Shown here: positions 1 through 64,000 of the stretch, in pieces
How positions within the stretch are numbered: the first letter of the stretch is position 1
Layout: each line of letters begins with the position of its first letter
Assembly (NCBI GenBank): GCA_964557845.1
Contig: CAZLBV010000215.1
Coordinates: 3,582 to 67,581, forward strand
DNA length: 64,000 nucleotides
DNA from: an uncultured Eubacteriales bacterium
Lineage (GTDB): Bacteria; Acidobacteriota; Aminicenantia; Aminicenantales; Aminicenantaceae
Direction of reading: 5' to 3'
Program-made: the position numbers and the translations under genes
Notes under the pieces: generated by a model
Databases searched by the model: none
What the model was told of the DNA's origin: nothing
What the model saw: only the letters and a program-made list of their open reading frames with translations

Positions 1-591
1 ATCATGGGTGACAACAGCGATGCCAATACCTTCGCTAGATAATTTTTGCAGGAGCCGGAAAAAACGGATCCCGCTGTGGACATCCAATGCTGATGACGGC
101 TCATCCAGAAGGAGTATTTTAGGTTTCTGTGCCAGAACAGATGCGAGAAAAGCCCTCTTTCTTTCTCCTCCTGAAAGATGGGATAGACGCCGGTCTCGAA
201 GGGAATCCATACCGGTAATTTCAAGGCTCTCCTGAATTATGGTAAGGTCATGGCTTCCCATCGTTCCCCAACCATGAAGGTGGGGATACCGCCCCATATA
301 TGCCAGTTCCTCAACCGTATAATCATATTCATTGGTAAGATATTGCGGCAGATATCCAATAGTGCGGGCGATGATCCGTCTTTTTATTTGACTAATATTT
401 TCTCCGTTGATCTGTACTGTTCCTTTATTAGGTTTAAGGATTCCTGCTGCGATGCGTAATAATGTTGTTTTTCCTGAACCATTGGGCCCAATAATTCCCA
501 AAACATGGCCAGAGGGAACAGCAAGGCTGGCTATGCTGAGTTTCCAGCTTGATTCCGGGTAAAGATGCCATATATTGCTTAATTGGAGCAT
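1..591 (-). CDS. ABC transporter ATP-binding protein of the iron-siderophore/cobalamin (FecE/BtuD) type; N-terminal ~197 aa, C-terminus lies beyond the window edge
   Basis: Not in the ORF track because it runs off the window. Reverse-strand translation from ATG (complement of 589-591) gives MLQLSNIWHLYPESSWKLS...GPNGSGKTTLLRIAAGILKP (Walker A), YLPQ (Q-loop), LSGGERKRAFLASVLAQ (ABC signature) and LLLDEPSSALD (Walker B). The start lies 3 nt from the stop of the upstream binding-protein gene. Confidence 0.8.
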   Translation of the reverse strand, partial: MLQLSNIWHLYPESSWKLSIASLAVPSGHVLGIIGPNGSGKTTLLRIAAGILKPNKGTVQINGENISQIKRRIIARTIGYLPQYLTNEYDYTVEELAYMGRYPHLHGWGTMGSHDLTIIQESLEITGMDSLRDRRLSHLSGGERKRAFLASVLAQKPKILLLDEPSSALDVHSGIRFFRLLQKLSSEGIGIAVVTHD

Positions 592-594
592 TTT

Positions 595-1530
595 TTAATT
601 TCCAGGGAAATCATAGATTCCGGGATGTATGACTTGGGCCATTTTTATAGCAGCCTTGGGGATACGCATCCCTGGGATCAAGAGATAATCATCGGTAAGA
701 AAATGAATGTTGCCGGTTCTAACTGCTGTCAGAATATCCAGGCGCTGCCAATCTTTTTTTAGCATTTTCTTATTTTCGACAGAAAATCCATCAGGAAAGA
801 TCTCAATTATGATATCTGGTTGACGCATAAGCAATGCTTCTTTGGATATATGAGGGTATAATCCTTCAAGGTTTGCAAAAATATTCTTGCCGCCTGCAAT
901 TTCAATGATCTCATTCAGAAATGTACCGGATGTCGTGGTCATTAATCCGGTCAGATCCCCTGGGGTATGTCCTAATGTTATGAACACCTTTTTTGGGGTC
1001 AGGCGAGAGGTTTTTTCTCTGATCTCATCCAATTCTCTTTTAAGCTGGTTAGCCAGACATTCAGCCTTAACCTTTCGATCTAATTTGCTGCCAATAATAT
1101 GAATGGCTGAGAAGACATCCTCCAGTGAATCCATATTAACAGAGAGAAAATCAATCTCCTGAGACCGGCAGAACTGGGCCAAAGATTCATGTTTCCCTTG
1201 GGTTATCACAAGGTCAGGCTGAAGTGCTGTTAAAATCTCCAGGTTAGGATTGAATAAACCCCCGATCTTCGGTTTGTTTTTGGCATTAGGAGGGAAAATA
1301 GTAAAATCACTCACTCCTATTATATGATCGCCCCTACCGAGTGCATACACAATCTCGGTTATTCCTGGGGAGGCAGTTATCAACCGTGTTGGATTTTTTA
1401 ATTTTGACGAGGGTTGATCCTGAGATGATGAAGCCGAAGACGATATTTCAGAGTTACACCCAAGAGACAACAATAAGGTCAAAACAACAAAAAACTTCCA
1501 GGAAACTGACAAAACCTTTTGTAAGATCAT
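595..1530 (-). CDS. ABC transporter periplasmic substrate-binding lipoprotein, class III (FecB/BtuF/FepB-like, iron-siderophore or cobalamin)
   Basis: 311-aa ORF with an N-terminal signal and lipobox (LLLSLGC). Its topology and motifs (ITASPGITEIVYALG, DLVI) fit the FecB/BtuF family. It is co-oriented with the downstream ABC ATPase and almost abuts it. Confidence 0.7.
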   Translation of the reverse strand: MILQKVLSVSWKFFVVLTLLLSLGCNSEISSSASSSQDQPSSKLKNPTRLITASPGITEIVYALGRGDHIIGVSDFTIFPPNAKNKPKIGGLFNPNLEILTALQPDLVITQGKHESLAQFCRSQEIDFLSVNMDSLEDVFSAIHIIGSKLDRKVKAECLANQLKRELDEIREKTSRLTPKKVFITLGHTPGDLTGLMTTTSGTFLNEIIEIAGGKNIFANLEGLYPHISKEALLMRQPDIIIEIFPDGFSVENKKMLKKDWQRLDILTAVRTGNIHFLTDDYLLIPGMRIPKAAIKMAQVIHPGIYDFPGN

Positions 1531-1858
1531 CTGTTTTTTTCTGAGAAAATAGTCAACCTAAGAAAAACACATACTTAAATAGGTAGAAAAAATAATTGTT
1601 GCTGTTTGAACACTTTTTGTCAACTTGGATTAAAATGATTGTGTGAGAATCTACTAAAATAATAAAAAATATTTTGACATTATAATATTAGAATAATAAA
1701 ATTATTAATGGACACAGAGTGAAAGGGCTGCATAGCTGCTTTTAGGGATTTGTAAAAATTGTCTTCAGAAAGACTAGGAACAGATTACAAAAAAGGAATT
1801 TGATCATAAAAAGGCTATGATAGATACCTCGAAACAAATAATTAAAAGGAGAATAAAA

Positions 1859-2020
1859 ATGGAAAAATACAGATGTACAGTTTGTGGTTATGTTTATGAC
1901 CCTGAAAAGGGTGATCCTGATTCCGGGGTACCTGCCGGCACAATCTTCGCAGATCTGCCGGATGATTGGGTATGTCCGGTTTGCGGCGCGCCTAAAGATG
2001 CTTTTGAAATAGAGGAGTAA
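1859..2020 (+). CDS. rd: rubredoxin
   Basis: 53 aa, [19 protein letters not shown]...[19 protein letters not shown], with the two canonical CxxCG knuckles. An AGGAG Shine-Dalgarno sits 7 nt upstream of ATG at 1859. The ORF track starts further upstream at 1817, which probably over-extends the gene. Confidence 0.9.
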
Positions 2021-2023
2021 AAA

Positions 2024-3199
2024 GTGGTGCCGTTAGAAATAAGTAAAGATCTATATTGGGTCGGAGGGATAGACTGGGATCTCAGGGATTTTCACGGATA
2101 TCTGACCCAGCGTGGTTCAACGTATAATGCTTACCTGATACTAGATGAAAAGGTTATTCTGGTTGATACCGTAAAACATTATCTTTTCGATGAGATGATC
2201 AGCAGGATAAGTCAGATAATAGATCCGGCCAAGATCGATATAATTCTTTCCAATCATGTTGAGATGGATCATTCCGGTTCAATTCCGAAGGTGCTGGAAT
2301 TAGCCCCTAAAGCAGAAGTGATCACTTCAACCCAAGGCGAAAAGGGGCTGCGCAGACATTACAAGCAGGACTGGAAATTCCGTGTAATGAATTCCGGAGA
2401 ATCTTATAAGATAGGGAAAAGAACACTGCATTTTGTCCATACTCCTATGGTACATTGGCCGGATAATATGGTGACTTATTTAGAGGAAGATAAGATTCTT
2501 TTATCCAATGATGCCTTCGGACAGCATATTGCATCTTCTGAAAGATACGATGCTGAGGTTGGCTGGGATATTGTTAGAGAAGAAGCCGCCAAATATTATG
2601 CCAATATTGTGATGCCCTATGGAGACCAGACCAAAAAAGCTTTAGATGTAGTTTCAGGATTAGAGATCGAGAAGATTTGTCCCAGTCATGGAGTGATCTG
2701 GCGGTCATACATTCCTCGTATAGTGGAACAATACAAAAGATGGGCCGATTACGCGAGCGAAAACAAAGCGCTGATCGTATATGACTCCATGTGGGGATCT
2801 ACCGCTAAGATAGCAGAGAAACTCAAGGAGGGGCTGGAAGAAAGCGGCCTTGGGGTTACAATTAGAAACTTAAAGACAAATCACATATCCGATATCATGA
2901 CCGATCTAATAGATACCCGCTTGATATTGATCGGTTCTCCTACTCTGAACAATGGAATGCTTCCTACTATGGGAAGTTTTTTAACTTATTTAAAGGGTTT
3001 AAGGCCCAAAAAGAGGATCGGATTTGCTTTCGGTTCTTTTGGGTGGGGCGGTCAGGCTGTCGGTGAGATAGAGTCAGTTATGAAAGGGCTTGGTTGGGAG
3101 ATCCCGGAGCGATCGTTGAATATTAAATTTATTCCAGATGAAGCTGAACTGAATACAGTTAAGGAAGCTGCGGTAAAATTAAGAAAACACTTAGAATAA
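2024..3199 (+). CDS. fprA: flavodiiron protein (rubredoxin:oxygen/nitric-oxide oxidoreductase, FprA/ROO family)
   Basis: 391 aa with a GTG start 4 nt after the rubredoxin stop. The N-terminal metallo-beta-lactamase-like diiron domain carries HVEMDHSG (HxExDH) and the C-terminal part is a flavodoxin-like domain (GSPTLNNGMLP). Pairing with rubredoxin is typical for O2/NO detoxification in anaerobes. Confidence 0.85.
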   Translation: MVPLEISKDLYWVGGIDWDLRDFHGYLTQRGSTYNAYLILDEKVILVDTVKHYLFDEMISRISQIIDPAKIDIILSNHVEMDHSGSIPKVLELAPKAEVITSTQGEKGLRRHYKQDWKFRVMNSGESYKIGKRTLHFVHTPMVHWPDNMVTYLEEDKILLSNDAFGQHIASSERYDAEVGWDIVREEAAKYYANIVMPYGDQTKKALDVVSGLEIEKICPSHGVIWRSYIPRIVEQYKRWADYASENKALIVYDSMWGSTAKIAEKLKEGLEESGLGVTIRNLKTNHISDIMTDLIDTRLILIGSPTLNNGMLPTMGSFLTYLKGLRPKKRIGFAFGSFGWGGQAVGEIESVMKGLGWEIPERSLNIKFIPDEAELNTVKEAAVKLRKHLE

Positions 3200-3577
3200 C
3201 TTGGAGAGATCACTATAGAAAGGAGGAGGTTACCGCTTTCTTTCCTTCTAGCAAGATCGGCAGGATGGATGAAAATCTAAAAGAGACGGTATACCATCCT
3301 TTTTCATCTTTTGAAATTTTAGCCAAAAATAGGCAAATCGAAGGAAGCCTTCGGTTAAGCCGATATTAAACGGGGGCTTTTTTCTTGATCCGATTTTTAT
3401 CTTTCCACAAGAGAGTTTCTTTTTTATTAGGCTTTTTTCATTCCCTGTATTTAATCTTATATAAAATGGCATAAGAATTGCTTTTATATATTATGATTGA
3501 AACATAAGCTTAACCTTAAAGAAGGAATGGCCTGTAAAATAGGGCTTGACTATTAACGAATGAAATAGGAGACAACA

Positions 3578-4720
3578 ATGGAACATGAAAAGAATTGGTG
3601 GGTATATCCGGGCTTTAAAATTAAAATGGTTGTGTCTGACCTTTATTTGCCAGTTAATATTTCTTTTGTAAAGAAACCTGGTGAAAGTAATCGAGACCCC
3701 CTTTTTTATGTGACTGAATTGTATGGTACCGTAAAAGTTATAACAAAGAATTACACGGTTCATACTTATGCTGAAGATTTATTGAATTATAGGGGAAGCG
3801 CTGAATTCCCCGGGAGCGGAGAATCTGGGTTGACCGGGATCTGCGTGGAGCCGGAATCTGGGGACCTTTTTCTTTCCATGCTTTACAAAGACGGAGATGA
3901 TTTCAAAGGTAAAGTTATAAGAGCTATCAGTAGCCGAGATGGTTTGAAGATGAAGGCTAGTGAAACAGTTATCGATAATATTCCTTCAACAAGACGTGCT
4001 CATCAGGTCCAAGCGGTTACTATTGGTCCAGATAATAAACTGTATATCAACATTGGTGACGGAGGAGATTGGACAAAATCTCAAGATAAAAATGATCTAA
4101 GAGGTAAAATTTTACGGTTAAGCCAAAATGGTAAGATCCCGTGGGATAATCCCGATCCAAATAGTCCGGTTTATGCTAAAGGATTAAGGAATCCTTTTGG
4201 AGCTGTTTGGAGAAAGAGCGACAGCTCTCTTTATATTGCAGGAAATGGACCTGATGTGGATGACCGCATCGCTAAAATCATGCCTTTTGAAAATTACGGA
4301 TGGCCAGGTACGATGAGAAAAAATAGCATTTTTTGGTGGCATTATACCCAAGCCCCGACAGCCCTCGATTTTATGCAGGACGGTCAGTTCCCGGCTCAGT
4401 TTGGGGATCATCTCTTTGTAGCTTTATTTGGAGCCGCTTATCAAAAAGGTCCACATGAGAAGGGGAAAAAAATAATCAAAATCCAACTGAATGAATCAGC
4501 AACATCAGTCAAATCTTACGATCACTTTGTGGTATATAAAGGAAAAGAAGCTGCTAGTCCCTGTGGTCTTGCATTTGGCCCAGATGGTTTATATTTTTCT
4601 GATCTTCATGGAGAAAAAATGGGTGCAGGGAATATCTTCAAGATTGTTCCTGATTGGGATAAACTAAAAGAAATGAGAAAGAAAACAGAAGAATATGATA
4701 AGATTTGGAATTCTTCTTAG
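3578..4720 (+). CDS. PQQ-dependent sugar (glucose/sorbosone) dehydrogenase-like beta-propeller protein
   Basis: 380 aa containing the GLRNPFG motif and a beta-propeller-like repeat pattern characteristic of the soluble quinoprotein dehydrogenase family. No signal peptide is visible. Confidence 0.5.
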   Translation: MEHEKNWWVYPGFKIKMVVSDLYLPVNISFVKKPGESNRDPLFYVTELYGTVKVITKNYTVHTYAEDLLNYRGSAEFPGSGESGLTGICVEPESGDLFLSMLYKDGDDFKGKVIRAISSRDGLKMKASETVIDNIPSTRRAHQVQAVTIGPDNKLYINIGDGGDWTKSQDKNDLRGKILRLSQNGKIPWDNPDPNSPVYAKGLRNPFGAVWRKSDSSLYIAGNGPDVDDRIAKIMPFENYGWPGTMRKNSIFWWHYTQAPTALDFMQDGQFPAQFGDHLFVALFGAAYQKGPHEKGKKIIKIQLNESATSVKSYDHFVVYKGKEAASPCGLAFGPDGLYFSDLHGEKMGAGNIFKIVPDWDKLKEMRKKTEEYDKIWNSS

Positions 4721-4843
4721 CGCCGGATATCAGATCCTGCGTGACAATTAAGACGATTAATAACACTCGAAGATTATATAAAGCGGCTTAGGGAATTGAC
4801 ATGATGATTAATCCGTATTATTGTTTTATCCACGAGGACTTCG

Positions 4844-5263
4844 ATGTCAAAAGTCACAAGATTTGGTGTGTCGCTTGATGATGAATTGCTTCATAAATTT
4901 GACGCCTTGATCGAGAAAACTGGTTATTCCAGCCGCTCCGAAGCCATTCGAGACCTGATTAGAAATAGAATGGTAGAAGAAGAGTGGAAAGAGGAAAGTA
5001 CGATTACAGTAGGAATACTCGGCCTTACTTTTGATCATGACGCCCGGGAGCTTACTGAAAAGTTAACCAAGATCCAGCATCAATATATTGATGCTATTGT
5101 ATCTTCTACCCATCTTCATCTGGATTCCCATAATTGCCTCGAGGTCATTTTACTTAAAGGGGAAAGCGGCCTGATCAAAAAGATCGCAGACGAACTTATT
5201 AGCACCCGAAGAGTTAAGCATGGGAAGTTATTAACGATGTCCACTGGCTCACAACTTTCCTGA
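4844..5263 (+). CDS. nikR: nickel-responsive transcriptional regulator NikR
   Basis: 139 aa. The N-terminus is a ribbon-helix-helix (RFGVSLDDELLHKFDALIEKTGYSSRSEAIRDLIR) and the C-terminus is a His/Cys-containing metal-binding domain (HLHLDSHNCLEV). Both are diagnostic of NikR. Confidence 0.85.
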   Translation: MSKVTRFGVSLDDELLHKFDALIEKTGYSSRSEAIRDLIRNRMVEEEWKEESTITVGILGLTFDHDARELTEKLTKIQHQYIDAIVSSTHLHLDSHNCLEVILLKGESGLIKKIADELISTRRVKHGKLLTMSTGSQLS

Positions 5264-5472
5264 ATCATCAGTAAAATAGGCCGATTTGTATCAATCTCTT
5301 TTCAATCTTGGACAAATAGTTTTCAAAATTAAGGAATATTGAATCGGTCATGGTGCTGGTTTAATTTATTATCAGCCTCTTTTACCCCACTGGGGTGGGG
5401 CGCGCTGATGTCAGCCCAAACACGTCAATGCCTCGAGTTCGAGGTGTTAATCATGAAACAAGAAAAAAGATA

Positions 5473-5504
5473 AAGGCTGCCCTTTTATGAAAAAAGGGCA
5501 GCCT
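5473..5504. terminator. perfect 14-bp inverted repeat hairpin (AAGGCTGCCCTTTT-atga-AAAAGGGCAGCCTT), candidate bidirectional rho-independent terminator
   Basis: Read directly from the sequence. The GC core of the stem is flanked by T/A runs on both arms, and a T-rich tail follows on the minus strand (read as TTTATCTTTTTTCTTG). It lies about 210 nt downstream of the nikR stop. Confidence 0.5.
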
Positions 5505-6100
5505 TAAAAGGGGATGGATTAAAAGATTAGGTGATTTATGTAAAATCCTTCGAAAAAAGGAGGGGTTAAAAGGAGGGATTTACATTTTCTGTTGCGTCTT
5601 TCTTTCCTCATTTTTGTCATTCCATATATATATACGCTGGTTTTGGGAAAAAAGTTGCCAATTATGCTTGAAAACAAGAGATTTTTATGTTTTTTTCCTA
5701 AATTAGGAAATTCATTAAAAAATTTGGTCATCAATTTAGTTTTTTAATCATGAAAAGAAATATGAAAGTATCCTAAAAGAAGGGAAATTATACTGTAACT
5801 TGTTGAAAACAAATAATATGTTTTACTTTTCTTATTTGATCTAACCCCTTAACCAATGCTATGAAAATATTATATCATAAATTATTATAAAATATCAAGC
5901 TTTTATTCAAATTTTTTATTATTTTCAATTAATTAGTTTGTTATGGCAGTTTTTTGCCTTATATTGCACCAAATTTACATGTTTTTTTGACTTTATATAA
6001 AAACAACACCTGATCGCTAATTTCTAAAAGAACCTTTGACTTAGGAAAAATGTTATTTTACTATGAATAATCCGGGTAAATTTTTAAGAGGATAAGTAAC

Positions 6101-7516
6101 ATGGATAAAGAGGAATTTAAAAAATACGGATATCAGTTCATCGATTGGATCGCTGATTATTTAGATGAGCTTGAAAAGTATCCTGTGTCTGCAAAAACAA
6201 GACCAGGTGAGATAAAAAGGAATTTGCAGGATAAAATTCCTGAGCATGGTGAAGATATGGATGTTATCTTCAGGGATTTTAAGGAGATTATCCTCCCGGG
6301 CATGACTCACTGGCAGCATCCTTCCTGGTTTGCCTATTTTCCGGCAAACAACAGCCAGCCTTCCATTCTGGCTGAGCTTTTGACCGCAGGCATGGGAGCC
6401 CAATGTATGAGCTGGCAAACTTCTCCGGCAGCTACGGAACTAGAGGAAGTAGTCATGGAATGGCTGCGCAAGATGCTTGGTCTTTCCGAAGGAATGGAGG
6501 GCGTTATTCAAGATACGGCTTCTACATCTTCTTTAGTGGCCTTGCTTTCAGCGAGAGAAAAAGCCACAAACTTTGTTTCTAATCAAAAGGGGATGAATAA
6601 TGACCTGGTTGTCTATACTTCAGAAGAGGCACATTCTAGTATTGAGAAAGGGGCCAAGATTGCCGGTTATGGGAAAGAGAACATAAGACTTATTCCAACT
6701 GCTCTGAATTATGCTATGATCCCGCCCCAATTGGAAAATGCCATAATCAGAGATAAAGAGAGGGGCTTGAAACCTGCTTGTGTTGTCGCTACTGTAGGCA
6801 CAACATCTTCCGGTGCGCTTGATCCTCTTTTGCTCATTGGCAAGATCTGCAAGTACTATGATGTCTGGCTTCATGTGGATGCTGCCTATGCTGGATTGGC
6901 TGCCATGCTACCCGAAAAAAAACAGATCCTGAATGGGATCGAATATGCTGATTCCTTTGTCTTCAATCCTCATAAATGGATGTTAACCAATTTTGACTGC
7001 TCTGCTTATTTTGTGAAAGATAAAAACACTCTACTGAAAACATTTGAGATCCATCCGGAATATTTGAAAACTCAGATGGATGCCATGGTTAAGAACTACA
7101 GAGATTGGGGGATACAATTAGGAAGACGGTTTAGAGCTCTGAAATTGTGGTTTGTCCTTAGGTATTATGGAGAAGAAGGCCTGCGTAGGATGGTGAAAGA
7201 ACATATACGCCTTGCTCAGCTCTTTAAGGGTTTCATAGAAGGTCATGATAATTTTGAATTAATGGCACCGGTTGATCTGAGCTTGGTGTGTTTCCGGTTA
7301 AATGACGGCCGGCCGGAAGAAACCATGAATCTGATTAATAAAAAGTTCTTAGATAGAATAAATCAAACCGGAAAATTATTTTTGACATCAACCAATTTAA
7401 AAGGAAAATTTGTTCTCCGTTTTGTGGTCGGGTCCAGAACGACAGGAGAAGTCCATGTCCGGGCAGCATGGGATTTGATTATGAAGACTGGAGAAGATAT
7501 CCTTTCCAAGATGTAA
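6101..7516 (+). CDS. PLP-dependent aromatic-L-amino-acid (tyrosine/tryptophan) decarboxylase, group II decarboxylase family
   Basis: 471 aa with the group-II decarboxylase PLP-lysine motif FNPHKWMLTNFDCS. The overall layout is similar to DDC/TyrDC. Confidence 0.8.
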   Translation: MDKEEFKKYGYQFIDWIADYLDELEKYPVSAKTRPGEIKRNLQDKIPEHGEDMDVIFRDFKEIILPGMTHWQHPSWFAYFPANNSQPSILAELLTAGMGAQCMSWQTSPAATELEEVVMEWLRKMLGLSEGMEGVIQDTASTSSLVALLSAREKATNFVSNQKGMNNDLVVYTSEEAHSSIEKGAKIAGYGKENIRLIPTALNYAMIPPQLENAIIRDKERGLKPACVVATVGTTSSGALDPLLLIGKICKYYDVWLHVDAAYAGLAAMLPEKKQILNGIEYADSFVFNPHKWMLTNFDCSAYFVKDKNTLLKTFEIHPEYLKTQMDAMVKNYRDWGIQLGRRFRALKLWFVLRYYGEEGLRRMVKEHIRLAQLFKGFIEGHDNFELMAPVDLSLVCFRLNDGRPEETMNLINKKFLDRINQTGKLFLTSTNLKGKFVLRFVVGSRTTGEVHVRAAWDLIMKTGEDILSKM

Positions 7517-7543
7517 CGCCTATTGTACAAATAATTCAGAAAT

Positions 7544-8554
7544 TTAGCTGATAACTCCGTTGGTGTATAACTTAACATGCAAAATATAATCCACTAATAC
7601 ATCATAGTTTTCGGCAAACCTATTAACTCTTTCTTCGAGTGAGCTTTTCCCTAGGAGTTTAACTTCGATCTGATCAAGATATATATAATTAACAACAGCA
7701 CGTGCATGTATGGCTTCCAGAGGTTCCAGTGCTTTAAAAAGTTTTAAGGCCTTATTTTTTACAAGGGTCACGTCCCATTTTTTTAAATCAAGAAGATGTC
7801 GTATTTTAAGAGAAGGATAAATTAAATTCCGTGCCAGAAAAGTCTGTCTTATTGTTTGCTTGCATTCCTCGATAGTATCTTCGGAATACAGACCTTTTTT
7901 TTGAGTGGGGATGGGAAGAAATTCTGCGATCGTATCGAATATCAGCTTTTTGTTTTCTTTTCCATAGATCCAACCTACATATGGAATGAGAATGCCGCTC
8001 TTTAACAGATTTAATTTTTTTTCTTTGAACCTGGATCCTAAAAAACTATCCTGATAAACATCTCTTGGTTGTTCGTTATAGTATTTACTCAAATAGTTTC
8101 CCAACCCATACATATATGAATTCATTATCATCCCTATCTGAGAAAGGTCTAAAAATGTAATGGGATCCGTTCGGACACCCTTTTCAACTTTACCAGAACA
8201 CATCATAAAAAGATCACAAGCCAGAAACAAAGATTTTCTGGTGAAATCTAGAATATATTTCCTTTCTTCATTAGGCAGGTCTTTTATAATAAACAAAACA
8301 TCAATATCATCTTCAATAGTGGGTATCCCCCGCAGCCAGCTGCCTCTCAAGTTTATGGACAAAAAATTATCCCCATATTTAGCCTTCAGTTTCTCTCCTG
8401 TTTCATTAAGAGTGTCTTCGAGCAGGTCAAACAGTCTATTTCTTCTAAGGGGATTATCCGGGTGGAAAAAAGGAAACCTGAACTCATGGCTTGCTCTGAG
8501 GTAAAATTTAATGGTTTTGATGTCTGTTTTTTTATTAATGGAATATTCAGCCAT
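7544..8554 (-). CDS. orphan Pol-beta-superfamily nucleotidyltransferase with a ~220-aa C-terminal helical domain; substrate unknown
   Basis: 336 aa. The minimal nucleotidyltransferase signature GS-x11-DDIDVLFII sits at residues ~70-90 (LRGSWLRGIPTIEDDIDVLFIIKD), followed by a possible third acidic residue (LACDLF). There is no recognisable partner gene, and it lies between convergent and divergent neighbours. Confidence 0.55.
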   Translation of the reverse strand: MAEYSINKKTDIKTIKFYLRASHEFRFPFFHPDNPLRRNRLFDLLEDTLNETGEKLKAKYGDNFLSINLRGSWLRGIPTIEDDIDVLFIIKDLPNEERKYILDFTRKSLFLACDLFMMCSGKVEKGVRTDPITFLDLSQIGMIMNSYMYGLGNYLSKYYNEQPRDVYQDSFLGSRFKEKKLNLLKSGILIPYVGWIYGKENKKLIFDTIAEFLPIPTQKKGLYSEDTIEECKQTIRQTFLARNLIYPSLKIRHLLDLKKWDVTLVKNKALKLFKALEPLEAIHARAVVNYIYLDQIEVKLLGKSSLEERVNRFAENYDVLVDYILHVKLYTNGVIS

Positions 8555-8678
8555 TTTATGATTTCTCTAACGGCAATTTTAATTCTTATGATCGATATTT
8601 TCAACGTTTTAAAAACTTGAAGATACAGAAGTAAAAGTGTACATTATTCACTGAAATCTACGAAAAATAGCCAGAAAA

Positions 8679-9617
8679 ATGATCGTTCTTACCGACAGTA
8701 TCTCTTTTGCAGAATGTTTGATCCTTCCAGGACAAAGTTGGGTTAAAAGGGATATTTCTTATTTTGATGAAAATACTGCTTTAAAGGAAATAGCCTCTGA
8801 GATTTTTCCTGATGGATCATTCTATCAAACAGATGTTTTCTCAGGGTGGAGATGGAGTTTTGCTTTCATTTCTGAGAAATTAGGACTTTCTAATTATGAT
8901 TTAATGATAGATGTAGGCAGAATAAGAAATGATCTCCCGCATGGGCTTGTGTTTGTGGCTGGAGAGAGTAATTTCTGCCATGGACACCACGGCCGTAAAT
9001 GGACAGCTCTACCCGGGAACCTGCATTTAACGGTTTTCCTTACACCCAAATGCCGGATGGCTTTTTTCGGGACAGGATTTTCCATACTTGCGGCTGTCTC
9101 AGTGGTTGAAACCATTGATGGTTTCCAAGGATTAAAGGGAAAGGCTCAGATCAAGTGGGTCAATGATATTATTATTGGAGAGGCAAAAATCGCTGGATTC
9201 CTGGCCCATACTCACAGCATGGGAACTGAGGTTGAATCTGCCATCATCGGCATAGGAATGAATGTTGAAACTAATCCTGGTATCGGGAGTGATGATTTTA
9301 TTCCGGATTCAGTCTCCCTTTTAGAACTGGTATCGACCGAGGAAGATTGTGATCTAGGTAAGGTTTTCCGGAGGTTGCTGACTAGATTGGAGAAAAATTA
9401 TATTCAGCTTAGGACCGGAGATTATAATAAACTCCTCTCTTTTTATCGAGAAAGGTCACTGGTCATAGGACGCAAGGTGAAGATCCTTTCGGATAGAGAG
9501 GATAGCGACAAAAGTGTCATTGCTTCGGGAGTAGTCAGGAAGATAGGTGATAATTTGGAACTTTATCTTGAAGGGCGGGAGCATCCAGTCACCCATGGAC
9601 GGCTGATTTTGGAATAA
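8679..9617 (+). CDS. biotin--[acetyl-CoA-carboxylase] ligase (BirA-like catalytic domain) with a non-HTH N-terminal extension
   Basis: 312 aa. It carries a BPL catalytic-loop variant (CHGHHGRKW, versus the canonical GRGRxGRxW) and KWVNDIIIGEAKIAGFL. It sits immediately upstream of the biotin-dependent oadGAB genes. Confidence 0.7.
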   Translation: MIVLTDSISFAECLILPGQSWVKRDISYFDENTALKEIASEIFPDGSFYQTDVFSGWRWSFAFISEKLGLSNYDLMIDVGRIRNDLPHGLVFVAGESNFCHGHHGRKWTALPGNLHLTVFLTPKCRMAFFGTGFSILAAVSVVETIDGFQGLKGKAQIKWVNDIIIGEAKIAGFLAHTHSMGTEVESAIIGIGMNVETNPGIGSDDFIPDSVSLLELVSTEEDCDLGKVFRRLLTRLEKNYIQLRTGDYNKLLSFYRERSLVIGRKVKILSDREDSDKSVIASGVVRKIGDNLELYLEGREHPVTHGRLILE

Positions 9618-9812
9618 TTGAGAAAAAGATTTATATTAAGTCAAATACAGGTCATATCTTGACTTGTTAGAAATGGGATTCTATACTTGCGTGTATTCCA
9701 CGACGTGTAATTAATGTGGGAGAAGATGAATTAGGATAGATCAAAACTGAAATATCATGTTGAAAATATATTATTTCAGGATTTCTTTTCGTCTCGTCAA
9801 GGAGATTAATAA

Positions 9813-10025
9813 ATGGGAACAGCAAACTTATTAGTAATATGTTTATTAGCGATTTTCTGGGTTTTTACCATTTTAGCTGTTTTGGCTCTCCTGATGAGAT
9901 TGATCATCCTGGTCTTTCCTGAAAAAAGGGGGAAAATAGATGGGGCTATAATTTCAGCGATAACGGCAGCGGCTTTTTCCGTATTTCCTGGACTGAAAAT
10001 TACGAAGATAGAGGAGAAAAAATGA
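9813..10025 (+). CDS. oadG: oxaloacetate decarboxylase gamma subunit (OadG family)
   Basis: 70 aa with a single N-terminal transmembrane helix. It directly precedes oadA and overlaps it by 4 nt. Confidence 0.65.
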   Translation: MGTANLLVICLLAIFWVFTILAVLALLMRLIILVFPEKRGKIDGAIISAITAAAFSVFPGLKITKIEEKK

Positions 10026-11878
10026 TATTCACCAAGACAGAAAAAACCATTCGTGTAATGTTCATGCCTTTTCGGGATGGCCTGCAGAGTTCATTTGGAG
10101 GAAAGGTCCGCCTTGCAGATATCCTGCCGGCCATGCAGGCTTCTGCTGAAGCCGGGATACATCATTTTGAGTTTGGTGGGGGCGCTCGCTTTCAAGCTCC
10201 TCTTTTTTATTTAGGAGAAAATCCATTTGAAGATATGAGGAAGATGCGTGAAGTGGTAGGTCCTGATGTCGATCTTCAAATCCTGACACGTTCAGTTTCA
10301 GGTGTTACTCTTACTACTCAGTCTCCTGAGACACTGAGGATGCAGGCAGAGTTAATGAAAAACGCCGGGACCACTTGGGACCGTAATTTTGACTATATGA
10401 ATGATGTAAGAAATCTGATTAATACAGGCCGTCCTATTGTTGAATCCGGAATGCATCATCAAGTTGCCATCGCATTGATGGGGATGCCTTTTCATTCGGA
10501 TAAGGTTCATACCGCGGATTTTTACATAAATATTGGAAAACAGTTGCTTGACAGTGATCTACATATTGACAGTATTTGTTTAAAGGATGCCAGCGGCACA
10601 ACTGATCCTAAGACCATATACGATACTGCAGTTGGCCTAAAAAAACTAATGCCGCCTGAGATGATATTGTGGATGCACACCCATGACACAGCCAGCATGG
10701 CAGTCGCCTGTTATATGGCGGCGGTTGCCGGAGGGGCTGATGGGATTGATCTGTCAGTGCGGCCGATGGCAAGTGGAACAGTTCAGCCTGATGTACGGTC
10801 CATGGCTCACGCGTTAAAGGGGACCGGATACAAACTGGATGTAGATCCCTCAAAAATGAATGAAATAGAGAATATGCTCAGTGAATTGATGAAAGATTAT
10901 GACTTTAATCCTACCACAACTACACCCGACGCCCGCGTTTTAGGGTTTCCTATGCCGGGTGGTGCTATCGGGCCCAATGTTCATATGATGGTTAAAGCCG
11001 GGATCCTGGATAAATACAGTGATGTCTTAGCAGAGTTCCCAGTTGTAGTGGAAGCAGGTGGGGCCTGGACTAGCGTAACCCCAGGCAGTCAGCAGTACTG
11101 GCTGCAGGCTTTTAATAATGTTCTTTACGGAAGATGGAAGAAGATCGATGCCGGTTATGGAAAAGCTGTGCTGGGTTATTTTGGGAAAACTCCCCTTCCT
11201 CCTGATCCAGAAGTCGTCAAGATTGCCTCAGAACTATTGGAGATGCCTGTTTTTGAAGGTGATCCTTTAGAGGCTGCGCCTAAGAATATCGAACCGGCAA
11301 AAAAAGCTTTGGAGGAAAGAAATATACCGGTCACGGATGAGAATATATTTTTGGTGATGGCTGCGATGGTTCCCGGAAAGAAAATGGAGCTTAATGAGGG
11401 AATTCGGCTTTTGACTGGAAAGGCCAAGATAGATATTCCGCTTAAAGAAAAAGAGGAACCAAAAGCTGAAACTCAGCCTCCTGCTCCTTCTACAGCAGTT
11501 CAACCGATCACAAGTGGTCCGGTAACATCACGTTGCACTGTTACGGAGAATAATATTTCCCGTGTGTTTACAGTGATACTGGAACCAATTAACGCCCCTC
11601 AGACTAATCAGGCAACTTCTGTGTCTCCTTCTCCCAATGAATCTTTGGATACAGTGGCTGGAACCTCTGTTTATTCCACCTTTGCTGGTACCGTAGAAGT
11701 TGTTGATATTAAAGTCAAAATAGGTGATGCGGTAACCAAAGGCCAGGTGGTGGCTAATGTGGAAGCCATGAAGGCTACCCATGACATTGTGGCTCCCAAA
11801 GATGGAAAAGTTACGGCCATACATGTGAAAGTCGGGGATGAGGTAGATTCCACCAAACCCATCCTGACTCTTTCATAA
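10022..11878 (+). CDS. oadA: oxaloacetate decarboxylase alpha subunit (carboxyltransferase + C-terminal biotinyl domain)
   Basis: 618 aa. The N-terminus is a TIM-barrel carboxyltransferase (FRDGLQS). A Pro/Ala/Thr-rich linker connects to a C-terminal biotinyl domain (VEAMKATHDIVAPKDGKV). Confidence 0.85.
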   Translation: MIFTKTEKTIRVMFMPFRDGLQSSFGGKVRLADILPAMQASAEAGIHHFEFGGGARFQAPLFYLGENPFEDMRKMREVVGPDVDLQILTRSVSGVTLTTQSPETLRMQAELMKNAGTTWDRNFDYMNDVRNLINTGRPIVESGMHHQVAIALMGMPFHSDKVHTADFYINIGKQLLDSDLHIDSICLKDASGTTDPKTIYDTAVGLKKLMPPEMILWMHTHDTASMAVACYMAAVAGGADGIDLSVRPMASGTVQPDVRSMAHALKGTGYKLDVDPSKMNEIENMLSELMKDYDFNPTTTTPDARVLGFPMPGGAIGPNVHMMVKAGILDKYSDVLAEFPVVVEAGGAWTSVTPGSQQYWLQAFNNVLYGRWKKIDAGYGKAVLGYFGKTPLPPDPEVVKIASELLEMPVFEGDPLEAAPKNIEPAKKALEERNIPVTDENIFLVMAAMVPGKKMELNEGIRLLTGKAKIDIPLKEKEEPKAETQPPAPSTAVQPITSGPVTSRCTVTENNISRVFTVILEPINAPQTNQATSVSPSPNESLDTVAGTSVYSTFAGTVEVVDIKVKIGDAVTKGQVVANVEAMKATHDIVAPKDGKVTAIHVKVGDEVDSTKPILTLS

Positions 11879-11890
11879 AGGGCTGCGATC

Positions 11891-13018
11891 ATGAATGCCG
11901 TCGCTAAACTATTACAGCAGTCGGGATTTGCCAATCTTAGTTGGGGAAATTGGGTTATGTATCTGGTGGGAGGAATTCTTATCTATTTAGCCATAACCAA
12001 AAAATATGAACCGTTACTTTTAATCCCCATTGGTTTCGGGACGGTTCTAGCCAATCTTCCTTTAGCTGAAATGGGTGCTTATGATGATGGTATTATAGCC
12101 CTTATTTACAATCAGGGTATACGGACAGAATTGCTTCCGCCTATAATCTTTTTGGGAGTGGGCGTGCTGACGGATTTCCGGCCTTTATTAGGAAGACCTT
12201 TAACCTTTCTTTTAGGAGCATCGGCTCAATTAGGTATTTTTGTGGCTGCCCTGGGAGCTGCTTATCTTCTTGATTTTAACTTCAAGGAAGCGGCCTCCAT
12301 TGGAATTATCGGTGGAGCAGACGGCCCTACATCAATTTTTCTCTCGAGCCAGCTAGCACCTCATCTCCTTGGACCTATTGCCGTAGCCGCTTACAGCTAT
12401 ATGTCTTTGGTGCCTATTATCCAGCCTCCCATAATCCGCATACTTACGACCAGAAAAGAGCGGGAGATCGATATGCCCCAGGCTATTCCAGTATCCAAGA
12501 CTGCGGTCATTTTATTCCCAATCATTACCGGGATTGTAGCTTCCCTGGCCATTCCTTCCAGTGCGCCTCTGATCGGAATGTTGATGTTTGGTAATCTTAT
12601 ACGGGAGTGCGGAGTTACCGAACGCCTGAAAAAAACTGCCGGTGGAGCCTTGATCGATATAGTGACTATTTTTTTGGGAATCGCAGTGGGAGCAACTATG
12701 GATGCCGGCCATTTTTTAAATCTCAAGACTCTTTATATACTTTTATTAGGCGCTATTGCATTTTCCTTCAGTACAGCAGGGGGAGTGGTTTTCGCGAAAA
12801 TAATCAATATCTTTTTAACCAAAGACAAAAAGATCAATCCCTGCATTGGTGCAGCCGGGGTGTCGGCTGTCCCCATGGCTGCCCGGGTTGTGCAGCAGTT
12901 TGTTTCAAAACATACAGATGGGAAAGTTAACCCTTTGATGCCTGCTATGGGACCGAATGTAGCCGGGGTTATCGGATCAGCCATAGCTGCAGGAGTTTTT
13001 CTCACATTTCTTGGCTAA
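11891..13018 (+). CDS. oadB: Na+-translocating oxaloacetate decarboxylase beta subunit
   Basis: 375-aa polytopic membrane protein with the characteristic OadB/GcdB N-terminus (NLSWGNWVMYLVGGILIYLAI) and conserved motifs. Confidence 0.85.
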   Translation: MNAVAKLLQQSGFANLSWGNWVMYLVGGILIYLAITKKYEPLLLIPIGFGTVLANLPLAEMGAYDDGIIALIYNQGIRTELLPPIIFLGVGVLTDFRPLLGRPLTFLLGASAQLGIFVAALGAAYLLDFNFKEAASIGIIGGADGPTSIFLSSQLAPHLLGPIAVAAYSYMSLVPIIQPPIIRILTTRKEREIDMPQAIPVSKTAVILFPIITGIVASLAIPSSAPLIGMLMFGNLIRECGVTERLKKTAGGALIDIVTIFLGIAVGATMDAGHFLNLKTLYILLLGAIAFSFSTAGGVVFAKIINIFLTKDKKINPCIGAAGVSAVPMAARVVQQFVSKHTDGKVNPLMPAMGPNVAGVIGSAIAAGVFLTFLG

Positions 13019-13140
13019 AATTCTGGTGATGTCACCAGAACAAGAGGGATTCTTAATAATTTTTAACCATTCTATCTTTATAATATATTAATATATAGTA
13101 CAATAATAAAGAGCTAAAAATTAAAAAGAGGAAGGAAGGC

Positions 13141-13566
13141 ATGAAAAAATTTTGGCGCTGTCATGTGTGCAATGACATTCATTATGGAGTAAGGCCGCCT
13201 GAGATCTGCCCGACCTGTATGGTAAAAGATGCTTATGTTGAAATATCTTCCCAGGAAGCGAAAAAGATAATAGGCCCGGCTGAAACAACTTTAGACAAGG
13301 GGAAATTCAGGGCTGCTATAGAACAGCTTTCTGAAAAAAGAGAATTCCAAGTCAATCCCGACAATGAAAAGGTTACTCAACTGATTGAAGGAGTCTTTAG
13401 TAATGAGAAAAATCAAGAATTAAAATATTGTCCCTGCAGAATGATCGAAAAGGATTTTGAAAAGGATCTTCAGTTGATCTGCCCGTGCAATTTTCTTATC
13501 CATGAAACCTATAAAAATAAAGATGAGGGGGAATGCTGGTGTGGCTTATTTAAAAAAAGGAGTTAA
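13141..13566 (+). CDS. ferredoxin:disulfide reductase-like protein: rubredoxin-like domain fused to a ferredoxin-thioredoxin-reductase catalytic-subunit-like domain
   Basis: 141 aa. The N-terminus is a rubredoxin-like zinc ribbon (WRCHVCNDIHYG...EICPTC). The C-terminus carries FTR catalytic-chain cysteine pairs (YCPCR...ICPC...ECWCGLF), with Trp where FTR has His in the CHC motif. Confidence 0.65.
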   Translation: MKKFWRCHVCNDIHYGVRPPEICPTCMVKDAYVEISSQEAKKIIGPAETTLDKGKFRAAIEQLSEKREFQVNPDNEKVTQLIEGVFSNEKNQELKYCPCRMIEKDFEKDLQLICPCNFLIHETYKNKDEGECWCGLFKKRS

Positions 13567-13568
13567 AT

Positions 13569-13847
13569 ATGAGTACATTGATCATGTTTCATGGTAAGGA
13601 GTGTCCCCACTGCGCAAAAATGAGGCCGTTAGTCGATAAATTGGACAAAGAGGAAGGCATAAAGATAGAAAAATTAGAAGTATGGCACGACGAAAAAAAT
13701 GCGGATAAGATGCGTTCCTATCGAGATGTTATAACCGCAAAATGCGGGGGTCAGCTTAGGGTCCCGACTTTTTTAAATACGGAAACCAATGATGTTTTCT
13801 GTGGTGAAGTCGAATATGACGAGCTGAAAGCCTGGGCCAAAAAATAA
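13569..13847 (+). CDS. small thioredoxin/glutaredoxin-fold protein with a CPHC active site
   Basis: 92 aa with HGKECPHCAKMRP near the N-terminus, typical of a Trx-fold redox site. Its start is 3 nt after the FDR-like stop, so the two are translationally coupled. Confidence 0.7.
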   Translation: MSTLIMFHGKECPHCAKMRPLVDKLDKEEGIKIEKLEVWHDEKNADKMRSYRDVITAKCGGQLRVPTFLNTETNDVFCGEVEYDELKAWAKK

Positions 13848-13896
13848 AGATTTTTGGCAGGGATCTTCAGATAAATTAAGTTCTGGAGGAAATTTT

Positions 13897-14967
13897 ATGC
13901 CTGTTTCACATGAGACTAAAAATATGTTTCGGATCATGGATGATGAAGGCAGGGTAATCGAAAAAAAGGATCCCGAACTATCAAAATCCCAGCTTGAAAA
14001 TATTTACCTCTATATGATTACAACCAGGCTGGTTGATGTTAAGTCTCTGAAACTTCAACGTCAAGGGCGGCTTGGTACCTTTGCTCAAAGCCTGGGGCAT
14101 GAGGCCTGTCAGGTGGGATCAGCCTTGGCCCTTACGAAGGAAGATTGGTTTTTTCCCTATTTCCGTGACCTGGGCGCTTACGTTACTTTAGGGCTGCCGC
14201 TTGACTTATATTTTGTTTACTGGATGGGTAATGAGAGGGGTATGTCGATACCACCAGAATTAAATATATTTCCTCTTGCTGTGCCGGTGGCTTCTCAAAT
14301 CCCCCATGCTGTGGGTGCTGCCATGGCAGCTAAAATAAAAGGTGATAAGCGTGTATTTTTAACCACGTTTGGAGATGGCGCCACCTCAGAGGGAGATTTT
14401 CATGAAGCTTTGAATTTTGCCGGTGTTTATAAAACTCCTAATGTGTTTGTATGCTTTAACAATCAGTACGCCATTTCCCTTCCCAGAGACAAACAGACCG
14501 CTTCGAAAACCCTGGCAGAAAAAGCTGAGGCATACGGTTTTTCAGGCCGATTAGTCGATGGAAACGATGTGTTGGCTGTGTATGTTTCCACCAAACAAGC
14601 ATTGGACAAGGCTAGAAAAGGCGGAGGACCTTCGATGATCGAAGCCTTTACATACAGGATGAGCGACCATACAACTTCTGATGATGCCACCAAATACCGC
14701 TCAGAAAAGGAAACCAAAATATGGGAAAAAAGAGACCCGGTTTTAAGATTTAAAAAGTATCTTCAAAACAAAAAAATATGGAACAACCAATTTGAGGAAA
14801 GGATAACCAGAAAAGCAAATGAAAACATAGAAAAAGCAGTAAAACAGGCAGAAGCGATGCCTCAGCCCAAAATAGAAGATCTGTTTGAATATACCTATAA
14901 AGCAATGCCTTCCCACCTGAAAGAGCAGTTGAATGAGCTTAAGATATTCCTAAAGGAGAAAAAGTGA
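13897..14967 (+). CDS. 2-oxoacid (pyruvate/branched-chain) dehydrogenase E1 component, alpha subunit (TPP-binding)
   Basis: 356 aa with the TPP-binding region GDGATSEGDFHEALNFAG and phosphorylation-loop-like YRMSDHTTSDD. Confidence 0.85.
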   Translation: MPVSHETKNMFRIMDDEGRVIEKKDPELSKSQLENIYLYMITTRLVDVKSLKLQRQGRLGTFAQSLGHEACQVGSALALTKEDWFFPYFRDLGAYVTLGLPLDLYFVYWMGNERGMSIPPELNIFPLAVPVASQIPHAVGAAMAAKIKGDKRVFLTTFGDGATSEGDFHEALNFAGVYKTPNVFVCFNNQYAISLPRDKQTASKTLAEKAEAYGFSGRLVDGNDVLAVYVSTKQALDKARKGGGPSMIEAFTYRMSDHTTSDDATKYRSEKETKIWEKRDPVLRFKKYLQNKKIWNNQFEERITRKANENIEKAVKQAEAMPQPKIEDLFEYTYKAMPSHLKEQLNELKIFLKEKK

Positions 14968-15941
14968 TGAAGTTGAATATGGTACAGGCTTTAAATCTGA
15001 CCCTTGTAGAGGAGATGGAGAAGAATTCCGATGTTGTGATATTAGGCGAAGATGTGGGGATTGATGGAGGGGTTTTCCGGGTTACAGATGGCTTGATAGA
15101 AAAATTTGGTCCTGAAAGAGTCATAGATACTCCTTTGGCTGAATCGGCCATGATCGGGGCTGCTATTGGAATGGCGGCATATGGCCTGCGGCCGATTGCC
15201 GAGATTCAATTTATGGGATTTGTATATGAAGCTTATCATCAAATAGTGGATCATGCTGCCCGGTTGAGAAACCGTACCAGAGGAAGATATTTTGTGCCCA
15301 TGGTGATCAGGATGCCCTATGGAGCCGGAGTTAAAGCCCTCGAACATCATTCGGAAAGTACGGAAGCGATTTTCTGTCACATTCCCGGCCTGAAGGTGGT
15401 AGTGCCTGCAACACCCCATGATGCACGAGGCCTTTTAATCTCAGCTGTCCGGGATGATGATCCGGTCATATTCCTTGAACCCAAAAGGCTTTACCGAGCC
15501 GGAAAACAGGAAATTCCTGATGAGCCAGAAGAGATTCCATTGGGTAAAGCCAAAATCCAAAGGGAAGGTGAGGATATTACTATAATTGTATGGGGCGCCA
15601 TGGTGCCGGTTGCGGAAGCTGCTGCTGAACAGGTAGAAAAAAAGGGTATTTTTCCCGAGGTCATAGATCTTCGGACACTAAGCCCCATGGATTCAGCCGC
15701 CGTAGTGGATTCAGTGAAAAAGACCGGCAGAGCTCTAATCGTCCATGAAGCCCCGCGAACCTGTGGTCTGGGTGCAGAGATCGCCGCACTTATCGGCGAA
15801 AAGGCGCTCCTTCATTTGAAGGCCCCGGTACTGAGGGTTACTGGTCAGGATATCACAGTTCCTCTGGCTAAAAGTGAACACTATTATTATCCCTCTCCTG
15901 AGAGGGTGATTTTTGCTATAAACAAGATCATGGAGTGGTAA
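14967..15941 (+). CDS. 2-oxoacid dehydrogenase E1 component, beta subunit
   Basis: About 324 aa (VILGEDVGIDGGVFRVT..., transketolase-like pyrimidine and C-terminal domains). ATG at 14967 overlaps the E1-alpha stop (GTGATGA) and has AGGAGA 7 nt upstream. Confidence 0.85.
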   Translation: MKLNMVQALNLTLVEEMEKNSDVVILGEDVGIDGGVFRVTDGLIEKFGPERVIDTPLAESAMIGAAIGMAAYGLRPIAEIQFMGFVYEAYHQIVDHAARLRNRTRGRYFVPMVIRMPYGAGVKALEHHSESTEAIFCHIPGLKVVVPATPHDARGLLISAVRDDDPVIFLEPKRLYRAGKQEIPDEPEEIPLGKAKIQREGEDITIIVWGAMVPVAEAAAEQVEKKGIFPEVIDLRTLSPMDSAAVVDSVKKTGRALIVHEAPRTCGLGAEIAALIGEKALLHLKAPVLRVTGQDITVPLAKSEHYYYPSPERVIFAINKIMEW

Positions 15942-15942
15942 C

Positions 15943-17181
15943 ATGGCAAAGCAATTTAAATTTCCGGATGTTGGGGAAGGTATAACCGAGGGAGAAATTG
16001 TAAAATGGCGGGTAAAAGAAGGTGATGAGGTCGAGGAAGATCAGACTTTGGCCGATATAGAAACAGACAAAGCGGTAGTTGAAGTTCCATCTCCCTATTC
16101 TGGTACAGTACTCAAGCTTCATTTTAAAGAGGATGATATTGTGAAAGTGGGAGAACCTCTGGTAACCATAGGTGAGAAAGGGGAAGATCCGGAAAAGGTT
16201 ACAACAGAAGAGATTCCTGAGGAGGAAGAGACCACAGCGCCTTCGGTTGTTGGCGATATAAAGGAAAGCAAAAGAGAGATCATCGATATCCTGGCTACTC
16301 CAAAAGTGAGAAAACTGGCCCTGGATTTAAAAGTCGATATCAAGGATGTACACGGCACAGGAAAATACGAGAGGATAACCGAAGAAGACGTTAAAAAGGC
16401 GGCCGCTGGTGAAAAAAAGAAATCACCAGATAAACCTGCGGTTAAAATTAAGTCAAATTATGATTTTTACGGGACTCTGAAAAGGATCCCCCTGCGAGGG
16501 GTGAGGAGGGCAACTGCCAAAAAAATGGCGGAATCTGTCTCTCATGCCGCCCATGTAACTCACTGTGATGAAGCAAATGCAGAAAAGTTGGTGCATATCA
16601 GGGAAACGATGAAATCGGAAGCAGAGAAAGAGAATATTAAATTAACCTACCTTCCTTTTATAGTTAAAGCTTTAATAGCTGCTCTTAAAAAACACCCTGT
16701 TTTAAATGCGACACTGGAAGAAGATACCGAAGAGATCGTGATCAAGCAATACTACAATATTGGTATAGCAGTGGATGTTCCTGAGGGACTCATTGTTCCG
16801 GTAATTAAATATGCGGAACAAAAAGACCTATTCGCTTTGGCAGAGGAGATTCAACAACTGGCTGAGAATGCCAAGGCCAGAACATTGGATCTGGCAGATT
16901 TAAAGGGAGGGACCTTTTCCATAACCAATGTCGGTTTACTGGGAGGGGAATTCGCTACGCCGATTATAAACTATCCTGAGGTCGCGATCCTGGCTACTAT
17001 GAAAATAGCGGACAGAGTCCGGATGGTTGATGGTGAGATAAAGATCGTAAAAACACTGCCCCTCTGTCTATCCTTTGACCATAGGGTGATAGACGGAGCT
17101 GAAGCAGCCCGGTTCATGAATGATCTTATTCAGCTTTTGGAGGATCCGAATCAGATCTTGAAGGGAGAAGAACGTTCTTAA
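15943..17181 (+). CDS. 2-oxoacid dehydrogenase E2 component, dihydrolipoamide acyltransferase
   Basis: 412 aa. It has an N-terminal lipoyl domain (IETDKAVVEVPSPYSG), an E3-binding segment, and a C-terminal catalytic domain with DHRVIDGA. Confidence 0.9.
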   Translation: MAKQFKFPDVGEGITEGEIVKWRVKEGDEVEEDQTLADIETDKAVVEVPSPYSGTVLKLHFKEDDIVKVGEPLVTIGEKGEDPEKVTTEEIPEEEETTAPSVVGDIKESKREIIDILATPKVRKLALDLKVDIKDVHGTGKYERITEEDVKKAAAGEKKKSPDKPAVKIKSNYDFYGTLKRIPLRGVRRATAKKMAESVSHAAHVTHCDEANAEKLVHIRETMKSEAEKENIKLTYLPFIVKALIAALKKHPVLNATLEEDTEEIVIKQYYNIGIAVDVPEGLIVPVIKYAEQKDLFALAEEIQQLAENAKARTLDLADLKGGTFSITNVGLLGGEFATPIINYPEVAILATMKIADRVRMVDGEIKIVKTLPLCLSFDHRVIDGAEAARFMNDLIQLLEDPNQILKGEERS

Positions 17182-17302
17182 AACAGTCAGTTTGAACCGG
17201 CTGGTATTAATCTATAGATCACCTTAACATGTACCCAATTAATATTAGAATCTCCATTTAATGGGATGTTGTGATCCTTGATATTTCAATATCAAATGGA
17301 CA

Positions 17303-17791
17303 TTGAAAAGGACAAACCGACATGATAATATTTCGGCTAAAGAAAATATGTTTTTAAGAAAAAGATACTATTGGATTTTTTATCTCTTGCTCATACTGGG
17401 TATTACATTTATTTTTCTGAGTAATAACTATTTACTAAACAGGACGGTCAGAGAAATATCAATGAGACTGGTCCAGATTGAGATTTTATCAAGTAAAACT
17501 GCTGTGGATTATAAAGTGTCATTTTATAAGGATCACTATGAAGTGAAAGTCTATAACAATATTAATGATCTGTGGGAGATATACACACGAGATTTTTATC
17601 CTAAAGGTATCATTACAGATTCTCTGCCAGTAGAGTTCTACTTTTCAAGAGGAAGATTCAGAGAGTATCAATTTAAAGACAGAAATAGAAAAACTCCTAA
17701 ATCAATGATTCTCTATTTTTCTTATAAGGGGAGTGAAAAGAAAAGAGCGCTTATATTTTTCAAGGATAATGACTGGAAAGTTTTAGGTTAG
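17303..17791 (+). CDS. hypothetical membrane-anchored protein
   Basis: 162-aa ORF with one N-terminal transmembrane helix. I recognise no family. The true start may be the internal Met at 17348. Confidence 0.35.
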   Translation: MKRTNRHDNISAKENMFLRKRYYWIFYLLLILGITFIFLSNNYLLNRTVREISMRLVQIEILSSKTAVDYKVSFYKDHYEVKVYNNINDLWEIYTRDFYPKGIITDSLPVEFYFSRGRFREYQFKDRNRKTPKSMILYFSYKGSEKKRALIFFKDNDWKVLG

Positions 17792-17797
17792 ATTTAC

Positions 17798-19186
17798 ATG
17801 AAAAAACTTTTGTCTTTCGTAGAAAGATCCTGGCCTTTCCTTGTTTTTTTAGTATTTACTATCGGGATCCGCATTTTTTCCTATTCTATTATGCAGCCTG
17901 TTGTCCATACGGATACTATCAGTTATCTTTTTATTCAGGAATTGGATTCAGTTAGAACACCAGGATACCCTCTTTTTCTTGAGATTTTCTTTTCTTTAAA
18001 TGATCTTTTTTTTCTGACTGTTGATTATTTTGATCTAATATGCTTCGCGCAAATATTTTTCCTTGGATTCCTTAACTCCCTTCTTATATACAAGATCACA
18101 GAGGCTTTAACAGCGAATAGAATATTTTCAATGCTGATGGGTATTATTTATAATTTTAACTTTTTTGTCGTAAGCTTTGAATATCAAATCCTAACTGAAT
18201 CTCTTTCCATTACACTTATTTTAGCGGGGATACTCTTCTATATAAGTATCCATAAAGCCAAAAAAAGCTCGGCAGTTTTAGCAGGGATTATTTTCGTTTT
18301 GCTTATATACACGAGGCCTGGTTTTCTTCTTTTAGGTTTTGCACTTCCGGTGCTGACCTTTTTGGGATTTATGCCCCGCTCCAAGGAAAAGAAATTCTGG
18401 AAGGATCTTGGTCCTTTCCTTGTTATTTTTCTTTTAATAAATATCCTTGGTATCGGTGCTTGGTCCATGCGCAATCAGATCAAATATGATTATTTCGGCA
18501 TGTCAAGTCTTATGCCTTTTAACCTAAGGTGGTATACCAATACTCTTATCCATAAATATAGACCGCGTGGTGATGAAAAATTGAACAAGATAGCCGCTGT
18601 CTATGCGGAAGAATACGAGAAAACAGCTTCTTCTTCTGTGACATTTTATAATTTTCAGAAAAGGGTGAGTGAAGAGATGGGCCTTACAGAAACAGAAATA
18701 TCTAAAGCCCTTTTAAAAATAAATATCCACTTGATTATGGATTATCCAGGAGAATATTTTGAACAGGTGCCTGGGTCCATGGTAAATTATTACCAACAAT
18801 ATTCACCGTTGTGGGCAGGTGGAAATACCAAGAAATTTATTCTAAGTAAAAATCTGTTCTCAAAAATCTTTAAATTCTTTTTCTTCATTTATCAAAAATT
18901 ATTCACCAGCACTTTGTTTCTGATTATTCTTGTGGCTGCCGCCCCAATCATAGTTCTTATGCTCACGTTTAAAAACAAGCCGGTCTTTCATGGATGGGTG
19001 ATTATTGAGACATTTATACTTTATAATTGTATTGTTTCTGTTTTTTCCACGAATGCAGGTGTCAATAATCTTAGGTATAGAGCGCCGGTTGAGCCTTTGA
19101 TCCTTTTGGTTTTATATGCTGCGATTTTTTATCTTTTTATGAGGATCAGGGAATCTGGAGTTTTTTTATCCCGGCATTCTTCTTGA
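17798..19186 (+). CDS. polytopic membrane protein, possibly a GT-C-fold glycosyltransferase (ArnT/PMT-like)
   Basis: 462 aa with at least 10 predicted transmembrane helices and an RTPGYPLFL motif in the first loop, as in GT-C enzymes. Family assignment is tentative. Confidence 0.4.
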   Translation: MKKLLSFVERSWPFLVFLVFTIGIRIFSYSIMQPVVHTDTISYLFIQELDSVRTPGYPLFLEIFFSLNDLFFLTVDYFDLICFAQIFFLGFLNSLLIYKITEALTANRIFSMLMGIIYNFNFFVVSFEYQILTESLSITLILAGILFYISIHKAKKSSAVLAGIIFVLLIYTRPGFLLLGFALPVLTFLGFMPRSKEKKFWKDLGPFLVIFLLINILGIGAWSMRNQIKYDYFGMSSLMPFNLRWYTNTLIHKYRPRGDEKLNKIAAVYAEEYEKTASSSVTFYNFQKRVSEEMGLTETEISKALLKINIHLIMDYPGEYFEQVPGSMVNYYQQYSPLWAGGNTKKFILSKNLFSKIFKFFFFIYQKLFTSTLFLIILVAAAPIIVLMLTFKNKPVFHGWVIIETFILYNCIVSVFSTNAGVNNLRYRAPVEPLILLVLYAAIFYLFMRIRESGVFLSRHSS

Positions 19187-20264
19187 CAACATAGGCTTTT
19201 GCTCTAGGTTCTCCATTTTTGGAATCGGAAATTTGGATTCTGGGACCGACAGGCAAATCACATACAATCTGATCGAATTCCAACCCCCTAGATCTTATTT
19301 TTTCTATGATTCCGAAAATCTTATTACTCGGTCGGGATGTAGTAAGGATAAGAGAATATCCATTGTCCTGCAATTCCTTTAATTTTTCTAAAGAGCCGCC
19401 TATAAATTCTATATCCTCAACCTCATCAAGAGGGACAGCTGAATGTTTTATGATTATACCTTCCAGATCACAGAAAATTGTAGCTTTTCTATTTTGACGA
19501 AATGTTTTTTCGGTGATAGGAATAGGAATGTGAGAAACATTTTCAATCTCAGGGAAAGGGGTCATGTTTCCTTCTGAATCACAAGCAATGGTTTTATCTG
19601 AGAAGTTCTTAAAAAGGAGTTTAAAGAAAATATTTTCGCTGTACATAGTGATAAGATTGCGGATCATGATCTCAGGAAGACTGCGGCGGGTAGTGTCTTT
19701 TTTAAGGATTCGTTCATGACATAGGATATCCGGAGTATTGACCAGTAAGATAATATCCAGATTTTCAAGATATTCGACTCCGCCGAGAATGCAGTTCTCA
19801 AAAAGAATGATACCCTTTTCTATCCCGGCGACATCTATAGTGAGGTCTTTTTTCCCGCTGAGACGGTTATAAGCATTTTTTATATAAAGATCCTTACCCA
19901 TGATCAATTCTCTTAGATCCCGGAAGATAAGCTCAAAATTCCACCAGCTGAACTGGTTGATGGCGTAGAGATAGGCATCTATACCAGTTCTCCATTTTTC
20001 CTGCATCCATAATTTTCTTTCTGCCGAATCAAGATTGAACCTCCAGTCGCCCGAATAAATGATGTTTTCAATTTTATTATGTTTCAGTTCATTTGAAATC
20101 TTATTGACCAGAGTTGTTTTTCCGGAGCCGGCCCTGCCGCACACACCCGCTAGAACTCGCTTTTTGTGGACAGCTAACTCTTTTATTCTATTAACGATTA
20201 AATCAGTGATCTCCACTGATGTATCTCCTTGTTTTTGTGAGCGTGTCTTCAGTTCCGAATTCAA
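19146..20264 (-). CDS. bifunctional fusion: uridine-kinase/phosphoribulokinase-family P-loop kinase + HAD-superfamily phosphatase-like domain
   Basis: 372 aa. The N-terminal half is a UK/PRK-family kinase with Walker A GVCGRAGSGKTT and DIILLVNTPDILCHERILKKDTTRR. The C-terminal half has HAD motif I-like FCDLEGII. Confidence 0.6.
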   Translation of the reverse strand: MNSELKTRSQKQGDTSVEITDLIVNRIKELAVHKKRVLAGVCGRAGSGKTTLVNKISNELKHNKIENIIYSGDWRFNLDSAERKLWMQEKWRTGIDAYLYAINQFSWWNFELIFRDLRELIMGKDLYIKNAYNRLSGKKDLTIDVAGIEKGIILFENCILGGVEYLENLDIILLVNTPDILCHERILKKDTTRRSLPEIMIRNLITMYSENIFFKLLFKNFSDKTIACDSEGNMTPFPEIENVSHIPIPITEKTFRQNRKATIFCDLEGIIIKHSAVPLDEVEDIEFIGGSLEKLKELQDNGYSLILTTSRPSNKIFGIIEKIRSRGLEFDQIVCDLPVGPRIQISDSKNGEPRAKAYVVKKNAGIKKLQIP

Positions 20265-20958
20265 ACATTTTTGTCAGAGGCAGAACAATGGTTCGTGCCT
20301 TTTTAATATAAGGTCGAACAACATCAAAGGCATAATCAATATCTTCAGATTTTGGGTTCAATACGGCTGCATTGTATACGATAGATTTCAGGAGCATGGT
20401 ATTATGGCAGATCATAATTCCTGTGAATCCATTTTTTTTGATAGAATTAAGGTCTTCATTCTCAATAAGGTCTAGTGCGACGCCTTCTTCAACAACAGCC
20501 AAGGTTTTGTATGTCCCATAGACATATCTTTCTTCAGGTATACAAACACCGATAGCATCGTAGTCAACCGAGAATTGTTCCTCGATGATATAATCACAGA
20601 AAGTGATCAACGTGGGGATTCTTGAATTGGCCCGATCCAGAGCGTAGATCAATGATTTTCCGGGACCCCTGAGTTCTGAAACCTCCTCCCGGCTGAATAA
20701 AAGGTTTAGTGATGAATATTTTCCTTTCACATAATTTTTTAGCAGGTCTGCACTGTATCCGACAGTAATAATTATCCGTTCAGCGAGATACTGGTACTTA
20801 GAGATTAAATAATCAATGGCGCGCAGTTCCCCCAGTTCAACCAGGGCTTTGGGAATATAATCCGTCTCAGGTTTAAGCCTCGTGCCGAGTCCGGACGCTA
20901 GGATTATGACATTGAAGGTTTTATTTTTTATACTGAACAATGGCGAAACTTTATACAT
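20203..20958 (-). CDS. sugar-phosphate/phospho-alcohol nucleotidyltransferase (LicC/G1P-NTase family)
   Basis: Called from the internal Met at 20958 (MYKVSPLF...NVIILASGLGTRLKP, the GxGTRL NTP-transferase motif). The track ORF extends further upstream into the neighbouring gene. ATG at 20958 lies 1 nt after the stop of the upstream GT2 gene. Confidence 0.7.
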   Translation of the reverse strand: MYKVSPLFSIKNKTFNVIILASGLGTRLKPETDYIPKALVELGELRAIDYLISKYQYLAERIIITVGYSADLLKNYVKGKYSSLNLLFSREEVSELRGPGKSLIYALDRANSRIPTLITFCDYIIEEQFSVDYDAIGVCIPEERYVYGTYKTLAVVEEGVALDLIENEDLNSIKKNGFTGIMICHNTMLLKSIVYNAAVLNPKSEDIDYAFDVVRPYIKKARTIVLPLTKMFEFGTEDTLTKTRRYISGDH

Positions 20959-20959
20959 A

Positions 20960-21709
20960 TTAAGCCTCTTGGTTTTGTTTATTTTTTTTATTTGGTTTCC
21001 AAAATGCCAGATGGATAATAGTTTTGAGAACAGACCATATATTTTTTGGCTTGAATATCTTCGTTGCTCCTCCACCAGGCCTTTCCACATGAATATAGGG
21101 AACTTCAATATATGTTTTACCTTCTTTTATCGCTTTTATTAGTAGCTCTGATTGGAAGCCGAAGCCGGTGCTGTTGAGTTTTATTTTTTTCAACCACTCT
21201 GTCTTGTGAATCTGTATCCCATTATAATACTTCAGGGATAAACGAAAAAAAACATTCATAAACTTAGTGAATGCCTTTGAGATCAACTGCCTGATTCTAT
21301 TTCTGGATTCAGGATTTTTTATATACCCGCACACTACATCAGCTTTTCCGACAGCCGAAAACACTTCATCAAGTGTTTCTCTAGGAAAAACATTATCGCC
21401 ATGTACCATAACTGAATACTGCATTCGGGCATCATTTCTGCCTGAATTGTAACTGGCACCGAATCCCCTTGTTTCAGGATGTGTGATAACGCGTATCTTG
21501 TTATTATTTCTGAGATTTTCCTCGATGATCGTAAGGGTTCCGTCAGTGCTGCCGTCATTGACAACGATGATCTCGTAATCTTCAAAATTTTTTTCTGCGG
21601 CATACACGGCCGCATCGATAGAGCCTTGAATGTTACCTTCTTCATTCAAGGCTGGGATGATTATGCTTATAGATCTTTTTTTTAATATTTTTTCCCTTTC
21701 AGATGTCAT
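20960..21709 (-). CDS. family-2 glycosyltransferase (dolichyl/polyprenyl-phosphate sugar synthase-like)
   Basis: 249 aa with GT-A motifs: SIIIPALNEE, IIVVNDGSTDGT and a DxD-like VHGDN. Confidence 0.8.
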   Translation of the reverse strand: MTSEREKILKKRSISIIIPALNEEGNIQGSIDAAVYAAEKNFEDYEIIVVNDGSTDGTLTIIEENLRNNNKIRVITHPETRGFGASYNSGRNDARMQYSVMVHGDNVFPRETLDEVFSAVGKADVVCGYIKNPESRNRIRQLISKAFTKFMNVFFRLSLKYYNGIQIHKTEWLKKIKLNSTGFGFQSELLIKAIKEGKTYIEVPYIHVERPGGGATKIFKPKNIWSVLKTIIHLAFWKPNKKNKQNQEA

Positions 21710-21990
21710 GAAGATTTTCTCTATGTTCTGTTATGCTTTTTATATAATTAGTTACCTTAAATTGAAACATCCAAATTTTATAGGCAAACAAAAGATTTTT
21801 CAAGCTGAGAAAGAGAGGAGTTTCCGGCCTTATATCACAAAAAAAGCAAGTTAAACACCATTGATGAAGATCATGCGGGCTATCAACTTGTAAAAAGACA
21901 CTAAATTAACTGGAAAATATAGACTGATTTAAAATAGTGGGATCAATTATTCTGAGTGGAGTGACTTGATCGGATTGGCCATGGACGCGG

Positions 21991-22743
21991 TCATAAGCTT
22001 TTTGCAGCCGAAAGGCCGGGAAATAGACATAACGAAAGTCCCCAGAAAAAATACGATTTGTGGCCAATGACTTCAAGTAGAACGAGAGTACCTTGGACAA
22101 AAGGAGTTATCTGAAGATCGCCCAGGGAAATAGGGAATTCGAATTTTAAATTCAAGTCGCTGAATCCCGTATCAGTGTCATCAGGTAGCCATTGCCCGCC
22201 ATTATAACCGAGAGACCCATATGCATTAATTCCGAAAGATTTCAATGCCTGGAAAAAGAACTCTGCCTCCAGTTCGGCATAAAAACCATCTCCATTGGTA
22301 AAGTCATAATATATATTAAAGGAAGGGCTAACTGGGAGATCGGTCACCTCAACCTGGAGGAAGATCTCATGAGAGGTGTCTTTATTAAATTGAAAATCCT
22401 CGGCAAAATACCAGCCGTAATGGATGATCCCTCCAGTTAGTTGGATCTTTTTGATTCCCGAATAAGTATAGGACAATGTAAGATCAAACTCGTTTACTTC
22501 CTTGTCTTGGAAAGAAAATATTCCATATGCCTCCACGTAAAGTCCTGTATTACCTAAGTTATAGGCGAGCCAAGGGGCCAGAATTGGTTTTTCCCTTGGG
22601 TTAAGATCGAATCCTCTCCATATATAGCTTGAATTGTAATCAGTACCGATCTCCAACTGGGCAGAGAGGGAATTGATTAGAATTAAACTAAGGAGAAGAA
22701 TGGATGTCGTTATAGCCTTAATCATATTTACAGTTTTTCTCAT
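21991..22743 (-). CDS. putative outer-membrane beta-barrel protein (signal peptide + amphipathic beta-strands)
   Basis: 250 aa with an N-terminal signal peptide (ITTSILLLSLILINSLSAQ) and alternating aromatic/hydrophobic beta-strand periodicity. It suggests a diderm host. Confidence 0.45.
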   Translation of the reverse strand: MRKTVNMIKAITTSILLLSLILINSLSAQLEIGTDYNSSYIWRGFDLNPREKPILAPWLAYNLGNTGLYVEAYGIFSFQDKEVNEFDLTLSYTYSGIKKIQLTGGIIHYGWYFAEDFQFNKDTSHEIFLQVEVTDLPVSPSFNIYYDFTNGDGFYAELEAEFFFQALKSFGINAYGSLGYNGGQWLPDDTDTGFSDLNLKFEFPISLGDLQITPFVQGTLVLLEVIGHKSYFFWGLSLCLFPGLSAAKSL

Positions 22744-22825
22744 GGTCAGGTCCGTTGAATCCAGGAACTAGTCTTGTCTATTTCAGCGAGCATTTGCTTC
22801 GACGAGTAAAAATATTAGTAGTCTT

Positions 22826-23533
22826 TTAATCAGTTGAATATTCCCTGATCTTTTTGGCGATCTCGTCTGCCACGATTTCAGCACCGGCATCATTGAGATG
22901 AACACCATCAATAGTGTAGTGAAATTTTCTTTTTTCCGCCTCTTCTGCGATCTTGCGTTTTGATCTTGGGAAGGAAAGGCTGAAAAGCAGCTTAGTTATG
23001 CTGTTGGGTACATAAGGCGAGACTGCTTTGCTTTCCAGAAAAAGTGAAAATACTTGCTGAAGATCTATAAAAGCGGCCTGTTTGAACTCCCTGCATATCT
23101 CTTCAATTATTTTACTTATATCATTTAACTTCCGGTTCCAAATATTGTTAAGATCCTCACCTATAAAAAGAGGTGAAAGTGTAATGACTTTGGAAGATTT
23201 TCCTGTGACAAATTCCATTAGCTTTTTATAGGTGTCTTCAAACTCCTTATAATCTTTAACCCATGGTTGCCCTCTGAGCTTTTTCAGGATCGGAAAGGTC
23301 CAAGAGGTTTTAACAAAAACATCATTGACGCCCACCCAGAGGACCGAGAAATCAAAAGGACTTTCCAATGAAGTGGTCTTAAGCCTTTGGTATAAGCTTA
23401 TTACCGTGTCCCCTCCCTTTCCGTAATTAAACAGATTATGATTTGGTAATTTATTTGCCAGGGCAGATACATAAGAAGCCCCAGGAAATCCTTGGGTGAT
23501 GCTGTCTCCGAAGAAGGCTATTTTCATGGTCAT
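22826..23533 (-). CDS. SGNH/GDSL-family hydrolase (lipase/esterase)
   Basis: 235 aa with the GDSL block at the N-terminus (IAFFGDSITQG) and a C-terminal DxxH block (DGVHLNDAG). Confidence 0.75.
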   Translation of the reverse strand: MTMKIAFFGDSITQGFPGASYVSALANKLPNHNLFNYGKGGDTVISLYQRLKTTSLESPFDFSVLWVGVNDVFVKTSWTFPILKKLRGQPWVKDYKEFEDTYKKLMEFVTGKSSKVITLSPLFIGEDLNNIWNRKLNDISKIIEEICREFKQAAFIDLQQVFSLFLESKAVSPYVPNSITKLLFSLSFPRSKRKIAEEAEKRKFHYTIDGVHLNDAGAEIVADEIAKKIREYSTD

Positions 23534-23594
23534 ACACAGAAAATATTTAGCTTACTATGAATCCGTGCTCCCTATCAAAATGTTTTCAACAGAT

Positions 23595-25130
23595 TCAATT
23601 GCCCGGCAGTTCCTTTGTTTTAAAAAAATTCATGGCTTTGGCAATTCTTACTTTTTCTGATTGAACATCCAGAGGAAATACCTGAATTATAAGATCTTCC
23701 TCAAGGATCTCCTCCGGCATATTGGGATTGGTGTAATTGATAGGTGAGGGGGAATTGGACGTTAGATCGTTTTTGAGAGATTCCGCATCTTCAGTAATTA
23801 TGGCGATATAGATATTCTCATAGTTTAGATATTTTCTTACAGCTTCGTTCACCTGTTCCCGTGTTATTTTGGGCAGCCTTTCCTGTACTTCAGCTAAAAG
23901 ATCTTCATAGCCGTAATAATGAGAATCCATCAGCCAGCCTAATCTTTCACTTAGAGTTTGAGCATAAAGCCGCGTGTAGTTTAAAAGATATGTCCGGGTA
24001 AGTTCAAACCTCTCCTGGGAAATTCCCTCTTCAACCAGGGTTTTTAATTCTCTTAGGGCTTGCCGGATAACAAAGTGCCGGTTGGAATTCGCGAGTGGTC
24101 TTATCCAGATTGAGAAATACTGCTGCTGGCGGCAGTAGTTCGGAGCAGGAAATTTTCCCCGTCCTTGGACAAAGTGATCTGAATAGGCATAATCCCCATA
24201 ATTCTGGCCTCTCTCCTCTCTAATTTTTTGAAAGAGATGGGAGAGGTGCTGCCGGTGTTCTCCAAAATGGGACACAGCGATCCAAAGAGGAAAAAAATCT
24301 TCATGAGCCTTAGTAATAGGGATCGGAAATCCCATTGATATGGCTGTGGCCGGTGTCGGCTTATCAGCAATGCAAATTTCTAAACCTTCAGGTGATCTCT
24401 GAGGCGGCAACTCTAAAGGGGGAGTTTCTTTTTCTGGAAGGATTGAAAAATCCTGAATGATCCTATCTGGGAAATCTGAAGGATATCCTCCAGCTAATCC
24501 AACTATAATATTTCCTTGGACAAAGTGTTCTTGAAAAAAGGATTTAACCTCATCTAAGGTCATGCTCTTGACACTTTCAACTGTACCTGATTCGGTATGG
24601 CCGTAGGGATGATCTTCATACATCATTAGATTTAAGATTTCTTTTCCGAACTGCTCGTCATCATTTCCTGGCAAGGTTTTTTCCAAATAGTTAAGCTGAT
24701 TGGATTTGATCCTAATGAAATCTTCTTCTCGAAATCCGGGATTTAAGAGCATTTCTTTGAAAACTGCGTAGAAATTCTTAAGATTGTCACTGTGGATAGT
24801 ACTGGAGAAAACAGACATTTCCTTTCCTAAATTCAAATGAACAGAAGCTGCCATGGGGTAAAATTTTTGACTTATCTCCGGGTAGGACAGCTCTTTACTA
24901 CCGCCTTCAGCAATCATGCTTAATGCTAAGGCACAGAGCCCTTCTTTCCCAACCGGATCGTTTGCTGACCCTAACTTTAATAGAATACGAAAATTTATGA
25001 GTGGGTTTCCCTGTTCTGGAAGTAATTCCACCTTTAATTGTTGTGTCGATTTTTCTCCGCAGGAAACCAGCAAATAGGATAATCCGAACAAAACAATAAT
25101 TATGGAGGTGATCATAAGGCCGTTTTTCAT
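23595..25130 (-). CDS. M16-family (pitrilysin/insulinase-like) protein, non-catalytic partner subunit, secreted
   Basis: 511 aa with a signal peptide and M16 fold-like layout but no HxxEH motif. It overlaps the upstream active M16 gene by 4 nt. Confidence 0.65.
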   Translation of the reverse strand: MKNGLMITSIIIVLFGLSYLLVSCGEKSTQQLKVELLPEQGNPLINFRILLKLGSANDPVGKEGLCALALSMIAEGGSKELSYPEISQKFYPMAASVHLNLGKEMSVFSSTIHSDNLKNFYAVFKEMLLNPGFREEDFIRIKSNQLNYLEKTLPGNDDEQFGKEILNLMMYEDHPYGHTESGTVESVKSMTLDEVKSFFQEHFVQGNIIVGLAGGYPSDFPDRIIQDFSILPEKETPPLELPPQRSPEGLEICIADKPTPATAISMGFPIPITKAHEDFFPLWIAVSHFGEHRQHLSHLFQKIREERGQNYGDYAYSDHFVQGRGKFPAPNYCRQQQYFSIWIRPLANSNRHFVIRQALRELKTLVEEGISQERFELTRTYLLNYTRLYAQTLSERLGWLMDSHYYGYEDLLAEVQERLPKITREQVNEAVRKYLNYENIYIAIITEDAESLKNDLTSNSPSPINYTNPNMPEEILEEDLIIQVFPLDVQSEKVRIAKAMNFFKTKELPGN

Positions 25131-26470
25131 TGATTGTTTCCTCCTGAGAGGGCGGCCACGGTGCTATTTGTGATGGCCAGGTATTTGTTTGCCATATCTT
25201 GCAGATCCTGAGGAGTGATTTTTTCATACAGATCAAAAAGTTTGTTAACGGTTCCTGGGTCAGCGGTTAAGCTGAGATAGAAAGCCAAGGTACTGGCGAT
25301 GCCATCTGTCGTTTCCAAAGATCTGGAGAAGGTGTATTTAAGGTTTGATTTTATATCGGAAAGAACATCGTTGGATATCAGTTCAGTCTTTAAGCTTTTT
25401 AGTTCCTTGAAGATTTCATCTTCAACCAGGGCCAGGTCTTTATCATCATTTAAAACTGCATTGATGGTGAGAAGGTGTGGATCTCTTCGGTCGGGAAAAC
25501 TGGCATATAAAGAAACGCATTTTTGTTCTGCTATTACCAATTTTTGATAAAGGCGAGATCTTTGCGAAAAAGCAATTTCACCAATGAGGTCGAGGGCGGC
25601 CTTATCTATAACTTCATCTGAATAAGCAGGGCCATGAAATCCGATGGCCAATCTGGGAAGTGTCCTGGTAGGCCATTCATAATGGATTCTTTTCGCTTCG
25701 ATCTGGTCCGGTTCCTCTGGAGTTTCCAGAACATACCCGGATTTTTCCCAATCACTGTAATAATTACGAATATATTCCATTAACTGTAAATGATCATAAT
25801 CACCGGCAACAAGAAGGATACAGTTATCCGGTGCGTAAAAACGTTTCTTATACAGTTGGCTGTATTCATGCTGATTGGGCATATCCTGAATGTCCTCAAG
25901 ATAACCAATAGTGGTATGTTTATAAGAGTGTTTTTCAAAGGCATTATCCCTGAGGATTTCATTTATTTTTCGGCTGGGATTGGAGACGCTGGCATAATAT
26001 TCCCCTTCGATAACAGATGCTTCTGTTTTTAGCATTTCTTCATCATAGTAGAGGTTGATGAATCTGTCGGCTTCTGTTCTGACTACGCTTTCCAGGTTTT
26101 CCCTGCCGGCAAAAATGATAAAATATATGGTGTAATCATCGCTGGTATAACCATTTGTTTCTGCACCAAGATGAGTGAGAAAATCATCGTATGCTTCTCT
26201 AGGCATTGTTTTGGTACCTTTGAACATCATGTGTTCAAAAAAGTGGGCAAACCCTGATTTTCCTGGTTCGATCTCGTTTCTCGATCCTGATCTTACGATG
26301 GTATAGTAAGCTATGATATGAGGATTATTTAGCGGAATAGATACGATTTTCAGTCCATTCTCAAGTTCTTCAAGCTTGTATTCATAAGGGAAAATTTCAG
26401 AAGCCTGGAGCAGCACCGGCACGACTAAGAGAAAAACAAGAATGAGTGTGCAGTGAAGAGATTTTAACAT
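25127..26470 (-). CDS. M16-family zinc metallopeptidase (active subunit), secreted
   Basis: 447 aa with a signal peptide and the inverted zincin motif HFFEHMMFKGT (HxxEH). Confidence 0.8.
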   Translation of the reverse strand: MLKSLHCTLILVFLLVVPVLLQASEIFPYEYKLEELENGLKIVSIPLNNPHIIAYYTIVRSGSRNEIEPGKSGFAHFFEHMMFKGTKTMPREAYDDFLTHLGAETNGYTSDDYTIYFIIFAGRENLESVVRTEADRFINLYYDEEMLKTEASVIEGEYYASVSNPSRKINEILRDNAFEKHSYKHTTIGYLEDIQDMPNQHEYSQLYKKRFYAPDNCILLVAGDYDHLQLMEYIRNYYSDWEKSGYVLETPEEPDQIEAKRIHYEWPTRTLPRLAIGFHGPAYSDEVIDKAALDLIGEIAFSQRSRLYQKLVIAEQKCVSLYASFPDRRDPHLLTINAVLNDDKDLALVEDEIFKELKSLKTELISNDVLSDIKSNLKYTFSRSLETTDGIASTLAFYLSLTADPGTVNKLFDLYEKITPQDLQDMANKYLAITNSTVAALSGGNNQ

Positions 26471-26565
26471 TATTTTTCTCCTACTAAAAAGTAAAGGGCA
26501 TTTTCTCCTGAAAGGAATATATCAAAAAACACTTTTTTAAACAATAAGGCAGACAAATCCCAGGC

Positions 26566-27048
26566 CTATTTTTTTCTTTGATCAAAATTGTCTAACCATC
26601 CAATTCGGATATTTTCCTTCCTGTCTCTGTCCGTATAGGGTTTGATGTCGAGAACCGGTGTGCCGTCGAGCATATCTATGCCTGAGACAGAGATGATATT
26701 CTTTTTTATATCCAATAAACGGGCTACAGTCATTCCTATCGGATTAGGCCGATGAGGGCTGCGGGTCGCGAACACTCCCCGTTTTTTCCCATCAAAAGGC
26801 GGATTAGCGTGTAGTTTATCCACTTGTTGGCTATGATGGAAAGCAAAGATCAAGATAATATGAGAAAAACCTTTCAGATCCTTAAGGCCGTTTACATATT
26901 CCTCAAGGACTTCGACTTGACCAACTATGTCTTCATAACCAGAGGGATCCGTATTCTTTTTAGAGGGGATATCTTCCTTCTTTTTATATTTAGAATGAAC
27001 GAATCCGATCGGTTTAAACTTGAAGTCACCTTGATTTGATTTAATCAT
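26566..27048 (-). CDS. trmO: tRNA (adenine37-N6)-methyltransferase TrmO/TsaA (YaeB family)
   Basis: 160 aa with RSPHRPNPIGMTVARL and DGTPVLDIKPY, the hallmark motifs of the YaeB/TsaA family. Confidence 0.8.
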   Translation of the reverse strand: MIKSNQGDFKFKPIGFVHSKYKKKEDIPSKKNTDPSGYEDIVGQVEVLEEYVNGLKDLKGFSHIILIFAFHHSQQVDKLHANPPFDGKKRGVFATRSPHRPNPIGMTVARLLDIKKNIISVSGIDMLDGTPVLDIKPYTDRDRKENIRIGWLDNFDQRKK

Positions 27049-28006
27049 ATATCATTGTCAGCCATTTGTGGAACTTCGGGATCTTGCCTTGAACAACATT
27101 AAGGTATGTTTCCCTAATCTTTTGGGTTAATTCACCGCTTTTTCCGGTTCCGATCTTTATCTCTGATGGATTTTCAGCTTTCTCGGAGCCATCGGTTATC
27201 TGAATGATGGGAGTTACTTCTGCTGCGGTACCACAGAAGAATGCTTCGTCTGCTTCGAACAGCTCATTTTTTGTGATGGGGGCTACTTTCGTCTTAATTC
27301 CCATTTCTTCAGCCATCTCGAGGATGCTGGTACGTGTAATCCCCTCTAATATCGAAGCTGTTCTGTCATTAGTTTTTAATATTCCCTTATGGTAAATAAA
27401 AATATTCTCTCCTGGCCCTTCTGCGACATGTCCTTCCAAATTCAAAAAGAGCGCTTCATCAAACCCCTTCTCCCGCGCTGTCATTCCACAGATGGTAGAT
27501 TGAACATAAGCTCCCCCTAATTTTGCTCCCATGTCGAATTGGCTGTGGTGAATTCTTTTTTGGGGGAGAATATAAACATGAACCCCGGTGACGGCTTTGT
27601 CTCCCAAATATGCACCCCACTCCCAGGCGGCAACCAGAAGTTCCACCGGACAGAATTTTGGCGTGAGGCCTAAATTCCCGAAGGAGTAGAAAAGAAGCGG
27701 CCGGATATAGGCTGCTTTAAGCTGATTTTCTTTCATTATGGTTTTTATTATGGAAATTATTTCTTCTTTGGAATGCTGTACCTTCATTTTTAAAACAGAT
27801 GCAGAGTGAAAAAAACGGTCCATATGCTCAGATAAGCGGAATACAGCCGGCCCTTTCTCTGTCTCATAGGCGCGGATTCCCTCGAAAACAGAAGTCCCAT
27901 AATGAAGAGTATGGGTAAAAGGATGGACCGATGCTTTGGAAATTTCGTGGATTTCACCCTGGAACCAATACTTTTTCGCTTTGGGAAAATGGGATGAATC
28001 AAACAT
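27041..28006 (-). CDS. ilvE: branched-chain-amino-acid aminotransferase (fold-type IV PLP)
   Basis: 321 aa with SVFEGIRAYETEKG and the class-IV aminotransferase signature. The layout is IlvE-like. Confidence 0.85.
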   Translation of the reverse strand: MFDSSHFPKAKKYWFQGEIHEISKASVHPFTHTLHYGTSVFEGIRAYETEKGPAVFRLSEHMDRFFHSASVLKMKVQHSKEEIISIIKTIMKENQLKAAYIRPLLFYSFGNLGLTPKFCPVELLVAAWEWGAYLGDKAVTGVHVYILPQKRIHHSQFDMGAKLGGAYVQSTICGMTAREKGFDEALFLNLEGHVAEGPGENIFIYHKGILKTNDRTASILEGITRTSILEMAEEMGIKTKVAPITKNELFEADEAFFCGTAAEVTPIIQITDGSEKAENPSEIKIGTGKSGELTQKIRETYLNVVQGKIPKFHKWLTMIYD

Positions 28007-28059
28007 GTTCTCTCCTTTTTAGTATTTTATTGTTTATTAAAGATTATAAGATCGCATGG

Positions 28060-28629
28060 TTATTCAATGACTGTAAATTCCCACGCACAATAGACATCCG
28101 GAGGATGAGGATCAGGAGGGCAGGTTATACATCTGGTCTGTATTCTGGGATCGATGGTGCGGGCAAAACCGCTGTACTCAACGACCCCTACAGGCTTGCA
28201 GGGAAAATCCGGTAATCCCTTTCTTTTCCTAGCATCCTGGACCCTGCACTTGTTCATCCGGAAAACACAACTGTTTTTCTGGATGTCGATGACCTCCTGG
28301 ACGTTGATATGGGCATAGAGCCTGAATTTTAAAGCTTGAATTAAAGCAGGTATACCACCCCCTGGCTGGATATTAAGACGATTCATGATCCTTTTGGCTT
28401 CAATGACGGTAAAATCCTCCCAGGCTGTTTTGTCCAACTCCATCGCTGTTTCCATCCCGAATTTTTTTTCTGCAGCCTGAAACCATAATCCGTCATGGGC
28501 CAACCAGTTTTTAGCGGCGTCTTTAAGAAGTTCCCTTAATTCCTCCTTGGACATATCTTGGATTTCTTTCATTATTTCTCCTATGACCTGATTTTTATTG
28601 TTTACAGAAGTTCTTTCAGACCGGTTCAT
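28060..28629 (-). CDS. hypothetical cysteine-rich protein, co-transcribed with a radical SAM gene
   Basis: 189-aa ORF whose start overlaps the radical SAM gene end by 14 nt. The C-terminus is Cys/Pro-rich (CRVQDARKRKGLPDFPCKPVG...RCITCPPDPHPPDVYCAWEF). I recognise no family. Confidence 0.35.
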   Translation of the reverse strand: MNRSERTSVNNKNQVIGEIMKEIQDMSKEELRELLKDAAKNWLAHDGLWFQAAEKKFGMETAMELDKTAWEDFTVIEAKRIMNRLNIQPGGGIPALIQALKFRLYAHINVQEVIDIQKNSCVFRMNKCRVQDARKRKGLPDFPCKPVGVVEYSGFARTIDPRIQTRCITCPPDPHPPDVYCAWEFTVIE

Positions 28630-29563
28630 AATATTTTAGATTTTTATATATAACGATTTTTATTTTATTTTCTTGCAGGAGAGAATTCAATTCTTTTAGG
28701 ACCGCGTTTCTATGTTTCCCAAGGGATGAGGAAATATCTTCAAGAGTGACAGGCCTCCTTTTTACCATATCAAGAATTTGGCTGGCTATATTTTCCTGAT
28801 AAGGAGGCTGGTCTCCACCCTGGAATTCTGCGATGATTTCTGCTTTATCACCGAGAAATTTTTGAATTTCTTCTAACCGTGACCTGCTTATCGGTTGAGC
28901 TGTAATTTCAGCAGGTGGGCGAACTACCGTATTGAGATGGATTTTGTCCGGGCGGATTTTTTCTATGACTTTTTTTAATTTTAACAGATGAGTATGTGAG
29001 TCATTGACATTTTTGACAAAAAGGATCTCGAGCCATATTTTACCATTGTATTGCTTTCTGAATTCAATCAAACCTGATAAGATCTCTTTAAGTTCAAGTT
29101 TAGGGTGAGGGCGGTTAATCTGTAAAAATACATCCTGAGAGGCCGCATCCAATGAAGGAACGACCAGGTCTGCCTTCTTTAAGTCCTGCCTGACTTCTTC
29201 TTGAGAAAGGAGAGTACTGTTAGTTAAAACAGCAACCGGAATATCAGTAAATGCTTTGATATTAGTTATCAATTCTCCAATTATTTTATTGAGAGTGGGT
29301 TCTCCTGAACCTGAAAAAGTAATGTAGTCGATATGGTGCCCAGTTTCGATGGCTTTCTTTATGCCAGCTAGAATTTCTTTTATAGAAAAGTATTTTTTTC
29401 TTTCTACAGTCTTTTTAGGGGTCGTCCCCAACTGGCAGTAGATGCAATCCAAACTGCAGGTTTTATATGGCAAGATATCTATTCCTAAAGAATAACCTAA
29501 CCTGCGTGAAGGTACTGGTCCATAAATGAATGTCTTTAGGTTTTTATTTTTAATTTTAGTCAC
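28616..29563 (-). CDS. radical SAM enzyme (CxxxCxxC) of a subfamily with an N-terminal YGPVPSRRLG motif and a C-terminal winged-helix-like tail; function unknown
   Basis: 315 aa with the radical SAM cluster motif CSLDCIYC after GPVPSRRLGYSLGIDI. A paralog with the same architecture lies at 59993-60943. Confidence 0.8.
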   Translation of the reverse strand: MTKIKNKNLKTFIYGPVPSRRLGYSLGIDILPYKTCSLDCIYCQLGTTPKKTVERKKYFSIKEILAGIKKAIETGHHIDYITFSGSGEPTLNKIIGELITNIKAFTDIPVAVLTNSTLLSQEEVRQDLKKADLVVPSLDAASQDVFLQINRPHPKLELKEILSGLIEFRKQYNGKIWLEILFVKNVNDSHTHLLKLKKVIEKIRPDKIHLNTVVRPPAEITAQPISRSRLEEIQKFLGDKAEIIAEFQGGDQPPYQENIASQILDMVKRRPVTLEDISSSLGKHRNAVLKELNSLLQENKIKIVIYKNLKYYEPV

Positions 29564-29645
29564 CGGATTTAAATACGGTCTATATATATATCAATGAATC
29601 TGAGAAGGGAACGATCATAGATCTGTTCCACCTCATATTACTTGC

Positions 29646-30116
29646 TTAAATTTTTCTGTATTGTTTTTTCCAGGGTGATTTCTTTTGATAGAGATAATCA
29701 GCCAAAGCCCGGCGTAGTGTTTCCGATGCCAATTGAGCGCAGTGGATGTTTTCTTCGGGAAGCCCTCCCAGCTCTTTCAAAATAACATCGGCACTGATGG
29801 AGGCAAGAGCCTGGTTGAAGGTTTTGTCTCTTGAGAGTTCCGAAACCACACTTCCACAAGCCAAAGTAGCTCCACAACCATCGGTAAGAAAAGTGCATTT
29901 GCTTATTCTGTCATCCTGAAATTTTAAAAAAATTTCCATAGTATCTCCACAGGATCCAGTTACCTTTGCATATCCATCAGGCTGCTCCAGTTTTCCCAGA
30001 TTAAGAGGATGGAGCCACAGATTGATAACCTTATCGGTATAGATCTGTCTGGCTTGCTCCATGATCTGCTCCTGAAGCTGCTGCGTTATTTTTTCTAATT
30101 CCTCGTCTTTATCCAT
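29646..30116 (-). CDS. IscU/NifU-N-like Fe-S cluster scaffold protein
   Basis: 156 aa with the three scaffold cysteines in conserved contexts: GSCGDTMEIFL, TDGCGATLACGS and HCAQLASE. Confidence 0.8.
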   Translation of the reverse strand: MDKDEELEKITQQLQEQIMEQARQIYTDKVINLWLHPLNLGKLEQPDGYAKVTGSCGDTMEIFLKFQDDRISKCTFLTDGCGATLACGSVVSELSRDKTFNQALASISADVILKELGGLPEENIHCAQLASETLRRALADYLYQKKSPWKKQYRKI

Positions 30117-30180
30117 TTTTATTGACTCTTAAAACTTTAGGTTTAAATTAAATATTTAATAATCAGATTTTTAACCTAAA

Positions 30181-30283
30181 GGCGAGTCGATCTTGGCCCA
30201 TTTACTGCATTGCGGCGGGTTCGCAGTGGACAATCACAGCTTCACCCGCTGGCGCCTTGTAACTGGACCAATCTCGACTCGTG
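30181..30283. ncRNA. candidate structured RNA or small palindromic element: ~103-nt GC-rich segment closed by an ~18-bp imperfect terminal stem
   Basis: GGCGAGTCGATCTTGGCC (30181-30198) is the reverse complement of GGACCAATCTCGACTCG (30265-30281), with 2 mismatches and 1 wobble. The interior contains nested complementarity (GCGGCGGG / CCCGCTGGCGC). GC is about 58% against an AT-rich surround. It sits between the IscU-like start (30116) and the DUF4405-like gene end (30409) and is preceded by an AT-rich 9-bp-stem hairpin at 30134-30180. Confidence 0.3.
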
Positions 30284-30408
30284 AATAATCCAAATTAATT
30301 TAATTCATCATTATAACAAAAAATAGTGTTTTTATTGAAATGGAATTACAAATAGTTCTAGATGAATATTTCCCATTTAATGGATATATTTCCATCAGTT
30401 TGGTTCAC

Positions 30409-31281
30409 TTACTTTTTTTGTCTCTTTTGCAACTCAGCGGTTATAAAATCCCTCAATTCTTGTATAGAGAATCCATAACTCTTTCTTAATCTGCCCAGGT
30501 GGTCAAACTCTGAAACATTTGCAGGCAATCCCATTCCCTGGATAATGGTTTTTGTGTTTATTCCGGTTTTTAATTCTATGTCTCTTAAACACATCTGCCC
30601 TGTGATCACAATGCCGGATGTATCTTCCTCCAGCCTTCCATGAACGAGCTTATCTTCATGTTCCTGGGTTTCTTCGTGAAGGTGGACAGCTGGATAACTC
30701 TCAGATTTCACCTCAATTTCTTTTTCTGGTTTCTGCTGGTTATTGGCTGCTCCAGATAAAGACTTTTCCGAGCTCTTACCAGGTACGGATGCTTTTTTTT
30801 GCTGTTCGATAATCGAAGGGGCAGGAGAAGGCACCGGGGCAGGGATCGAAGTCGCAGCCGGCACACTTTGCTCAACAATTCTGGACCTCCCAAATTCTCC
30901 GTTTCTTCTTCCATAGTTGGAATACAAAGGAGAGTCCTTAGGCATGAATGCCCAGATAAAAAAAATGGTAAAAAAAGCAGCTGCTACGGTAAGGCCGATA
31001 ATTAGAGGGGCCTTATTTTTAAATAGACGGCGTGACTGCGCTTTAATCCAGCTCCATTCAAGGATCAGATGAATAATGACTAATGCTGTGAATGCTAGGG
31101 ACAAAATTAGATGAATGTCGCCCCATTGATGCCGGTGCAGACCTAAAAAATATTTTCCCTGGTCATTGACTGTCGGTCCTTCTGCGAGAAAGAAAGCCAT
31201 CAGTATTCCTATAACTGCTATTCCAAAAAGAAATATGAAAAGAAAAGTATCTACCAGATATTTCCATATGTTTTTATTCAT
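30409..31281 (-). CDS. membrane protein with an N-terminal DUF4405-like His-rich transmembrane domain and a C-terminal soluble domain
   Basis: 290 aa with three TM helices and conserved histidines (HRHQWGDIHLILSLAFTALVIIHLILEW), typical of DUF4405 putative haem/cytochrome-b-like modules. A Pro/Ser-rich linker follows, then a C-terminal domain of unknown family. Confidence 0.45.
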   Translation of the reverse strand: MNKNIWKYLVDTFLFIFLFGIAVIGILMAFFLAEGPTVNDQGKYFLGLHRHQWGDIHLILSLAFTALVIIHLILEWSWIKAQSRRLFKNKAPLIIGLTVAAAFFTIFFIWAFMPKDSPLYSNYGRRNGEFGRSRIVEQSVPAATSIPAPVPSPAPSIIEQQKKASVPGKSSEKSLSGAANNQQKPEKEIEVKSESYPAVHLHEETQEHEDKLVHGRLEEDTSGIVITGQMCLRDIELKTGINTKTIIQGMGLPANVSEFDHLGRLRKSYGFSIQELRDFITAELQKRQKK

Positions 31282-31313
31282 GGTGGCCCTCCTTTCATTG
31301 TTTTTGTTATCTA

Positions 31314-32186
31314 TTAATTATCCACATTTTTTAGATTAAGCCAAATTTCTTTTATCTCATTGGCAAGGTCAGAATTAGGAAGTTCTGGAATAGGGATGCC
31401 TTGAGTGACAGCTTTAATCGCATCTTCTGAATAGGAGATTTTTCCTAAAATTTTGATGTTGTTTTTTTGACACCAAGTAATGATTCCGTGTGTGTTTTGC
31501 TTATTTATGTCGTATTTATTGATAATACAGGCAGTTTTGATTTTAAAATATTTGGATGTCTCGATAACTCTTTCCATATCATGGACCGCAGAAAGAGTGG
31601 GCTCAGTGACCACAACCGCTAAATCAACTCCGGAAAGAGAAGCGATGACTGGGCAGCCTATTCCGGGAGGCCCGTCGATAAGGACCCAATCCAAATTGCC
31701 CGACTCTGCGATCTCTCTGGCTTTTTCTCTAACCAGTGAAACAAGTTTTCCGGAATTTTCTTCCCCGGGATACAGCCGGGCATGAACAAAGGGGCCGTAT
31801 TTTGTTTGAGAAATATACCATTCTCCGCAAACCGCAGGTTTCATTTCGATCGCCTGTACAGGACAAGATAAGGCACAAACTCTGCATCCTTCGCATGAAA
31901 AAGGATCTATAGAAATTTTTCCTTCATCGGAAGAGTGAATGGCATCGAACCGGCATAAACTCACACAAGCACCGCAGTATGTGCATTTTTCTTCATTGTA
32001 AACGGCTTTTTCTCCGCTTGTAAATGTGTGTGTTTCTTTGATCTCAGGATGGATCATTAAATGCAGATTGGCTGCATCAACATCACAGTCAGCGAGTACT
32101 TTCTTTTCTGCAAGGGAGGCAAAGGCAGCGGTCACAATTGTTTTCCCAGTTCCGCCTTTTCCGCTGATAACAACTATTTGCTTCAC
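31314..32186 (-). CDS. MinD/ParA-superfamily P-loop ATPase with inserted 2x[4Fe-4S] ferredoxin domain (CooC-like, COG1149-type)
   Basis: 290 aa with a deviant Walker A (GKGGTGKT) and two CxxCxxCxxxCP motifs (CTYCGACVSLC, CEGCRVCALSCP) inserted in the ATPase fold. Confidence 0.75.
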   Translation of the reverse strand: MKQIVVISGKGGTGKTIVTAAFASLAEKKVLADCDVDAANLHLMIHPEIKETHTFTSGEKAVYNEEKCTYCGACVSLCRFDAIHSSDEGKISIDPFSCEGCRVCALSCPVQAIEMKPAVCGEWYISQTKYGPFVHARLYPGEENSGKLVSLVREKAREIAESGNLDWVLIDGPPGIGCPVIASLSGVDLAVVVTEPTLSAVHDMERVIETSKYFKIKTACIINKYDINKQNTHGIITWCQKNNIKILGKISYSEDAIKAVTQGIPIPELPNSDLANEIKEIWLNLKNVDN

Positions 32187-32217
32187 TTCTTTTCCTTATT
32201 TTAAATATTATCGAGAT

Positions 32218-33099
32218 TCATCTCTTGGTTAGATTGTCGGTCTGAATTTTAATCTTGTATTTTAAGCTGTCATAGAGTTCTGAGAATTTGGTCTTAAAAC
32301 TTGGATCTATATCAATCAAGGCTTCTCCTTTAGAGTAAGCTTCTGCTATTTTTCTGTCCAATGGAATTTCCATGATTAAGGGAATGTTTTCCTTCTGACA
32401 GTATTCATGAATGATCTCATCACCTGTTCTTGCCCGGTTTAAGATCACACTAAAGGGAATGCCCATTTGCCTGAGAGTATCAACTGAGAGCTTGAGATCA
32501 TTTAAACCAAAAGGAGTCGGTTCTGTGACAAGAAGGGTGTGATCGCTGCCCTTAACTGTTTCGACCATAGGACATGATGTGCCGGGTGGAACATCCAGGA
32601 TCACATCTTGTTCGTGGTCGATCATTTTTTTCATCTGCCGGATCAACGGAGGAGACATTGCCTGGCCCACATCCAATTTTCCTGATAGAAAAAATATGTT
32701 TCCGGCATGACCTGATTTGATCACTCCGATTCTTTTGCCAATTTCTTTTATTGCGTTTTCAGGACAGAAAAGTTTACATGCCCCGCAGCCATGGCAGAGT
32801 TCAGGAAAGGTAAGAACGCTTTCTTTGAGTACGGCCAAGGCATTATAAGCACAGACTTCAGCACAGCGCCTGCAGTAGGTGCATTTATTATCATCAATTT
32901 CAGGAATAGGCAGGTAAGAGATTTTTTCTTTCTCAAATTCTGCTTTTATGAAAAAATGGGCATTTGGTCCTTCTACATCACAATCTAAAAATTGCAGCTT
33001 CTGATCTGCTGAAATGGAAAGAGCTATATTTACAGCAACCGTTGTTTTACCCGTTCCTCCTTTACCGCTGGCAATGGAAAGGATCATTAAATACTCCAA
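32218..33099 (-). CDS. MinD/ParA-superfamily P-loop ATPase with inserted 2x[4Fe-4S] ferredoxin domain (paralog)
   Basis: 293 aa with GKGGTGKTT, CTYCRRCAEVC and CHGCGACKLFCP. It is the tandem paralog of the downstream gene. Confidence 0.75.
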   Translation of the reverse strand: MEYLMILSIASGKGGTGKTTVAVNIALSISADQKLQFLDCDVEGPNAHFFIKAEFEKEKISYLPIPEIDDNKCTYCRRCAEVCAYNALAVLKESVLTFPELCHGCGACKLFCPENAIKEIGKRIGVIKSGHAGNIFFLSGKLDVGQAMSPPLIRQMKKMIDHEQDVILDVPPGTSCPMVETVKGSDHTLLVTEPTPFGLNDLKLSVDTLRQMGIPFSVILNRARTGDEIIHEYCQKENIPLIMEIPLDRKIAEAYSKGEALIDIDPSFKTKFSELYDSLKYKIKIQTDNLTKR

Positions 33100-33800
33100 A
33101 CGCTTCCGGCGCCGAGTTCAAGAAAATCATCCTTATACTCTTCTTTAAAGAGAGTTCGGGCTTCTAGTCCCGAGCAATGGGTCGGCCCCACTTTTTCTAT
33201 TCCCTCTCTTTTAAATAAACGAATGATCTCTTTGATCTCTCGGTCTTCAAATCCACCTAAATGGAATCCCCCAAAGACCATATAAATATTTTTCTGGAAT
33301 TGTTTTTTAGTAAGATCGATTATGTTTGTGATCCGTGGGTGGGCGCATCCAGTTATAAGAATCAAACCTTTATTGGTTTCTAAAATCAGGGATTGCTCTT
33401 TTATCCATCCGTTTATGACGCCGGTTGTAAAGGCTCCAGGTGATAGGTTTTGAGGGCCAGTGATGTAAACCGGGCAGCTTCTGGCATCAGTAACGGCTTT
33501 TTTTATTTTATTTGGAAAAAAATCAGGAATAAATACAGTTACATCGGAGTTTACTGCCAAGAATCCCTCTAAACCCCCTGTGTGATCGAAGTGTTCATGA
33601 GAGAGAAATATTTGATCTACCATTCCAGGCGATTTTCCCAACTTGTTTATATTATCCAGCAAGATTTTATGTTTTGCCCCGGTGTCGAAGAGTATGGTTT
33701 TTTCCATTCCTTGGATCAGGCAGGAAAACCCCCAATCTGTAGCGAATTCTGTTTTATAAGCAATATTGTCATAGAGAATTGAGAAGGTTAATGGAGACAT
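33087..33800 (-). CDS. MBL-fold metallo-hydrolase
   Basis: 237 aa with the HxHxDH motif (LSHEHFDHTGG) and later His/Asp ligands (GCAHP, GGFHLGG). Confidence 0.7.
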   Translation of the reverse strand: MSPLTFSILYDNIAYKTEFATDWGFSCLIQGMEKTILFDTGAKHKILLDNINKLGKSPGMVDQIFLSHEHFDHTGGLEGFLAVNSDVTVFIPDFFPNKIKKAVTDARSCPVYITGPQNLSPGAFTTGVINGWIKEQSLILETNKGLILITGCAHPRITNIIDLTKKQFQKNIYMVFGGFHLGGFEDREIKEIIRLFKREGIEKVGPTHCSGLEARTLFKEEYKDDFLELGAGSVWSI

Positions 33801-33857
33801 CTCTTATTGGCCTTAAAATTCTGATTAGATTTAATATGATAATTATTTATTCAACTC

Positions 33858-35060
33858 TCATTCAACAACAGCTAGGGCCTGCTCCAGGTCTGCCTCAAGA
33901 TCTTCATATCCTTCACAACCCACTGAGATGCGGATCAGATCATCTGTTATCCCTGCTTCCAATTTATCTTTCCTCGAGACATTTGCATGAGTCATACTAG
34001 CCGGATGTTGGATAAGGGTTTCAATTCCTCCCAGGGAAACCGCAAGGGTACATAATTTAACTGAGTCGATGAATTTTCTACCGGCATCTAACCCGCCTTT
34101 CAAGCCAAAACTGATAAGAGCACCGAAACCACGCATTTGTTTTTTTGCCAGTTTGTGTTGGGGATGGCTTTCCAAACCAGGATAGTTTACCCAGGCTATT
34201 TTTGGATGATTCTCAAGATAAGTGGCCAGTTTCATGGCATTATCCTGGGATTTCTCTACCCTGAGTGCTAAGGATTTTACTCCCCGTAAGACCAACCATG
34301 CTTGATGCGGGTCCATGTTACCACCCAGAAGGGAGAGAGCTGACCTGAGTTTATTATAAAGTTCTTCGTTTTTGGGAATAATTATTCCGCCTACTATATC
34401 TGAATGGCCGTTGATAAATTTAGTAACACTGTGGTAAACAATATCGGCGCCCAATTCCAGGGGATTTTGAAGATGTGGGCTGGCAAAAGTATTGTCAACC
34501 ACCAGCAGAAGGCCTTTAGAATGGGCTAGCTTTGCACAAGCCTCGATATCTGAAATAATCATGGTTGGATTAGCTGGAGTCTCGATAACAATAAGTTTAG
34601 TATTTGTTTTAATAGCGGATTCAATTTTTTTTGTATCCGAGGTATCCACATAATCGAAACTGATGCCGAATTTGTACGCTAATTTTTCAACCAGGACTCG
34701 AGAAGCCCCATAAACAGAAGCTGTGCTTATCATGTGTGAATTTTGTTCTAATAGACCAAAAAGCAGTGTAGATAGAGCGGACATCCCTGATGAGGTAGCC
34801 ATGGCCCCGTAGCCCTGTTCTAAATAGGCTATATTGTCCTCCAAGGCTCTTATTGTGGGATTACCCATTCTGGTATAGATATATCCTTCTTCTTCTCCGG
34901 CAAACCGGGCTGCGCCCTGCCGGGCATTTTTAAATGCAAAGGTAGACGATTGATAAATGGGTGTCGATACACCCCCAAATACTGGGTCTGGATGTTGAGC
35001 GGCATGGATAACACTGGTATGCCTGCTTTTCATTTTAATATCAGTCACATTTTCCTCCAT
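33858..35060 (-). CDS. Cys/Met-metabolism PLP enzyme (methionine gamma-lyase / cystathionine gamma-synthase / O-acetylhomoserine sulfhydrylase family)
   Basis: 400 aa with PLP-lysine in SVTKFINGHSD and trans-sulfuration-family motifs. The real start is possibly the internal Met at ~35033 (MKSRHTSVIH). Confidence 0.8.
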   Translation of the reverse strand: MEENVTDIKMKSRHTSVIHAAQHPDPVFGGVSTPIYQSSTFAFKNARQGAARFAGEEEGYIYTRMGNPTIRALEDNIAYLEQGYGAMATSSGMSALSTLLFGLLEQNSHMISTASVYGASRVLVEKLAYKFGISFDYVDTSDTKKIESAIKTNTKLIVIETPANPTMIISDIEACAKLAHSKGLLLVVDNTFASPHLQNPLELGADIVYHSVTKFINGHSDIVGGIIIPKNEELYNKLRSALSLLGGNMDPHQAWLVLRGVKSLALRVEKSQDNAMKLATYLENHPKIAWVNYPGLESHPQHKLAKKQMRGFGALISFGLKGGLDAGRKFIDSVKLCTLAVSLGGIETLIQHPASMTHANVSRKDKLEAGITDDLIRISVGCEGYEDLEADLEQALAVVE

Positions 35061-35211
35061 AAAATTTAACTAAGCGATATTAATAAATATAATAATTTCT
35101 GGCTTAAGAGATATTATAATACCGTTTTTAATCTCTGCGGCAGGATCTTTTGTCGAAACATATTTAGAAAATTCCACCACAGTTTTGGCATTCGTATCTG
35201 CAGATAGGAAG

Positions 35212-35397
35212 CTACCTTCCCCGGATCATCTTGGAACCGCATTTAGGGCAGGTTAATTCAAAACAGGGTTTTCCAGGTTGATGAGAAATTTTGTGTCCGC
35301 ATTTAGGGCACACACATGAACCGCCTGGCCCAAGCCCCTGTCCTCCGCCTAATCCTCTACCTCCTTGCCCATTAGGATCTCCGTTCGAATTGGACAT
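35212..35397 (-). CDS. small Gly-rich zinc-ribbon protein
   Basis: 61 aa with a Gly-rich N-terminus (GQGGRGLGGGQGLGPGG) and two CPKCG knuckles (CVCPKCGH...CPKCGS). Its position inside the conserved island supports it being real. Confidence 0.45.
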   Translation of the reverse strand: MSNSNGDPNGQGGRGLGGGQGLGPGGSCVCPKCGHKISHQPGKPCFELTCPKCGSKMIRGR

Positions 35398-35412
35398 GAT
35401 TTTCTCCTCTTT

Positions 35413-35853
35413 TCAGTTATAGGCTTCCATTATCTTTTTGTCTTCATTCATGAGATAATCCAGTTCTTTTCTGAATTTATCATCCCAAAAATTAAGCTTG
35501 TTATGAATTTCAAGATATTTCAGGGGAATAGGATGGGTTCCAATAACAACAGGGACTCCGTACTGAGTTTCAATGTATTCTTTGAATTGAAATAGATAGG
35601 GACAAGGTGGGTACCCGACCACCAAACCAGTGGCCAGATGAATGACTTCTGCGCCATTTTTTATCATTTCTTCTGGAACATATTCAATATTCCCCCCCGG
35701 GCATCCCCCGCAATAGGAATATCCTACGACCTCTATTTCTTCATCTTTTGGATAACGAGCAAAACCTCCGGTCCGTTCCCGGACGGAACGGAAGCATTTC
35801 CCGCCACCGCATAACTGATAGCGTCCACATATTATGATGCCGATTTTTTTCAT
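35413..35853 (-). CDS. CGGC-domain protein
   Basis: 146 aa with MKKIGIIICGRY...CGGGKC and YCGGCPGG. I recall these as the CGGC-domain family signature. Confidence 0.55.
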   Translation of the reverse strand: MKKIGIIICGRYQLCGGGKCFRSVRERTGGFARYPKDEEIEVVGYSYCGGCPGGNIEYVPEEMIKNGAEVIHLATGLVVGYPPCPYLFQFKEYIETQYGVPVVIGTHPIPLKYLEIHNKLNFWDDKFRKELDYLMNEDKKIMEAYN

Positions 35854-35874
35854 TTTATTTCCTATTATTATTAA

Positions 35875-36681
35875 TTAATTTTTTCCGGTAGATTCCAAGA
35901 TCCTTTCAGCGACTTCGAGAAAAGCCTTGGCTGTTTCTGACTCGGCAGTATCTTCTAAGAACGATTTGCCAATGTCGCCGAGGATTACGATCTGAGGATC
36001 AATGGGAATTCTTCCCAGAAAAGGAACACCCAATTCGCCAGCGGCTGTTTCGCCTCCGCCCTGTTTAAAAAGGTCGATCTTTTTACCACAATGGGGGCAG
36101 GTCAATCCGCTCATGTTTTCTATGATTCCATACACCTGTAAATTCAATTTGCGGGCAAAGGCGACTGCCTTTCTTGAATCCATAAGAGAAACCTCTTGTG
36201 GGGTTGTAACCACAACTGCGCCGCTAGCAGGAATCAACTGGGCTACTGAAAGAGGTTCATCTCCTGTGCCTGGAGGCGAGTCGATAATCAGCCAATCAAG
36301 GTTTCCCCAATCAACGTCTCCAAGAAACTGCTGGATGGCTTTCATCTTCATAGGCCCCCGCCAAATTACGGGGAGATCAGGGCTTTCGAGTAAAAAAGCC
36401 ATAGATACGAGCTTTAAATTCTTATCCACCTGAACAGGTTTAATTCCGTTAGGTGAAACATCAAGCCGTTTCGTCTCAACGCCCAGCATTTTTGCCAGGT
36501 TGGGCCCATGAATATCTACGTCTAATAATCCAACTTCTAATCCTTTTTTTTCAAAGGCATAAGCGAGGTTGGCAGCTACTGTGCTTTTCCCAACTCCTCC
36601 TTTTCCACTGAAAACAAGAAGTCGGTTTTTGATTTTTTCTAAAGCTTTCTTGATTTTTTCTGATTCATTTTCGTTTGGCAT
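35875..36681 (-). CDS. Mrp/NBP35/ApbC-family Fe-S cluster carrier ATPase
   Basis: 268 aa with Walker [18 protein letters not shown] and the conserved CPHCG cluster-binding motif. Its ATG overlaps the stop of the upstream NifX-like gene (ATGA-type overlap at 36679-36683). Confidence 0.85.
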
Positions 36682-37400
36682 TATTCTTCTCTTTCCATGA
36701 AGTTTTCAAGGACATCTTTTACCTTTCCTGAGACTCCTGTGATCATTTTAATTCCGGATTCCTGCAACACTTTATCTGCATTGGGTCCAAAGTCTCCGGT
36801 CATAACAAGTGATGGATTTTTTTCGGCAATAAATTGGGCTGCTTTAATTCCAGCGCCATGAGCAGTATCTATATATGGATTGGAGATCGCTTCAACCTGA
36901 TCTGAACCAGGTGTCAAAAATAAGAAATATTGGGCTCTTCCGAATTTCGGATCAACCTCGGAATCAATGGTGTTTCCCAGTGCAGTAATACATATCTTTG
37001 TACGGGTATCATGAGACAGGGATTGATGTTCGTGATGTTTAGGATGTCCTTGATTCATATGGCGTTCGCTCCCGTGATCGCAAAGGTCTTCTCCAGGTTT
37101 CAGTTGGCCTAGCCTATATTTTTCGATAACTTCGTCGATCGGGCCTTGGACACCTATGATCGTTTGAATATTCTTTTTTCTAAACAATTCCTGGGCACGG
37201 GGGCCCATCCCACCGGTAATGATGAGATTGACCCCTCGCGCACTTAAAAATTCTGGTAGAAACCCTGGTTGGTGACCCGGATTATCAATTTCTTCTTTTT
37301 GGGAGATCCGGTTATCTTCTATGTCAACTATTGTATACTTCGAACACCGCCCAAAATGGGCGGCAACAAAACCATTCTCTGTAGAGACTGCAATTTTCAT
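36681..37400 (-). CDS. tandem fusion of two dinitrogenase FeMo-cofactor-binding (NifX/NafY/NifB-C-like) domains joined by a His-rich linker
   Basis: 239 aa. Domain 1 starts [29 protein letters not shown]. The His-rich linker reads [18 protein letters not shown]. Domain 2 starts [27 protein letters not shown]. Confidence 0.7.
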
Positions 37401-37460
37401 TCAAACCTCTTTATCATGATTCAGGGTATACTTTTTATCTTAGAAATTCAACATCAATAT

Positions 37461-37805
37461 TTATTTTGCTTTTTCTTCTTTTTCAATTTTACTGATTCTT
37501 TCTGAGAGATCTTTTAGCTCCTTTTCCATTAGGTCTTTTTCCTGTTTCAAATATCCGAGTTCTTCTTCTTGTGACATCGAAGGGGCACCTGCTCCATAGG
37601 GGTACCCTGGATAACCATAACCATAGCCATAAGGATTATATCCTCCCATTGGGTATCCCCAACCGTAACCTCTTCCGTATCCGCGTCCAAATCCGTATGA
37701 CATATAACCCGGGTAAGTATATCCTGCGCAAAATCCTCTTGCACGGCCTGTCATAGATCCGAAGCCCCAAGGTCCTGTTCTATCGCCTCCTGGCATTTTC
37801 TTCAC
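37461..37805 (-). CDS. small Gly/Tyr-rich low-complexity protein with a C-terminal coiled coil (DUF5320-like)
   Basis: 114 aa. MPGGDRTGPWGFGSMTGRARGFCAGY is followed by GYG/YGY low-complexity repeats and then EEELGYLKQEKDLMEKELKDLSERISKIEKE. This matches my recollection of the DUF5320 architecture, which is commonly adjacent to NifX-like/Mrp genes. Confidence 0.5.
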   Translation of the reverse strand: MKKMPGGDRTGPWGFGSMTGRARGFCAGYTYPGYMSYGFGRGYGRGYGWGYPMGGYNPYGYGYGYPGYPYGAGAPSMSQEEELGYLKQEKDLMEKELKDLSERISKIEKEEKAK

Positions 37806-37810
37806 CTCCT

Positions 37811-38257
37811 TTATTGGCAGTTTTTACATAGACCGATAAATTCAATATTATGGTCCAATATCTTAAAAGAAAATTTAGCTTCCAATTTTTTTTCTGCTTT
37901 ATTGATAAATTCTAATTCTTCTTCAACGAATTCTCTGTAATCAATTATTTTGCCGCAGTTGGAACAGATCAAATGGTGATGATGATCAGATTTTTTTCCT
38001 GATCTGAATTCATATCTATTCTGTCCATCACCGATAGAAATTGTTTGTATCATTCCTGTTCGAGACAGTAAATCTAGTGTCCGGTATACTGTGGTAAGCC
38101 CCAGGCCAGGATAGATTTTTATCAATTCGCTATAGATGTCCTTGGCACTTAAATGCTTATTTGTCCGGATGAGCAGATCTACGATCGCCTGACGGGGTGC
38201 TGTCCACCTGCATACCTGTCCTCTGAACCGATGATGCCATTTGTTTGCTTTATACAA
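37811..38257 (-). CDS. fur: Fur-family metalloregulator (Fur/Zur/PerR)
   Basis: 148 aa with an N-terminal winged helix, HHHHLIC-x-CG and a C-terminal CxxC (LCKNCQ). Confidence 0.8.
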   Translation of the reverse strand: MYKANKWHHRFRGQVCRWTAPRQAIVDLLIRTNKHLSAKDIYSELIKIYPGLGLTTVYRTLDLLSRTGMIQTISIGDGQNRYEFRSGKKSDHHHHLICSNCGKIIDYREFVEEELEFINKAEKKLEAKFSFKILDHNIEFIGLCKNCQ

Positions 38258-38272
38258 TTTAATCTTTCCTTT

Positions 38273-38294
38273 TGATAATGAAAACCATTATCAT
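38273..38294. promoter_or_regulatory. Fur box-like operator (TGATAATGAAAACCATTATCAT) in the fur/queF divergent promoter region
   Basis: About 16 of 19 positions match the classical GATAATGATAATCATTATC palindrome. It lies 16-37 nt upstream of the fur start codon (38257, minus strand). Confidence 0.55.
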
Positions 38295-38488
38295 TAACAA
38301 ATTACCTTAGGTACACTTATTTGTCAAGTTATAATTTTACCCAAACCCCTATTTACTTGTTTTATTTCCAATCTGCAAATTTTCATTTAAAATAATATCC
38401 TGGATCAGGATCATATAGTTGAAGGTAAAATCCACCTGTTGTAAAAGATTGTCTTCATCCTTGGGTTATTATATACTTTTCAAAAGGA

Positions 38489-38899
38489 TTGAAAATGAAA
38501 GAATACGGAGAAAAAGAGGCAAAAGCAGGTCTGAGAGATGAACTGCCCTCCTTAGCGACTTTTCCCAACCAGTTTTCTGATTATGAAATAAAAATTGAAA
38601 TTCCTGAATTCACATCTATCTGCCCGAAAACAGGGCTTCCTGATTTTGGAAAACTGACTATCCAATACATACCGATCGATCTGTGTCTTGAGTTAAAATC
38701 GTTAAAAATGTATATCCTTGCTTATAGAAATCTTGGTATATTTTACGAAAATGCAGTCAACCGGATACTGGAGGATATTGTTTCGGCCTGTAAGCCCGCC
38801 CAAGCAATTGTTACAGGAGAATTCACACCCAGGGGGGGGATAAGATCCATAATTGTGGTTCATTATCCCCGAAAAAAAACATTAAAAGAGAATAATTGA
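38489..38899 (+). CDS. queF: NADPH-dependent 7-cyano-7-deazaguanine (preQ0) reductase, type I
   Basis: 136 aa with EFTSICPKTGLPDFGKL (catalytic Cys) and the QueF motif region KSLKMYILAYRN. Confidence 0.85.
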   Translation: MKMKEYGEKEAKAGLRDELPSLATFPNQFSDYEIKIEIPEFTSICPKTGLPDFGKLTIQYIPIDLCLELKSLKMYILAYRNLGIFYENAVNRILEDIVSACKPAQAIVTGEFTPRGGIRSIIVVHYPRKKTLKENN

Positions 38900-38979
38900 C
38901 AGGTTTCTGATCGGATTTAAATGGGACCAATCTTTTAGGTCGGCTGTTTATAATAACATCAATAGTTCTAAATTGATAC

Positions 38980-39912
38980 ATGACAAAATATAAAAAGATC
39001 GGATTGAGCGATGTTTTGATGTTATTAGTTGTAGTTGTATGGTCAGTTAATTTTCTGTTTGTGAAGCAATCATTGTTGGAACTCCCTCCACTTATATTCA
39101 ATGGGATCAGATTGATGGTGGCAGCTATAACGTTGCTGATATTTGCAGCTGCCGCTGGAGAGAATTTTAAGGTTAAAAAAAGAGACATATGGAAAATATT
39201 CGTTCTTGGAATCATAGGGAATACTTTTTACCAGATATTTTTCATCCTTGGCTTTGATTTGACCACAGCCTCCAATACATCTGTCATTTTAGCTATGACC
39301 CCTGTTTTTGTGGCTTTGCTGAGTACGATGATAAGACAAGAAATACTCCACTGGGCTGTTTGGATAGGAATTTTTCTTTCCTTTGTTGGTTTGTATCTTG
39401 TTATTGCGGGAAAATCAGGCACTTTTCAGGTTTCCTGGGAGTACATCCGGGGCGATGTGATCGTATTCTCTGGAGTATTTTTTTGGGCTTTTTATACCGT
39501 ATTTTCCAAGCCGATGCTGGAGAGAATATCTCCCCTGAAATGGACGGCTCTCACTATGTCTGCGGGAGCATTAATGTTCTTTTTAGTTTCCCTGAATAAA
39601 ATAATTGTTTTTGACTTCCAGGGAGTATCTCTGGGGACCTGGATAAAGTTGGGATATTCCGGTGTTTTCGCATTGGGCGTGGGCTATTTTATATGGTATT
39701 TGTCAGTAAAAAGAATTGGAAGCAGTAAGACATCTGTTTACTCCAATATGGTTCCTGTTTTTACTATTATTTTGTCCTATTTTTTTTTAAAAGAATCTGT
39801 TTCTTTCATCCAAGCTTTAGGTGCAGTCACGATCCTTACCGGAGTTTATCTTACCAGAGCTGGCGATAGATGGTTTGAACGAAAGAAAAAACTGCCGGAA
39901 TATCCATATTAA
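38980..39912 (+). CDS. DMT-superfamily (EamA-like) transporter
   Basis: 310 aa with 10 TM helices and a duplicated EamA-like architecture. Confidence 0.75.
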   Translation: MTKYKKIGLSDVLMLLVVVVWSVNFLFVKQSLLELPPLIFNGIRLMVAAITLLIFAAAAGENFKVKKRDIWKIFVLGIIGNTFYQIFFILGFDLTTASNTSVILAMTPVFVALLSTMIRQEILHWAVWIGIFLSFVGLYLVIAGKSGTFQVSWEYIRGDVIVFSGVFFWAFYTVFSKPMLERISPLKWTALTMSAGALMFFLVSLNKIIVFDFQGVSLGTWIKLGYSGVFALGVGYFIWYLSVKRIGSSKTSVYSNMVPVFTIILSYFFLKESVSFIQALGAVTILTGVYLTRAGDRWFERKKKLPEYPY

Positions 39913-41675
39913 ATCAACTTTTTTCTTATGATGATCTTTGCTAAGCGTTTGCGGATTTTTTGTAATTTCTGCGCATTATGGGAGAATGAGTAGGCATTCT
40001 TTATGAGATTTTTCATTTCAGATATTGCCTTCCTTCTGAGCCCGTTTTTCTCCAGGATGATCATATATTCATAATCCTCCATTCCCTCTCGTATCTGCTT
40101 AAGCCTGATGCTGGTTATGGGAATGTGAGTTTTTCCACCGATCTTATCAGGACTGCCCGGATAGAACAGGGTCCCGTCCCCATTGCCTCCGAAGTAATAT
40201 TGATCTTTCCACGGATTGCCTTCGGTGTAAGCATAGATAGTGCTGAAATACAGCTCTCCATAGATGTCATAAAAGAAAGTCATCCATGACATGATCCTGT
40301 TCATGACTGCAGGATGATCGATCATGTAGGAAGGATAATCGGATTCACATCGGTCATTTGGAGGCATGCCGGTGCAGCCATGGCTCATGCAGGATTGATA
40401 CCACCAGAGCTCTTTTCCCTGATAGAGGATATGGTTGTAGCTTTTCCTTAGGTTTTTATTGTAGACATTGGAATAACACAGCTTGAAGGGTTTGCCATGA
40501 ACACAGTTAACAATTGGAACCCAGATATCGATCTTATCTTTTACACCATATTTCCGGGCCTCCTGAATATCGGTGGTAACCAATGTGCGGAGGGAAGGAT
40601 CCGCCCGGTGGATCAAAGCTGCCCGGTTTATGATCAAGGTATAATCTTCAGCTGTCTGAGGCTCATCAAAGGAATAGTCAAATAAAATATCAAACCATCC
40701 TTTGTTTTTAAAATGGGTTGAAAAATCTTTCCAAAAATCAATTTTTTGGAACTCTGATTTTCCTTTTTCTGGGATCTCGGCACTCGTCATTTTTGCATTT
40801 TGCAAACCGAAGGGGAGGTCTTTGCCTTCTAAAAATGGTCGCCAGGTACGGTCGAACCGGGTGAAATCGATCGGCATAGAACCATAGATCGACCAGTCCT
40901 CATGAAATACACTACTGAGGGTTAACCGGTGCATAAGGGCAGCGTCCAGGTACTTCATGGATAAAGGAATGATATCTTCATAATGGTTATCTGGATCATT
41001 AAAGTGTCCGAAGAGGACATCCCATCCGGAAAACCCAAACGCAGTAGGCAGACTGGAGATCGAAGGCAGAGTGAAGTCCCATACCGTTACTTTAAATTCA
41101 ACCGGAATAACTGTATTCTGTTCAAGACATATGGAAATCTCTCCTTTATATAAACCTGAAGGGGTATCAGGAGGGATGAAAAGATCGACCCAGATCGCTC
41201 TGTTTTCATGAGCAGGAATATCGATCGGAAAGGCATTCCTCATCTCTCTGCTGTGGACATCTTTTCTGGGGATCAGGGCATCGGGCCACCAACCTCTAGC
41301 TCCATCATAGTTGGATTTTTTATTTACTTTGATGAGTTCTTCCCGGTAGATTTTGATGTATTTAGCTGAGATCGAAGCAGCCCCATCCAGCCGTCTCGGA
41401 ATCATATCAAGGATTTTTATTGGTCCTTCCACTGCGATCTGGAAAGATTCATATTCATTTTTGGCAGCATAGAGCTGGATCGTTTTCTTTTTTCCCACGG
41501 CTTGATGGGGGCGGATTTTTTTAGTTGAAGGGAAAAGGCCGTAAGTGACTGATTTGTTTTGGCCGTAAATATTGGATTGCACATTTAAAAAAACAATTAG
41601 GAAAAAACTAATAAATGTACACCAAAAGATCTTTTTGGCTGACCGGGATCGGGAGAAATTATCTTTAGTATTCAA
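39909..41675 (-). CDS. secreted protein, probable DUF4091-type glycoside-hydrolase-like protein
   Basis: 588 aa with a signal anchor and a large soluble domain. FDEPQ and GGNGDGTLFYPG resemble DUF4091/GH123-like families. Family assignment is tentative. Confidence 0.4.
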   Translation of the reverse strand: MNTKDNFSRSRSAKKIFWCTFISFFLIVFLNVQSNIYGQNKSVTYGLFPSTKKIRPHQAVGKKKTIQLYAAKNEYESFQIAVEGPIKILDMIPRRLDGAASISAKYIKIYREELIKVNKKSNYDGARGWWPDALIPRKDVHSREMRNAFPIDIPAHENRAIWVDLFIPPDTPSGLYKGEISICLEQNTVIPVEFKVTVWDFTLPSISSLPTAFGFSGWDVLFGHFNDPDNHYEDIIPLSMKYLDAALMHRLTLSSVFHEDWSIYGSMPIDFTRFDRTWRPFLEGKDLPFGLQNAKMTSAEIPEKGKSEFQKIDFWKDFSTHFKNKGWFDILFDYSFDEPQTAEDYTLIINRAALIHRADPSLRTLVTTDIQEARKYGVKDKIDIWVPIVNCVHGKPFKLCYSNVYNKNLRKSYNHILYQGKELWWYQSCMSHGCTGMPPNDRCESDYPSYMIDHPAVMNRIMSWMTFFYDIYGELYFSTIYAYTEGNPWKDQYYFGGNGDGTLFYPGSPDKIGGKTHIPITSIRLKQIREGMEDYEYMIILEKNGLRRKAISEMKNLIKNAYSFSHNAQKLQKIRKRLAKIIIRKKLI

Positions 41676-43642
41676 AACCCTCTCTCAGGAAAAATAGTGT
41701 ACAAATTACGGGGTTTAAAGGTTTGGATGCGGCTGTATATATTTTTAGCTTCCTGTGTCTGTCCTGTCCGGGTGTAGCAGAGAGCTAAATGGCCCAAGAT
41801 GCGGAATCTGACTTTTGGATTTTTTTCTATTTGAAGGGCAGCTTCGAAACAAAAGGCGCCTTTTTGATAGTCTCTGCTCTTAACGAAAGCATTTCCCTGG
41901 GATATAAGCTCTGGTACACCGGGAACAGAAGGATGGCTACGCGAATAAAATTCTTCTAGAAAATCTTTGAATTCCAGGGAATAAAGGTGGAAAAATTCAA
42001 GGGGTCTTTTGATCAATTTTATGGATTTATCCCTTTCTTCAGGTAAAAGAATGGGATCCCCGGATCTTAGCCTTTCCTGATAAGAAAACAGGGGCTGGAG
42101 CAGGCCTTTATCGATTGTGCCGGTAAAAATATAAAACCTTCGCTCAGGAAAGCAGGAGAAAAGTTCTTGATTATTCTTACCCTGATCCCTTGCGTAGATA
42201 ATATCATTATTCAATTCAGGATCGTTGTAAATAAACCCTGACCTCCACCAATATCCGGGGAAATATTCCATGGGATGATAGAGAAAATTCATAATAATTA
42301 AAGCATTATCCAATGAAAGTTCTCTCAAGTCTTTATGAATTTGTGATGTGGTTCCCTGGAAATCTTTATCGATATGGTAATAATACCAGTTCTGATCCTC
42401 TGGATGGATCCATTTGGGAAAATGAATGAAAAAAGCATGGATAGTTAAAAGAATTAATAGGAATATGCCGACTCTTTGAAGATTGGCGGTCGAAAGGTGT
42501 AAATTGCATCTTTTCAGAAGCTGGGGAATTTCCCTTATTCCTCTGGCACTAAGTAGAACGAATAAAGGCAAGGTCTCAAAGAAAAGCCGTGCGCCCAAAA
42601 GGATCAAGGCTGCCCAGTAAAAGAAGTTTCCCATAAAAAAACTTAAGATTCCGGCTCCCAGCAACAGATCCTTTTTTCTATATTCAGGCCGGATTTTTCT
42701 GATCAACAAAAGAGGAATTAGAGCTAAGAAAGATGAGAGCGGCCAGCCGAAAAGATGCTGGTTTATTTCTGATAAATTTTCGATGGTGTTGGTCACACCC
42801 AACATAGGTGTATGGGGGATGTCGGTAAAACCTGTTTTGTTAAATCCGACACCATGGGTCTCTCCATATCGGACAGTATACCCCATACGAAAGGGATGTC
42901 CGTTGGTGGCTTGATTATACAGCATGAGAATGGATAAGCAAATAACAGCCGCAATGATTGCCGCCGCCATATTTTTAAATTTTTTCCTTCCACAAGGAAT
43001 AGATCGCACTAGAAAATAGATCAAAAAAGGAAAGGAGAACAGAATGGTTGTATAAGGCCGAATAAGAAAAGCTGCTCCCCATCCTATTCCGGTCAGCAGT
43101 CCGTGGGTGATAGATGGGGACCGGAGCGATCGGAAAAGGAACAACAGAAAAATTAAAAGGAAAAACATGCAGGATGTGTGAGAAAGAAAAGTTGAAGACA
43201 TCAGAAGAAGCCATATAGATAATGATCCCAGTGCTGCGGTAAGTATCCCGGTTTTACGGTCGTAGATCTCTGTCCCCACCAAGTAGAAAAGTAGAATCGA
43301 TACAAATCCCAAAAAAGGATTGACCAACCAAGGTATGCTGAGAAATAAAAATGGTACAAGGAGCAATGGGAATCCAGGTGGGTATTGGCTGTACCATTTG
43401 CCGTTATTTATGATATGCGGAAAATCAAAAGATTCCTTGCTGCAGGGAGAATCAACATAAAAATGACCGGATTTAAAGATCTTGGCTTGAAAGAGGTAAC
43501 CGATTTCATCATGGATATGGGGAATATGATCAAGAACAAAATATGAGAATAATCCTGAAAATAGAAAGACAAAGAGTGCTGCAGCCAAAACATTTTTGGG
43601 GAATCCCGGTTTCTCTATATCGGTTTTTTTTGATTTAGTCAC
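41672..43642 (-). CDS. GT-C-fold membrane glycosyltransferase (ArnT/PMT family-like) with C-terminal TPR repeats
   Basis: 656 aa. It has many TM helices in the first ~400 aa, followed by a soluble C-terminal region with TPR-like repeats (GNAFVKSRDYQKGAFCFEAALQI...GHLALCYTRTGQTQEAKNIYSRI). Confidence 0.5.
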   Translation of the reverse strand: MTKSKKTDIEKPGFPKNVLAAALFVFLFSGLFSYFVLDHIPHIHDEIGYLFQAKIFKSGHFYVDSPCSKESFDFPHIINNGKWYSQYPPGFPLLLVPFLFLSIPWLVNPFLGFVSILLFYLVGTEIYDRKTGILTAALGSLSIWLLLMSSTFLSHTSCMFFLLIFLLFLFRSLRSPSITHGLLTGIGWGAAFLIRPYTTILFSFPFLIYFLVRSIPCGRKKFKNMAAAIIAAVICLSILMLYNQATNGHPFRMGYTVRYGETHGVGFNKTGFTDIPHTPMLGVTNTIENLSEINQHLFGWPLSSFLALIPLLLIRKIRPEYRKKDLLLGAGILSFFMGNFFYWAALILLGARLFFETLPLFVLLSARGIREIPQLLKRCNLHLSTANLQRVGIFLLILLTIHAFFIHFPKWIHPEDQNWYYYHIDKDFQGTTSQIHKDLRELSLDNALIIMNFLYHPMEYFPGYWWRSGFIYNDPELNNDIIYARDQGKNNQELFSCFPERRFYIFTGTIDKGLLQPLFSYQERLRSGDPILLPEERDKSIKLIKRPLEFFHLYSLEFKDFLEEFYSRSHPSVPGVPELISQGNAFVKSRDYQKGAFCFEAALQIEKNPKVRFRILGHLALCYTRTGQTQEAKNIYSRIQTFKPRNLYTIFPERGF

Positions 43643-44413
43643 AGTTTTTAACAGTTCTCCAGGACTTGTTTATAAAGCTCTTTTAATCTTTCCAACTGAT
43701 TTATGATGTTGTATTCTCTTTCGATCTCGAAAACAAGAAAATCTTTACGCATGTTTTTTTTTATCCGTTATGCCCCTTCATCAATTCCTCTAATCATATC
43801 AGAAAAAGTATATAACATATGCCCTGAACCAAGTCAAAGAGGTGCTGTAGAGGTACTGTAGATAGGGGCTAACATAAGGAGGGTTTTACTGATGCTTTGC
43901 GATAAAACACTAAATATTAAGGCAGTCTGTTTGAATTAATCTTTTAATAAAAATTATGTATACTTTAATAAAACCAAGAGGAGCTTTCCTTCGAGAAATT
44001 GACATCCAGGGCAAAGAGATTAATTTTACATGGCGGCCTGAGAGCATGTGATCTTAACAGCTATTGGCCAGGCCGGGCCCCAACTGTAAAACCGGTTTGA
44101 GAATTTAGGATAGGATTGGAGTTCTTCAGACAGGCAGACGATCTGAATGGTTTCCATTCTGGCATCCGTAATGTGAAGTCTATTTTCTTCCTCACTCACT
44201 TTCCCAGGAAAAATCAGTAGCTTTTCCAGGTATTTCCTGTTTTGGAGTGGGGATCTCTCCCCGGCCGATAAAAGATCTTGCTTTGCCCACCAGACATGCG
44301 TTTCTCGGTCACGCCTTTGCTTATTTTATGGTTTGCCATTTATAAAATAGCATGAAGCATAAATCCAGCGCATTTATTAACGAATTCAACACCGTTTATT
44401 TCAATAAACATAA

Positions 44414-45157
44414 CTATGTCCTTTTGAATCTATCTATCGTTTGTTCAGAAATAAATACTGGGTTTGTTCTTCGCAACTGAGGCATTCCCAAAATAATTTC
44501 TGGTACTTGTTCATATATCCCAAAGAGAAAAAAACCTCTATTCTCTAAGTATATTTCGAATTTTTCAAAGGCCACAAATTTTTTATTGTTTGGGTTCATA
44601 CCGGCCTCAACCTGTACGAAATCAATCTTTTGTTGACTTAACATTTCTTGTGCACCTTTAAGAACCTCAAAATCATATCCCTCGGTGTCTATTTTTAAGA
44701 ACCCAATTTTTTTAATTTTTTGTCTAGAACAAAAATCGTCAATGGTGTCTATTTCAACATTTTCTATTTGTGTATTCGTCGTAGAGTAATTCACTATTGG
44801 GTTAAGAGAACTAAATAATGATTCTGCCGCTACATAAATATTGCTCCAGCCTTTTGAACTCCCGAGTGCCTTCTTAAAGCAATGCACATTAACAAAACTA
44901 ATTACATTTCTTTCAAGCTCAGAAAAAGTTGTACTTACTGGCTCAAAACAATAAATCTGGGATCCGGGAAAACCAGTTAAATATTGTTTCGTCGTTTGGC
45001 CAATGTTTGCACCAACATCAAAAATTATGTCCGGTACGTAACCCGGAAGCAAAATTTTAATATCATTTAGTAAATCGGTTCCATGCGGAATTATTTTATA
45101 TATATGTAGATGGGTCAACCGCTCTATCAATTTTTTAATTTTTCCTTTTAAGGTCAT
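44414..45157 (-). CDS. FkbM-family SAM-dependent methyltransferase
   Basis: 247 aa with FDVGANIGQTT (motif I) and KIDTEGYDFEVLKGA, typical of FkbM. Confidence 0.7.
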   Translation of the reverse strand: MTLKGKIKKLIERLTHLHIYKIIPHGTDLLNDIKILLPGYVPDIIFDVGANIGQTTKQYLTGFPGSQIYCFEPVSTTFSELERNVISFVNVHCFKKALGSSKGWSNIYVAAESLFSSLNPIVNYSTTNTQIENVEIDTIDDFCSRQKIKKIGFLKIDTEGYDFEVLKGAQEMLSQQKIDFVQVEAGMNPNNKKFVAFEKFEIYLENRGFFLFGIYEQVPEIILGMPQLRRTNPVFISEQTIDRFKRT

Positions 45158-45172
45158 TTTTTAAAATTTTTT

Positions 45173-45841
45173 CTAAATTTTAAAACAATTATCGTTCCGG
45201 TAAAATATTGATGTACACCAACAATAATTATTTATTGGTCCTAAACCTTTAAAATCAATGAATTTAAAACCATTATGCTTAAGAAACCGGATTCCTTCTT
45301 GATAGGCATCTCTTTCACTGTTGTCTAAAATAACGATCCCACTATTAGTAAGAGCTCCAAGAGAATTCTTTATGCAATTAACTCTATCCCGGCCATCGAT
45401 GACAACAATTTCAAACTTTTTTTGGTATTTCTTGATCACTTCAGCATATCCCCCATCGACTAATTCACAGAATAGGTATTCTACATTTGGAGGAATTTTG
45501 TTCTTCATTATATTATACCACTCAATATCATGCTCACACGCTTTGACCTCAGTCACGCGAACACTCCACCATAGAGTAGAATTTCCACTTCCGTATTCAA
45601 ATACTTTCATATTTAAATTCACTTTTTTTTCTAGAAAATAAATTGCAGAGTAAGTAAACCAGGATAAAGGACAGCCATTTTTATCCACAGGTAATCCTAC
45701 TATGCGGCTTTTTAACCAACCAATATTTTCAAAGTAATGACGCAGCCGGTAAAGAGATATAATCTTCATTCCCGTTCTGTTCTTTTTTATCATGCCGAAA
45801 ATCGCTTTTCTTATCAAATGCCTCATTGAAAATGATCCCAA
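45173..45841 (-). CDS. class I SAM-dependent methyltransferase-like protein
   Basis: 222 aa with a glycine-rich motif-I-like VFEYGSGNST and an acidic motif II (VVIDG). Confidence 0.5.
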   Translation of the reverse strand: MGSFSMRHLIRKAIFGMIKKNRTGMKIISLYRLRHYFENIGWLKSRIVGLPVDKNGCPLSWFTYSAIYFLEKKVNLNMKVFEYGSGNSTLWWSVRVTEVKACEHDIEWYNIMKNKIPPNVEYLFCELVDGGYAEVIKKYQKKFEIVVIDGRDRVNCIKNSLGALTNSGIVILDNSERDAYQEGIRFLKHNGFKFIDFKGLGPINNYCWCTSIFYRNDNCFKI

Positions 45842-47217
45842 ATTTTAGCTCTAAACAGAAACAATCTTAACGGAAAAATAAAAGCTTTGCTAATTTTTAT
45901 GGCAAGATTTCTACTTCTTGAATAAAAGAACAGGAATAAATAAGAAGAAGCTGCATATGATAACAAAGTGGCAACTGCAGATCCTATTCCCCCAAACTTA
46001 GGTATTAGAATAAAATTAAGAAGTACATTTAATAAGGCCCCTCCTCCATGAATCATAAGTTGAAAATGCAATGCGTTCTCTATTAAAACCCATTTATCAA
46101 TAATGGCCTTCATGAACATGAATATCCCGGCCCATATATGAATAATCAGAATGGGAGAGGTTCTAGTATATGCTTCACCGTACAAGAAAGGTATCCCAGG
46201 GACCGCCAAAAAGCTTGTTATTACTGCTACAAAAAACGCCAAAGCAAATAGAATGTCAAAAATTTGTTGCAATCTTTTATCATACTCTGAGAGGTTAGTT
46301 TTATTCAGTTCAATCAACCTAGGATAAACAGAGATTGCAATAGTAGTTGGAATGAAATACCAAACTTCAGAAAAAATGACCGCCACAGAATAAATACCAA
46401 CCTCATATGCATCAGTCATCCAGCGAAGCATGATTTGATCCACTCTGAGATTAACTAATGCCAGAAATCCAGAAAGAAAGATGATCCAGGACTGGCTTAA
46501 CAATTCCTTTGCCTTGGAAGGCAGAGCTTTCCATTGAAAAACCGAAAATCCTTTATAGCGATACATGAAAACAAGCAGCAGCGCGGTTAGAAAAAATTCC
46601 AAACTGGATGCTGCGGCAATGGCGATAACTGTTGCTCCTAAGAAAACAAGTAATACTTTTATAATTGCTGCAGCAATAAAGGCCGTGCTCTTGGCCAACA
46701 CCGTATACATTGATTGAACTTGAGACTGAAACCATAAGTCTATTGTCTCAAAGGGCCTTGCAAAAAGACTAAAACCAATGATCAAAAGAACCCCGAACTC
46801 AATGTCTCTAGTATCATGAACGAATTTAGCCACGCATAATATTATCAGGAATGCGAGCAAACTGCCTACAAACTTTAGAAAAAGGGTGGTTCCCAATAGC
46901 TTCTCTTTTTCATCGGGATGCCTAACAATATCTCGTACTACTAGTCCGCTAAGACCTAAATAGACAAATACTGCCATAAACGAGACCAAAGAAAGAGCAT
47001 AACTCAATATACCGAAATTCTCAGGTCCTAAATGCCTGGCAACGAATATATTAACTATTAATCCAATTCCAAGCGTTAATATTTTTTCTGAAATGAGCCA
47101 ACCTGCGTTGGTAAGAATTTTTCTTTGATCTTCGTGTTTCCTAATGTATTCCCTTATAAAAGAAGGAAGCAACTTTAGAATTATAGAGGGATAAAATCTA
47201 GAATTTTTAACTATCAT
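45823..47217 (-). CDS. wzx: Wzx-type polysaccharide/O-antigen flippase (MOP superfamily)
   Basis: 464 aa with about 12-14 TM helices and the typical polysaccharide-biosynthesis-protein N-terminus (NAGWLISEKILTLGIGLIVNIFVARHLGPENFG). Confidence 0.7.
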   Translation of the reverse strand: MIVKNSRFYPSIILKLLPSFIREYIRKHEDQRKILTNAGWLISEKILTLGIGLIVNIFVARHLGPENFGILSYALSLVSFMAVFVYLGLSGLVVRDIVRHPDEKEKLLGTTLFLKFVGSLLAFLIILCVAKFVHDTRDIEFGVLLIIGFSLFARPFETIDLWFQSQVQSMYTVLAKSTAFIAAAIIKVLLVFLGATVIAIAAASSLEFFLTALLLVFMYRYKGFSVFQWKALPSKAKELLSQSWIIFLSGFLALVNLRVDQIMLRWMTDAYEVGIYSVAVIFSEVWYFIPTTIAISVYPRLIELNKTNLSEYDKRLQQIFDILFALAFFVAVITSFLAVPGIPFLYGEAYTRTSPILIIHIWAGIFMFMKAIIDKWVLIENALHFQLMIHGGGALLNVLLNFILIPKFGGIGSAVATLLSYAASSYLFLFFYSRSRNLAIKISKAFIFPLRLFLFRAKIWDHFQ

Positions 47218-47751
47218 TCACATTATCAATATGAATTATTATGGATTACTTATAAAAAATATTATATTAGCAATTTTAGGTATTTTTCACAATTCTTGTC
47301 AACCAAATGTCAAACAAAGTCCCTGCGTTGTCATGCTTTGTTTTGTCTTATTTTGTCAATTTTTTGATCGGTGGATGCATGATTTTAATTTAGTTAATGA
47401 ATAATGCTTTTTTTAGGTATCCTACAAATACTTTAAAAAATTTATACATGGAAGAATTTCAGGGATTTGGCTTCAATAGAAAGCCTGGCAAGTACTGCAA
47501 GTGTAGCAAAACGCAGCAATGTTCCACCAAGCATAGAAATACTGCTCCATTTAACTCCGGAGATGGTTTTAGATTTCAGATCAACGGCCATTATAGTATT
47601 AGATGAGTGTTTCCGTATATTGCTGGTGATCGAGAAGCATGGCTGTTAATAATAACAATGGTGTTTAAAAATCCTTCTGGATTATATTTCAGTTGAAAGA
47701 CATCCCAATTATTTAATTTATTATTATATAGGACAGGGATAATAACTCTCA

Positions 47752-48903
47752 TTATCCCTTTAATATGTCCTTAACAGCTTCAATCACTTCTTCAACAACA
47801 TCATCGGTTAACTTCGGAGAAAGAGGAATGGAGACGGTTCTCTCAGAGATCCATTCCGCGTTGGGAAAGTCACCAGATCGGTAGCCATAGACTTTTTGAT
47901 AATAAGGATGAAGATGGGGGGCGATATAGTGAACGCCGGTGCCTACATTTTTTCGGTGCATTTTATCCAGAAATTGGTCCCGGCTCATATTCATCCGCTC
48001 GATATCTAGGATTAAAGTATACAGATGATACGCATGCCGGGTGCCTGACTCTGCAGGTGCTGGTGTAAAAACAGGGAGGTCTTGAAATGCATAGTTGTAT
48101 TTTTCCCATATCTGTTTCCGTCTTTCCCAATATTTTTCAACTCTCGGTAACTGATGTATACCGAGGGCTGCCTGAATATCCATCATGTTATTCTTAAAGC
48201 CCGCACAAACAACTTGATAGTGTTTATAGCCCTCATCGCTGAAGCGTTTCCAAGCATCTTTCGACATGCCATGGAGGGCTAGAACCTTTATTTGATCAGC
48301 GTAATCCTCCTTGTTGGTGATAATCATTCCTTCTTCACCTGTAATAATGTTTTTAGTGACATAAAAACTGAAACAGCCCAGATCGCCGAAAGTTCCGGTC
48401 TTTTTTCCATGATACTCACTTTCGATGGCATGAGCGCAATCTTCGATGACTTTAAGCTTTTTTTAGCAGCAATTTCCACGATCTTATCCATTTCGCAGGG
48501 CCTGCCGGCAAAATGAACCGGGATGATGGCTTTGGTTTTAGATTAGATCTTTTTCATGATGTTGTCAGGCTCTATATTCATGGTCTGTTGGTTACAGTCG
48601 GCCAGGACAGGTTTACCTCCGGCGTGGATAACAGCATTGGCTGTGGATGCAAAGGTCACAGCTGGAATGATTATTTCGTCTCCTGGTCGAAGCCCTATGG
48701 CTAGCATGGAAAGATGGAGGGCAGCTGTGCAGGAGTTTACAGCCAGGGCAAAACAGGTCCCTTTATACTGTTGAACATCTCTTCGAATCGATGCACTTTC
48801 GGGTCGGTCCCCAACCATCCGGAACGAAGAGAGAATCAACTACTTCATCGATCTCCGCCTGTTCGATCAAAGGGCTTCCGAAAACGAGGAAATTATCGCG
48901 CAT
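47752..48903 (-). pseudogene. decayed DegT/DnrJ/EryC1/StrS-family sugar aminotransferase (ArnB/WecE-like): at least 3 frameshifts plus 1 in-frame stop
   Basis: Reverse-strand translation from ATG (complement of 48901-48903) gives MRDNFLVFGSPLIEQAEIDEVVDSL. The canonical continuation RSGWLGTDPKVHRFEEMFNS is found only in a second frame, after an extra CT in a TCTCTC repeat near 48825-48835. YKGTCFALAVNSCTAALH...PGDEIIIPAVTF...MKKI is in a third frame, after a T-run deletion. An in-frame TAA lies at the complement of 48543-48545. A further frameshift lies in a poly-A(7) tract at the complement of 48458-48464, where AAKK-SLKSS should read AAKKKLKVIEDCAHAIE. The C-terminal part (47752-48327) is intact. 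Confidence 0.75.
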
Positions 48904-49322
48904 TCATTATCTCTTTTTTTTAGTTTTATCCCCTGTTTCCATTCTGCTCAACACATCTGAAAAATTTATAGCACATGGCCTGACTGAAGTCAAAGTTATT
49001 AGAGGTAAAACTTATTTTAATGCTGCTGCCTGGACATGTGATTCACTTGATAATTTCGAAATAAAGAGTGAAAATTTCAGGAGCATGTGGTATCAGAATA
49101 AAATCAAAGAATTAGGACAATTAAGCGAAGGAGTATACAGATGTTGAACAGAGAAAAACTAATAGAATGTGCAGCCTAAATGGAATGTGGAAATGCTATC
49201 GTTCACATGCGACGGAGTTGCCTTCTACTTGATTTGGAAAATATAAATACACAAAGGCCTGCAAAGACAAGAACAGCGAAATTTCAGGAAATACTATCTC
49301 AATTGAAACTGATACTATGTTT

Positions 49323-52300
49323 TTAAAATCCGATTATCAGGGTTTTCTCTTCTCGTTTCTTTCCGTTTTTGTTCTCCCAGGTCACGATCGATTTGGCTGC
49401 TTCATCTAGATTCGAGCTTCTGTAAAGCATAACTGACATAGTTGAATGTTGTTCGAGATTAAGATACCCCTGGAATTCATAAGTATCGGCACCGGTTTCA
49501 AGAAGTGTCATATCAAAGCTCAATTGTTTTGTTTCGTCAAAAACCCTAATATTCAGTTCTTCTCTTACTGAAGGATCCGCTCCCGCCAGCCGATCGATGA
49601 TATTTATAAACAAAAGGCGTCCTTCCTCTGTAGGGATGACCTCCATTTCCGCCAGCTGTGTGGAGACACTTTCAGTAGATGTCATAATGGAAAATTCTTG
49701 CAAGTCTTTTCCGCCCTTTCCATCTTCGACTTGAAGAGAGACCAGATTGTAACCGGCTGCAGAATCCTCCGGTTTCCATAAAAGCAAACGTCTGGAGGTG
49801 TCGAGTTGCATTCCTTCCGGGGCATTAACTAAAGAATAGACAAGGCCATCCTTGTCATAATCTTTTGCCTTAAATTTGTATCTATACATGGTTCCTGCCT
49901 GGGCCTCGCACTCAGGTTCAGATATAAAGAAAGGATGATTGTTCATATCACGTGTTCTGTATCTTACTTTCCTGAAATTGCTTATTTCACTTTCGGAGCC
50001 GTCCTGAGCAATTGAGGTAATACCCAATTTGTAAACACGCCCGGGTGTTATCATGGTGTTGTCCAACTCGATCTCAGTAATAGGGGGAATGTTTATACAG
50101 TCGGTGAGAACTTTTGCTTCAATATCATCGCTGTAATAAACGCGAATAAAATCTATATTACTTGTATCCCCTATTTCAGCATCAAAGACAATGGTATCTT
50201 TTTTCACATTGCATTTTCCCATCCGGGGTTGTTCTAGGGGGGTGGCTCCAAAATTAATTTTTTCTGGGAAATAAGCCCTACGCATTGCATGTGAAGAATC
50301 TATGATCTCAGTATAGATGTAACCGTTTTTAAGTGTTAGATTCTCTGAAGGAGACCAGGTGAATTCCAACTGTCCGTCATTTTCATAAGTGCTTCCTATT
50401 GGTATCCCGTTGAATTTTTTGTTGTTTTGGTTGAAGTAGAAATTGACCTTGGCCTTATCATCAGGGTCGTAAGCCTTAGCTATTAATTTGTACTGAGAGC
50501 CACCCAGTTTGACGATCCTTCTGGGGATAATATTGGGTGAAATATTTCCTGAAGCAAAATGGATGGTTGCTTCTCCCACATCATCTGTGTTTCTTACTTT
50601 TACTTCCCATTGGCCCGGAAGGGGATTTCTTATCATGAACCCTGCTGTCTGGTTGGCTTCATCATAGCGGTACAAGAAGTTTTCGTTTTCTTCAGGCAGG
50701 TTGACAGCTGGATCGATAACTTTGCCATTAGGAAGGATAAGAATAACATCCGGTGTTTTGTTTTGTCCCTGAACTGCAAAAATTATTCCCGGAGATTTTT
50801 TAGGGACAGAAAAATAGTGATTTCGGTCTAAAAAGTAATTAGAAACATTCTCAGTCTCAAATCCCTTTAAGGTATAAGTGGGAGAAACAGCTTTTCCATC
50901 ACTCGATTCCCAGAGAGGAGGAACATGGAATTCGAGTGGAAAGAGCCCCAATAATTTCCACCAGGACCAGAAGCCGGTGTCATCGATGTAAATATAACAT
51001 TCAGCCACATCGATCCTATCTTTATCTTTGGTTGCCCACTGCAGCCATTCCGGAATGTCGAAACCAACCGTCCCTAAAAAGGAACCACTCCACCAGTAAA
51101 AAGGTTTGTTCACCCAGAATACAGATAAAGTTCCGTCACCTTTGGCCAGCCCGTACATCAGAGTTAAATGCAGGTTGCCTGATAAGCCCACATTTGTCCA
51201 AATTTCGACAGAGCCATGCATACAGTCGTAACCGAGGGTTTCACCGTAGCCATACAGGGAATAATAGCCGCTCAGGTCAAGGGTGCCACTACCCCCGAAT
51301 TCTATGATCGAGCCGAAATTTTCAATCCTTTCGAAAACACTGAAGGCAATTCCCAGGGTTAATGACATGGGAACATTTTTCGGCTCATCCATGTTAATAT
51401 TGATGTCTTGAAGATAGACAGGGATGTCGTCGATTTGCAAATTAAGATCTTCTCCAAATCCTGAGAAGTGCTCCAGCCAGTTTTCCTTGATCCTTATGCT
51501 GCCCCCGAAGGTTGGCATTTCCTGAATGACTACTTTTTCAGCAGTAAGCTCAAAGGACTTATTGATGGTATCGATGAAACCATATACTCCCTGTAATTCC
51601 ATCAGATCGCCGATCTTAAAATCAGAGTAGTAGATATCTCCAATAAATCCCATGTCTTTGGCCTTAGGTCCTTTTATCTCCATTCTTTGGATATCGCAAT
51701 AGCTGCCTTCTCCGAACATTTCTGGATTGAGGGTTGTTTTTATGCTTAAAGCCACTCCAAATGGGTCGGTTAAAAATTCAATATATTTGACCTCCACGTC
51801 TGTGCCAAAAAGTTCAAGCGGCGAATCATAACTGAATCCATCGATCTTACAGTCAAAGGCATCGATCCTGTGGTTGCCAGCGATGAGGACATTGCTTCCT
51901 ATCATGAACAAGTTCGTTCCGGTGACTTTAAGTGTACCATTAAACTGGATATAGGCTTCGGGTTCGGTTTGCCCGGTTACAGTCCCGGAGATTGAGACCA
52001 TGGGTTTAGTGTAATCTCGGTCAAGAGAATCAATGTCAGTGCTTGATTTGCTGTCCGGTTGATAAAACGCCAGGCGGACATCCCCGCTGGCTGAAAAGGA
52101 ATTTTGATATTTAGTATAAATATCGGCTATTATGCGGATATTGCCGATATCCATGGTGGTGTAGTAAACCTCTATCTTGGTATTTTGGCCTGCTTCAACG
52201 ACCGCGGTCTGTGATGCCGGAGGAACCCAACCTCTGGCACTGGTGAAATCAACGATATATGTACCTGGAGGTAACTCAACCGCTTTGTTGGAATTATAAG

Positions 52301-53042
52301 TGCCTGTTCGGCCTTGGATCCGCCACTTTGCTCCTGCCCTGGTAGCTTGAATTGGATTAATAACCACTTGTAAAAAAGCGGCCAATCTGACATAGGTGGC
52401 GGTGCAAGTGGTGGTCTGACCAGACAAAGACTGGACCCATCTATTGTTTGGTTTGGCCCATCCGTTGATATCCTTGAATTCAACATAGTATTCTCCAGGT
52501 GGAACATCAGTCTCTGTATCACCGCTGTTATACCAGGTTGTTGTACTCACGCGCCGCCATTGTGCTCCCGCATCCACAGCTTCCTGGGGAGTGATGGTGA
52601 CTTGTATGGAGCCATATTGGACATAGGTACCGGTTATCACTACCCGGTCCCAAGGGATATAGACGGTTTGGTTTTCCGGTTTTATCCAGCCTGCGATATC
52701 TTTAAACTCGATCTCCATATATATTTCGGGATCCATATAAACGGTATCCACGTGTCCGCTGTCCAGCCAGGGGCTCCAGTCTCCTGAAGGCAGACGCCTG
52801 GTGCGCCACTGAGCACCTGCGGTTCGCGCTCCGGATGGCTCGATTATAACCTGAAGTTCTGGATCCCCAGCACTGTGAATCAATGTGCCCTTCATCGGAT
52901 CCGGCGGCGGCGATCCATCAGATGAAGCCTGGGTTAAAAATGATGAAAAAATGAATGTAACAAAAAAAATAAACAATAAAATCATTGTTTTTTTAATGTG
53001 GTCTAAATAAAACTTATGAAAAAAATGAGTAGAATAAAACAT
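49323..53042 (-). CDS. large secreted/surface protein with three tandem ~85-aa N-terminal repeats and a C-terminal dystroglycan-type cadherin-like (putative Ig) domain
   Basis: 1239-aa ORF. The alternative start is the Met at 52985 (MILLFIFFVTFIFSSFLTQASS, signal peptide). The tandem-repeat pattern is GAQWR...SG...PGEY.VEFKDI.GW.KP, seen three times between residues ~70 and 300. Near the C-terminus, FKAKDYDKDGLVYSLVNAPEGMQLD...LLLWKP resembles CADG/He_PIG domains. Confidence 0.6.
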   Translation of the reverse strand: MFYSTHFFHKFYLDHIKKTMILLFIFFVTFIFSSFLTQASSDGSPPPDPMKGTLIHSAGDPELQVIIEPSGARTAGAQWRTRRLPSGDWSPWLDSGHVDTVYMDPEIYMEIEFKDIAGWIKPENQTVYIPWDRVVITGTYVQYGSIQVTITPQEAVDAGAQWRRVSTTTWYNSGDTETDVPPGEYYVEFKDINGWAKPNNRWVQSLSGQTTTCTATYVRLAAFLQVVINPIQATRAGAKWRIQGRTGTYNSNKAVELPPGTYIVDFTSARGWVPPASQTAVVEAGQNTKIEVYYTTMDIGNIRIIADIYTKYQNSFSASGDVRLAFYQPDSKSSTDIDSLDRDYTKPMVSISGTVTGQTEPEAYIQFNGTLKVTGTNLFMIGSNVLIAGNHRIDAFDCKIDGFSYDSPLELFGTDVEVKYIEFLTDPFGVALSIKTTLNPEMFGEGSYCDIQRMEIKGPKAKDMGFIGDIYYSDFKIGDLMELQGVYGFIDTINKSFELTAEKVVIQEMPTFGGSIRIKENWLEHFSGFGEDLNLQIDDIPVYLQDININMDEPKNVPMSLTLGIAFSVFERIENFGSIIEFGGSGTLDLSGYYSLYGYGETLGYDCMHGSVEIWTNVGLSGNLHLTLMYGLAKGDGTLSVFWVNKPFYWWSGSFLGTVGFDIPEWLQWATKDKDRIDVAECYIYIDDTGFWSWWKLLGLFPLEFHVPPLWESSDGKAVSPTYTLKGFETENVSNYFLDRNHYFSVPKKSPGIIFAVQGQNKTPDVILILPNGKVIDPAVNLPEENENFLYRYDEANQTAGFMIRNPLPGQWEVKVRNTDDVGEATIHFASGNISPNIIPRRIVKLGGSQYKLIAKAYDPDDKAKVNFYFNQNNKKFNGIPIGSTYENDGQLEFTWSPSENLTLKNGYIYTEIIDSSHAMRRAYFPEKINFGATPLEQPRMGKCNVKKDTIVFDAEIGDTSNIDFIRVYYSDDIEAKVLTDCINIPPITEIELDNTMITPGRVYKLGITSIAQDGSESEISNFRKVRYRTRDMNNHPFFISEPECEAQAGTMYRYKFKAKDYDKDGLVYSLVNAPEGMQLDTSRRLLLWKPEDSAAGYNLVSLQVEDGKGGKDLQEFSIMTSTESVSTQLAEMEVIPTEEGRLLFINIIDRLAGADPSVREELNIRVFDETKQLSFDMTLLETGADTYEFQGYLNLEQHSTMSVMLYRSSNLDEAAKSIVTWENKNGKKREEKTLIIGF

Positions 53043-53269
53043 TTGATGTTTTCCTTCCCGATTATTTTTTTAAGACAAAATCAAAAAGAAACACGAATTC
53101 AACCTTGGGTAAATATTTATTATAAAAATATTTTTACTATGTCAATAAAAAATCTAAAACTAAATTCTGAGAGATCAAGATCTGAAGTGGCATGATTCTG
53201 GCACGAGCCATATGTAAATCCTATATTTATTTAGCTTAAAAATTTTCTGGAGTTAACAAAGAGGATCCC

Positions 53270-53617
53270 ATGGAAATCCGTATAAAAAGAGCCTATACAA
53301 AACCGGCTAGGTCAGATGGCTATAGAGTATTGGTGGACCGAATATGGCCGAGAGGAGTTTCTAAAGAGGATGCTGAACTGGATGATTGGATGAAGGAAAT
53401 CGCTCCCAGCAGTAAATTGAGAAAATGGTTCGATCACGATCCGGACAGATGGGAAGAATTTAAGCATAGATATTTCGATGAACTAGATAATAAATCAAAA
53501 GAGTTAAATGTTCTTCGAAACAAAGCAAAAATTGGGAGAATCACTCTGGTTTATTCTGCCAAGGATGAAGAACATAATAATGCTGTGGCTCTTAAAGAAT
53601 ATTTGAATGAAGCTTAG
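53270..53617 (+). CDS. DUF488-family protein
   Basis: 115 aa with YTKPARSDGYRVLVDRIWPRGVSKE...APSSKLRKWFDHDPDRWEEF, the conserved DUF488 core. Confidence 0.6.
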   Translation: MEIRIKRAYTKPARSDGYRVLVDRIWPRGVSKEDAELDDWMKEIAPSSKLRKWFDHDPDRWEEFKHRYFDELDNKSKELNVLRNKAKIGRITLVYSAKDEEHNNAVALKEYLNEA

Positions 53618-53675
53618 GTTGTGGACAAAGTAATTGCATGAGATATAATGTTTAGAAAAATAAAAAATAAGAGAG

Positions 53676-54548
53676 ATGTTGAAAAACAATAAGACAGAAA
53701 AAAAGGTCAAAGCAGCACAAAAGCGTGAAATAACAGAGCATTTGATCTATCGGAAACTATCAAGAACAATTAAGGATGCTCATAATCGTGAGATTTTATT
53801 AAGGATCTCGGATGATGAGCTGAAGCATTACAACCTGCTCAAAGATTATACCAAACGGGAAATGAAACCTAATCGAATACAGTTATGGCTGTATTACCTT
53901 CTTTCCAAGGTCTTTGGTTTGACTTTTGGAATCAAGCTGATGGAACGGGGCGAGGAGACGGCCCAGGTTATCTATCGTGATCTGGCGAGTTCCTTTCCCA
54001 GGGCTTTTGACATTGCAAAAGAAGAAGATGAGCACGAAGAACAGCTTATCCGGACGTTTGATGAGAAGAGGCTTGATTACATAGGTTCTATGATAAGGGG
54101 ACTTAACGATGCTTTAGTGGAGCTTACCGGTGCTCTTGCCGGTTTTACCCTGGCACTTCAGGATCCCCGTCTGATCGCTATGGCAGGGCTAATTACAGGG
54201 ATTGCCGCATCCATGTCCATGGGCGGTACCGAATATTTGGCGAAAAGATACGAAAAAAGCGATCAACACCCGATAAAGTCAGGTATATATACAGGAGTAG
54301 CTTATATTTTTACTGTTCTTTTGTTAGTCCTCCCTTATATTTTATTGGGCAATATTTATATCTCGCTGGGGATTATGGTATTTGTGGCAATCGTTATTAT
54401 TATAATATTTAGTTTTTATATATCTGTGGCTAAGGATCTCTCTTTTTGGAAACGCTTTTTAGAAATGGCCGGATTGAGTCTTGGAATAGCTGCATTATCA
54501 TTTGTTATCGGTTATATCGCAAGGAAGATCTTGGGAGTGGGTCTATAA
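53676..54548 (+). CDS. membrane-bound ferritin-like / VIT1-CCC1 fusion (MbfA-like Fe/Mn exporter)
   Basis: 290 aa. The N-terminus is a ferritin/erythrin-like helix pair with ExxH-type ligands (EITEHLIY, ELKHYNLL, EEDEHEEQL). The C-terminal VIT1/CCC1 membrane domain carries MIRGLNDALVELTGALAG and ITGIAASMSMGGTEYLA. Confidence 0.7.
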   Translation: MLKNNKTEKKVKAAQKREITEHLIYRKLSRTIKDAHNREILLRISDDELKHYNLLKDYTKREMKPNRIQLWLYYLLSKVFGLTFGIKLMERGEETAQVIYRDLASSFPRAFDIAKEEDEHEEQLIRTFDEKRLDYIGSMIRGLNDALVELTGALAGFTLALQDPRLIAMAGLITGIAASMSMGGTEYLAKRYEKSDQHPIKSGIYTGVAYIFTVLLLVLPYILLGNIYISLGIMVFVAIVIIIIFSFYISVAKDLSFWKRFLEMAGLSLGIAALSFVIGYIARKILGVGL

Positions 54549-54806
54549 ATGAACTAGCCTGAACTATTCATAAAAAATGCCGATGGTAATGATGATCTTG
54601 ATAAAAAATCCAGTTTTACAGGAATTTGTCTTATTCCACTAAACTTTTCAACAAGTCCGGTAATTTTAGAAAACGACGAGTTAAGTGCATTGAAGAGGAG
54701 TTTAATACATTTTGTGAAGAGTAGAGTATAGGTAAAAATGGTATAATTCTTGATTGTATTGTCATAAGATCTAGACAAAAATGATACTCGGCATCGATTT
54801 ACAATT

Positions 54807-55370
54807 TTGGAGGTTATCATGGAACCCATAGGTCCATTGATGTGGGAGCATAGGACTATCGAACGTGCTGTTAAACTGTTGGAAAAAGAATTGGAAAAGA
54901 TCCAGAAAACAGGAAAAAGCGATCATGAATTTTTAAATATGATCGTTGATTTTTTTCGGATCTATGCTGATAGAACCCACCACGGGAAAGAAGAGGATAT
55001 TTTATTTAAGGCTCTCAATTCTAAATCTTTATCCAGAGAACACAAAAAGATCATGGATGAGTTAATAGAAGAACATAAGAAAGGAAGAAAACTGACTAAC
55101 GAGCTTAAAAAGTGGGATGAATCCCATGGGGAGGATTCATCCGAGGATATAGATAAAGTGACCGATGCATTAAAGGAGCTTCTTCAACTGTATCCTCAGC
55201 ATATCGAGAAAGAAGACAAACATTTTTTCTTCCCAATAATGGATTATTTTTCAAAACAGGAAAGAGAGGACATGCTTGAGAAATTTTATGAATTTGACAG
55301 GCAGTTGATTCATGAAAAATATAAAAAGTTGATCGATGAATGGGAAGATATTTTAAGGACCAGCGATTAA
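54807..55370 (+). CDS. hemerythrin-like (HHE cation-binding) domain protein
   Basis: 187 aa with three H/E-containing helices (WEHRTIERA, RTHHGKEEDILFKAL, EKEDKHFFFPIM) typical of the hemerythrin HHE domain. Confidence 0.7.
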   Translation: MEVIMEPIGPLMWEHRTIERAVKLLEKELEKIQKTGKSDHEFLNMIVDFFRIYADRTHHGKEEDILFKALNSKSLSREHKKIMDELIEEHKKGRKLTNELKKWDESHGEDSSEDIDKVTDALKELLQLYPQHIEKEDKHFFFPIMDYFSKQEREDMLEKFYEFDRQLIHEKYKKLIDEWEDILRTSD

Positions 55371-55382
55371 GGAGGTTTAAAT

Positions 55383-56132
55383 ATGCTGGAGCTCAGAAAT
55401 TTTAGCGTGTCTATTGGAGAAAAGGAAATTGTTCATGATGTTAATATTACCATCAAAAGTGGAGAAACTCATACGCTGTTTGGACCTAACGGCAGTGGGA
55501 AGACCACTCTTCTTATGGCTATCATGGGATTTCCCAAGTATAAAGTGAATAAAGGTTCTATTTTATTTGATGGTAAAGATATTTCAGATTTATCTTTAGA
55601 TGAGCGAGCTCGCTTAGGTATAGGAATGTCATTCCAGAGGCCCCCTGTCGTCAAGGGAGTAAAAACTCGGGATATGGTTGCAGCATCCCTTGGGGATAAA
55701 CAGGAAGAAGCCGATAAAATTATTCTCGGACTGGCTGAAAAGGCTGATCTTGTGGATTTCCTTGATAGAGAGGTTAATTACGGTTTTTCCGGAGGAGAGA
55801 TAAAACGGTCCGAGCTCCTTCAGCTTCTGGCGCAAAAACCTAAGCTAGTTTTGCTTGATGAGCCTGAATCAGGAGTCGATCTAGTAAATATAGCCTTAAT
55901 CGGCAAACTTATTGATGAACTTCTGGAAAAAAACTGCCGTATCGTCGAGAGGAAATGCAGCGGTCTTATCATTACCCATACCGGTCATATCCTTGACTTT
56001 GTCAATGCCCGTACCGGTTATGTCATGTGTGATGGGCGGATAGGCTGTGAAGGGAATCCCCTTGAAATCCTTAAGACTATTAAGGAGAAAGGTTATGAGG
56101 AATGTATCAGATGCATGGTAAGGAGAAGATGA
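55383..56132 (+). CDS. sufC: Fe-S cluster assembly ATPase SufC
   Basis: 249 aa with Walker A GPNGSGKTTL, signature FSGGEIKRSELLQLL, Walker B LVLLDEPESGVD and D-loop/H-loop ITH. Confidence 0.9.
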   Translation: MLELRNFSVSIGEKEIVHDVNITIKSGETHTLFGPNGSGKTTLLMAIMGFPKYKVNKGSILFDGKDISDLSLDERARLGIGMSFQRPPVVKGVKTRDMVAASLGDKQEEADKIILGLAEKADLVDFLDREVNYGFSGGEIKRSELLQLLAQKPKLVLLDEPESGVDLVNIALIGKLIDELLEKNCRIVERKCSGLIITHTGHILDFVNARTGYVMCDGRIGCEGNPLEILKTIKEKGYEECIRCMVRRR

Positions 56133-56133
56133 A

Positions 56134-57366
56134 ATGGCAAGAATAAAATCATCTAAATCAGACCGAAAAAAGGCAGAGGCAGCGGCTCGTAAACCTTCAG
56201 AGATAGGTGAGGATATAGATCTTGATCAATATTCAGATTCATCAGAAGAACTGAGTTATCAGGCAGATCTGACAACCTTGCCGGATAAAGATAAAGAGCG
56301 AATGTTAAAGGCTGGTATCAGTCTTGATGATGCCAGTCAAAGATCCGGAACCTTCATTCAGATGGATAATACTCCAATCCATGCAGCTATGACTCAACCC
56401 GGTGTTGAAATCATGGCAACCAGTGAAGCTCTTCAGAAACATGATTGGCTTTCGGATTACTGGTGGAAAGCTGTATCAATAGATAAAGATAAGTATACAG
56501 CTCAGGTGGAGCTTTCCGGAAGCGATGGCTATTTTATAAGGACTTTACCGGGGAGTAAGACCGAATTTCCGGTACAAGCCTGTCTGTATTTGGCCAAAAG
56601 CGGTCAGATCCAGAAAGTTCATAATATTGTTATAGCAGAGGAAAATTCAGAACTGCATATAATTACAGGTTGTACATCAGCCTCAGATAAAGACATGGGC
56701 TTACATCTAGGTGTTTCTGAATTCTATGTGAAAAAAGGAGCCAAGATCAGTTTTACCATGATTCACAGCTGGGCGCCTGAAATAGCAGTACGGCCGCGTA
56801 CAGGAATTATTGTTGAGGAGGAAGGTGTTTTCCTGAGTAATTATGTGATCATGCAGCCGGTTCATTCTGTACAGACTTATCCCAGCGCCATATGTAAAGG
56901 AAAAAATTCGACAGTAAGATTTAACAGCATCTTGATCGCTAGAGAAGGTGCTACTATGGATGTTGGATCCCGCGTTGCACTCGATGGAGAGGGTTCGCGA
57001 ACAGAGATGATATCAAGGGCCATTGCAATGGGAGGGAAAGTTATTGCCAGAGGATATATTGAAGGTAATTCACCTGGGGTTAAAGGACATTTGGAGTGCA
57101 GAGGGTTGATCTTAACCGATGGAGTCATTCATGCAATTCCTGAGCTTAAAGGAAATTTAGCAGGAATTGACCTGTCACATGAGGCTGCAGTGGGTAAGAT
57201 CGCCGAGGAAGAGGTGGAATATTTAATGGCGCGTGGTCTGACCCGGGATGAGGCAACGGCCACTATAGTAAGAGGATTTCTTAGGGTTGATATCGAAGGG
57301 CTTCCTCCAATCTTGGCTGAGGAATTAGAAAAGGCAGTAAAGGCTAGTGATACTGATGCTATGTGA
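56134..57366 (+). CDS. sufB: Fe-S cluster assembly scaffold SufB/SufD-family protein
   Basis: 410 aa with the beta-helix core typical of SufB/D (ELHIITGCTSASDKDMGLHLGVSEFYVKKGAKISFTMIHSW). Its ATG is 1 nt after the sufC stop. This is a minimal SufBC-type system. Confidence 0.8.
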   Translation: MARIKSSKSDRKKAEAAARKPSEIGEDIDLDQYSDSSEELSYQADLTTLPDKDKERMLKAGISLDDASQRSGTFIQMDNTPIHAAMTQPGVEIMATSEALQKHDWLSDYWWKAVSIDKDKYTAQVELSGSDGYFIRTLPGSKTEFPVQACLYLAKSGQIQKVHNIVIAEENSELHIITGCTSASDKDMGLHLGVSEFYVKKGAKISFTMIHSWAPEIAVRPRTGIIVEEEGVFLSNYVIMQPVHSVQTYPSAICKGKNSTVRFNSILIAREGATMDVGSRVALDGEGSRTEMISRAIAMGGKVIARGYIEGNSPGVKGHLECRGLILTDGVIHAIPELKGNLAGIDLSHEAAVGKIAEEEVEYLMARGLTRDEATATIVRGFLRVDIEGLPPILAEELEKAVKASDTDAM

Positions 57367-57457
57367 ATTGAATTCTGATTGGGATTATTGATTTGACCAT
57401 AAAATCTATCTTTTTCAAATTTGGATAAATAAATTTGACCGATAAGGGGGTTTTATT

Positions 57458-58819
57458 ATGACTGAATTGGATATTTTGATTATAGGGGCAGGCAGTGCCG
57501 GAGAACGTGCTGCCAGTTATTCTGCTGGTGATGATAGGAACGTTGGATTAATTGAAAAGGCCAGAGTGGGGGGAGCCTGTGTATTTAATGCCTGTATCCC
57601 AACCAAAGCCCTGGTCCATGCGGCCCGTACTTATAAACAAATGCGCAAGGCCGATTTTTATGGTCTACCCAAATTAAAGGAGAATGCCGAGTACCAGAAG
57701 GTCAAAGAATTTAAGGATAGGATCATTTTAGGAATTTCTGAAGGCAGGGATGAACGCATGTCTAAAAAAGGAGTAAAGGTTATTAAAGGTACTGCCCGTT
57801 TCATTTCTCCTCATGAAGTGATGGTTGATGAAAAAAAATTAAGGGCGCAAAAGATCATAATCGCTACCGGCTCGGAACCTGTGGCTCCTCCAATTAAGGG
57901 TCTTGAGGATGCTGGATATCTTAATAATATCAGTATTATAGAGTTAAACCATGCTCCAAAAAGATTAGCTGTTATCGGAGGAGGTCCGGTGGGGATTGAA
58001 TTTACCCAAATATTTTCAGCTTTTGGTTCCCAGGTCCATATCTATGAGATGGAAGACCGTATTTTGACGACGGAGGATGAGGATATATCGAACAAGCTTT
58101 CAGAGCTTCTCTTAAAAGGTGGAATTTTCATTTCCGCTGGAGTGAAAGTAAGCGAAGTCCGACAGACTCGAACAGGAAAATTGGTGATAAGTGAAGATAA
58201 AAAAGGATTAACCAACTCTGAAGAGTTCGACGATATCCTGGTTGCTGCCGGCAGAAAACCGGTTATGGATGAGCTGGATCTTTCGGCTGCCGGCGTCACT
58301 ACCTATAAAAAAGGGATCAAAGTGGATCCCTCAATGCGCACAAATGTTCCACACATCTGGGCCGTGGGTGATGTTACAGGAGGTTTTTATTTCACCTATA
58401 TTGCCTCGGAACAGGCCAAGATTGCCGCCTTGAATGCAGCCAATAATGAAGAACGAGCTATACATTATGATGTCCTTCCCAGAGCTACATTTTGCGATCC
58501 TGAAATAGCAAGTGTCGGTTTGACAGAGGCTCAGGCTAGAGAAAAAGGCTATCATGTTCAAACCTCCAAATTCAATTATGCCGATATGACCCGGGCTATA
58601 GTCTCCGACACGACTGATGGTTTTATAAAGATCGTGGCTGAAGAAGGATCAGGCCGCATCTTGGGTGGACATATTTTGGGAGCAGAAGCATCGACCCTGA
58701 TTCATGAAATTGCCGCAGCCATAACAGGAAATTTATCGGTTAATGATATAGGAGATCTGCTCCACTCTTATCCCACCTTTTCCGAAGGCATTCGTTATGC
58801 CTGCCAGTTGATTTCGTAA
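57458..58819 (+). CDS. class I pyridine nucleotide-disulfide oxidoreductase (dihydrolipoamide dehydrogenase / mercuric-reductase-like)
   Basis: 453 aa. The FAD site is ILIIGAGSAGERAA. The redox-active disulfide is GGACVFNACIPTK (CxxxxC). An NAD(P) site follows (AVIGGGPVGIEF). The C-terminus carries the His-Glu pair (HSYPTFSEGI) in a dimerisation domain. Confidence 0.8.
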   Translation: MTELDILIIGAGSAGERAASYSAGDDRNVGLIEKARVGGACVFNACIPTKALVHAARTYKQMRKADFYGLPKLKENAEYQKVKEFKDRIILGISEGRDERMSKKGVKVIKGTARFISPHEVMVDEKKLRAQKIIIATGSEPVAPPIKGLEDAGYLNNISIIELNHAPKRLAVIGGGPVGIEFTQIFSAFGSQVHIYEMEDRILTTEDEDISNKLSELLLKGGIFISAGVKVSEVRQTRTGKLVISEDKKGLTNSEEFDDILVAAGRKPVMDELDLSAAGVTTYKKGIKVDPSMRTNVPHIWAVGDVTGGFYFTYIASEQAKIAALNAANNEERAIHYDVLPRATFCDPEIASVGLTEAQAREKGYHVQTSKFNYADMTRAIVSDTTDGFIKIVAEEGSGRILGGHILGAEASTLIHEIAAAITGNLSVNDIGDLLHSYPTFSEGIRYACQLIS

Positions 58820-58866
58820 GAGCTAGTATCTACTGAATTATCTTTATCTTCATTTATGCTGGTTTT

Positions 58867-59877
58867 TTACAGAAAAGCATTGGTTACATCAAATTTCTTA
58901 TCAGTTAAGCTTACATAAATTATTCCACTCAGTTTTGAGATTAACTTCTCGGCATCTTTGCGGTTTTCTAGGCCACTGGTCAGAATGACAAGGACATAGG
59001 GCTTTCGACCCTCAGGAAAAACAATGGCGGCATCATGGTCGATATGGGTAATGGAGCCGGTTTTATTGGCAACCTTGATTCCTTCCGGAAGTCCGGCCGG
59101 TATCTTGGCCTGGAACTTCTGCTGGGCCAGGATCTCGATCATTTCCCGACATGCCTCCGGCGAACCGGCTTTCCCTTCGGCAATGGAAAGCATGACCTGC
59201 ATTGTGCTCAAAGCATCGGTCCTGTTATTAAGACCTTTTTCATAGGCTCTGGTATCCTCGACTCCCCGTAGGACTTTCATGTTGTAGATCCCCATTTCTT
59301 CCATGGTCGTCATAACATTTTTTGCTTCCACAAGTTCGATGAGGATGTTGGTGGCCAGATTGCTGCTCAATGTGATCATGTGTTCTATCAGTTCTCTGAT
59401 AGACAATTTTTCTCCGATGAGTCCATAAATATCTTCATCTGAATCGTCGGCCGCATAGAGTGAATAAAGACTCCCATCTACGATGCTTTTAAATTGATTA
59501 GTAACGGGGATTTTATCATTCAGGCTGAACTTGCCTCTTTCTGCCTGCTGAAATACTTCGATCATAACCGGGACCTTCATCAAACTGGCGGCATGCATCA
59601 TCTCTTCGGCATGGATCAGCAATTCTTCCCCTGTTTCCAGATCTTTCAGCGCCAAACTCACTTCTGCCTCGGATTTTCTGATCATATTTTCTACGTGATT
59701 TTTTAGCTGTTCGGTTTTTCCGTTATGAAACGTCAAGGGATGGTCTATTAGATCTAACTGACTGCCGAACAAAATATCCAAGTCATCAGGATTGATGGAA
59801 CCTGCGGAGAAGATCAAAGTTCCGGTTATCAGAGAGAATAGTACCAATATAGAAAATGAAGCTTTTATTTTCAGCAA
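58867..59877 (-). CDS. class A beta-lactamase-family serine hydrolase, secreted
   Basis: 336 aa with a signal peptide, SxxK (AASLMK), SxN (SSNLATN) and KTG (NKTGS). Confidence 0.7.
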   Translation of the reverse strand: MLKIKASFSILVLFSLITGTLIFSAGSINPDDLDILFGSQLDLIDHPLTFHNGKTEQLKNHVENMIRKSEAEVSLALKDLETGEELLIHAEEMMHAASLMKVPVMIEVFQQAERGKFSLNDKIPVTNQFKSIVDGSLYSLYAADDSDEDIYGLIGEKLSIRELIEHMITLSSNLATNILIELVEAKNVMTTMEEMGIYNMKVLRGVEDTRAYEKGLNNRTDALSTMQVMLSIAEGKAGSPEACREMIEILAQQKFQAKIPAGLPEGIKVANKTGSITHIDHDAAIVFPEGRKPYVLVILTSGLENRKDAEKLISKLSGIIYVSLTDKKFDVTNAFL

Positions 59878-59992
59878 TCTGGTCTCCTTTTAATGATTTA
59901 ATGTGGTTGAAGACATAAAGTGTGCCCTCCTTATTTTCTGGACAATGCGATCAATAGTTCAGAGTGGATAGATTGAATTCTTTATCAAGAAA

Positions 59993-60943
59993 CTATAGTT
60001 TTCTCATATAATATTTATTCCCTTGATAGCTTAGCTCGATCAGTTTTTTTTCTTTGATCAGCCTTTCAACCGTATCCCAATCTTCCTGAGCTTTTTCCAA
60101 AAAGATCTTCATCGCTTCTTGCCTCATGGGATGTACGGATACGATACTTAAAAGATCCTCCTCCACATTTCCAGTGTAGGCAAAAGCGTTTCCCTCATAC
60201 CCAATAAGGTATTCTGTGCCGAGTTCCTGTTCCTTAAAGATCTGGTAGGCAGAATTAATATTATATTCTGTGGCAGGCTTCACCCATTCTTCGGCTGGAG
60301 GCCTGATCGGAATAGATATATAGCTTTTTTTGGGATTAAGGGTTTTTATAAAAGCTGCAGTTCTTTCGATTATTTCAGCTTTATCATTCATATCCTGTAT
60401 AAGCATGGTTTCAGTTACCAGGTCTCCTTTAAAAGATTTGGAAAACTCTCTGGCCCCATCCAAAATTGAATGAAGATCGAGCCCTTTGTGAGGCCGGTTG
60501 ACTGCATGCCACATATCCTCATCAACCGTGTCCATCTTCAAAGATACCCAGTGTGCCATGCTCAAGTCTTTTCGCACATCCTCCCTCCAAATTAAGGAAG
60601 CATTTGATATGACGGCGATCCTTCTGTCTGTTTTTCTAAGCTGTTCAATTTCCTTTCCCAGATTTTCATCCAGCGTTGGTTCTCCGTCAGGAACAAAAGT
60701 GAGGTAATCGATGGGCTCCTGGCTTTCTTGGGCTTTTTGGATCTTTGTTTTGACAGCTTCTACTACCTCATCCGGCTGATAAAAGGTTTGCCGTTTGATC
60801 TGCATATTTAGAGTTCTTCCTAGTTGACAGTATACACACGCGTATGTGCATATTTTAGGAGGAATATTATTTATTCCAATACTCTGTCCCAAACGCCTTG
60901 AGGGGACAGGACCATAAGCTATCATCGTTTTTTCATCAAGCAT
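59993..60943 (-). CDS. radical SAM enzyme, paralog of 28616-29563 (YGPVPSRRLG N-motif, CxxxCxxC, winged-helix-like tail)
   Basis: 316 aa with AYGPVPSRRLGQSIGINNIPPKICTYACVYCQLG. Its C-terminus ends ...LSYQGNKYYMRKL, and the paralog ends ...YKNLKYYEPV. Confidence 0.8.
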   Translation of the reverse strand: MLDEKTMIAYGPVPSRRLGQSIGINNIPPKICTYACVYCQLGRTLNMQIKRQTFYQPDEVVEAVKTKIQKAQESQEPIDYLTFVPDGEPTLDENLGKEIEQLRKTDRRIAVISNASLIWREDVRKDLSMAHWVSLKMDTVDEDMWHAVNRPHKGLDLHSILDGAREFSKSFKGDLVTETMLIQDMNDKAEIIERTAAFIKTLNPKKSYISIPIRPPAEEWVKPATEYNINSAYQIFKEQELGTEYLIGYEGNAFAYTGNVEEDLLSIVSVHPMRQEAMKIFLEKAQEDWDTVERLIKEKKLIELSYQGNKYYMRKL

Positions 60944-60959
60944 TTATTTTTCCTTTTTA

Positions 60960-61619
60960 TTAAATGGGCCATTCTTGTTTATGATAAACCGCCTCCCAAA
61001 ATAAAAATTCATATCTGCTTGCGGCCGTGAATACGTATTTTAATCTACCATATGGGCACTCTTCTCCGGCTTTATTAACCAGAGTTTGTATCTTTTCTAC
61101 CAGATTGAGGTAGGAATCAGTGAGATAGACATTTCCCCAGTCTTGGTATAGTTGAATTTTGTTGGTTCTTAAACTTTCCCGGTGGTGGCCGGCGATCTCA
61201 GCATAAGACCAGAAACAAGGAAGAACTGCAGTCATTGCTTCAGCATATGATTTCAAAGAGCTGGTAGTCAGGAGAAAACTGCTGTAGGAGAGATTTATAG
61301 GAATAGGATCAATTTCTGAGGCATCTGTTAGAGTGTAGCCGAGCCTTTCCACTAGTTTTTCGTATCCGTCGAATTCGCTGGTGGCTTCCAGGTTGAGTAT
61401 GTTAATGATCTCTCTCATGGCTTCAATGGAAGGCGCTTTGGAGGCGATAATTGCGAAATTTTTCATAGCTGCGACAAGATAGTGATAATCTTGCAGGATG
61501 TAAAATTTGAATTTTTCCAGGGGGAGATCCCCTTTGAATAATTCCACCACAAAGGGATGCTCGAATATTTTATTCCAGATAGGAGCTGCATCTTTTCTCA
61601 GCCGGCCAGATAGACTCAT
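60960..61619 (-). CDS. tenA: TenA/Thi-4-family aminopyrimidine aminohydrolase (thiaminase II)
   Basis: 219 aa with N-terminal W...HPFV..L..G.L....F..Y..QDY.YL, which is the TenA signature. A catalytic Cys candidate is present (LPCFWSY). Confidence 0.7.
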   Translation of the reverse strand: MSLSGRLRKDAAPIWNKIFEHPFVVELFKGDLPLEKFKFYILQDYHYLVAAMKNFAIIASKAPSIEAMREIINILNLEATSEFDGYEKLVERLGYTLTDASEIDPIPINLSYSSFLLTTSSLKSYAEAMTAVLPCFWSYAEIAGHHRESLRTNKIQLYQDWGNVYLTDSYLNLVEKIQTLVNKAGEECPYGRLKYVFTAASRYEFLFWEAVYHKQEWPI

Positions 61620-63091
61620 GATTTTCTTCCCTGAACGACTACATAATCACCTTTGTCATAGCCTTCCACTGGTTCTTCCAGTTCATCATTGGTGTATTTG
61701 GGATGTTTTGTCAAGGTCTGTACAAATTTCAGATCCTTGAAACCTGCTTGCTTTAATAAGGAGATTGTTTCTCCAGTGGAAAGCCATCGGGTCCCTCGGA
61801 TAAATTTGACTGGATAAGGATATTTGGGGGAAATTTCCGGGTCATGCCGTCCGCGAAGATAGGCCAGATCATACATCATGGCATAAGAGCCTTCTCTAGT
61901 TAAATAAGAAATGACCACATGCCCTCCAGGTTTGAGAATACGGTAGGCCTCGTAGACCGCCTGCTGCGGATCTTTGGCATAGCTTAAAATAGTGCTCAGC
62001 AGGACCGTATCAAACATCCCGTTAGGAAAGGGTACCTTCTCGGCAGTTCCGATCTTAACTTCGATTCCTCTTTTTCTCGCCAGATCAGCCATTCCTTTGG
62101 CGGGTTCGACTCCATATTTTATTCCCAGTTTTGAAGCAAATAAACCGCTTCCTACCCCGATACTTATAGCCTTTCCGGGATTTTTTAAAAATTGCTTTTC
62201 TGCCAGAAGCTCCGAATCAAAAATAATCCGGTTTTTATCAAACCAGGCATCAAAATCCCCGGCTTCTTCTTCAAAAGCCGATGGCTGGAGAGGTTCAATT
62301 TTATGGTACAGGGGACCGTTTCCTGATCCAAGATTATCGGGAGCATTTTTAATGGCACGGAAAATATAATCTTTGGCAGCTTCGATCGAGTTATGGATAT
62401 TCATCCCCTTGGCTAAGCCAGCGGTTATGGCGGCAGAGTAGGTGCATCCAGTTCCGTGGGTATTAACCGTATCGATTCTTTCAGATCTAAAATAATGATA
62501 AGAGCCCCCATCAAACAGAATGTCAACCGCCTCTTCTTCCTGAAGATGCCCTCCTTTCAGAAGCACATAGCGCGGGCCTTTTTTATGGATGATTTTAGAG
62601 GCTCTCTGGGCATCTTCGATATTCTTGATCGAGATCCCGCTGATTATTTCCGCTTCAAGGACATTAGGAGTGACAAGATAAGCAATCGGCAGTAATTCTT
62701 CGATCAAGGATTTTTCTGCCTCTTTCTGCAGAAGACGGTCGGAGCTTTTGGCCACCATCACCGGATCGACCACCAAAATATTCAGTCCATATTTTTTTAT
62801 TCTGTCTACAATGGTCTCTATTATTTCTTGATTGGAAACCATTCCTGTTTTTATCCCGTTGGGGCTGATATCTTTGATTACAGCATCAATCTGAGCACCG
62901 ACTATTTCTGCAGGGATATCGTGGACAGCGTACACTCCTTTTGTATTTTGGGCGGTTACAGCGGTCAGCACCGACATCCCATAAACACTGAACGCATGAA
63001 ATGTTTTCAGATCAGCTTGTATGCCTGCGCCGCCCCCTGAATCAGAACCTGCAATGGTAAGTGCTTTTCCCTCATAATTCATTTTTCTCAC
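61616..63091 (-). CDS. thiD: fusion protein: hydroxymethylpyrimidine/phosphomethylpyrimidine kinase ThiD (N-terminal ~265 aa) + class I SAM-dependent methyltransferase domain (C-terminal ~220 aa)
   Basis: 491 aa. The ThiD part carries LTIAGSDSGGGAGIQADLKTF, the ribokinase-fold anion hole GTGCTYSAAITAGLAKG and DVDPVMVAKS-like motifs. The C-terminal part has MTase motif I (ISIGVGSGLFASKLG), motif II (VLLST) and a post-II region. The gene overlaps tenA by 4 nt. Confidence 0.8.
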   Translation of the reverse strand: MRKMNYEGKALTIAGSDSGGGAGIQADLKTFHAFSVYGMSVLTAVTAQNTKGVYAVHDIPAEIVGAQIDAVIKDISPNGIKTGMVSNQEIIETIVDRIKKYGLNILVVDPVMVAKSSDRLLQKEAEKSLIEELLPIAYLVTPNVLEAEIISGISIKNIEDAQRASKIIHKKGPRYVLLKGGHLQEEEAVDILFDGGSYHYFRSERIDTVNTHGTGCTYSAAITAGLAKGMNIHNSIEAAKDYIFRAIKNAPDNLGSGNGPLYHKIEPLQPSAFEEEAGDFDAWFDKNRIIFDSELLAEKQFLKNPGKAISIGVGSGLFASKLGIKYGVEPAKGMADLARKRGIEVKIGTAEKVPFPNGMFDTVLLSTILSYAKDPQQAVYEAYRILKPGGHVVISYLTREGSYAMMYDLAYLRGRHDPEISPKYPYPVKFIRGTRWLSTGETISLLKQAGFKDLKFVQTLTKHPKYTNDELEEPVEGYDKGDYVVVQGRKS

Positions 63092-63220
63092 CTTTCATTA
63101 TTGAATTGATCAAATTATGTATTATAAAGGAATAATAATATAATAGTAAATCAAACTTTTGATCAATGCTGAGCCGTTTTTCTCCGGTTGGATGAACTGT
63201 TTTTTTGGAAGGCATTGGCT

Positions 63221-64000
63221 TTATGAGAACCCTAATAACTTTCCAACCTGATAAACAACGAAGGTTATAACACTGGCCATAGATAGGGACACGAGTAAGC
63301 TCATCAGCAGCCATTTAATACTTCTGGTTTCCTTCCAGGTTGCCCATACAGTGACAAGGCATGGCAGATAGAGCATATAGAAGGTTAGAAAAGAAAAAGC
63401 CGTTAGGGGTGTAATGGTTTGCACCAGATAATTCATAATGGTATGGGAATCTGCCAGAGTCGTTTGTAAACCATATGTCATGGCTAGAGATGAGACAACG
63501 ATTTCCTTGGCAGGGAGGGTAAAAATAAGCGCTGTGAGCATTTCCCCGCTGAGGCCGAAGGGCTGCCCAAATGGGTGTAGAAGGCTGACCATATGGCCAA
63601 CTGCGGTTTGCTCAAAAGCAGAATCGGGCGGGAGATTGCCCATAATCCAGATGATGATCATGGCAGGAGCAGCGATCATTACGGCCCTGCCGATAGTGTG
63701 CCCAACCTGGTGGATCAATGAACGCCGGATGACCTGCCCCCATTTGGGTTTCCGGTAAGGGGGAAGTTCCATTACGAATCCGCCCGGTTCCCGTTTAAAA
63801 AAAATTCGGTTTAAGATCAGTGTCGCCAGAAGCATAGCCCCAATACTTATAGCCAGGAAAGTCAATGTAACCGCCAAGGCATGATCTTTGAAGAAAAGGA
63901 TGATAAGAGCCAATCCTGCTCCGAATCTCCCGTTACACAGTATAAGCGGACTTGTGATAACAGCAATGATGCGGTCTTTAGCATTTTCAATAATACGGCA
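63221..64000 (-). CDS. feoB: ferrous iron transporter FeoB, C-terminal membrane-domain fragment (5' part beyond window edge)
   Basis: The reverse-strand frame is open from 64000 to the stop at 63221-63223. It contains the FeoB hallmark MELPPYRKPKW and gate-motif-like membrane helices. Confidence 0.65.
   Translation of the reverse strand, partial: CRIIENAKDRIIAVITSPLILCNGRFGAGLALIILFFKDHALAVTLTFLAISIGAMLLATLILNRIFFKREPGGFVMELPPYRKPKWGQVIRRSLIHQVGHTIGRAVMIAAPAMIIIWIMGNLPPDSAFEQTAVGHMVSLLHPFGQPFGLSGEMLTALIFTLPAKEIVVSSLAMTYGLQTTLADSHTIMNYLVQTITPLTAFSFLTFYMLYLPCLVTVWATWKETRSIKWLLMSLLVSLSMASVITFVVYQVGKLLGFS

What the first reader, a model, noticed from the sequence alone, without database searches (positions are those of the whole stretch)
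13141..13847. Ferredoxin:disulfide reductase-like rubredoxin-FTR fusion with a CWC (not CHC) motif, coupled to a CPHC thioredoxin
The 141-aa protein fuses a rubredoxin-like zinc ribbon to an FTR-catalytic-subunit-like domain (YCPCR...ICPC...ECWCGLF). In plant and cyanobacterial FTR, and as I recall in the methanogen FDR, the last pair is CHC, and the His is implicated in catalysis. Here it is Trp. A 92-aa CPHC thioredoxin-fold protein starts 3 nt after its stop and is the obvious substrate. Together they would form a ferredoxin-driven (NADPH-independent) thiol-reduction system. It sits between the oadGAB and 2-oxoacid dehydrogenase operons.
Basis: partly seen in the sequence, partly recalled or inferred. 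Interest (0 to 1): 0.55.

Follow-up and report, generated by a model that had tools for sequence, protein, structure and literature searches.

The report
FDR-like reductase and thioredoxin pair
Two tightly linked small genes encode an iron-sulfur disulfide reductase (a relative of plant ferredoxin:thioredoxin reductase with tryptophan in place of the catalytic histidine) and its own mini-thioredoxin; in two very distant anaerobe lineages the pair sits beside lipoic-acid-dependent 2-oxoacid dehydrogenase genes that have no E3 gene in the cluster, so it may service that enzyme's lipoyl arm.

Summary
ORF 13141-13566 (141 aa) is a rubrerythrin-type rubredoxin-like Cys4 domain fused to an FTR-catalytic-subunit domain. 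All six FTR cysteines align, and Trp133 sits where FTR has His86. A 92-aa CPHC thioredoxin-fold gene follows after 2 nt.

M. acetivorans FDR (4TPU) and the Desulfotalea Grx-FDR fusion (7PWE) have C-Y-C. Family-wide this residue varies (W, Y, H, F, L).

CWC marks a large clade in Aminicenantes and Methanomassiliicoccales (236 of 238 close homologues). The thioredoxin-like gene is immediately downstream in 83 of 85 Aminicenantes-type loci and in all six Methanomassiliicoccales loci examined.

The neighbourhood was undervalued. The PDH-type E1alpha/E1beta/E2 operon follows the pair in about 29% of Aminicenantes loci. In four of the Methanomassiliicoccales loci, including cultured M. luminyensis, the pair heads FDR-Trx-LplB-LplA, convergent with E2-E1beta-E1alpha-LipA. 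No E3 gene occurs in any of the first 102 fetched loci.

Best reading: an FDR-type one-electron-carrier:disulfide relay, probably acting on lipoyl proteins. It might even replace E3. However, the window holds a borderline Lpd-like gene 40 kb away, and the direction of electron flow is unknown.

Verdict: new variant of a known kind.

The parts
13141..13566 (+). FDR-like gene (141 aa): N-terminal rubrerythrin-type rubredoxin-like Cys4 domain plus FTR-catalytic-subunit-like [4Fe-4S]/disulfide domain
   Evidence: ORF. Pfam PF21349 plus PF02943 above cutoffs. Best PDB sequence hits are 4tpu_A (FDR) and 7pwe_A. Foldseek top hits are 7pwe and 4tpu. 977 homologues share the same architecture.
13153..13236 (+). 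Rubredoxin-like Cys4 domain (aa 5-32; C7-x2-C10 ... C23-x2-C26). Presumed Fe(Cys)4 electron entry/exit site.
   Evidence: PF21349 at 32.4 bits. C7, C10, C23 and C26 are invariant in alignment A1. The model superposes on the rubrerythrin Rd domain (1b71/1ryt) at rmsd 0.9 A over 36-37 residues. Metal identity was not testable.
13306..13554 (+). FTR-catalytic-like domain (aa 56-138)
   Evidence: PF02943 at 55.4 bits, E 7e-15. Profile alignment to 1dj7_A, 7bzk_A, 4tpu_A and 7pwe_A.
13429..13437 (+). C97-P-C99, first cluster/disulfide motif (equivalent to FTR C55-P-C57)
   Evidence: Sequence. Invariant or nearly invariant. Aligned.
13480..13488 (+). C114-P-C116, second motif (equivalent to FTR C74-P-C76). 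The linker from the first motif is 14 residues, as in FDR 4TPU (FTR has 16).
13534..13542 (+). C132-W133-C134, third motif (equivalent to FTR C85-H86-C87 and FDR C-Y-C). The linker from the second motif is 15 residues (FDR 12, FTR 8).
   Evidence: W is present in 120/120 and 116/118 homologues.
13569..13847 (+). Thioredoxin-fold partner gene (92 aa) with active site E-C12-P-H-C15, cis-Pro66, and two further invariant Cys (C59, C78)
   Evidence: ORF. Sub-threshold Trx/Grx family hits. AF2 pLDDT 91 with a Trx fold. Foldseek matches thioredoxins. Invariant residues across 121 sequences. Immediately downstream of the FDR-like gene in 83/85 loci and in the Methanomassiliicoccales loci.
13602..13613 (+). 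CPHC redox motif of the thioredoxin-like protein
   Evidence: Sequence. CPHC is present in 120/120 homologues.
13897..14967 (+). E1 alpha of a PDH-type 2-oxoacid dehydrogenase. Putative client system, probably co-transcribed (49-nt gap, no terminator-like site in the gap).
   Evidence: PF00676. TIGR03181 at 469 bits, above the 411 cutoff. Terminator scan. Follows the pair in 18/63 loci with room. 52% identical to the Methanomassiliicoccales cluster E1 alpha.
14964..15941 (+). E1 beta
   Evidence: NF006667 at 325 bits, above the 321 cutoff. 67% identical to the L095 E1 beta.
15943..17181 (+). E2 dihydrolipoyl acyltransferase (lipoyl domain, peripheral-subunit-binding domain, catalytic domain). 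The operon ends here with no E3.
   Evidence: PF00364, PF02817 and PF00198. The next ORFs are membrane proteins without Pfam hits. 51% identical to the L095 E2.
57458..58819 (+). Lpd-like class-I flavoprotein disulfide reductase. Candidate conventional E3 encoded 40 kb away; this counts against the E3-replacement reading.
   Evidence: PF07992 plus PF02852. TIGR01350 at 407 bits versus a 408.8 cutoff. CVFNAC redox motif and C-terminal H-x4-E.

Best explanation
The two genes encode a dedicated thiol/disulfide relay.

Gene 1 is an FDR-type enzyme. It has an FTR-catalytic-subunit fold whose six cysteines should hold an active-site [4Fe-4S] cluster next to a redox-active disulfide (C99-C134 by homology). 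It also has an N-terminal rubrerythrin-type Fe(Cys)4 domain that would pass single electrons between an external carrier (ferredoxin or similar) and the cluster.

Gene 2 is a minimal thioredoxin (CPHC) that exchanges its disulfide with gene 1 and carries the reducing equivalents to or from a client.

Trp133 replaces the acid/base His of plant FTR and the Tyr of archaeal FDR. It is invariant in this clade, so this clade works without a protic side chain at that position.

The most likely client is a lipoyl protein, namely the E2 of the co-located, E3-less PDH-type 2-oxoacid dehydrogenase.

Shown: domain composition, motif alignment, clade-wide conservation, and gene linkage.

Inferred: cofactors, electron donor, direction of flow, and client.
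For: Family assignment: Pfam; PDB sequence and profile alignments to 4TPU, 7PWE, 1DJ7 and 7BZK with all Cys pairs in register; Foldseek.

Partner: the Trx-like gene is 2 nt downstream here and adjacent in 83/85 Aminicenantes-type loci. It is also adjacent in the Methanomassiliicoccales homologues, which are only 43-49% identical. The Trx fold is confirmed. 7PWE is a natural Grx-FDR fusion.

Lipoyl link:
- E1alpha-E1beta-E2 directly follows the pair here, on 7 contigs carrying the identical protein, and in 18/63 loci. These loci are scattered over the FDR+Trx tree.
- In Methanomassiliicoccales, including cultured M. luminyensis and the complete genome CP058896.1, the pair heads FDR-Trx-LplB-LplA, convergent with E2-E1beta-E1alpha-LipA.
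- The module's proteins are orthologous between the two lineages (E1alpha 52%, E1beta 67%, E2 51%, Trx 54%, FDR 43%) although the gene order differs.
- No E3/Lpd-like gene occurs in the first 102 fetched loci (812 kb).
Against: - No biochemical data exist for any CWC-type member. Cofactor binding is inferred only, and the AF2 model is weak over the cluster-binding loops (pLDDT 54-60 for residues 91-120).
- About 70% of Aminicenantes loci have pan genes or other genes downstream rather than the dehydrogenase.
- Three other CWC lineages show no lipoyl genes nearby (L092 has an upstream CPYC glutaredoxin instead; L098 and L099 have no redoxin next to the gene).
- The Methanomassiliicoccales loci are mutually syntenic, so they count as roughly one observation.
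- The window has a borderline Lpd-like gene at 57458, and E2 keeps its E3/E1-binding domain.
- In L096/L097 the pair and LplB/LplA persist next to a 241-aa E2 catalytic-domain-only protein without E1. The link may therefore be to lipoate handling rather than to this E2.
Confidence: 0.55

Rival explanations
1. General-purpose ferredoxin-dependent thioredoxin system. The pair simply keeps cytoplasmic protein thiols reduced in a strict anaerobe. Its position next to the dehydrogenase and lipoylation genes would be inherited synteny without functional meaning.
For: Homology to FDR/FTR, whose known role is ferredoxin-to-redoxin electron transfer (review PMC7278568). No TrxB-like gene lies in the 64-kb window. 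About 70% of Aminicenantes loci lack the dehydrogenase downstream. Other CWC lineages pair with a glutaredoxin or with nothing.
Against: The association with E1/E2 or lipoylation genes recurs in a bacterial phylum and an archaeal order with different gene order and strand arrangement. The Trx-like protein is a clade-specific, non-canonical protein with four invariant Cys, rather than a housekeeping WCGPC thioredoxin. In L101 and L102 a canonical PF00085 thioredoxin is encoded separately nearby.
Confidence: 0.3
2. Electron supply to an anaerobic (class III) ribonucleotide reductase, as described for the Methanosarcina barkeri FDR-NrdH-NrdD system.
For: NrdD (PF13597) lies 5-8 kb from the pair in three Methanomassiliicoccales loci: L095, L096 and L101. 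The precedent is Wei et al. 2015, cited in PMC6262447; the paper itself is not held.
Against: NrdD is never adjacent and is separated from the pair by unrelated genes. It is absent within 10 kb in L100 and L102, absent from the Pfam-scanned ORFs of the 64-kb window, and absent from the Aminicenantes loci inspected.
Confidence: 0.07
3. Rubrerythrin-like fragment or peroxide-defence protein. The gene would be a remnant or relative of rubrerythrin rather than a disulfide reductase.
For: The N-terminal 28 residues match the rubrerythrin rubredoxin-like domain (PF21349; NF045767 at 26 bits). That domain superposes on 1b71/1ryt. The window encodes other O2/ROS-defence genes.
Against: There is no diiron four-helix domain. 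Residues 56-138 are an FTR-catalytic domain above the Pfam cutoff. The full-length architecture is conserved in about 1,000 homologues.
Confidence: 0.02

Closest known systems
Ferredoxin:disulfide reductase (FDR) of Methanosarcina acetivorans (PDB 4TPU)
   Same: It is the best sequence match among solved structures (profile E 1e-20). The FTR-like domain has the same CPC-x14-CPC spacing and is fused to a rubredoxin-like Cys4 domain. No variable subunit is evident. It lacks the FTR histidine. From my own knowledge (Kumar 2015; Prakash 2018; neither readable here), FDR reduces Trx/Grx-like proteins with ferredoxin.
   Different: The domain order is permuted (rubredoxin-like domain N-terminal here, C-terminal in FDR). 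The active-site residue is Trp rather than Tyr. There is a 3-residue longer loop before the last Cys pair. The partner gene is fixed and adjacent, and the pair is associated with lipoyl-enzyme genes.
Glutaredoxin/FDR fusion protein of Desulfotalea psychrophila (PDB 7PWE)
   Same: It is the top Foldseek hit. The FDR domain is covalently joined to a thioredoxin-fold redoxin, which is the fused counterpart of the two-gene arrangement here.
   Different: The redoxin is fused rather than a separate gene. It has C-Y-C rather than C-W-C. It has no rubredoxin-like domain aligned to residues 1-45 of the query.
[quoted passage not shown]
   Same: Same Pfam family (PF02943). All six cluster/disulfide cysteines and the flanking E-C-x-C-x-L-F align.
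   Different: Catalytic His86 is replaced by Trp. No variable-subunit gene is adjacent. The loops between the Cys motifs differ (14/15 versus 16/8 residues). There is an extra rubredoxin-like domain. Similarity is weak (E about 1e-5; Foldseek prob 0.4-0.6).
Desulfothioredoxin of Desulfovibrio vulgaris (PDB 2L6C) and other non-canonical small thioredoxins
   Same: Thioredoxin fold with a CPHC active site instead of WCGPC. It appears among both the sequence and the structure matches of the 92-aa protein.
   Different: Sequence similarity is only marginal (E 0.12). The 92-aa protein lacks the N-terminal strand/helix of classical thioredoxins and has two extra invariant cysteines (C59, C78) and an invariant W39-H40.
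Dihydrolipoyl dehydrogenase (E3) of 2-oxoacid dehydrogenase complexes
   Same: This is a functional analogy only. E3 is the component that exchanges electrons with the dihydrolipoyl arm of E2, and its gene normally closes E1-E2 operons. In the clusters studied here that slot is empty, and the FDR/Trx pair is the only disulfide oxidoreductase present.
   Different: There is no homology. E3 is an FAD/NAD+ flavoprotein, whereas this is an Fe-S enzyme plus a thioredoxin-fold carrier. Oxidising dihydrolipoamide (about -290 mV, textbook value) with a low-potential ferredoxin would be uphill. An Lpd-like gene also exists elsewhere in the window.

Membership tests
FTR catalytic subunit family (Pfam PF02943 FeThRed_B) | Sequence match above the curated threshold | tested here: met
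   55.4 bits versus a cutoff of 22, E 7e-15, aa 56-138
FTR catalytic subunit family (Pfam PF02943 FeThRed_B) | Six cysteines in three pairs (CPC ... CPC ... CxC) that ligate the [4Fe-4S] cluster and form the active disulfide | tested here: met
   C97/C99, C114/C116 and C132/C134 align with those of 1DJ7, 7BZK, 4TPU and 7PWE. They are invariant in homologues.
Plant-type FTR (heterodimeric ferredoxin:thioredoxin reductase) | Catalytic histidine between the last two cysteines (C-H-C) | tested here: not met
   Trp133 in the window, and W in 236/238 close homologues
Plant-type FTR (heterodimeric ferredoxin:thioredoxin reductase) | Partner variable subunit (FTRv) | tested here: not met
   The neighbours are oadB and the Trx-like gene. 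No FTRv-like gene appears in the window ORFs scanned or next to homologues. A gene elsewhere in the genome cannot be excluded.
FDR (archaeal/bacterial ferredoxin:disulfide reductase, 4TPU type) | FTR-like domain fused to a rubredoxin-like Cys4 domain in one polypeptide | tested here: met
   PF21349 plus PF02943. However, the order is N-terminal Rd here and C-terminal Rd in 4TPU and in most C-Y-C representatives.
FDR (archaeal/bacterial ferredoxin:disulfide reductase, 4TPU type) | Active-site tyrosine in place of the FTR histidine (C-Y-C) | tested here: not met
   C-W-C here; 4TPU and 7PWE have C-Y-C
FDR (archaeal/bacterial ferredoxin:disulfide reductase, 4TPU type) | [4Fe-4S] and Fe(Cys)4 cofactors; ferredoxin-dependent reduction of a Trx/Grx-like protein | not testable with these tools
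   Needs purified protein, spectroscopy and activity assays
Thioredoxin family (PF00085 / TIGR01068) | Sequence match above the curated threshold and the WCGPC motif | tested here: not met
   PF00085 at 19 bits versus 23.5; TIGR01068 at 16 versus 96.8; the motif is ECPHC
Thioredoxin-fold redoxins (superfamily level) | Beta-alpha-beta-alpha-beta-beta-alpha fold, with CxxC at the N-terminus of helix 1 and a cis-Pro loop before strand 3 | tested here: met
   AF2 pLDDT 91. Strands 4-8, 33-37, 67-70 and 75-78; helices 13-29, 42-59 and 83-91. C12/C15 lie at the helix start and P66 precedes strand 3. Foldseek prob 1.0 to thioredoxins.
Rubrerythrin-type rubredoxin-like domain (PF21349) | Match above threshold with four conserved Cys (CxxC ... 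CxxC) | tested here: met
   32.4 bits versus 26.5. C7, C10, C23 and C26 are invariant. Rmsd 0.9 A to 1b71/1ryt. Whether the metal is Fe or Zn was not testable.
2-oxoacid dehydrogenase complex operon (E1-E2-E3) | E3 (dihydrolipoyl dehydrogenase) gene in the operon | tested here: not met
   The operon ends at E2 in the window and in related loci. There is no Lpd-like tblastn hit in the first 102 loci (812 kb). A borderline Lpd-like gene lies 40 kb away.

The most novel reading that the evidence does not exclude
The FDR(CWC)/CPHC-thioredoxin pair is a non-orthologous replacement of E3. It would re-oxidise the dihydrolipoyl arm of E2 and deliver the electrons, one at a time through the [4Fe-4S] cluster and the rubredoxin-like Fe(Cys)4 domain, to ferredoxin, rubredoxin or another one-electron acceptor instead of NAD+. 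That would make a pyridine-nucleotide-independent 2-oxoacid dehydrogenase complex in strict anaerobes (Aminicenantes, Methanomassiliicoccales). The non-protic Trp and the rubrerythrin-type (typically high-potential) Cys4 domain would fit an enzyme that runs in the dithiol-oxidising direction.
Probability: 0.2. Interest if true: 0.85.

Novelty: new variant of a known kind. Interest (0 to 1): 0.55.

Why it matters
FTR and FDR enzymes are the only disulfide reductases that use an Fe-S cluster for catalysis. Their mechanism has been argued around the active-site His (FTR) or Tyr (FDR). A large natural clade with an invariant Trp shows that a protic side chain there is dispensable, and it offers a ready-made test of that mechanism.

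The comparative context also gives this clade a concrete candidate client. The orthologous module (FDR, mini-thioredoxin, E1alpha/beta, E2, and in archaea also LplA/B and LipA) occurs without E3 in a bacterial phylum and in an order of methanogens. That order includes a cultured species, Methanomassiliicoccus luminyensis.

If the pair services the lipoyl arm, it would explain two things. One is how 2-oxoacid dehydrogenase complexes operate in anaerobes whose central electron carrier is ferredoxin rather than NAD+. The other is why methanogen relatives keep such complexes, an old open question about archaeal 2-oxoacid dehydrogenases.

Even in the conservative reading, the pair defines a distinct, abundant and uncharacterised ferredoxin-type thioredoxin system in Aminicenantes, a widespread sediment phylum.

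Tried and rejected
1. Rubrerythrin-fragment idea: rejected. Only the 28-aa Cys4 domain matches, and the rest is an FTR domain.
2. 'FDR has CHC': rejected by direct alignment to 4TPU and 7PWE.
3. oadGAB linkage: seen only in the closest relatives (L006 at 91% identity, and contigs with the identical protein). It is not conserved elsewhere, so it is treated as incidental.
4. My greedy ORF caller mis-called genes in high-GC loci. I replaced it with tblastn mapping.
5. The single-sequence genome-contig scan gave only 5 loci. The metagenome scan returned only close (62-91%) relatives. Distant lineages had to be reached through the representative search plus look-up of encoding contigs.
6. Search for E3 near the module: none in the first 102 loci.
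7. NrdD link: NrdD is present 5-8 kb away in some archaeal loci, but is not adjacent, not universal, and not in the window.
8. Geometry of the Trp relative to the cluster: not attempted. The AF2 model is weak there (pLDDT 54-60) and coordinates are not exposed.
9. Promoter and terminator scans gave nothing above shuffled expectation. A terminator-like hairpin at 13747-13765 lies inside the Trx-like coding sequence and encodes its invariant GGQL..VPTF motif, so I ignored it.
10. Literature: the key FDR papers (PMC6005431, PMC4697749) are not held. No held paper links FTR-like enzymes to lipoyl enzymes or describes this cluster.
Full report
1. THE OBSERVATION

The first is 13141..13566 (+, 141 aa) and the second 13569..13847 (+, 92 aa). 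The TAA stop ends at 13566 and the next ATG is at 13569.

Pfam places a rubrerythrin-type rubredoxin-like domain (PF21349, 32.4 bits, cutoff 26.5) at residues 5-32. It places the ferredoxin-thioredoxin reductase catalytic-chain domain (PF02943, 55.4 bits, cutoff 22, E 7e-15) at residues 56-138.

The motifs are C97-P-C99, C114-P-C116 and C132-W133-C134. Upstream lie a BirA-like gene, a 70-aa oadG-like ORF, oadA and oadB. Downstream lie PDH-type E1alpha (TIGR03181, 469 bits), E1beta and E2.

2. IS TRP REALLY AT THE HIS POSITION, AND WHAT DO KNOWN RELATIVES HAVE?

A profile of 16 homologues (A1), searched against PDB sequences, aligns the three Cys pairs with Synechocystis FTRc (1DJ7) and Arabidopsis FTRc (7BZK). 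The match is ...CPCR...CPC...ECHCMLF against ...CPCr...CPCnF...eCwCgLF (re-aligned). Trp133 therefore replaces His86 of FTR.

The closest solved relatives are not FTR. They are the M. acetivorans ferredoxin:disulfide reductase (4TPU, E 1e-20) and the Desulfotalea psychrophila glutaredoxin/FDR fusion (7PWE, E 1e-16).

From my own knowledge (Prakash et al. 2018, JBC), the FDR tyrosine is proposed to take the role of the FTR histidine. That paper is not in the held library, so I could not check this.

Loop lengths:
- Window: CPC-x14-CPC-x15-CWC
- FDR: x14 / x12
- FTR: x16 / x8

3. HOW SPECIAL IS CWC?

An exhaustive HMMER search of 1.84 billion representatives gave 430 hits. Among the top 150, 73 carry the complete motif. 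In those, the middle residue of the last pair is W 24, Y 15, H 14, F 11, L 5, A 2, I 1, Q 1.

Loss of His is therefore common. Trp defines a clade with the signature CPCNF...[E/R]CWCGLF and, where the sequence is full length, an N-terminal Cys4 domain. The C-Y-C proteins mostly carry the Cys4 domain at the C-terminus.

Within the clade Trp is essentially invariant. It is present in 120/120 homologues of the window protein (66-91% identity; those carrying an organism name are Candidatus Aminicenantes). It is present in 116/118 homologues of a distant member. Many of the latter are named Methanomassiliicoccales, including Methanomassiliicoccus luminyensis.

4. THE PARTNER

The 92-aa protein reaches only sub-threshold Trx/Grx family scores. 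Its AF2 model is confident (pLDDT 91) and has a minimal thioredoxin fold. The CPHC motif sits at the start of helix 1 and Pro66 precedes strand 3. Foldseek matches thioredoxins, including Trx m from the FTR complex and the CPHC desulfothioredoxin.

Across 121 sequences the following are invariant: E-C-P-H-C, W39-H40, C59-G-G-Q-L, P66, C78-G-E and W89. There are thus four invariant cysteines.

Gene linkage is very strong. The gene lies immediately downstream of the FDR-like gene in 83 of 85 related loci; one locus has no room and one lacks it. A member of the same small family (53.9% identical over 89 aligned residues in L095) follows the FDR-like gene in the Methanomassiliicoccales loci.

In another CWC lineage a CPYC glutaredoxin sits immediately upstream instead. 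7PWE is a covalent Grx-FDR fusion. That the redoxin is the reductase's direct partner is therefore well supported, although not demonstrated.

5. THE NEIGHBOURHOOD

oadGAB is upstream only in the closest relatives.

The dehydrogenase operon is a different matter. E1alpha-E1beta-E2 follows the pair within 1.5 kb in 18 of 63 Aminicenantes-type loci that have room. These loci are scattered across the FDR+Trx tree rather than forming one sub-clade. In every case inspected the operon stops at E2.

In Methanomassiliicoccales the arrangement FDR-Trx-LplB-LplA is convergent with E2-E1beta-E1alpha-LipA. It is found in:
- L095, from an NCBI MAG;
- L100, which carries the protein that NCBI names for cultured M. 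luminyensis;
- L101, the complete genome CP058896.1;
- L102.

LipA was identified by its CX4CX5C and CX3CX2C motifs. LplB was identified by PF10437 in L101.

The module proteins are clearly orthologous between window and archaeon: E1alpha 52%, E1beta 67%, E2 51%, Trx-like 54%, FDR-like 43%. No E3 is present within 10 kb in these loci. A tblastn search with the window's Lpd-like protein finds nothing in the 102 loci fetched up to that point (812 kb).

I found no paper that connects FTR-like enzymes with lipoyl enzymes or that discusses this cluster. The Methanomassiliicoccales comparative-genomics paper does not mention it.

6. CAVEATS TO THE LIPOYL LINK

- The Methanomassiliicoccales loci are syntenic relatives. 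Independent support is essentially two lineages plus the rearranged gene order.
- Most Aminicenantes loci have panD/panC/panB or other genes downstream.
- Lineages L092, L098 and L099 show no lipoyl genes.
- The window encodes a class-I flavoprotein disulfide reductase at 57458-58819. It scores 407 bits against the Lpd equivalog (cutoff 408.8) and has the CxxxxC and C-terminal H-x4-E features. It sits after hemerythrin and SufC/SufBD-like genes rather than with a dehydrogenase.
- E2 retains a peripheral-subunit-binding domain. In complexes with heterotetrameric E1 that domain also binds E1 (established knowledge), so this is not decisive.
- In L096/L097 the pair and LplB/LplA persist beside a 241-aa E2 catalytic-domain-only protein without E1. 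This points to lipoate handling in general rather than to that particular E2.
- Thermodynamics (textbook potentials: lipoamide about -290 mV, typical ferredoxins about -400 mV or lower): ferredoxin-driven lipoyl reduction would be downhill, and dihydrolipoyl-driven ferredoxin reduction uphill. A dithiol-oxidising role would need a higher-potential acceptor, for which the rubrerythrin-type Cys4 domain is a conceivable conduit. This is inference only.

7. OPERON STRUCTURE

The upstream spacer is 122 nt and AT-rich. It contains a weak promoter-like site (13077-13104) and a perfect 9+9 palindrome right after the oadB stop (13021-13040).

The spacing is 2 nt between the pair and 49 nt to E1alpha, with no terminator-like site in that gap. 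Co-transcription of FDR-Trx-E1alpha-E1beta-E2 is likely but unproven. The scans do not exceed shuffled expectation.

8. OTHER CANDIDATE CLIENTS

NrdD lies 5-8 kb from the pair in three archaeal loci. This recalls the M. barkeri FDR-NrdH-NrdD system, cited in PMC6262447.

However, NrdD is not adjacent and is missing within 10 kb in L100 and L102. It was not found among the window ORFs scanned. Those scans also found no TrxB-like gene and no stand-alone ferredoxin in the window. The window is only a fraction of a genome, so this says little.

9. VERDICT

The anatomy is confirmed. The family is FDR/FTR-like, and the pair is almost certainly a reductase-redoxin couple (about 0.8-0.85).

The protein fails two narrow membership criteria. 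It lacks the His of plant FTR and the Tyr and C-terminal Rd of the characterised FDR. I therefore file it as a new variant of a known kind, not as an FTR or a 4TPU-type FDR proper.

Its most likely role is a one-electron-carrier:disulfide relay acting on lipoyl proteins of the co-located E3-less dehydrogenase and lipoylation module. Overall confidence in that statement is 0.55.

The boldest reading still allowed is replacement of E3, giving a pyridine-nucleotide-independent 2-oxoacid dehydrogenase. I rate this at about 0.2. It is directly testable because a cultured carrier exists and all components are small soluble proteins.

Noticed in passing
window 13021-13040: Perfect 9+9 palindrome TTCTGGTGA-tg-TCACCAGAA, 3 nt after the oadB stop codon and about 100 nt upstream of the FDR-like start. 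No T-run follows it. It could be an operator or an RNA hairpin.
   Followed up: partly
window 13569-13847 (residues C59 and C78): Besides CPHC, the mini-thioredoxin has two further cysteines (in CGGQL and CGE) and a W39-H40 pair. All are invariant in 121 homologues and in the archaeal versions. This suggests a second disulfide, a metal or cluster site, or a client-binding feature.
   Followed up: partly
window 57458-58819 (with 54807-57366): An Lpd-like flavoprotein (TIGR01350 at 407 bits versus cutoff 408.8; CVFNAC and C-terminal HxxxxE) lies directly after hemerythrin, SufC-like and SufB/D-like genes. That is an unusual position for a dihydrolipoyl dehydrogenase. Its true substrate is open.
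   Followed up: partly
L095 10001-10576 (P0395/P0121, 191 aa): A Methanomassiliicoccales sub-clade of the FDR-like protein carries two tandem rubredoxin-like Cys4 domains before the FTR(CWC) domain.
   Followed up: no
L096 11857-12582 and L097 4893-5618: In one Methanomassiliicoccales lineage the FDR-Trx-LplB-LplA genes are retained, but the convergent partner is only a 241-aa E2 catalytic-domain protein with no lipoyl domain and no E1 genes. This is either a degenerate cluster or a different client.
   Followed up: no
L095 18449-20566, L096 15582-17687, L101 18283-20406: An anaerobic ribonucleotide reductase gene (NrdD, PF13597) recurs 5-8 kb from the FDR-Trx pair in Methanomassiliicoccales. 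It is separated from the pair by an AIRS-family gene and a 193-196-aa ORF.
   Followed up: partly
L002 5004-5243, L003 4929-5168, L005 1591-1830; L100 19898-20426: A 79-aa Cys-rich protein (CICGGCPSYNQC...) and a 238-aa membrane protein recur just upstream of the pair in many Aminicenantes loci. I guessed the 79-aa protein to be DUF2769-like but did not scan it. Pfam-annotated DUF2769 genes also lie about 10 kb from the pair in the M. luminyensis-type locus.
   Followed up: no
window 31314-38257 (- strand): A dense block of anaerobe Fe-S and metal-handling genes of unclear function: Fur-family regulator, DUF5320, a double Nitro_FeMo-Co (DUF269-like) protein, a NUBPL/ParA ATPase, a CGGC-domain protein, a Cys/Met PLP enzyme, a metallo-beta-lactamase, and two MinD/ParA-type ATPases with inserted 2x[4Fe-4S] motifs.
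   Followed up: no
window 2024-3199, 53676-54548, 54807-55370: An oxygen/ROS-defence set typical of strict anaerobes: a flavodiiron protein (ODP plus flavodoxin), a rubrerythrin-VIT1 fusion, and a hemerythrin-domain protein.
   Followed up: no
L085 6001-6420: This is the only related locus with ample downstream sequence (6 kb) that lacks the thioredoxin-like gene after the FDR-like gene. An 822-aa minus-strand ORF follows instead.
   Followed up: no
window 28616-29563 and 59993-60943 (- strand): Two paralogous 315-aa radical-SAM proteins share an N-terminus (GPVPSRRLG...C-x-Y-C). One of them lies next to a DUF6125 protein. Neither is LipA-like.
   Followed up: no

What the first reader, a model, noticed from the sequence alone, without database searches (positions are those of the whole stretch)
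19146..21709. Three-gene head-group activation module: GT2, LicC-like nucleotidyltransferase and a uridine-kinase-like kinase fused to a HAD domain
The arrangement kinase, (phosphatase/phosphomutase), nucleotidyltransferase, then transferase is the logic of the CDP-choline (LicA/LicC/LicD), CDP-alcohol and NDP-heptose pathways. Here, however, the kinase is of the P-loop uridine-kinase/PRK family rather than the usual choline/GHMP kinases, and it is fused to a HAD-like domain. The substrate is therefore not predictable from known paradigms. It sits next to membrane GT-C-like proteins (17798-19186) and could decorate a surface glycan or lipid with an unusual phospho-head group.
Basis: inference. 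Interest (0 to 1): 0.5.

Follow-up and report, generated by a model that had tools for sequence, protein, structure and literature searches.

The report
Three-gene sugar activation and lipid-loading operon
Three tightly packed genes from an uncultured bacterium most likely turn a common sugar phosphate into a nucleotide-sugar, using a kinase type never seen in this role, and load it onto a lipid carrier for the membrane glycosyltransferase next door; the cassette recurs in many uncultured bacteria, archaea and one phage, and nobody has characterised it.

Summary

The kinase-HAD gene follows its own nucleotidyltransferase in 16 of 16 independent loci. These span Zixibacteria, Acidobacteriota, Planctomycetes, CPR bacteria and DPANN archaea. 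An unfused version occurs in Tetrasphaera phage TJE1. In nine bacterial loci the same roughly 250-aa GT2 and a multi-pass membrane protein with the same N-terminal loop motif as the window's GT-C (fold tested only for the window's own) complete the set.

The GT2 is of the dolichol-phosphate-mannose-synthase type. The HAD domain resembles GmhB and the phage arabinose-1,5-bisphosphate phosphatase AfhF.

Best reading (confidence about 0.5): a sugar phosphate is phosphorylated to a bisphosphate, trimmed to sugar-1-phosphate, made into an NDP-sugar, loaded onto polyprenyl phosphate, and transferred by the GT-C outside the membrane. This is the NDP-heptose and UDP-arabinofuranose logic with a non-homologous kinase and a new fusion.

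The sugar, the nucleotide and the order of steps are unknown. Verdict: a new variant of a known kind, of moderate interest.

The parts
20960..21709 (-). GT2 glycosyltransferase, 249 aa, no predicted membrane helices. It is of the polyprenyl-phosphate glycosyltransferase type (DPM1 / GtrB / ArnC-like). First gene of the operon.
   Evidence: Pfam Glycos_transf_2, E=7e-24. The best solved match is P. furiosus Dol-P-Man synthase 5mlz, E=6e-11, over residues 11-238; GtrB and ArnC also hit. NCBIfam shows full-length weak matches to AglJ, Dol-P-hexose transferase and PpgS. Orthologues at 46-64% identity lie upstream of the NTase/kinase-HAD pair in 9 bacterial loci.
20203..20958 (-). Small sugar-phosphate nucleotidyltransferase, 251 aa. 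It belongs to the LicC / PntC / HddC / MurU neighbourhood but is a member of no curated family.
   Evidence: NTP_transf_3 E=2e-7 and NTP_transferase E=3e-5. Family profile against the PDB: LicC 7e-11, PntC 6pd1 2e-8, HddC 1.5e-6, Glc-1-P cytidylyltransferase, MurU. It carries the G-x-G-x-R-L-x-P-x-T-x-x-x-P-K signature. All NCBIfam hits are far below cut-off. It sits immediately upstream of the kinase-HAD gene in 16/16 loci. The family has 129 members, all from metagenomes or MAGs.
19512..20216 (-). P-loop kinase domain of the fusion protein (residues 1 to about 235), PRK / uridine-kinase / pantothenate-kinase / glycerate-3-kinase fold.
19146..19487 (-). Capless (C0) HAD phosphatase domain of the fusion protein (residues about 244-356).
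17798..19186 (+). GT-C-fold membrane glycosyltransferase, 462 aa, about 9 membrane helices. It is convergent with the operon, and the 3' ends overlap by 41 nt. It is the presumed user of the lipid-linked sugar.
17303..17791 (+). Small single-pass membrane protein (162 aa from the TTG; the gene call is 147 aa) directly upstream of the GT-C gene. It may be an accessory subunit; its membership of the system is tentative.
   Evidence: No family hit. Orthologues at 38-39% identity occupy the same position upstream of the GT-C orthologue in two other genomes, L034 and L035.
21710..21990 (-). 281-nt intergenic region upstream of the GT2 gene; presumed promoter region of the three-gene operon.
   Evidence: It is the only sizeable gap in the module. 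Inside the operon the gaps are 1 nt and -14 nt. A sigma-70-like match TTGAAA-17-TAAAAT lies at 21803-21775, but such matches are no more frequent than in shuffled sequence, so this part is inference only.

Best explanation
The three genes form one operon that makes a dedicated activated sugar and hands it to the membrane glycosyltransferase next door.

Proposed steps:
1. The P-loop kinase domain phosphorylates a sugar phosphate that ordinary metabolism already supplies, giving a sugar 1,n-bisphosphate.
2. The fused HAD domain removes the distal phosphate, leaving sugar-1-phosphate.
3. The small nucleotidyltransferase converts this to an NDP-sugar. In some relatives a GalE-like epimerase then edits it.
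4. The soluble DPM1/GtrB-type GT2 transfers the sugar to undecaprenyl (polyprenyl) phosphate.
5. After flipping, the convergent GT-C enzyme (17798-19186) transfers it to a periplasmic or surface acceptor: a glycan, a lipid or a protein.

What is shown:
- the domain identities and folds;
- intact catalytic motifs (with one Asp-to-Glu change in the window's HAD domain);
- the operon structure;
- the conserved co-occurrence of the genes.

What is inferred:
- the bisphosphate route, by analogy with HddA/HldE-GmhB-HddC and phage AfhE-AfhF;
- that the kinase acts on the anomeric hydroxyl;
- the lipid carrier step;
- that the GT-C uses this particular donor.

Unknown: the sugar, the nucleotide base and the acceptor. 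Candidate sugars are a pentofuranose such as D-Araf or D-Ribf, a heptose, or a hexose.
For: 1. Tight operon. The GT2 stop is 1 nt from the NTase ATG. The NTase stop overlaps the kinase-HAD GTG by 14 nt, with an AGGAG upstream.

2. Conserved pairing. An NTase orthologue (43-62% identity) lies immediately upstream of the kinase-HAD gene in 16/16 independent loci from at least eight phylum-level groups. The two families are similar in size (91 and 129 members) and share many contigs.

3. The same three activities occur as separate ORFs in Tetrasphaera phage TJE1: NTase (37% identity), HAD and P-loop kinase. They are followed by a nucleotide-sugar epimerase, a methyltransferase and a glycosyltransferase.

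5. HAD homologues at 35-41% identity sit in Synechococcus phage S-SRM01 beside a SIS sugar-phosphate isomerase and an NTase-APH-kinase fusion. That is the AfhE/AfhF architecture. NTase-HAD-APH-kinase triple fusions also carry a closely related HAD domain (E=1e-24); one lies next to a transaldolase/FSA gene.

6. GalE-like NDP-sugar epimerases lie between the GT2 and the NTase in L008, L011 and L030. They are 60% identical to each other.

7. The GT2 aligns end to end only with polyprenyl-phosphate glycosyltransferases.

8. The neighbour has a GT-C fold. All nine bacterial loci with the GT2 carry a 440-520-aa multi-pass membrane protein with the same N-terminal loop motif beside the module. One of these is a Pfam PMT_2 protein, and one further locus also encodes a YfhO protein.

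9. No other sugar-synthesis gene is conserved with the module, so the input should be a common metabolite.
Against: - No biochemical data exist for any member of the family.
- To my knowledge, every characterised member of the PRK / UCK / PanK / glycerate-kinase / NRK fold phosphorylates a primary hydroxyl, not an anomeric one. An anomeric kinase would therefore be a new specificity for this fold. There is a precedent: the PfkB-family HldE kinase made the same shift.
- In L036 the same kinase is fused to an APH-type kinase domain instead of the HAD domain. This suggests the two kinase types may not be interchangeable, so the P-loop kinase may have a different role.
- The HAD domain's similarity to GmhB and AfhF is at fold level only (sequence E=0.006-0.17). 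It is no better than its similarity to HisB-N or to 1xpj, which has no known function.
- The window's HAD domain has Glu in place of the general acid/base Asp, so its activity is uncertain.
- In close relatives, GT-C orthologues at 51-52% identity pair with a different GT2 and have no NTase or kinase-HAD gene. The GT-C is therefore not strictly tied to this donor.
- In CPR and DPANN loci the NTase/kinase-HAD pair occurs without the GT2 or a GT-C, among B12-radical-SAM genes. The lipid-carrier half of the model therefore applies only to the bacterial 'type A' loci.
- No GtrA-like flippase gene is present.
Confidence: 0.5

Rival explanations
1. Same end product, but a different order or chemistry of steps. 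In one version the P-loop kinase phosphorylates a primary hydroxyl (C5, C6 or C7) of a free sugar, as its relatives do, and the HAD domain acts as a phosphomutase. In another, the phosphate is carried through NDP-sugar formation and lipid loading and is removed only afterwards. That would parallel decaprenyl-phosphoribose-5-phosphate phosphatase, or the ribofuranosyl-5-phosphate phosphatases of O-antigen synthesis.
Against: The window and 15 other loci have no second kinase or mutase in the module. Known HAD phosphomutases have cap domains, whereas this HAD domain is capless and about 110 aa. Its nearest characterised structural relatives are phosphatases acting on soluble sugar bisphosphates.
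Confidence: 0.2
2. The module makes a CDP- or NDP-activated non-sugar head group (choline-, polyol-, inositol- or phosphonate-like), which is attached as a phospho-substituent to a surface glycan or lipid, in the manner of LicA/LicC/LicD.
For: The best solved matches of the NTase are LicC (7e-11) and the 2-AEP cytidylyltransferase PntC (2e-8). JGI labels some members 'choline kinase'. One CPR locus (L033) carries PEP-mutase and phosphonate genes 7 kb away.
Against: No LicD, CDP-alcohol phosphotransferase or Stealth-type transferase is conserved with the module. The conserved transferase is a GT2 of the polyprenyl-P glycosyltransferase type. This scheme gives the HAD domain no role. NDP-sugar epimerases are embedded in the module in four loci. 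The LicC similarity covers only the nucleotide-binding N-terminus, and HddC, Glc-1-P cytidylyltransferase and MurU score nearly as well.
Confidence: 0.08
3. A cytoplasmic 'synthase-phosphatase' route to a soluble glycoside such as glucosyl- or mannosylglycerate. The glycerate-kinase-like domain makes the phosphorylated acceptor, the NTase makes the NDP-hexose, the GT2 joins them, and the HAD domain removes the phosphate. The GpgS/GpgP and MpgS/MpgP pairs work this way.
Against: 3-phosphoglycerate is abundant, so a dedicated kinase is not needed. The full-length matches of the GT2 are to lipid-phosphate glycosyltransferases. The module sits beside GT-C membrane enzymes and inside polysaccharide clusters with Wzx, Wzy and GT genes. 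The GT2 is absent from the CPR and DPANN loci.
Confidence: 0.05
4. A housekeeping or repair enzyme adjacent by chance: a nucleoside (uridine/cytidine) kinase with a nucleotidase, or a T4 Pnkp-like polynucleotide kinase / 3'-phosphatase.
Confidence: 0.02

Closest known systems
GDP/ADP-glycero-manno-heptose pathway (HddA or the HldE kinase, the phosphatase GmhB, HddC or the HldE adenylyltransferase)
   Different: The kinase has a P-loop PRK/UCK fold rather than a GHMP (HddA) or PfkB (HldE) fold. The fusion joins kinase and phosphatase, not kinase and NTase. No GmhA/SIS isomerase is associated with the module. All GmhB and HddC model scores are far below cut-off.
Phage UDP-D-arabinofuranose pathway (arabinose-5-P isomerase, the bifunctional NTase + APH-like kinase AfhE, and the HAD phosphatase AfhF; PMC13326640)
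   Different: The kinase fold differs (P-loop against APH/protein-kinase-like) and so does the fusion partner (kinase-HAD against NTase-kinase). No isomerase is present. The product goes to a lipid-carrier GT2 and a GT-C, not to DNA glycosyltransferases.
Three-component periplasmic glycosylation systems (GtrA/GtrB/GtrC, ArnC/ArnT, CsbB/YfhO, Ppm1/Pmt)
   Same: They also pair a GT2 polyprenyl-phosphate glycosyltransferase with a GT-C transferase. The window's GT2 matches DPMS, GtrB and ArnC. The neighbour has a GT-C fold. One related locus carries YfhO and another a PMT_2 protein.
   Different: The known systems draw on housekeeping NDP-sugars. Here a dedicated kinase/phosphatase/NTase set is built into the operon. 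The GT2 lacks membrane helices. No GtrA-type flippase gene is present.
LicA/LicC/LicD phosphocholine decoration
   Same: The gene logic is kinase, nucleotidyltransferase, transferase. LicC is the best solved match of the NTase.
   Different: There is no choline-kinase-fold kinase and no LicD. A HAD domain and a GT2 are present instead. The LicC similarity is limited to the N-terminal nucleotide-binding region.
T4 polynucleotide kinase/phosphatase (Pnkp)
   Same: It has the same domain order: an N-terminal P-loop kinase and a C-terminal capless HAD phosphatase in one polypeptide.

Membership tests
PRK / uridine kinase P-loop kinase superfamily (Pfam PF00485) | The Pfam score is above the gathering threshold, and the fold matches. 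| tested here: met
PRK / uridine kinase P-loop kinase superfamily (Pfam PF00485) | A Walker A motif is present, and a conserved Asp sits at the position of the uridine-cytidine kinase SQD(R/S)FY motif. | tested here: met
   GRAGSGK[TS] and the Asp of SGDWRF are invariant in 79/79 family members. The Asp aligns with the SQDRFY motif of UCK1.
Uridine kinase proper (NCBIfam equivalogs PRK05480 / TIGR00235) | The score reaches the equivalog cut-off. | tested here: not met
   30.9 bits against 180, and 23.9 against 220. Not a uridine kinase by this criterion.
HAD phosphatase superfamily | Motif I DxDx(T/V), motif II S/T, motif III Lys and motif IV acidic residues are present on a Rossmannoid fold. 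| tested here: met
GmhB (heptose 1,7-bisphosphate phosphatase) | The score reaches the family cut-off, and a heptose pathway context (GmhA, HddA/HldE) is present. | tested here: not met
   19.5 bits against 149.6; profile E=0.006, covering the motif I-II region only. No SIS/GmhA gene lies in any of the 16 loci. The resemblance is in fold and logic only.
Sugar-phosphate nucleotidyltransferase (PF00483 / PF12804) | The Pfam score is above the gathering threshold, and the G-x-G-T-R-x(n)-P-K signature is present. | tested here: met
   31.6 bits against 27, and 24.3 against 21.2. The motif LA(S/A)G(L/M)GxRLxPxTxxIPKxL is invariant in the family.
LicC (CTP:phosphocholine cytidylyltransferase) | Full-length similarity to LicC, and LicA/LicD partners. 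| tested here: not met
   The match covers residues 11-83 only. No choline-kinase-fold or LicD gene lies in the window or in related loci.
GlmU / RmlA / GalU / ManC canonical NDP-sugar pyrophosphorylases | The score reaches the equivalog cut-off. | tested here: not met
   The best score is 40 bits against cut-offs of 250-650.
GT2 polyprenyl-phosphate glycosyltransferases (DPM1 / GtrB / ArnC / CsbB type) | A GT-A catalytic domain with the DxD region, followed by the C-terminal interface helices that align with DPMS and GtrB. | tested here: met
   PF00535, E=7e-24. The alignment to PfDPMS covers residues 11-238, including the helices after the catalytic core. Activity on a lipid phosphate was not tested.
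GT2 polyprenyl-phosphate glycosyltransferases (DPM1 / GtrB / ArnC / CsbB type) | A polyprenyl-phosphate-linked sugar is formed. | not testable with these tools
   This needs a membrane assay or lipid extraction after expression.
GT-C glycosyltransferases | The GT-C membrane fold, with an acidic residue in the first extracytoplasmic loop. | tested here: met
Gtr-type three-component glycosylation system | A GtrA-like small flippase is encoded alongside the GT2 and the GT-C. | tested here: not met
   No GtrA-like 4-helix protein was found. The only small neighbour, P162, has one membrane helix. The system may work like a Gtr system but lacks this defining component.

The most novel reading that the evidence does not exclude
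The kinase-HAD/NTase pair may be a previously unrecognised route to an NDP-pentofuranose (for example NDP-D-arabinofuranose or NDP-D-ribofuranose), starting from a pentose 5-phosphate and independent of PRPP. In that case the DPM1-like GT2 would make a polyprenyl-phospho-pentofuranose donor for GT-C enzymes. This would be an analogue of mycobacterial decaprenyl-phospho-arabinose built from unrelated enzymes, spread across uncultured bacteria, CPR, DPANN archaea and a phage.
Probability: 0.1. Interest if true: 0.75.

Novelty: new variant of a known kind. Interest (0 to 1): 0.5.

Why it matters
Nucleotide-sugar supply decides which sugars a cell can display on its surface. Two pathways are known here to use the 'phosphorylate, then trim' bisphosphate trick: NDP-heptose and the recently described phage UDP-arabinofuranose. 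Each uses a different kinase fold.

This cassette would add a third, unrelated kinase fold and a new kinase-phosphatase fusion. It would be wired directly to a lipid-carrier synthase and a GT-C enzyme. If confirmed, three things follow:
- about a hundred proteins now labelled 'uridine kinase' or 'HAD hydrolase' would gain a function;
- a portable three-gene unit would be available for making and lipid-loading an unusual sugar;
- a new surface modification would be flagged in Aminicenantes-like bacteria, CPR and DPANN organisms that cannot be cultured.

The neighbouring GT-C family, which has no Pfam model, would also gain a candidate donor.

Tried and rejected
1. Uridine kinase, phosphoribulokinase or nucleoside salvage. 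Rejected: equivalog scores are far below cut-off, and the gene is locked to an NTase in 16/16 loci.

2. T4 Pnkp-like end healing. Rejected on fold scores and context.

3. Canonical GlmU / RmlA / GalU identity of the NTase. Rejected.

4. Sequence-level assignment of the HAD domain. A family profile reaches only E=0.006 (GmhB) and 0.17 (1xpj), so it cannot discriminate between subfamilies.

5. Finding the organism or a cultured host. Scans of GTDB species representatives and of metagenomes returned only MAGs and short contigs. Synteny with Aminicenantes MAG GCA_016933715.1 suggests the lineage.

6. IMG/VR viral contigs. No relative of the fusion or of the P0215-type triple fusion was found. The GenBank phage collection did give TJE1 and S-SRM01.

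7. A literature search for this fusion found nothing relevant. The AfhE/AfhF primary paper is not in the library, so its content is taken from PMC13326640.

8. The promoter and terminator scan showed no enrichment over shuffled sequence.

9. Sugar-supply genes (SIS isomerases, KdsD, GmhA, mutases) were sought in the window. None was found in the ORFs scanned.

Active-site geometry and the spacing between the kinase and HAD sites could therefore not be examined.

Full report
**What is there**

The interval 19146-21709 holds three minus-strand genes.
- The window is part of JGI metagenome contig 3300001335 ML8_10000347 (159 kb). Independent gene calls there give a 249-aa GT2, a 251-aa nucleotidyltransferase (NTase) and a 356-aa kinase-HAD protein.
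- In window coordinates these are 21709..20960, 20958..20203 and 20216..19146.
- The GT2 stop is one base from the NTase ATG.
- The NTase stop overlaps the GTG start of the kinase-HAD gene by 14 nt, with an AGGAG 8 nt upstream. The same overlap occurs in a distant relative.
- The longer ORFs of 301 and 372 aa listed mechanically are N-terminal over-extensions.
- A 281-nt gap precedes the GT2 gene. Promoter-like matches in it are no more frequent than chance.

**Domain identities**

- GT2: Pfam Glycos_transf_2, E=7e-24.
- NTase: NTP_transf_3 and NTP_transferase just above their thresholds. All NCBIfam equivalogs (GlmU, MurU, HddC, Glc-1-P cytidylyltransferase, GalU and others) are far below cut-off. 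The best solved relatives with a 15-member family profile are LicC (7e-11, N-terminal 75 residues only), PntC, HddC, Glc-1-P cytidylyltransferase, IPCT and MurU.
- Kinase-HAD, kinase part: PRK/uridine-kinase family, E=6e-7. The uridine-kinase equivalogs score about 25-31 bits against cut-offs of 180-220.
- The C-terminal roughly 110 residues match GmhB (9.4), 1xpj (9.3), the phage HY126 D-arabinose-1,5-diphosphate phosphatase AfhF (9.2) and HisB-N (9.1).
- Walker A (GRAGSGK[TS]) and the Asp of SGDWRF are invariant in 79/79 sequences. That Asp aligns with the SQDRFY motif of UCK1.
- The HAD motifs FCDLDGT, TTSR, FDQ, DLP and NDSK are conserved. The window and five relatives have Glu at the second acidic position of motif I (DLEGI); 70 of 77 have Asp.

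**The neighbour at 17798-19186**

- It has no Pfam or NCBIfam hit.
- D39 is invariant in the first loop.

**Is the arrangement conserved?**

- The kinase-HAD family has 91 members at 37-88% identity. All come from metagenomes or MAGs: Zixibacteria, Pirellulales, Patescibacteria, Nanoarchaeota, Aenigmarchaeota and others.
- GTDB species representatives add Acidobacteriota, Cytophagia, a deltaproteobacterium, Planctomycetales and Staskawiczbacteria MAGs, but no cultured genome.
- In 16 of 16 independent loci an orthologue of the window's NTase (43-62% identity) lies immediately upstream on the same strand.
- The NTase family has 129 members and shares many contigs with the kinase-HAD family.

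Two contexts can be told apart.
- Type A covers nine bacterial loci, including the window. An orthologue of the window's GT2 (46-64% identity) lies upstream. In three loci a GalE-like SDR epimerase sits between the GT2 and the NTase; these epimerases are 60% identical to each other, and their best solved matches are UDP-hexose and UDP-HexNAc 4-epimerases. A 440-520-aa multi-pass membrane protein with the D-x-x-x-Y...(R)TxGYP loop lies beside the module. In L030 it is a Pfam PMT_2 protein. In L001 it is followed by YfhO.
- Type B covers CPR and DPANN loci. The pair lacks the GT2 and GT-C. It is flanked by B12-radical-SAM enzymes, two unknown protein families, a DAHP/Kdo8P-synthase-like gene and CMP-sugar-synthetase-like genes.

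**Modular relatives**

A full-library profile search gave 1520 hits at E<1e-3 and 44 at E<1e-30. It shows that the two domains also exist separately and in other fusions.
- Proteins of 600-800 aa combine an NTase, a closely related HAD domain (E=1e-24) and a C-terminal APH-type kinase signature (HGDLxxxN...IDTD). One lies directly after a transaldolase/FSA gene.
- In a UGA=Gly CPR contig the same NTase is followed by this P-loop kinase fused to an APH domain instead of the HAD domain.
- Tetrasphaera phage TJE1 carries the trio unfused. Its orf9 NTase is 37% identical to the window's. An unannotated 115-aa HAD ORF follows, then orf10 (annotated 'guanylate kinase'), which is this kinase. A nucleotide-sugar epimerase, a methyltransferase and a glycosyltransferase come next.
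- Synechococcus phage S-SRM01 has a HAD homologue (35-41% identity) next to a SIS isomerase and an NTase-APH fusion.
- That last layout is the architecture of the AfhE/AfhF pathway. PMC13326640 describes, citing work on phage HY126, that AfhE/AfhF were shown to convert arabinofuranose-5-P to the 1,5-bisphosphate, then to the 1-phosphate, then to UDP-arabinofuranose.

**Most likely mechanism**

The trio of kinase, capless GmhB/AfhF-like phosphatase and small NTase is the signature of the two known 'bisphosphate' routes to nucleotide sugars, NDP-heptose and UDP-Araf.

I therefore propose that:
1. the kinase converts a metabolically available sugar n-phosphate to a 1,n-bisphosphate;
2. the fused HAD domain removes the distal phosphate;
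3. the NTase makes the NDP-sugar.

The GT2 aligns end to end only with Dol-P/Und-P glycosyltransferases (PfDPMS 5mlz residues 11-238; GtrB; ArnC). It lacks membrane helices, like DPM1 and PpgS. It would load the sugar onto polyprenyl phosphate, and the convergent GT-C would transfer it at the outer face of the membrane.

No other sugar-synthesis gene travels with the module, and the ORFs of the window that were scanned encode none. The input should therefore be a common metabolite.

The sugar is not identified.
- Pentose-5-phosphates fit the AfhF analogy and the ribose-type substrates of the kinase's relatives.
- The embedded GalE-like 4-epimerases argue instead for a pyranose hexose or heptose in at least some loci.

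**Weak points**

- No member of the family has been assayed.
- To my knowledge, characterised kinases of this fold act on primary hydroxyls. An anomeric specificity would be new for the fold, although PfkB-family HldE shows that such a shift can happen.
- The P-loop-APH fusion in L036 hints that the two kinase types may do different jobs.
- The HAD assignment rests on fold, not on sequence.
- The window's Asp-to-Glu change may weaken catalysis.
- In an Aminicenantes MAG that is syntenic with the window (OadA/OadB ... P162 - GT-C ... P250 - GDSL - M16), the GT-C orthologue (52% identity) faces a different GT2 (24% identity) and there is no NTase or kinase-HAD gene. A second genome shows the same.
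- The window's three genes therefore look like a swapped-in donor cassette. This fits serotype-like variation, but it also means the GT-C is not strictly dedicated to this donor.
- I put the full model at about 0.5. A further 0.2 goes to variants with a different order or regiochemistry of the same steps.

**Comparison with the known**

- The module works like the NDP-heptose and phage UDP-Araf pathways, joined to a Gtr/Arn/CsbB-YfhO-type lipid-carrier relay.
- It is not a member of any of those families. GmhB, HddC, LicC and uridine-kinase model cut-offs are all missed by wide margins. There is no SIS isomerase, no LicA/LicD and no GtrA.
- Nucleoside salvage or Pnkp-like repair is effectively excluded.

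**Verdict**

- This is a real, conserved, uncharacterised cassette.
- It is a new variant of a known kind of pathway: non-homologous kinase displacement plus a new kinase-phosphatase fusion, coupled to a lipid-carrier GT2 and a GT-C.
- Interest is moderate at 0.5. It is testable with three recombinant proteins and would annotate two orphan families, but the underlying logic is established.

Noticed in passing
window 39909-47217 (- strand): A second, separate glycan locus. It contains a GH123-like protein (39909-41675), a 656-aa PMT_2 GT-C enzyme (41672-43642), an FkbM-type methyltransferase (44414-45157) and a Wzx-like flippase (45823-47217).
   Followed up: no
window 17303-17791 (+); L034 7517-7987; L035 7527-7997: A small single-pass membrane protein with no family hit always sits directly upstream of this GT-C family (38-39% identity across genomes). 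It may be an accessory subunit.
   Followed up: partly
L034 (Aminicenantes MAG GCA_016933715.1) 8001-10126; L035 8001-10487: Genomes syntenic with the window have the same P162/GT-C pair facing a different GT2 (24% identity to the window's), with no NTase or kinase-HAD gene. The window's three genes therefore look like a swapped donor cassette beside a conserved GT-C.
   Followed up: partly
L002, L004, L007, L010, L031, L033 (CPR/DPANN loci): Here the NTase/kinase-HAD pair lacks the GT2 and GT-C. It is flanked by two or three B12-binding radical-SAM enzymes, two conserved unknown proteins (about 360 and 440 aa), a DAHP/Kdo8P-synthase-like gene, a SPASM radical-SAM enzyme and CMP-sugar-synthetase-like genes. 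L033 also has a PEP-mutase-NTase fusion, a phosphonopyruvate-decarboxylase-like gene and an Fe-ADH gene, which suggests phosphonate tailoring.
   Followed up: partly
L036 514-2268: On a contig that reads UGA as Gly (code 25, CPR), the same NTase is followed by the P-loop kinase fused to an APH-type kinase domain instead of the HAD domain. An NDK-like protein, a B12-radical-SAM enzyme and a CYTH protein come next.
   Followed up: partly
P0215 and about 20 related proteins; L037 1304-4191: Triple-fusion proteins of 600-800 aa combine an NTase, a HAD domain closely related to the window's, and an APH-like kinase signature. One directly follows a transaldolase/fructose-6-P-aldolase family gene.
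   Followed up: partly
L038 (Tetrasphaera phage TJE1 NC_019930), locus 4342-5871: This cultured phage carries the unfused trio. An ORF of about 115 aa encoding the HAD domain lies unannotated between orf9 and orf10. Orf10, annotated 'guanylate kinase', is a homologue of the PRK-like kinase studied here.
   Followed up: partly
L039 (Synechococcus phage S-SRM01) 2930-5342: A SIS-domain protein, a 508-aa NTase-APH-kinase fusion ('NDP-sugar synthase') and a 113-aa HAD protein annotated 'T4 Pnkp 3' phosphatase' form an AfhE/AfhF-like sugar-activation set. The phosphatase annotation is probably wrong.
   Followed up: partly
window 19460-19480 (kinase-HAD residues 250-254): Motif I of the HAD domain reads DLEGI in the window and five relatives, where 70 of 77 family members have DLDGT. 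The general acid/base Asp is replaced by Glu, and the consequence for activity is unknown.
   Followed up: partly
window 49323-53042 (- strand): A 1239-aa ORF has no Pfam hit at E<=1e-6.
   Followed up: no
window 21991-22743 (- strand): A 250-aa protein with a signal-peptide-like N-terminus has no family hit. It is 77% identical to its counterpart in the Aminicenantes MAG and flanks the variable cassette site. It may be an outer-membrane protein.
   Followed up: no

Follow-up and report, generated by a model that had tools for sequence, protein, structure and literature searches.

The window analyzed here, a 64,000-nt stretch of DNA, carries two genes for radical SAM proteins on its minus strand, rSAM1 (28616..29563, 315 aa) and rSAM2 (59993..60943, 316 aa), which share the same signature and architecture. 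The open reading frames are those given in the original prediction (28060-28629, 189 aa as a longest ORF; 28616-29563; and 59993-60943, all on the minus strand), and the two enzymes are indeed paralogs, aligning over their full length with 33% identity (E 5e-57). The unusual N-terminus that had been noticed in both, a GPVPSRRLG element preceding the CX3CX2C motif, is common to their homologs as well, and the winged helix proposed for the C-terminus is present in the family. In rSAM1, these landmarks are located at residues 15-23 (GPVPSRRLG), C36/C40/C43 (CX3CX2C), 87-91 (GEPTL), and ∼255-315 (winged helix). GPVPSRRLG is found in 119 of 120 rSAM1-type and 111 of 119 rSAM2-type homologs, CX3CX2C is kept in all 120 and all 119, respectively, and the distance between the two elements is invariant at 21 residues. 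A second conserved cysteine set is absent from both groups of homologs, with no cysteine conserved outside CX3CX2C. The winged helices of rSAM1 and rSAM2 contain no cysteines, and the total per protein is 3-5 in most members.

The proteins score above the gathering threshold of PF04055 and have a partial TIM-barrel fold, which places them in the radical SAM superfamily. In structural comparisons, their compact core is similar to that of PFL-AE and viperin. The subfamily could not be named when the genes were first noted, and the NCBIfam and Pfam scans bear this out, as no subgroup model is above cut-off for either paralog. No NCBIfam subgroup scores higher than 54 bits, where cut-offs of 284-380 apply; therefore, no subfamily is assigned. 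The MoaA model (TIGR02666) reaches 54 bits against 284, and the C-terminal auxiliary-cluster cysteines of MoaA are absent, the C-terminus here being the Cys-free winged helix. Prokaryotic viperin (NF038283) gives 46.5 and 38.8 bits against 180, and the glycyl-radical activases are equally to be rejected (PflA, TIGR02493, 33.8 against 231.75; NrdG, TIGR02495, 27.6 against 131.15). While PFL-AE (PDB 3c8f) and viperin-like enzymes are the closest in shape, their identity to rSAM1/rSAM2 is only 14-21% and their curated models remain far below cut-off. The GPVPSRRLG hairpin and the winged helix are additions relative to them, and neither a glycyl-radical enzyme nor a nucleotide-related setting is seen around the family. 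Searching the PDB with single sequences and with profiles returned weak generic radical SAM matches only, none of them close, and a literature search found nothing on DUF6125, COG0731, or the GPVPSRRLG motif.

The Cys-rich protein encoded next to rSAM1 is a DUF6125 protein (PF19620), scoring 279 bits against a gathering threshold of 27 over profile positions 2-163 of 164. A 14-nt overlap with the 28616-29563 gene, and with it translational coupling, had been proposed, but this claim holds only if translation begins at 28629, the start of the longest ORF, where no Shine-Dalgarno sequence is present. An AGGAG lies at 28582-28578, with a 5-nt spacer before the ATG at 28572, and homologs of DUF6125 are ∼170 aa long with an N-terminus that corresponds to the Met encoded there. 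Therefore, a 170-aa protein (28060..28572, minus strand) preceded by a 43-nt spacer (28573..28615, read directly from the sequence) after the rSAM1 stop codon (TGA 28618-28616) is likely, rather than an overlap. On these sequence features, ATG 28572 is most likely the true start and the claimed overlap an artefact. Close coupling of the two genes is nevertheless real in relatives, of which L004 and L095 show 4-nt overlaps and L002 and L096 gaps of 8-10 nt.

The predicted model of DUF6125 shows whole-domain similarity to the V4R/H-NOX/Bet3 ligand-binding fold. Identity to the structures and families compared (DmpR 6iy8, PoxR 5fru, H-NOX, Bet3/TRAPPC3, and ATC_hydrolase) is 7-14%, and searches of the PDB with a single sequence and with a profile found no solved relative. 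ATC_hydrolase (PF14196) scores 25.3 bits on the protein, below its gathering threshold of 28.1, and a precomputed PF14196 match exists in some DUF6125 homologs; judged from these scores, the kinship is at the superfamily level only. Conserved residues are C109, C125, C148, C162, R115, and W164, with C151 variable, and all four conserved cysteines fall in the C-terminal half. In the V4R sensor domains of MopR and PoxR, a cysteine cluster binds zinc. More generally, V4R and ATC-hydrolase domains have a conserved cysteine cluster that is a predicted or known zinc binder (PMC5847659). DUF6125 differs from these in having four cysteines rather than the three described for the V4R/ATC hydrolase cluster, and in standing alone at 170 aa, without the regulator output domain of the V4R phenol sensors.

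As the original prediction stated, an IscU-like scaffold gene accompanies rSAM1: NifU_N (29646..30116, minus strand; PF01592, 90.5 bits) is found 82 nt upstream of rSAM1, in the same orientation. No terminator-like site occurs between these genes, nor between rSAM1 and the co-directional DUF6125 gene. An adjoining NifU_N gene is present at 12 of 22 Aminicenantes-type and 2 of 6 WOR-3 rSAM1-type loci, and in L088 an rSAM2-type gene has NifU_N on either side. Downstream of DUF6125 are a class IV, BCAT-like aminotransferase (27041-28006, minus strand; PF01063, 151 bits) and a TrmO-family protein (26566-27048, minus strand; TrmO_N 128 bits, TIGR00104 139.5 bits), which recur there in 19 and 16 of the 22 Aminicenantes-type loci, respectively; TrmO is absent from the WOR-3 loci.

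Upstream of rSAM1, Pfam matches reveal a co-directional, Fur-headed metal/Fe-S array (30409..38257, minus strand) containing Fur, DUF5320, tandem Di-Nase proteins, an Mrp/NBP35 ParA, CGGC, a Cys/Met PLP enzyme, MBL, two CbiA+2xFer4 (Orp3/4-like) proteins, and DUF4405. The array recurs in L002, L004, L095, and L096. Its Orp3/4-like, Di-Nase, and Mrp/NBP35 components recall the Desulfovibrio ORP complex, whose composition is taken from PMC6345978. The Desulfovibrio genes are headed by a sigma-54 activator instead of Fur, and the text of that paper does not mention "radical SAM". The array is context of the rSAM1-DUF6125 pair, and the link of its ORP-like genes to the radical SAM gene is positional only.

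We surveyed DUF6125 in 80 species-level loci, 76 of them evaluable, looking for a radical SAM gene within 8 kb. All 30 of the adjoining radical SAM genes found are rSAM1-type, being 46-62% identical to rSAM1 as against ∼33% to rSAM2. They accompany DUF6125 in 18/20 evaluable Aminicenantes-type genomes (L010 and L039 are Aminicenantes loci without one) and in 12/12 WOR-3/Stahlbacteria-type genomes. The flanks of the pair differ between these groups, NifU/BCAT/TrmO in the former and Nudix::PanD/DUF89 in the latter. When sampled from the radical SAM side, five distinct rSAM1-type loci all have DUF6125 next downstream, at junctions of 4-nt overlaps or 8-43 nt gaps. The partnership between the radical SAM enzyme and the Cys-rich protein is therefore backed by tight adjacency that is kept in two phyla with different flanks. 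The stronger expectation that the Cys-rich protein always accompanies an enzyme of this family is not supported: it is borne out at the rSAM1-type loci sampled, but DUF6125 was never found beside rSAM2-type genes, and it stands alone in most other lineages. No radical SAM gene lies within 8 kb in the Anaerolineae (17 loci), the Desulfuromonadales and other delta-type genomes (17), the Asgard archaea (4), and others, which leaves 46/76 evaluable species with DUF6125 among unrelated neighbours. Identity of DUF6125 across phyla is 62-77%, the Asgard archaeal copies included. Being conserved in lineages without an adjacent radical SAM gene, DUF6125 does not need one.

These observations suggest, tentatively and at slightly less than even confidence, that rSAM1 and DUF6125 make up a two-gene module restricted to certain lineages, probably acting on a small molecule, to which a methyltransferase is added as a third gene in some Aminicenantes. 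Functional coupling of the pair, which is read from gene adjacency alone, is put forward with the same reserve. The principal alternative is that there is no such coupling, with DUF6125 an autonomous, highly constrained housekeeping protein that has rSAM1 upstream by inherited or co-transferred synteny in two lineages. We regard this as unlikely, though deserving of real weight. It accords with the many loci where DUF6125 has unrelated neighbours and no radical SAM gene, with the high identity extending to Asgard archaea, and with the difference in GC content between the DUF6125 gene (45.6%) and rSAM1 (37.1%), but it does not readily account for the persistence of the pair in Aminicenantes and WOR-3 despite their different flanks, for the presence of DUF6125 in every rSAM1-type locus sampled from the radical SAM side, or for the 4-nt overlaps.

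The other alternatives retain a coupling of some kind or treat DUF6125 as incidental. The family could modify RNA or tRNA in the manner of TYW1 or RlmN, with the winged helix binding nucleic acid and the methyltransferase and TrmO as pathway partners. TYW1, RlmN, and Cfr are among its structural and sequence neighbours, a TrmO-family gene is nearby in the 16/22 Aminicenantes-type loci and in L091, where it lies near an rSAM2-type gene, and homologs bear the JGI label COG0731 "wyosine synthetase". That label is a best-hit artefact: the TYW1 model (TIGR03972/COG0731) gives 31.7 and 26.4 bits where 317.95 are required, and RlmN/Cfr models score 17-35 bits against 290-550. With only three to five cysteines in most members, the family lacks the auxiliary Fe-S cluster cysteines of TYW1/Taw1 and the two extra catalytic cysteines of RlmN/Cfr. 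Wyosine synthesis is not known from bacteria, the hosts of rSAM1 and rSAM2. Together with the WOR-3 loci that lack TrmO, these results make an RNA-modifying role improbable. Just as improbable is a role for rSAM1 as a maturase or activase that modifies DUF6125, by analogy with PFL-AE-type enzymes, whose target is a folded protein: DUF6125 has no conserved glycyl-radical-type loop (its GGG at 71-73 is not kept family-wide), it is equally conserved where no radical SAM gene is present, and the activase models are far below cut-off (33.8 against 231.75). Finally, a Fe-S cluster on C109, C125, C148, and C162 that would make DUF6125 a reductant or, as first suggested, an auxiliary-cluster subunit of rSAM1 fits the four cysteines and the Fe-S-rich, Fur-headed array beside the IscU-like gene, but is the least probable reading of all because the fold is V4R/H-NOX/Bet3 and not ferredoxin-like, the cysteines of that superfamily bind zinc (predicted or known; PMC5847659), and DUF6125 is common without an adjacent radical SAM gene.

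rSAM2 belongs to a separate orthogroup, with orthologs 62-88% identical in Acidobacteriota, Thermoplasmata, Omnitrophica, and Auribacterota; a metagenome scan with rSAM2 gave 2 close loci only. Thiamin genes do stand beside it, as had been noted. TenA (thiaminase II; 60960..61619, minus strand; TIGR04306, 133.6 bits, cut-off 130) is located between rSAM2 and a ThiD (HMP/HMP-P kinase; 61616..63091, minus strand; TIGR00097, 344 bits, cut-off 205) that is fused to a class-I SAM methyltransferase domain (∼residues 265-491). However, this context is kept only in the close relatives L087 and L091, where the order ThiD::MTase-TenA-rSAM2 is repeated. The 64,000-nt window contains no Rfam match to a TPP riboswitch or any other RNA element, and the literature search found nothing relevant on tenA/thiD or ArsP together with radical SAM.

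A class-I methyltransferase is a recurrent neighbour of rSAM2-type genes. The ThiD-fused domain shares 31-39% identity along its entire length with stand-alone methyltransferases, both those beside rSAM2-type genes (L090, L093) and those beside rSAM1-DUF6125 (L004 and others). Members of this family occur downstream of DUF6125 in eight or nine loci of Aminicenantes, directly in L004, L005, L007, L012, L013, L018, L020, and L022, and ∼1.4 kb further downstream in L014. ORP-like genes flank rSAM2-type genes in L088, L089, and L094. In other genomes, rSAM2-type genes neighbour a SAM methyltransferase and ArsP-family permeases, an arrangement that resembles the ArsL/ArsM/ArsQ arsinothricin cluster. 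ArsL has 428 residues with CX3CX2C at 194-201, and ArsQ is a gluconate-permease type transporter (PMC8552651). With 315-316 residues and CX3CX2C at 36-43, rSAM1 and rSAM2 have a different architecture, and the cysteines conserved in ArsM are missing from the methyltransferase; we therefore dropped the arsinothricin reading.

Returning to the two-gene module, superfamily membership suggests that rSAM1 would be a single-[4Fe-4S] radical SAM enzyme, with the cluster on C36/C40/C43 and GEPTL contacting SAM, and that reductive cleavage of SAM would yield a 5′-deoxyadenosyl radical that attacks the substrate. The IscU-like scaffold encoded on the same strand and the upstream ORP/Mrp-like carriers would probably supply the cluster. 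In DUF6125, the most likely role of the four cysteines is to build a structural metal site, probably for zinc; the protein may hold a ligand for rSAM1 or act on the product of that enzyme, possibly by hydrolysis as in the ATC hydrolases, its distant relatives. The neighbouring genes in three lineages give a loose hint of CoA, pantetheine, or branched-chain acyl metabolism, a theme of guilt by association across different lineages. rSAM2 would work without DUF6125, recurring with the same methyltransferase family.

A broader scheme, which we consider a long shot, is that the family and the class-I methyltransferase carry out an undescribed radical reaction in anaerobic bacteria and archaea. The rSAM1 branch might then have recruited DUF6125 as a substrate-binding or ring-opening subunit, for instance for a CoA/pantetheine-derived or thiazoline-type metabolite, and the rSAM2 branch might make a methylated product that is handled by ArsP/ZIP-type transporters or one that the ThiD::MTase fusion links to the thiamin pyrimidine.

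If the rSAM1-DUF6125 module is merely syntenic, the finding is an ordinary one. The GPVPSRRLG family is very widespread, with at least 8000 candidates in each of both searches and >60% identity between bacterial and archaeal members, yet it is unstudied and has no curated subgroup or close solved structure. It now has a defined signature, which combines GPVPSRRLG with one cluster and a winged helix at the C-terminus, and two separated orthogroups. Its recurrent partners, namely DUF6125, a single methyltransferase family with occasional fusion to ThiD, IscU/ORP-like genes, and ArsP/ZIP transporters, are concrete co-expression targets for radical SAM enzymologists, and the link to rSAM1 would be the first functional handle on DUF6125.

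The two radical SAM proteins with the GPVPSRRLG signature, rSAM1 (28616-29563, minus strand, 315 aa) and rSAM2 (59993-60943, minus strand, 316 aa), are the only members of their family that the family HMM detects in the window, and they align over their full length with 33% identity (E 5e-57). These two ORFs and that of the Cys-rich protein adjoining rSAM1 (28060-28629, minus strand) are all present as first described, and the winged-helix-like tail ascribed to both enzymes holds. The nearest database relatives carry the label Candidatus Aminicenantes. Homologs fall into two separate orthogroups, and the signature is found in 119/120 rSAM1-type and 111/119 rSAM2-type sequences at a constant 21 residues ahead of CX3CX2C. 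Further invariant positions include GEPTL, N115, D139, P152 in NRPH, ND at 187-188 and RPP at 215-217. Most members contain no more than three to five cysteines per protein, so that an auxiliary cluster is absent.

The original prediction had left the subfamily unassigned, and this stands. In Pfam both proteins match the general PF04055 model only, and in the NCBIfam scan every model is far below its cut-off, as seen with the tungsten-cofactor maturase (54.6 bits vs 380), MoaA (54 vs 284), prokaryotic viperin (46.5 vs 180), PflA (33.8 vs 232) and TYW1 (31.7 / 26.4 vs 318) models. Therefore, the name wyosine synthetase (COG0731) that JGI gives to homologs reflects a best hit and does not denote membership. 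Sequence searches of the PDB gave weak generic matches only, and Foldseek again returned PFL-AE/viperin-like neighbors, at 14–21% identity. The pair is an uncharacterized variant inside the radical SAM superfamily, with a partner previously unremarked.

That partner belongs to Pfam DUF6125 (279 bits vs a gathering score of 27) and has a single copy in the window; its ATC_hydrolase match is subthreshold (25.3 vs 28.1). An exhaustive HMMER search yields 925 representatives at 50% clustering, and our literature search found no paper naming the family. C109, R115, C162 and W164 do not vary among diverse members, conservation at C125 and C148 is 90% or higher, and C151 of the CxxC pair is frequently substituted. 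This pattern fits the conserved cysteine cluster common to the related ATC hydrolase, V4R and H-NOB domains (PMC5847659), and we infer that the fold is of a ligand-binding kind and that the cysteines form a metal site, probably for zinc. The protein is unusually conserved, at 62–77% identity across phyla, Asgard archaea included. The GC content of its gene (28060-28572), at 45.6%, exceeds that of rSAM1 (37.1%) and that of the window (40.4%). Conservation and composition together point to very strong constraint or horizontal spread.

The longest ORF of the DUF6125 gene encodes 189 aa, and its 14-nt overlap with rSAM1 had been read as translational coupling. The overlap is not borne out at this locus. 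Nearly all homologs are 168–175 aa long, cover 89% of the query and start at Met20; the corresponding ATG at 28572 is preceded by AGGAG (28582-28578, 5-nt spacer), a site that the upstream ATG at 28629 lacks. Since the rSAM1 stop is the TGA at 28618-28616, the two genes most likely stand 43 nt apart, with a separate ribosome-binding site in the spacer. One gene caller, however, annotated the 189-aa product on a Logan contig of identical sequence, so the 28572 start is a strong inference, short of proof. Relatives show tighter spacing, with 4-nt overlaps at two loci and gaps of 8–10 nt at two others.

A scan with one genome per species found a DUF6125 relative in at least 577 species, and the best 80 loci were compared. 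In 30 of these 80 the gene immediately upstream belongs to the rSAM family, and all 30 are rSAM1-type, being 46–62% identical to rSAM1 and ∼33% to rSAM2. The Aminicenantes-type loci have it in 18 of 22, with NifU_N, BCAT, DUF123 and TrmO as neighbors; two of the 22 lack upstream sequence, and the enzyme is truly absent from the loci we call L010 and L039. WOR-3/Stahlbacteria-type and similar unlabelled loci have it in 12/12, beside a Nudix::PanD fusion and a DUF89 phosphatase. It is upstream in none of 17 Anaerolineae loci, 17 Desulfuromonadales and other delta-type loci, 4 Asgard loci or the other lineages; neighbors are acyl-CoA enzymes in the delta-type loci and inconsistent in the rest. 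From the rSAM side, DUF6125 is next downstream in 5/5 distinct rSAM1-type loci sampled and in none of the rSAM2-type loci from other lineages, so that in these loci the Cys-rich protein accompanies one type of the enzyme only. Because DUF6125 often occurs without rSAM, the tie appears to be one-way: rSAM1-type is tied to DUF6125, and DUF6125 is not tied to rSAM.

Several features of these loci may be recorded. The Nudix::aspartate-decarboxylase (PanD) fusion precedes rSAM1-DUF6125 at 12 WOR-3/Stahlbacteria-type loci, often with the DUF89/ARMT1-like phosphatase, and L039 retains a Nudix-DUF89-DUF6125 order without the rSAM. Twelve Desulfuromonadales loci, including that of cultured Geothermobacter hydrogeniphilus, carry DUF6125 with no rSAM nearby and with enoyl-CoA hydratase, acyl-CoA dehydrogenase, CoA-transferase III, a PaaK-like ligase and a Liv-type ABC transporter as neighbors. 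Eleven loci from "uncultured Eubacteriales" MAGs show Aminicenantes-type synteny and DUF6125 at 70–77% identity; the taxonomic labels of those records are probably wrong.

The neighbors of rSAM2 include TenA and a ThiD domain, in agreement with the thiamin-salvage setting first proposed. This ThiD forms one protein with a class-I SAM methyltransferase as a fusion (61616-63091, minus strand), and the order ThiD::MTase-TenA-rSAM2 recurs at two other loci. The whole window (1-64000) has no Rfam match at the gathering threshold, and thus no TPP riboswitch ahead of thiD-tenA-rSAM2. Just 3' of rSAM2 is a class-A beta-lactamase-like serine hydrolase (58867-59877, minus strand), which at 108 bits vs a cut-off of 200 is not a confirmed beta-lactamase. 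Orthologs of rSAM2 in other lineages (62–66% identity) have different neighbors: a stand-alone class-I methyltransferase (three loci), ArsP_1 (split) or ArsP_2 permeases (five), ZIP transporters (three), ORP-like genes (three) and a second small radical SAM gene overlapping the start of the rSAM2-type gene (two). The ArsP, ZIP and second-rSAM surroundings look like a metal- or metalloid-related context. The architecture of ArsL from the arsinothricin cluster (PMC8552651) differs from that of the enzymes here, and ArsM was rejected as the identity of the methyltransferase, as its conserved cysteines are absent. The fused domain is 31–39% identical over its full length to stand-alone ones at an rSAM2-type locus (L090) and a DUF6125 locus (L004), and the same family lies directly 3' of DUF6125 at eight loci. 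Its presence by rSAM1-DUF6125 or rSAM2-type genes elsewhere suggests a family-level rSAM-methyltransferase partnership.

On the minus strand, the series 38257->26566 comprises Fur, DUF5320, a tandem Di-Nase, an Mrp/NBP35 ParA, CGGC, a Cys/Met PLP enzyme, MBL, two CbiA+2xFer4 proteins, DUF4405, NifU_N, rSAM1, DUF6125, BCAT and TrmO. No terminator-like site was found between NifU_N, rSAM1, DUF6125 and BCAT. The Fur-headed, co-directional part directly 5' of NifU_N-rSAM1 (30409-38257), also seen in other Aminicenantes contigs, corresponds in domain content to the anaerobe-specific ORP complex genes, in which Orp3/Orp4 receive Fe-S clusters from an Mrp/NBP35 protein (PMC6345978). On the plus strand (55383-57366), SufC-like ABC ATPase and SufBD-core genes, in that order, make up a minimal SUF/SMS-type Fe-S assembly pair, so that the window encodes both this pair and the IscU-like scaffold NifU_N.

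Of the readings considered, the best supported is a lineage-restricted module: the single-cluster rSAM1 would work together with a V4R-fold Cys4 protein, DUF6125, of ligand-binding or hydrolase type. The methyltransferase may be an additional member in some genomes, the adjoining IscU/ORP-like genes could supply Fe-S clusters, and the target would probably be a small molecule. The chemistry is deduced from radical SAM superfamily membership, and the coupling from a tight adjacency that persists while the flanks change between phyla. This persistence counts against the main rival, namely, that DUF6125 is autonomous and its adjacency functionally meaningless, a view that accords with the many DUF6125 genes lacking an rSAM. 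Smaller rivals are that the rSAM performs protein maturation of DUF6125, that DUF6125 has an Fe-S or electron-donor role, or that the rSAM modifies RNA. For the module, associations hint at CoA, pantetheine or branched-chain acyl metabolism as substrate leads: the Nudix::PanD fusion and DUF89 at WOR-3 loci, a DUF89 domain being able to remove phosphate from 4'-phosphopantetheine (PMC9352595); BCAT at Aminicenantes loci; and acyl-CoA enzymes by DUF6125 in Desulfuromonadales. The original prediction, a duplicated radical SAM subfamily with a coupled Cys-rich partner, is confirmed in part as an observation and supported in part as an interpretation, and the finding provides useful leads on the radical SAM pair and its partner.
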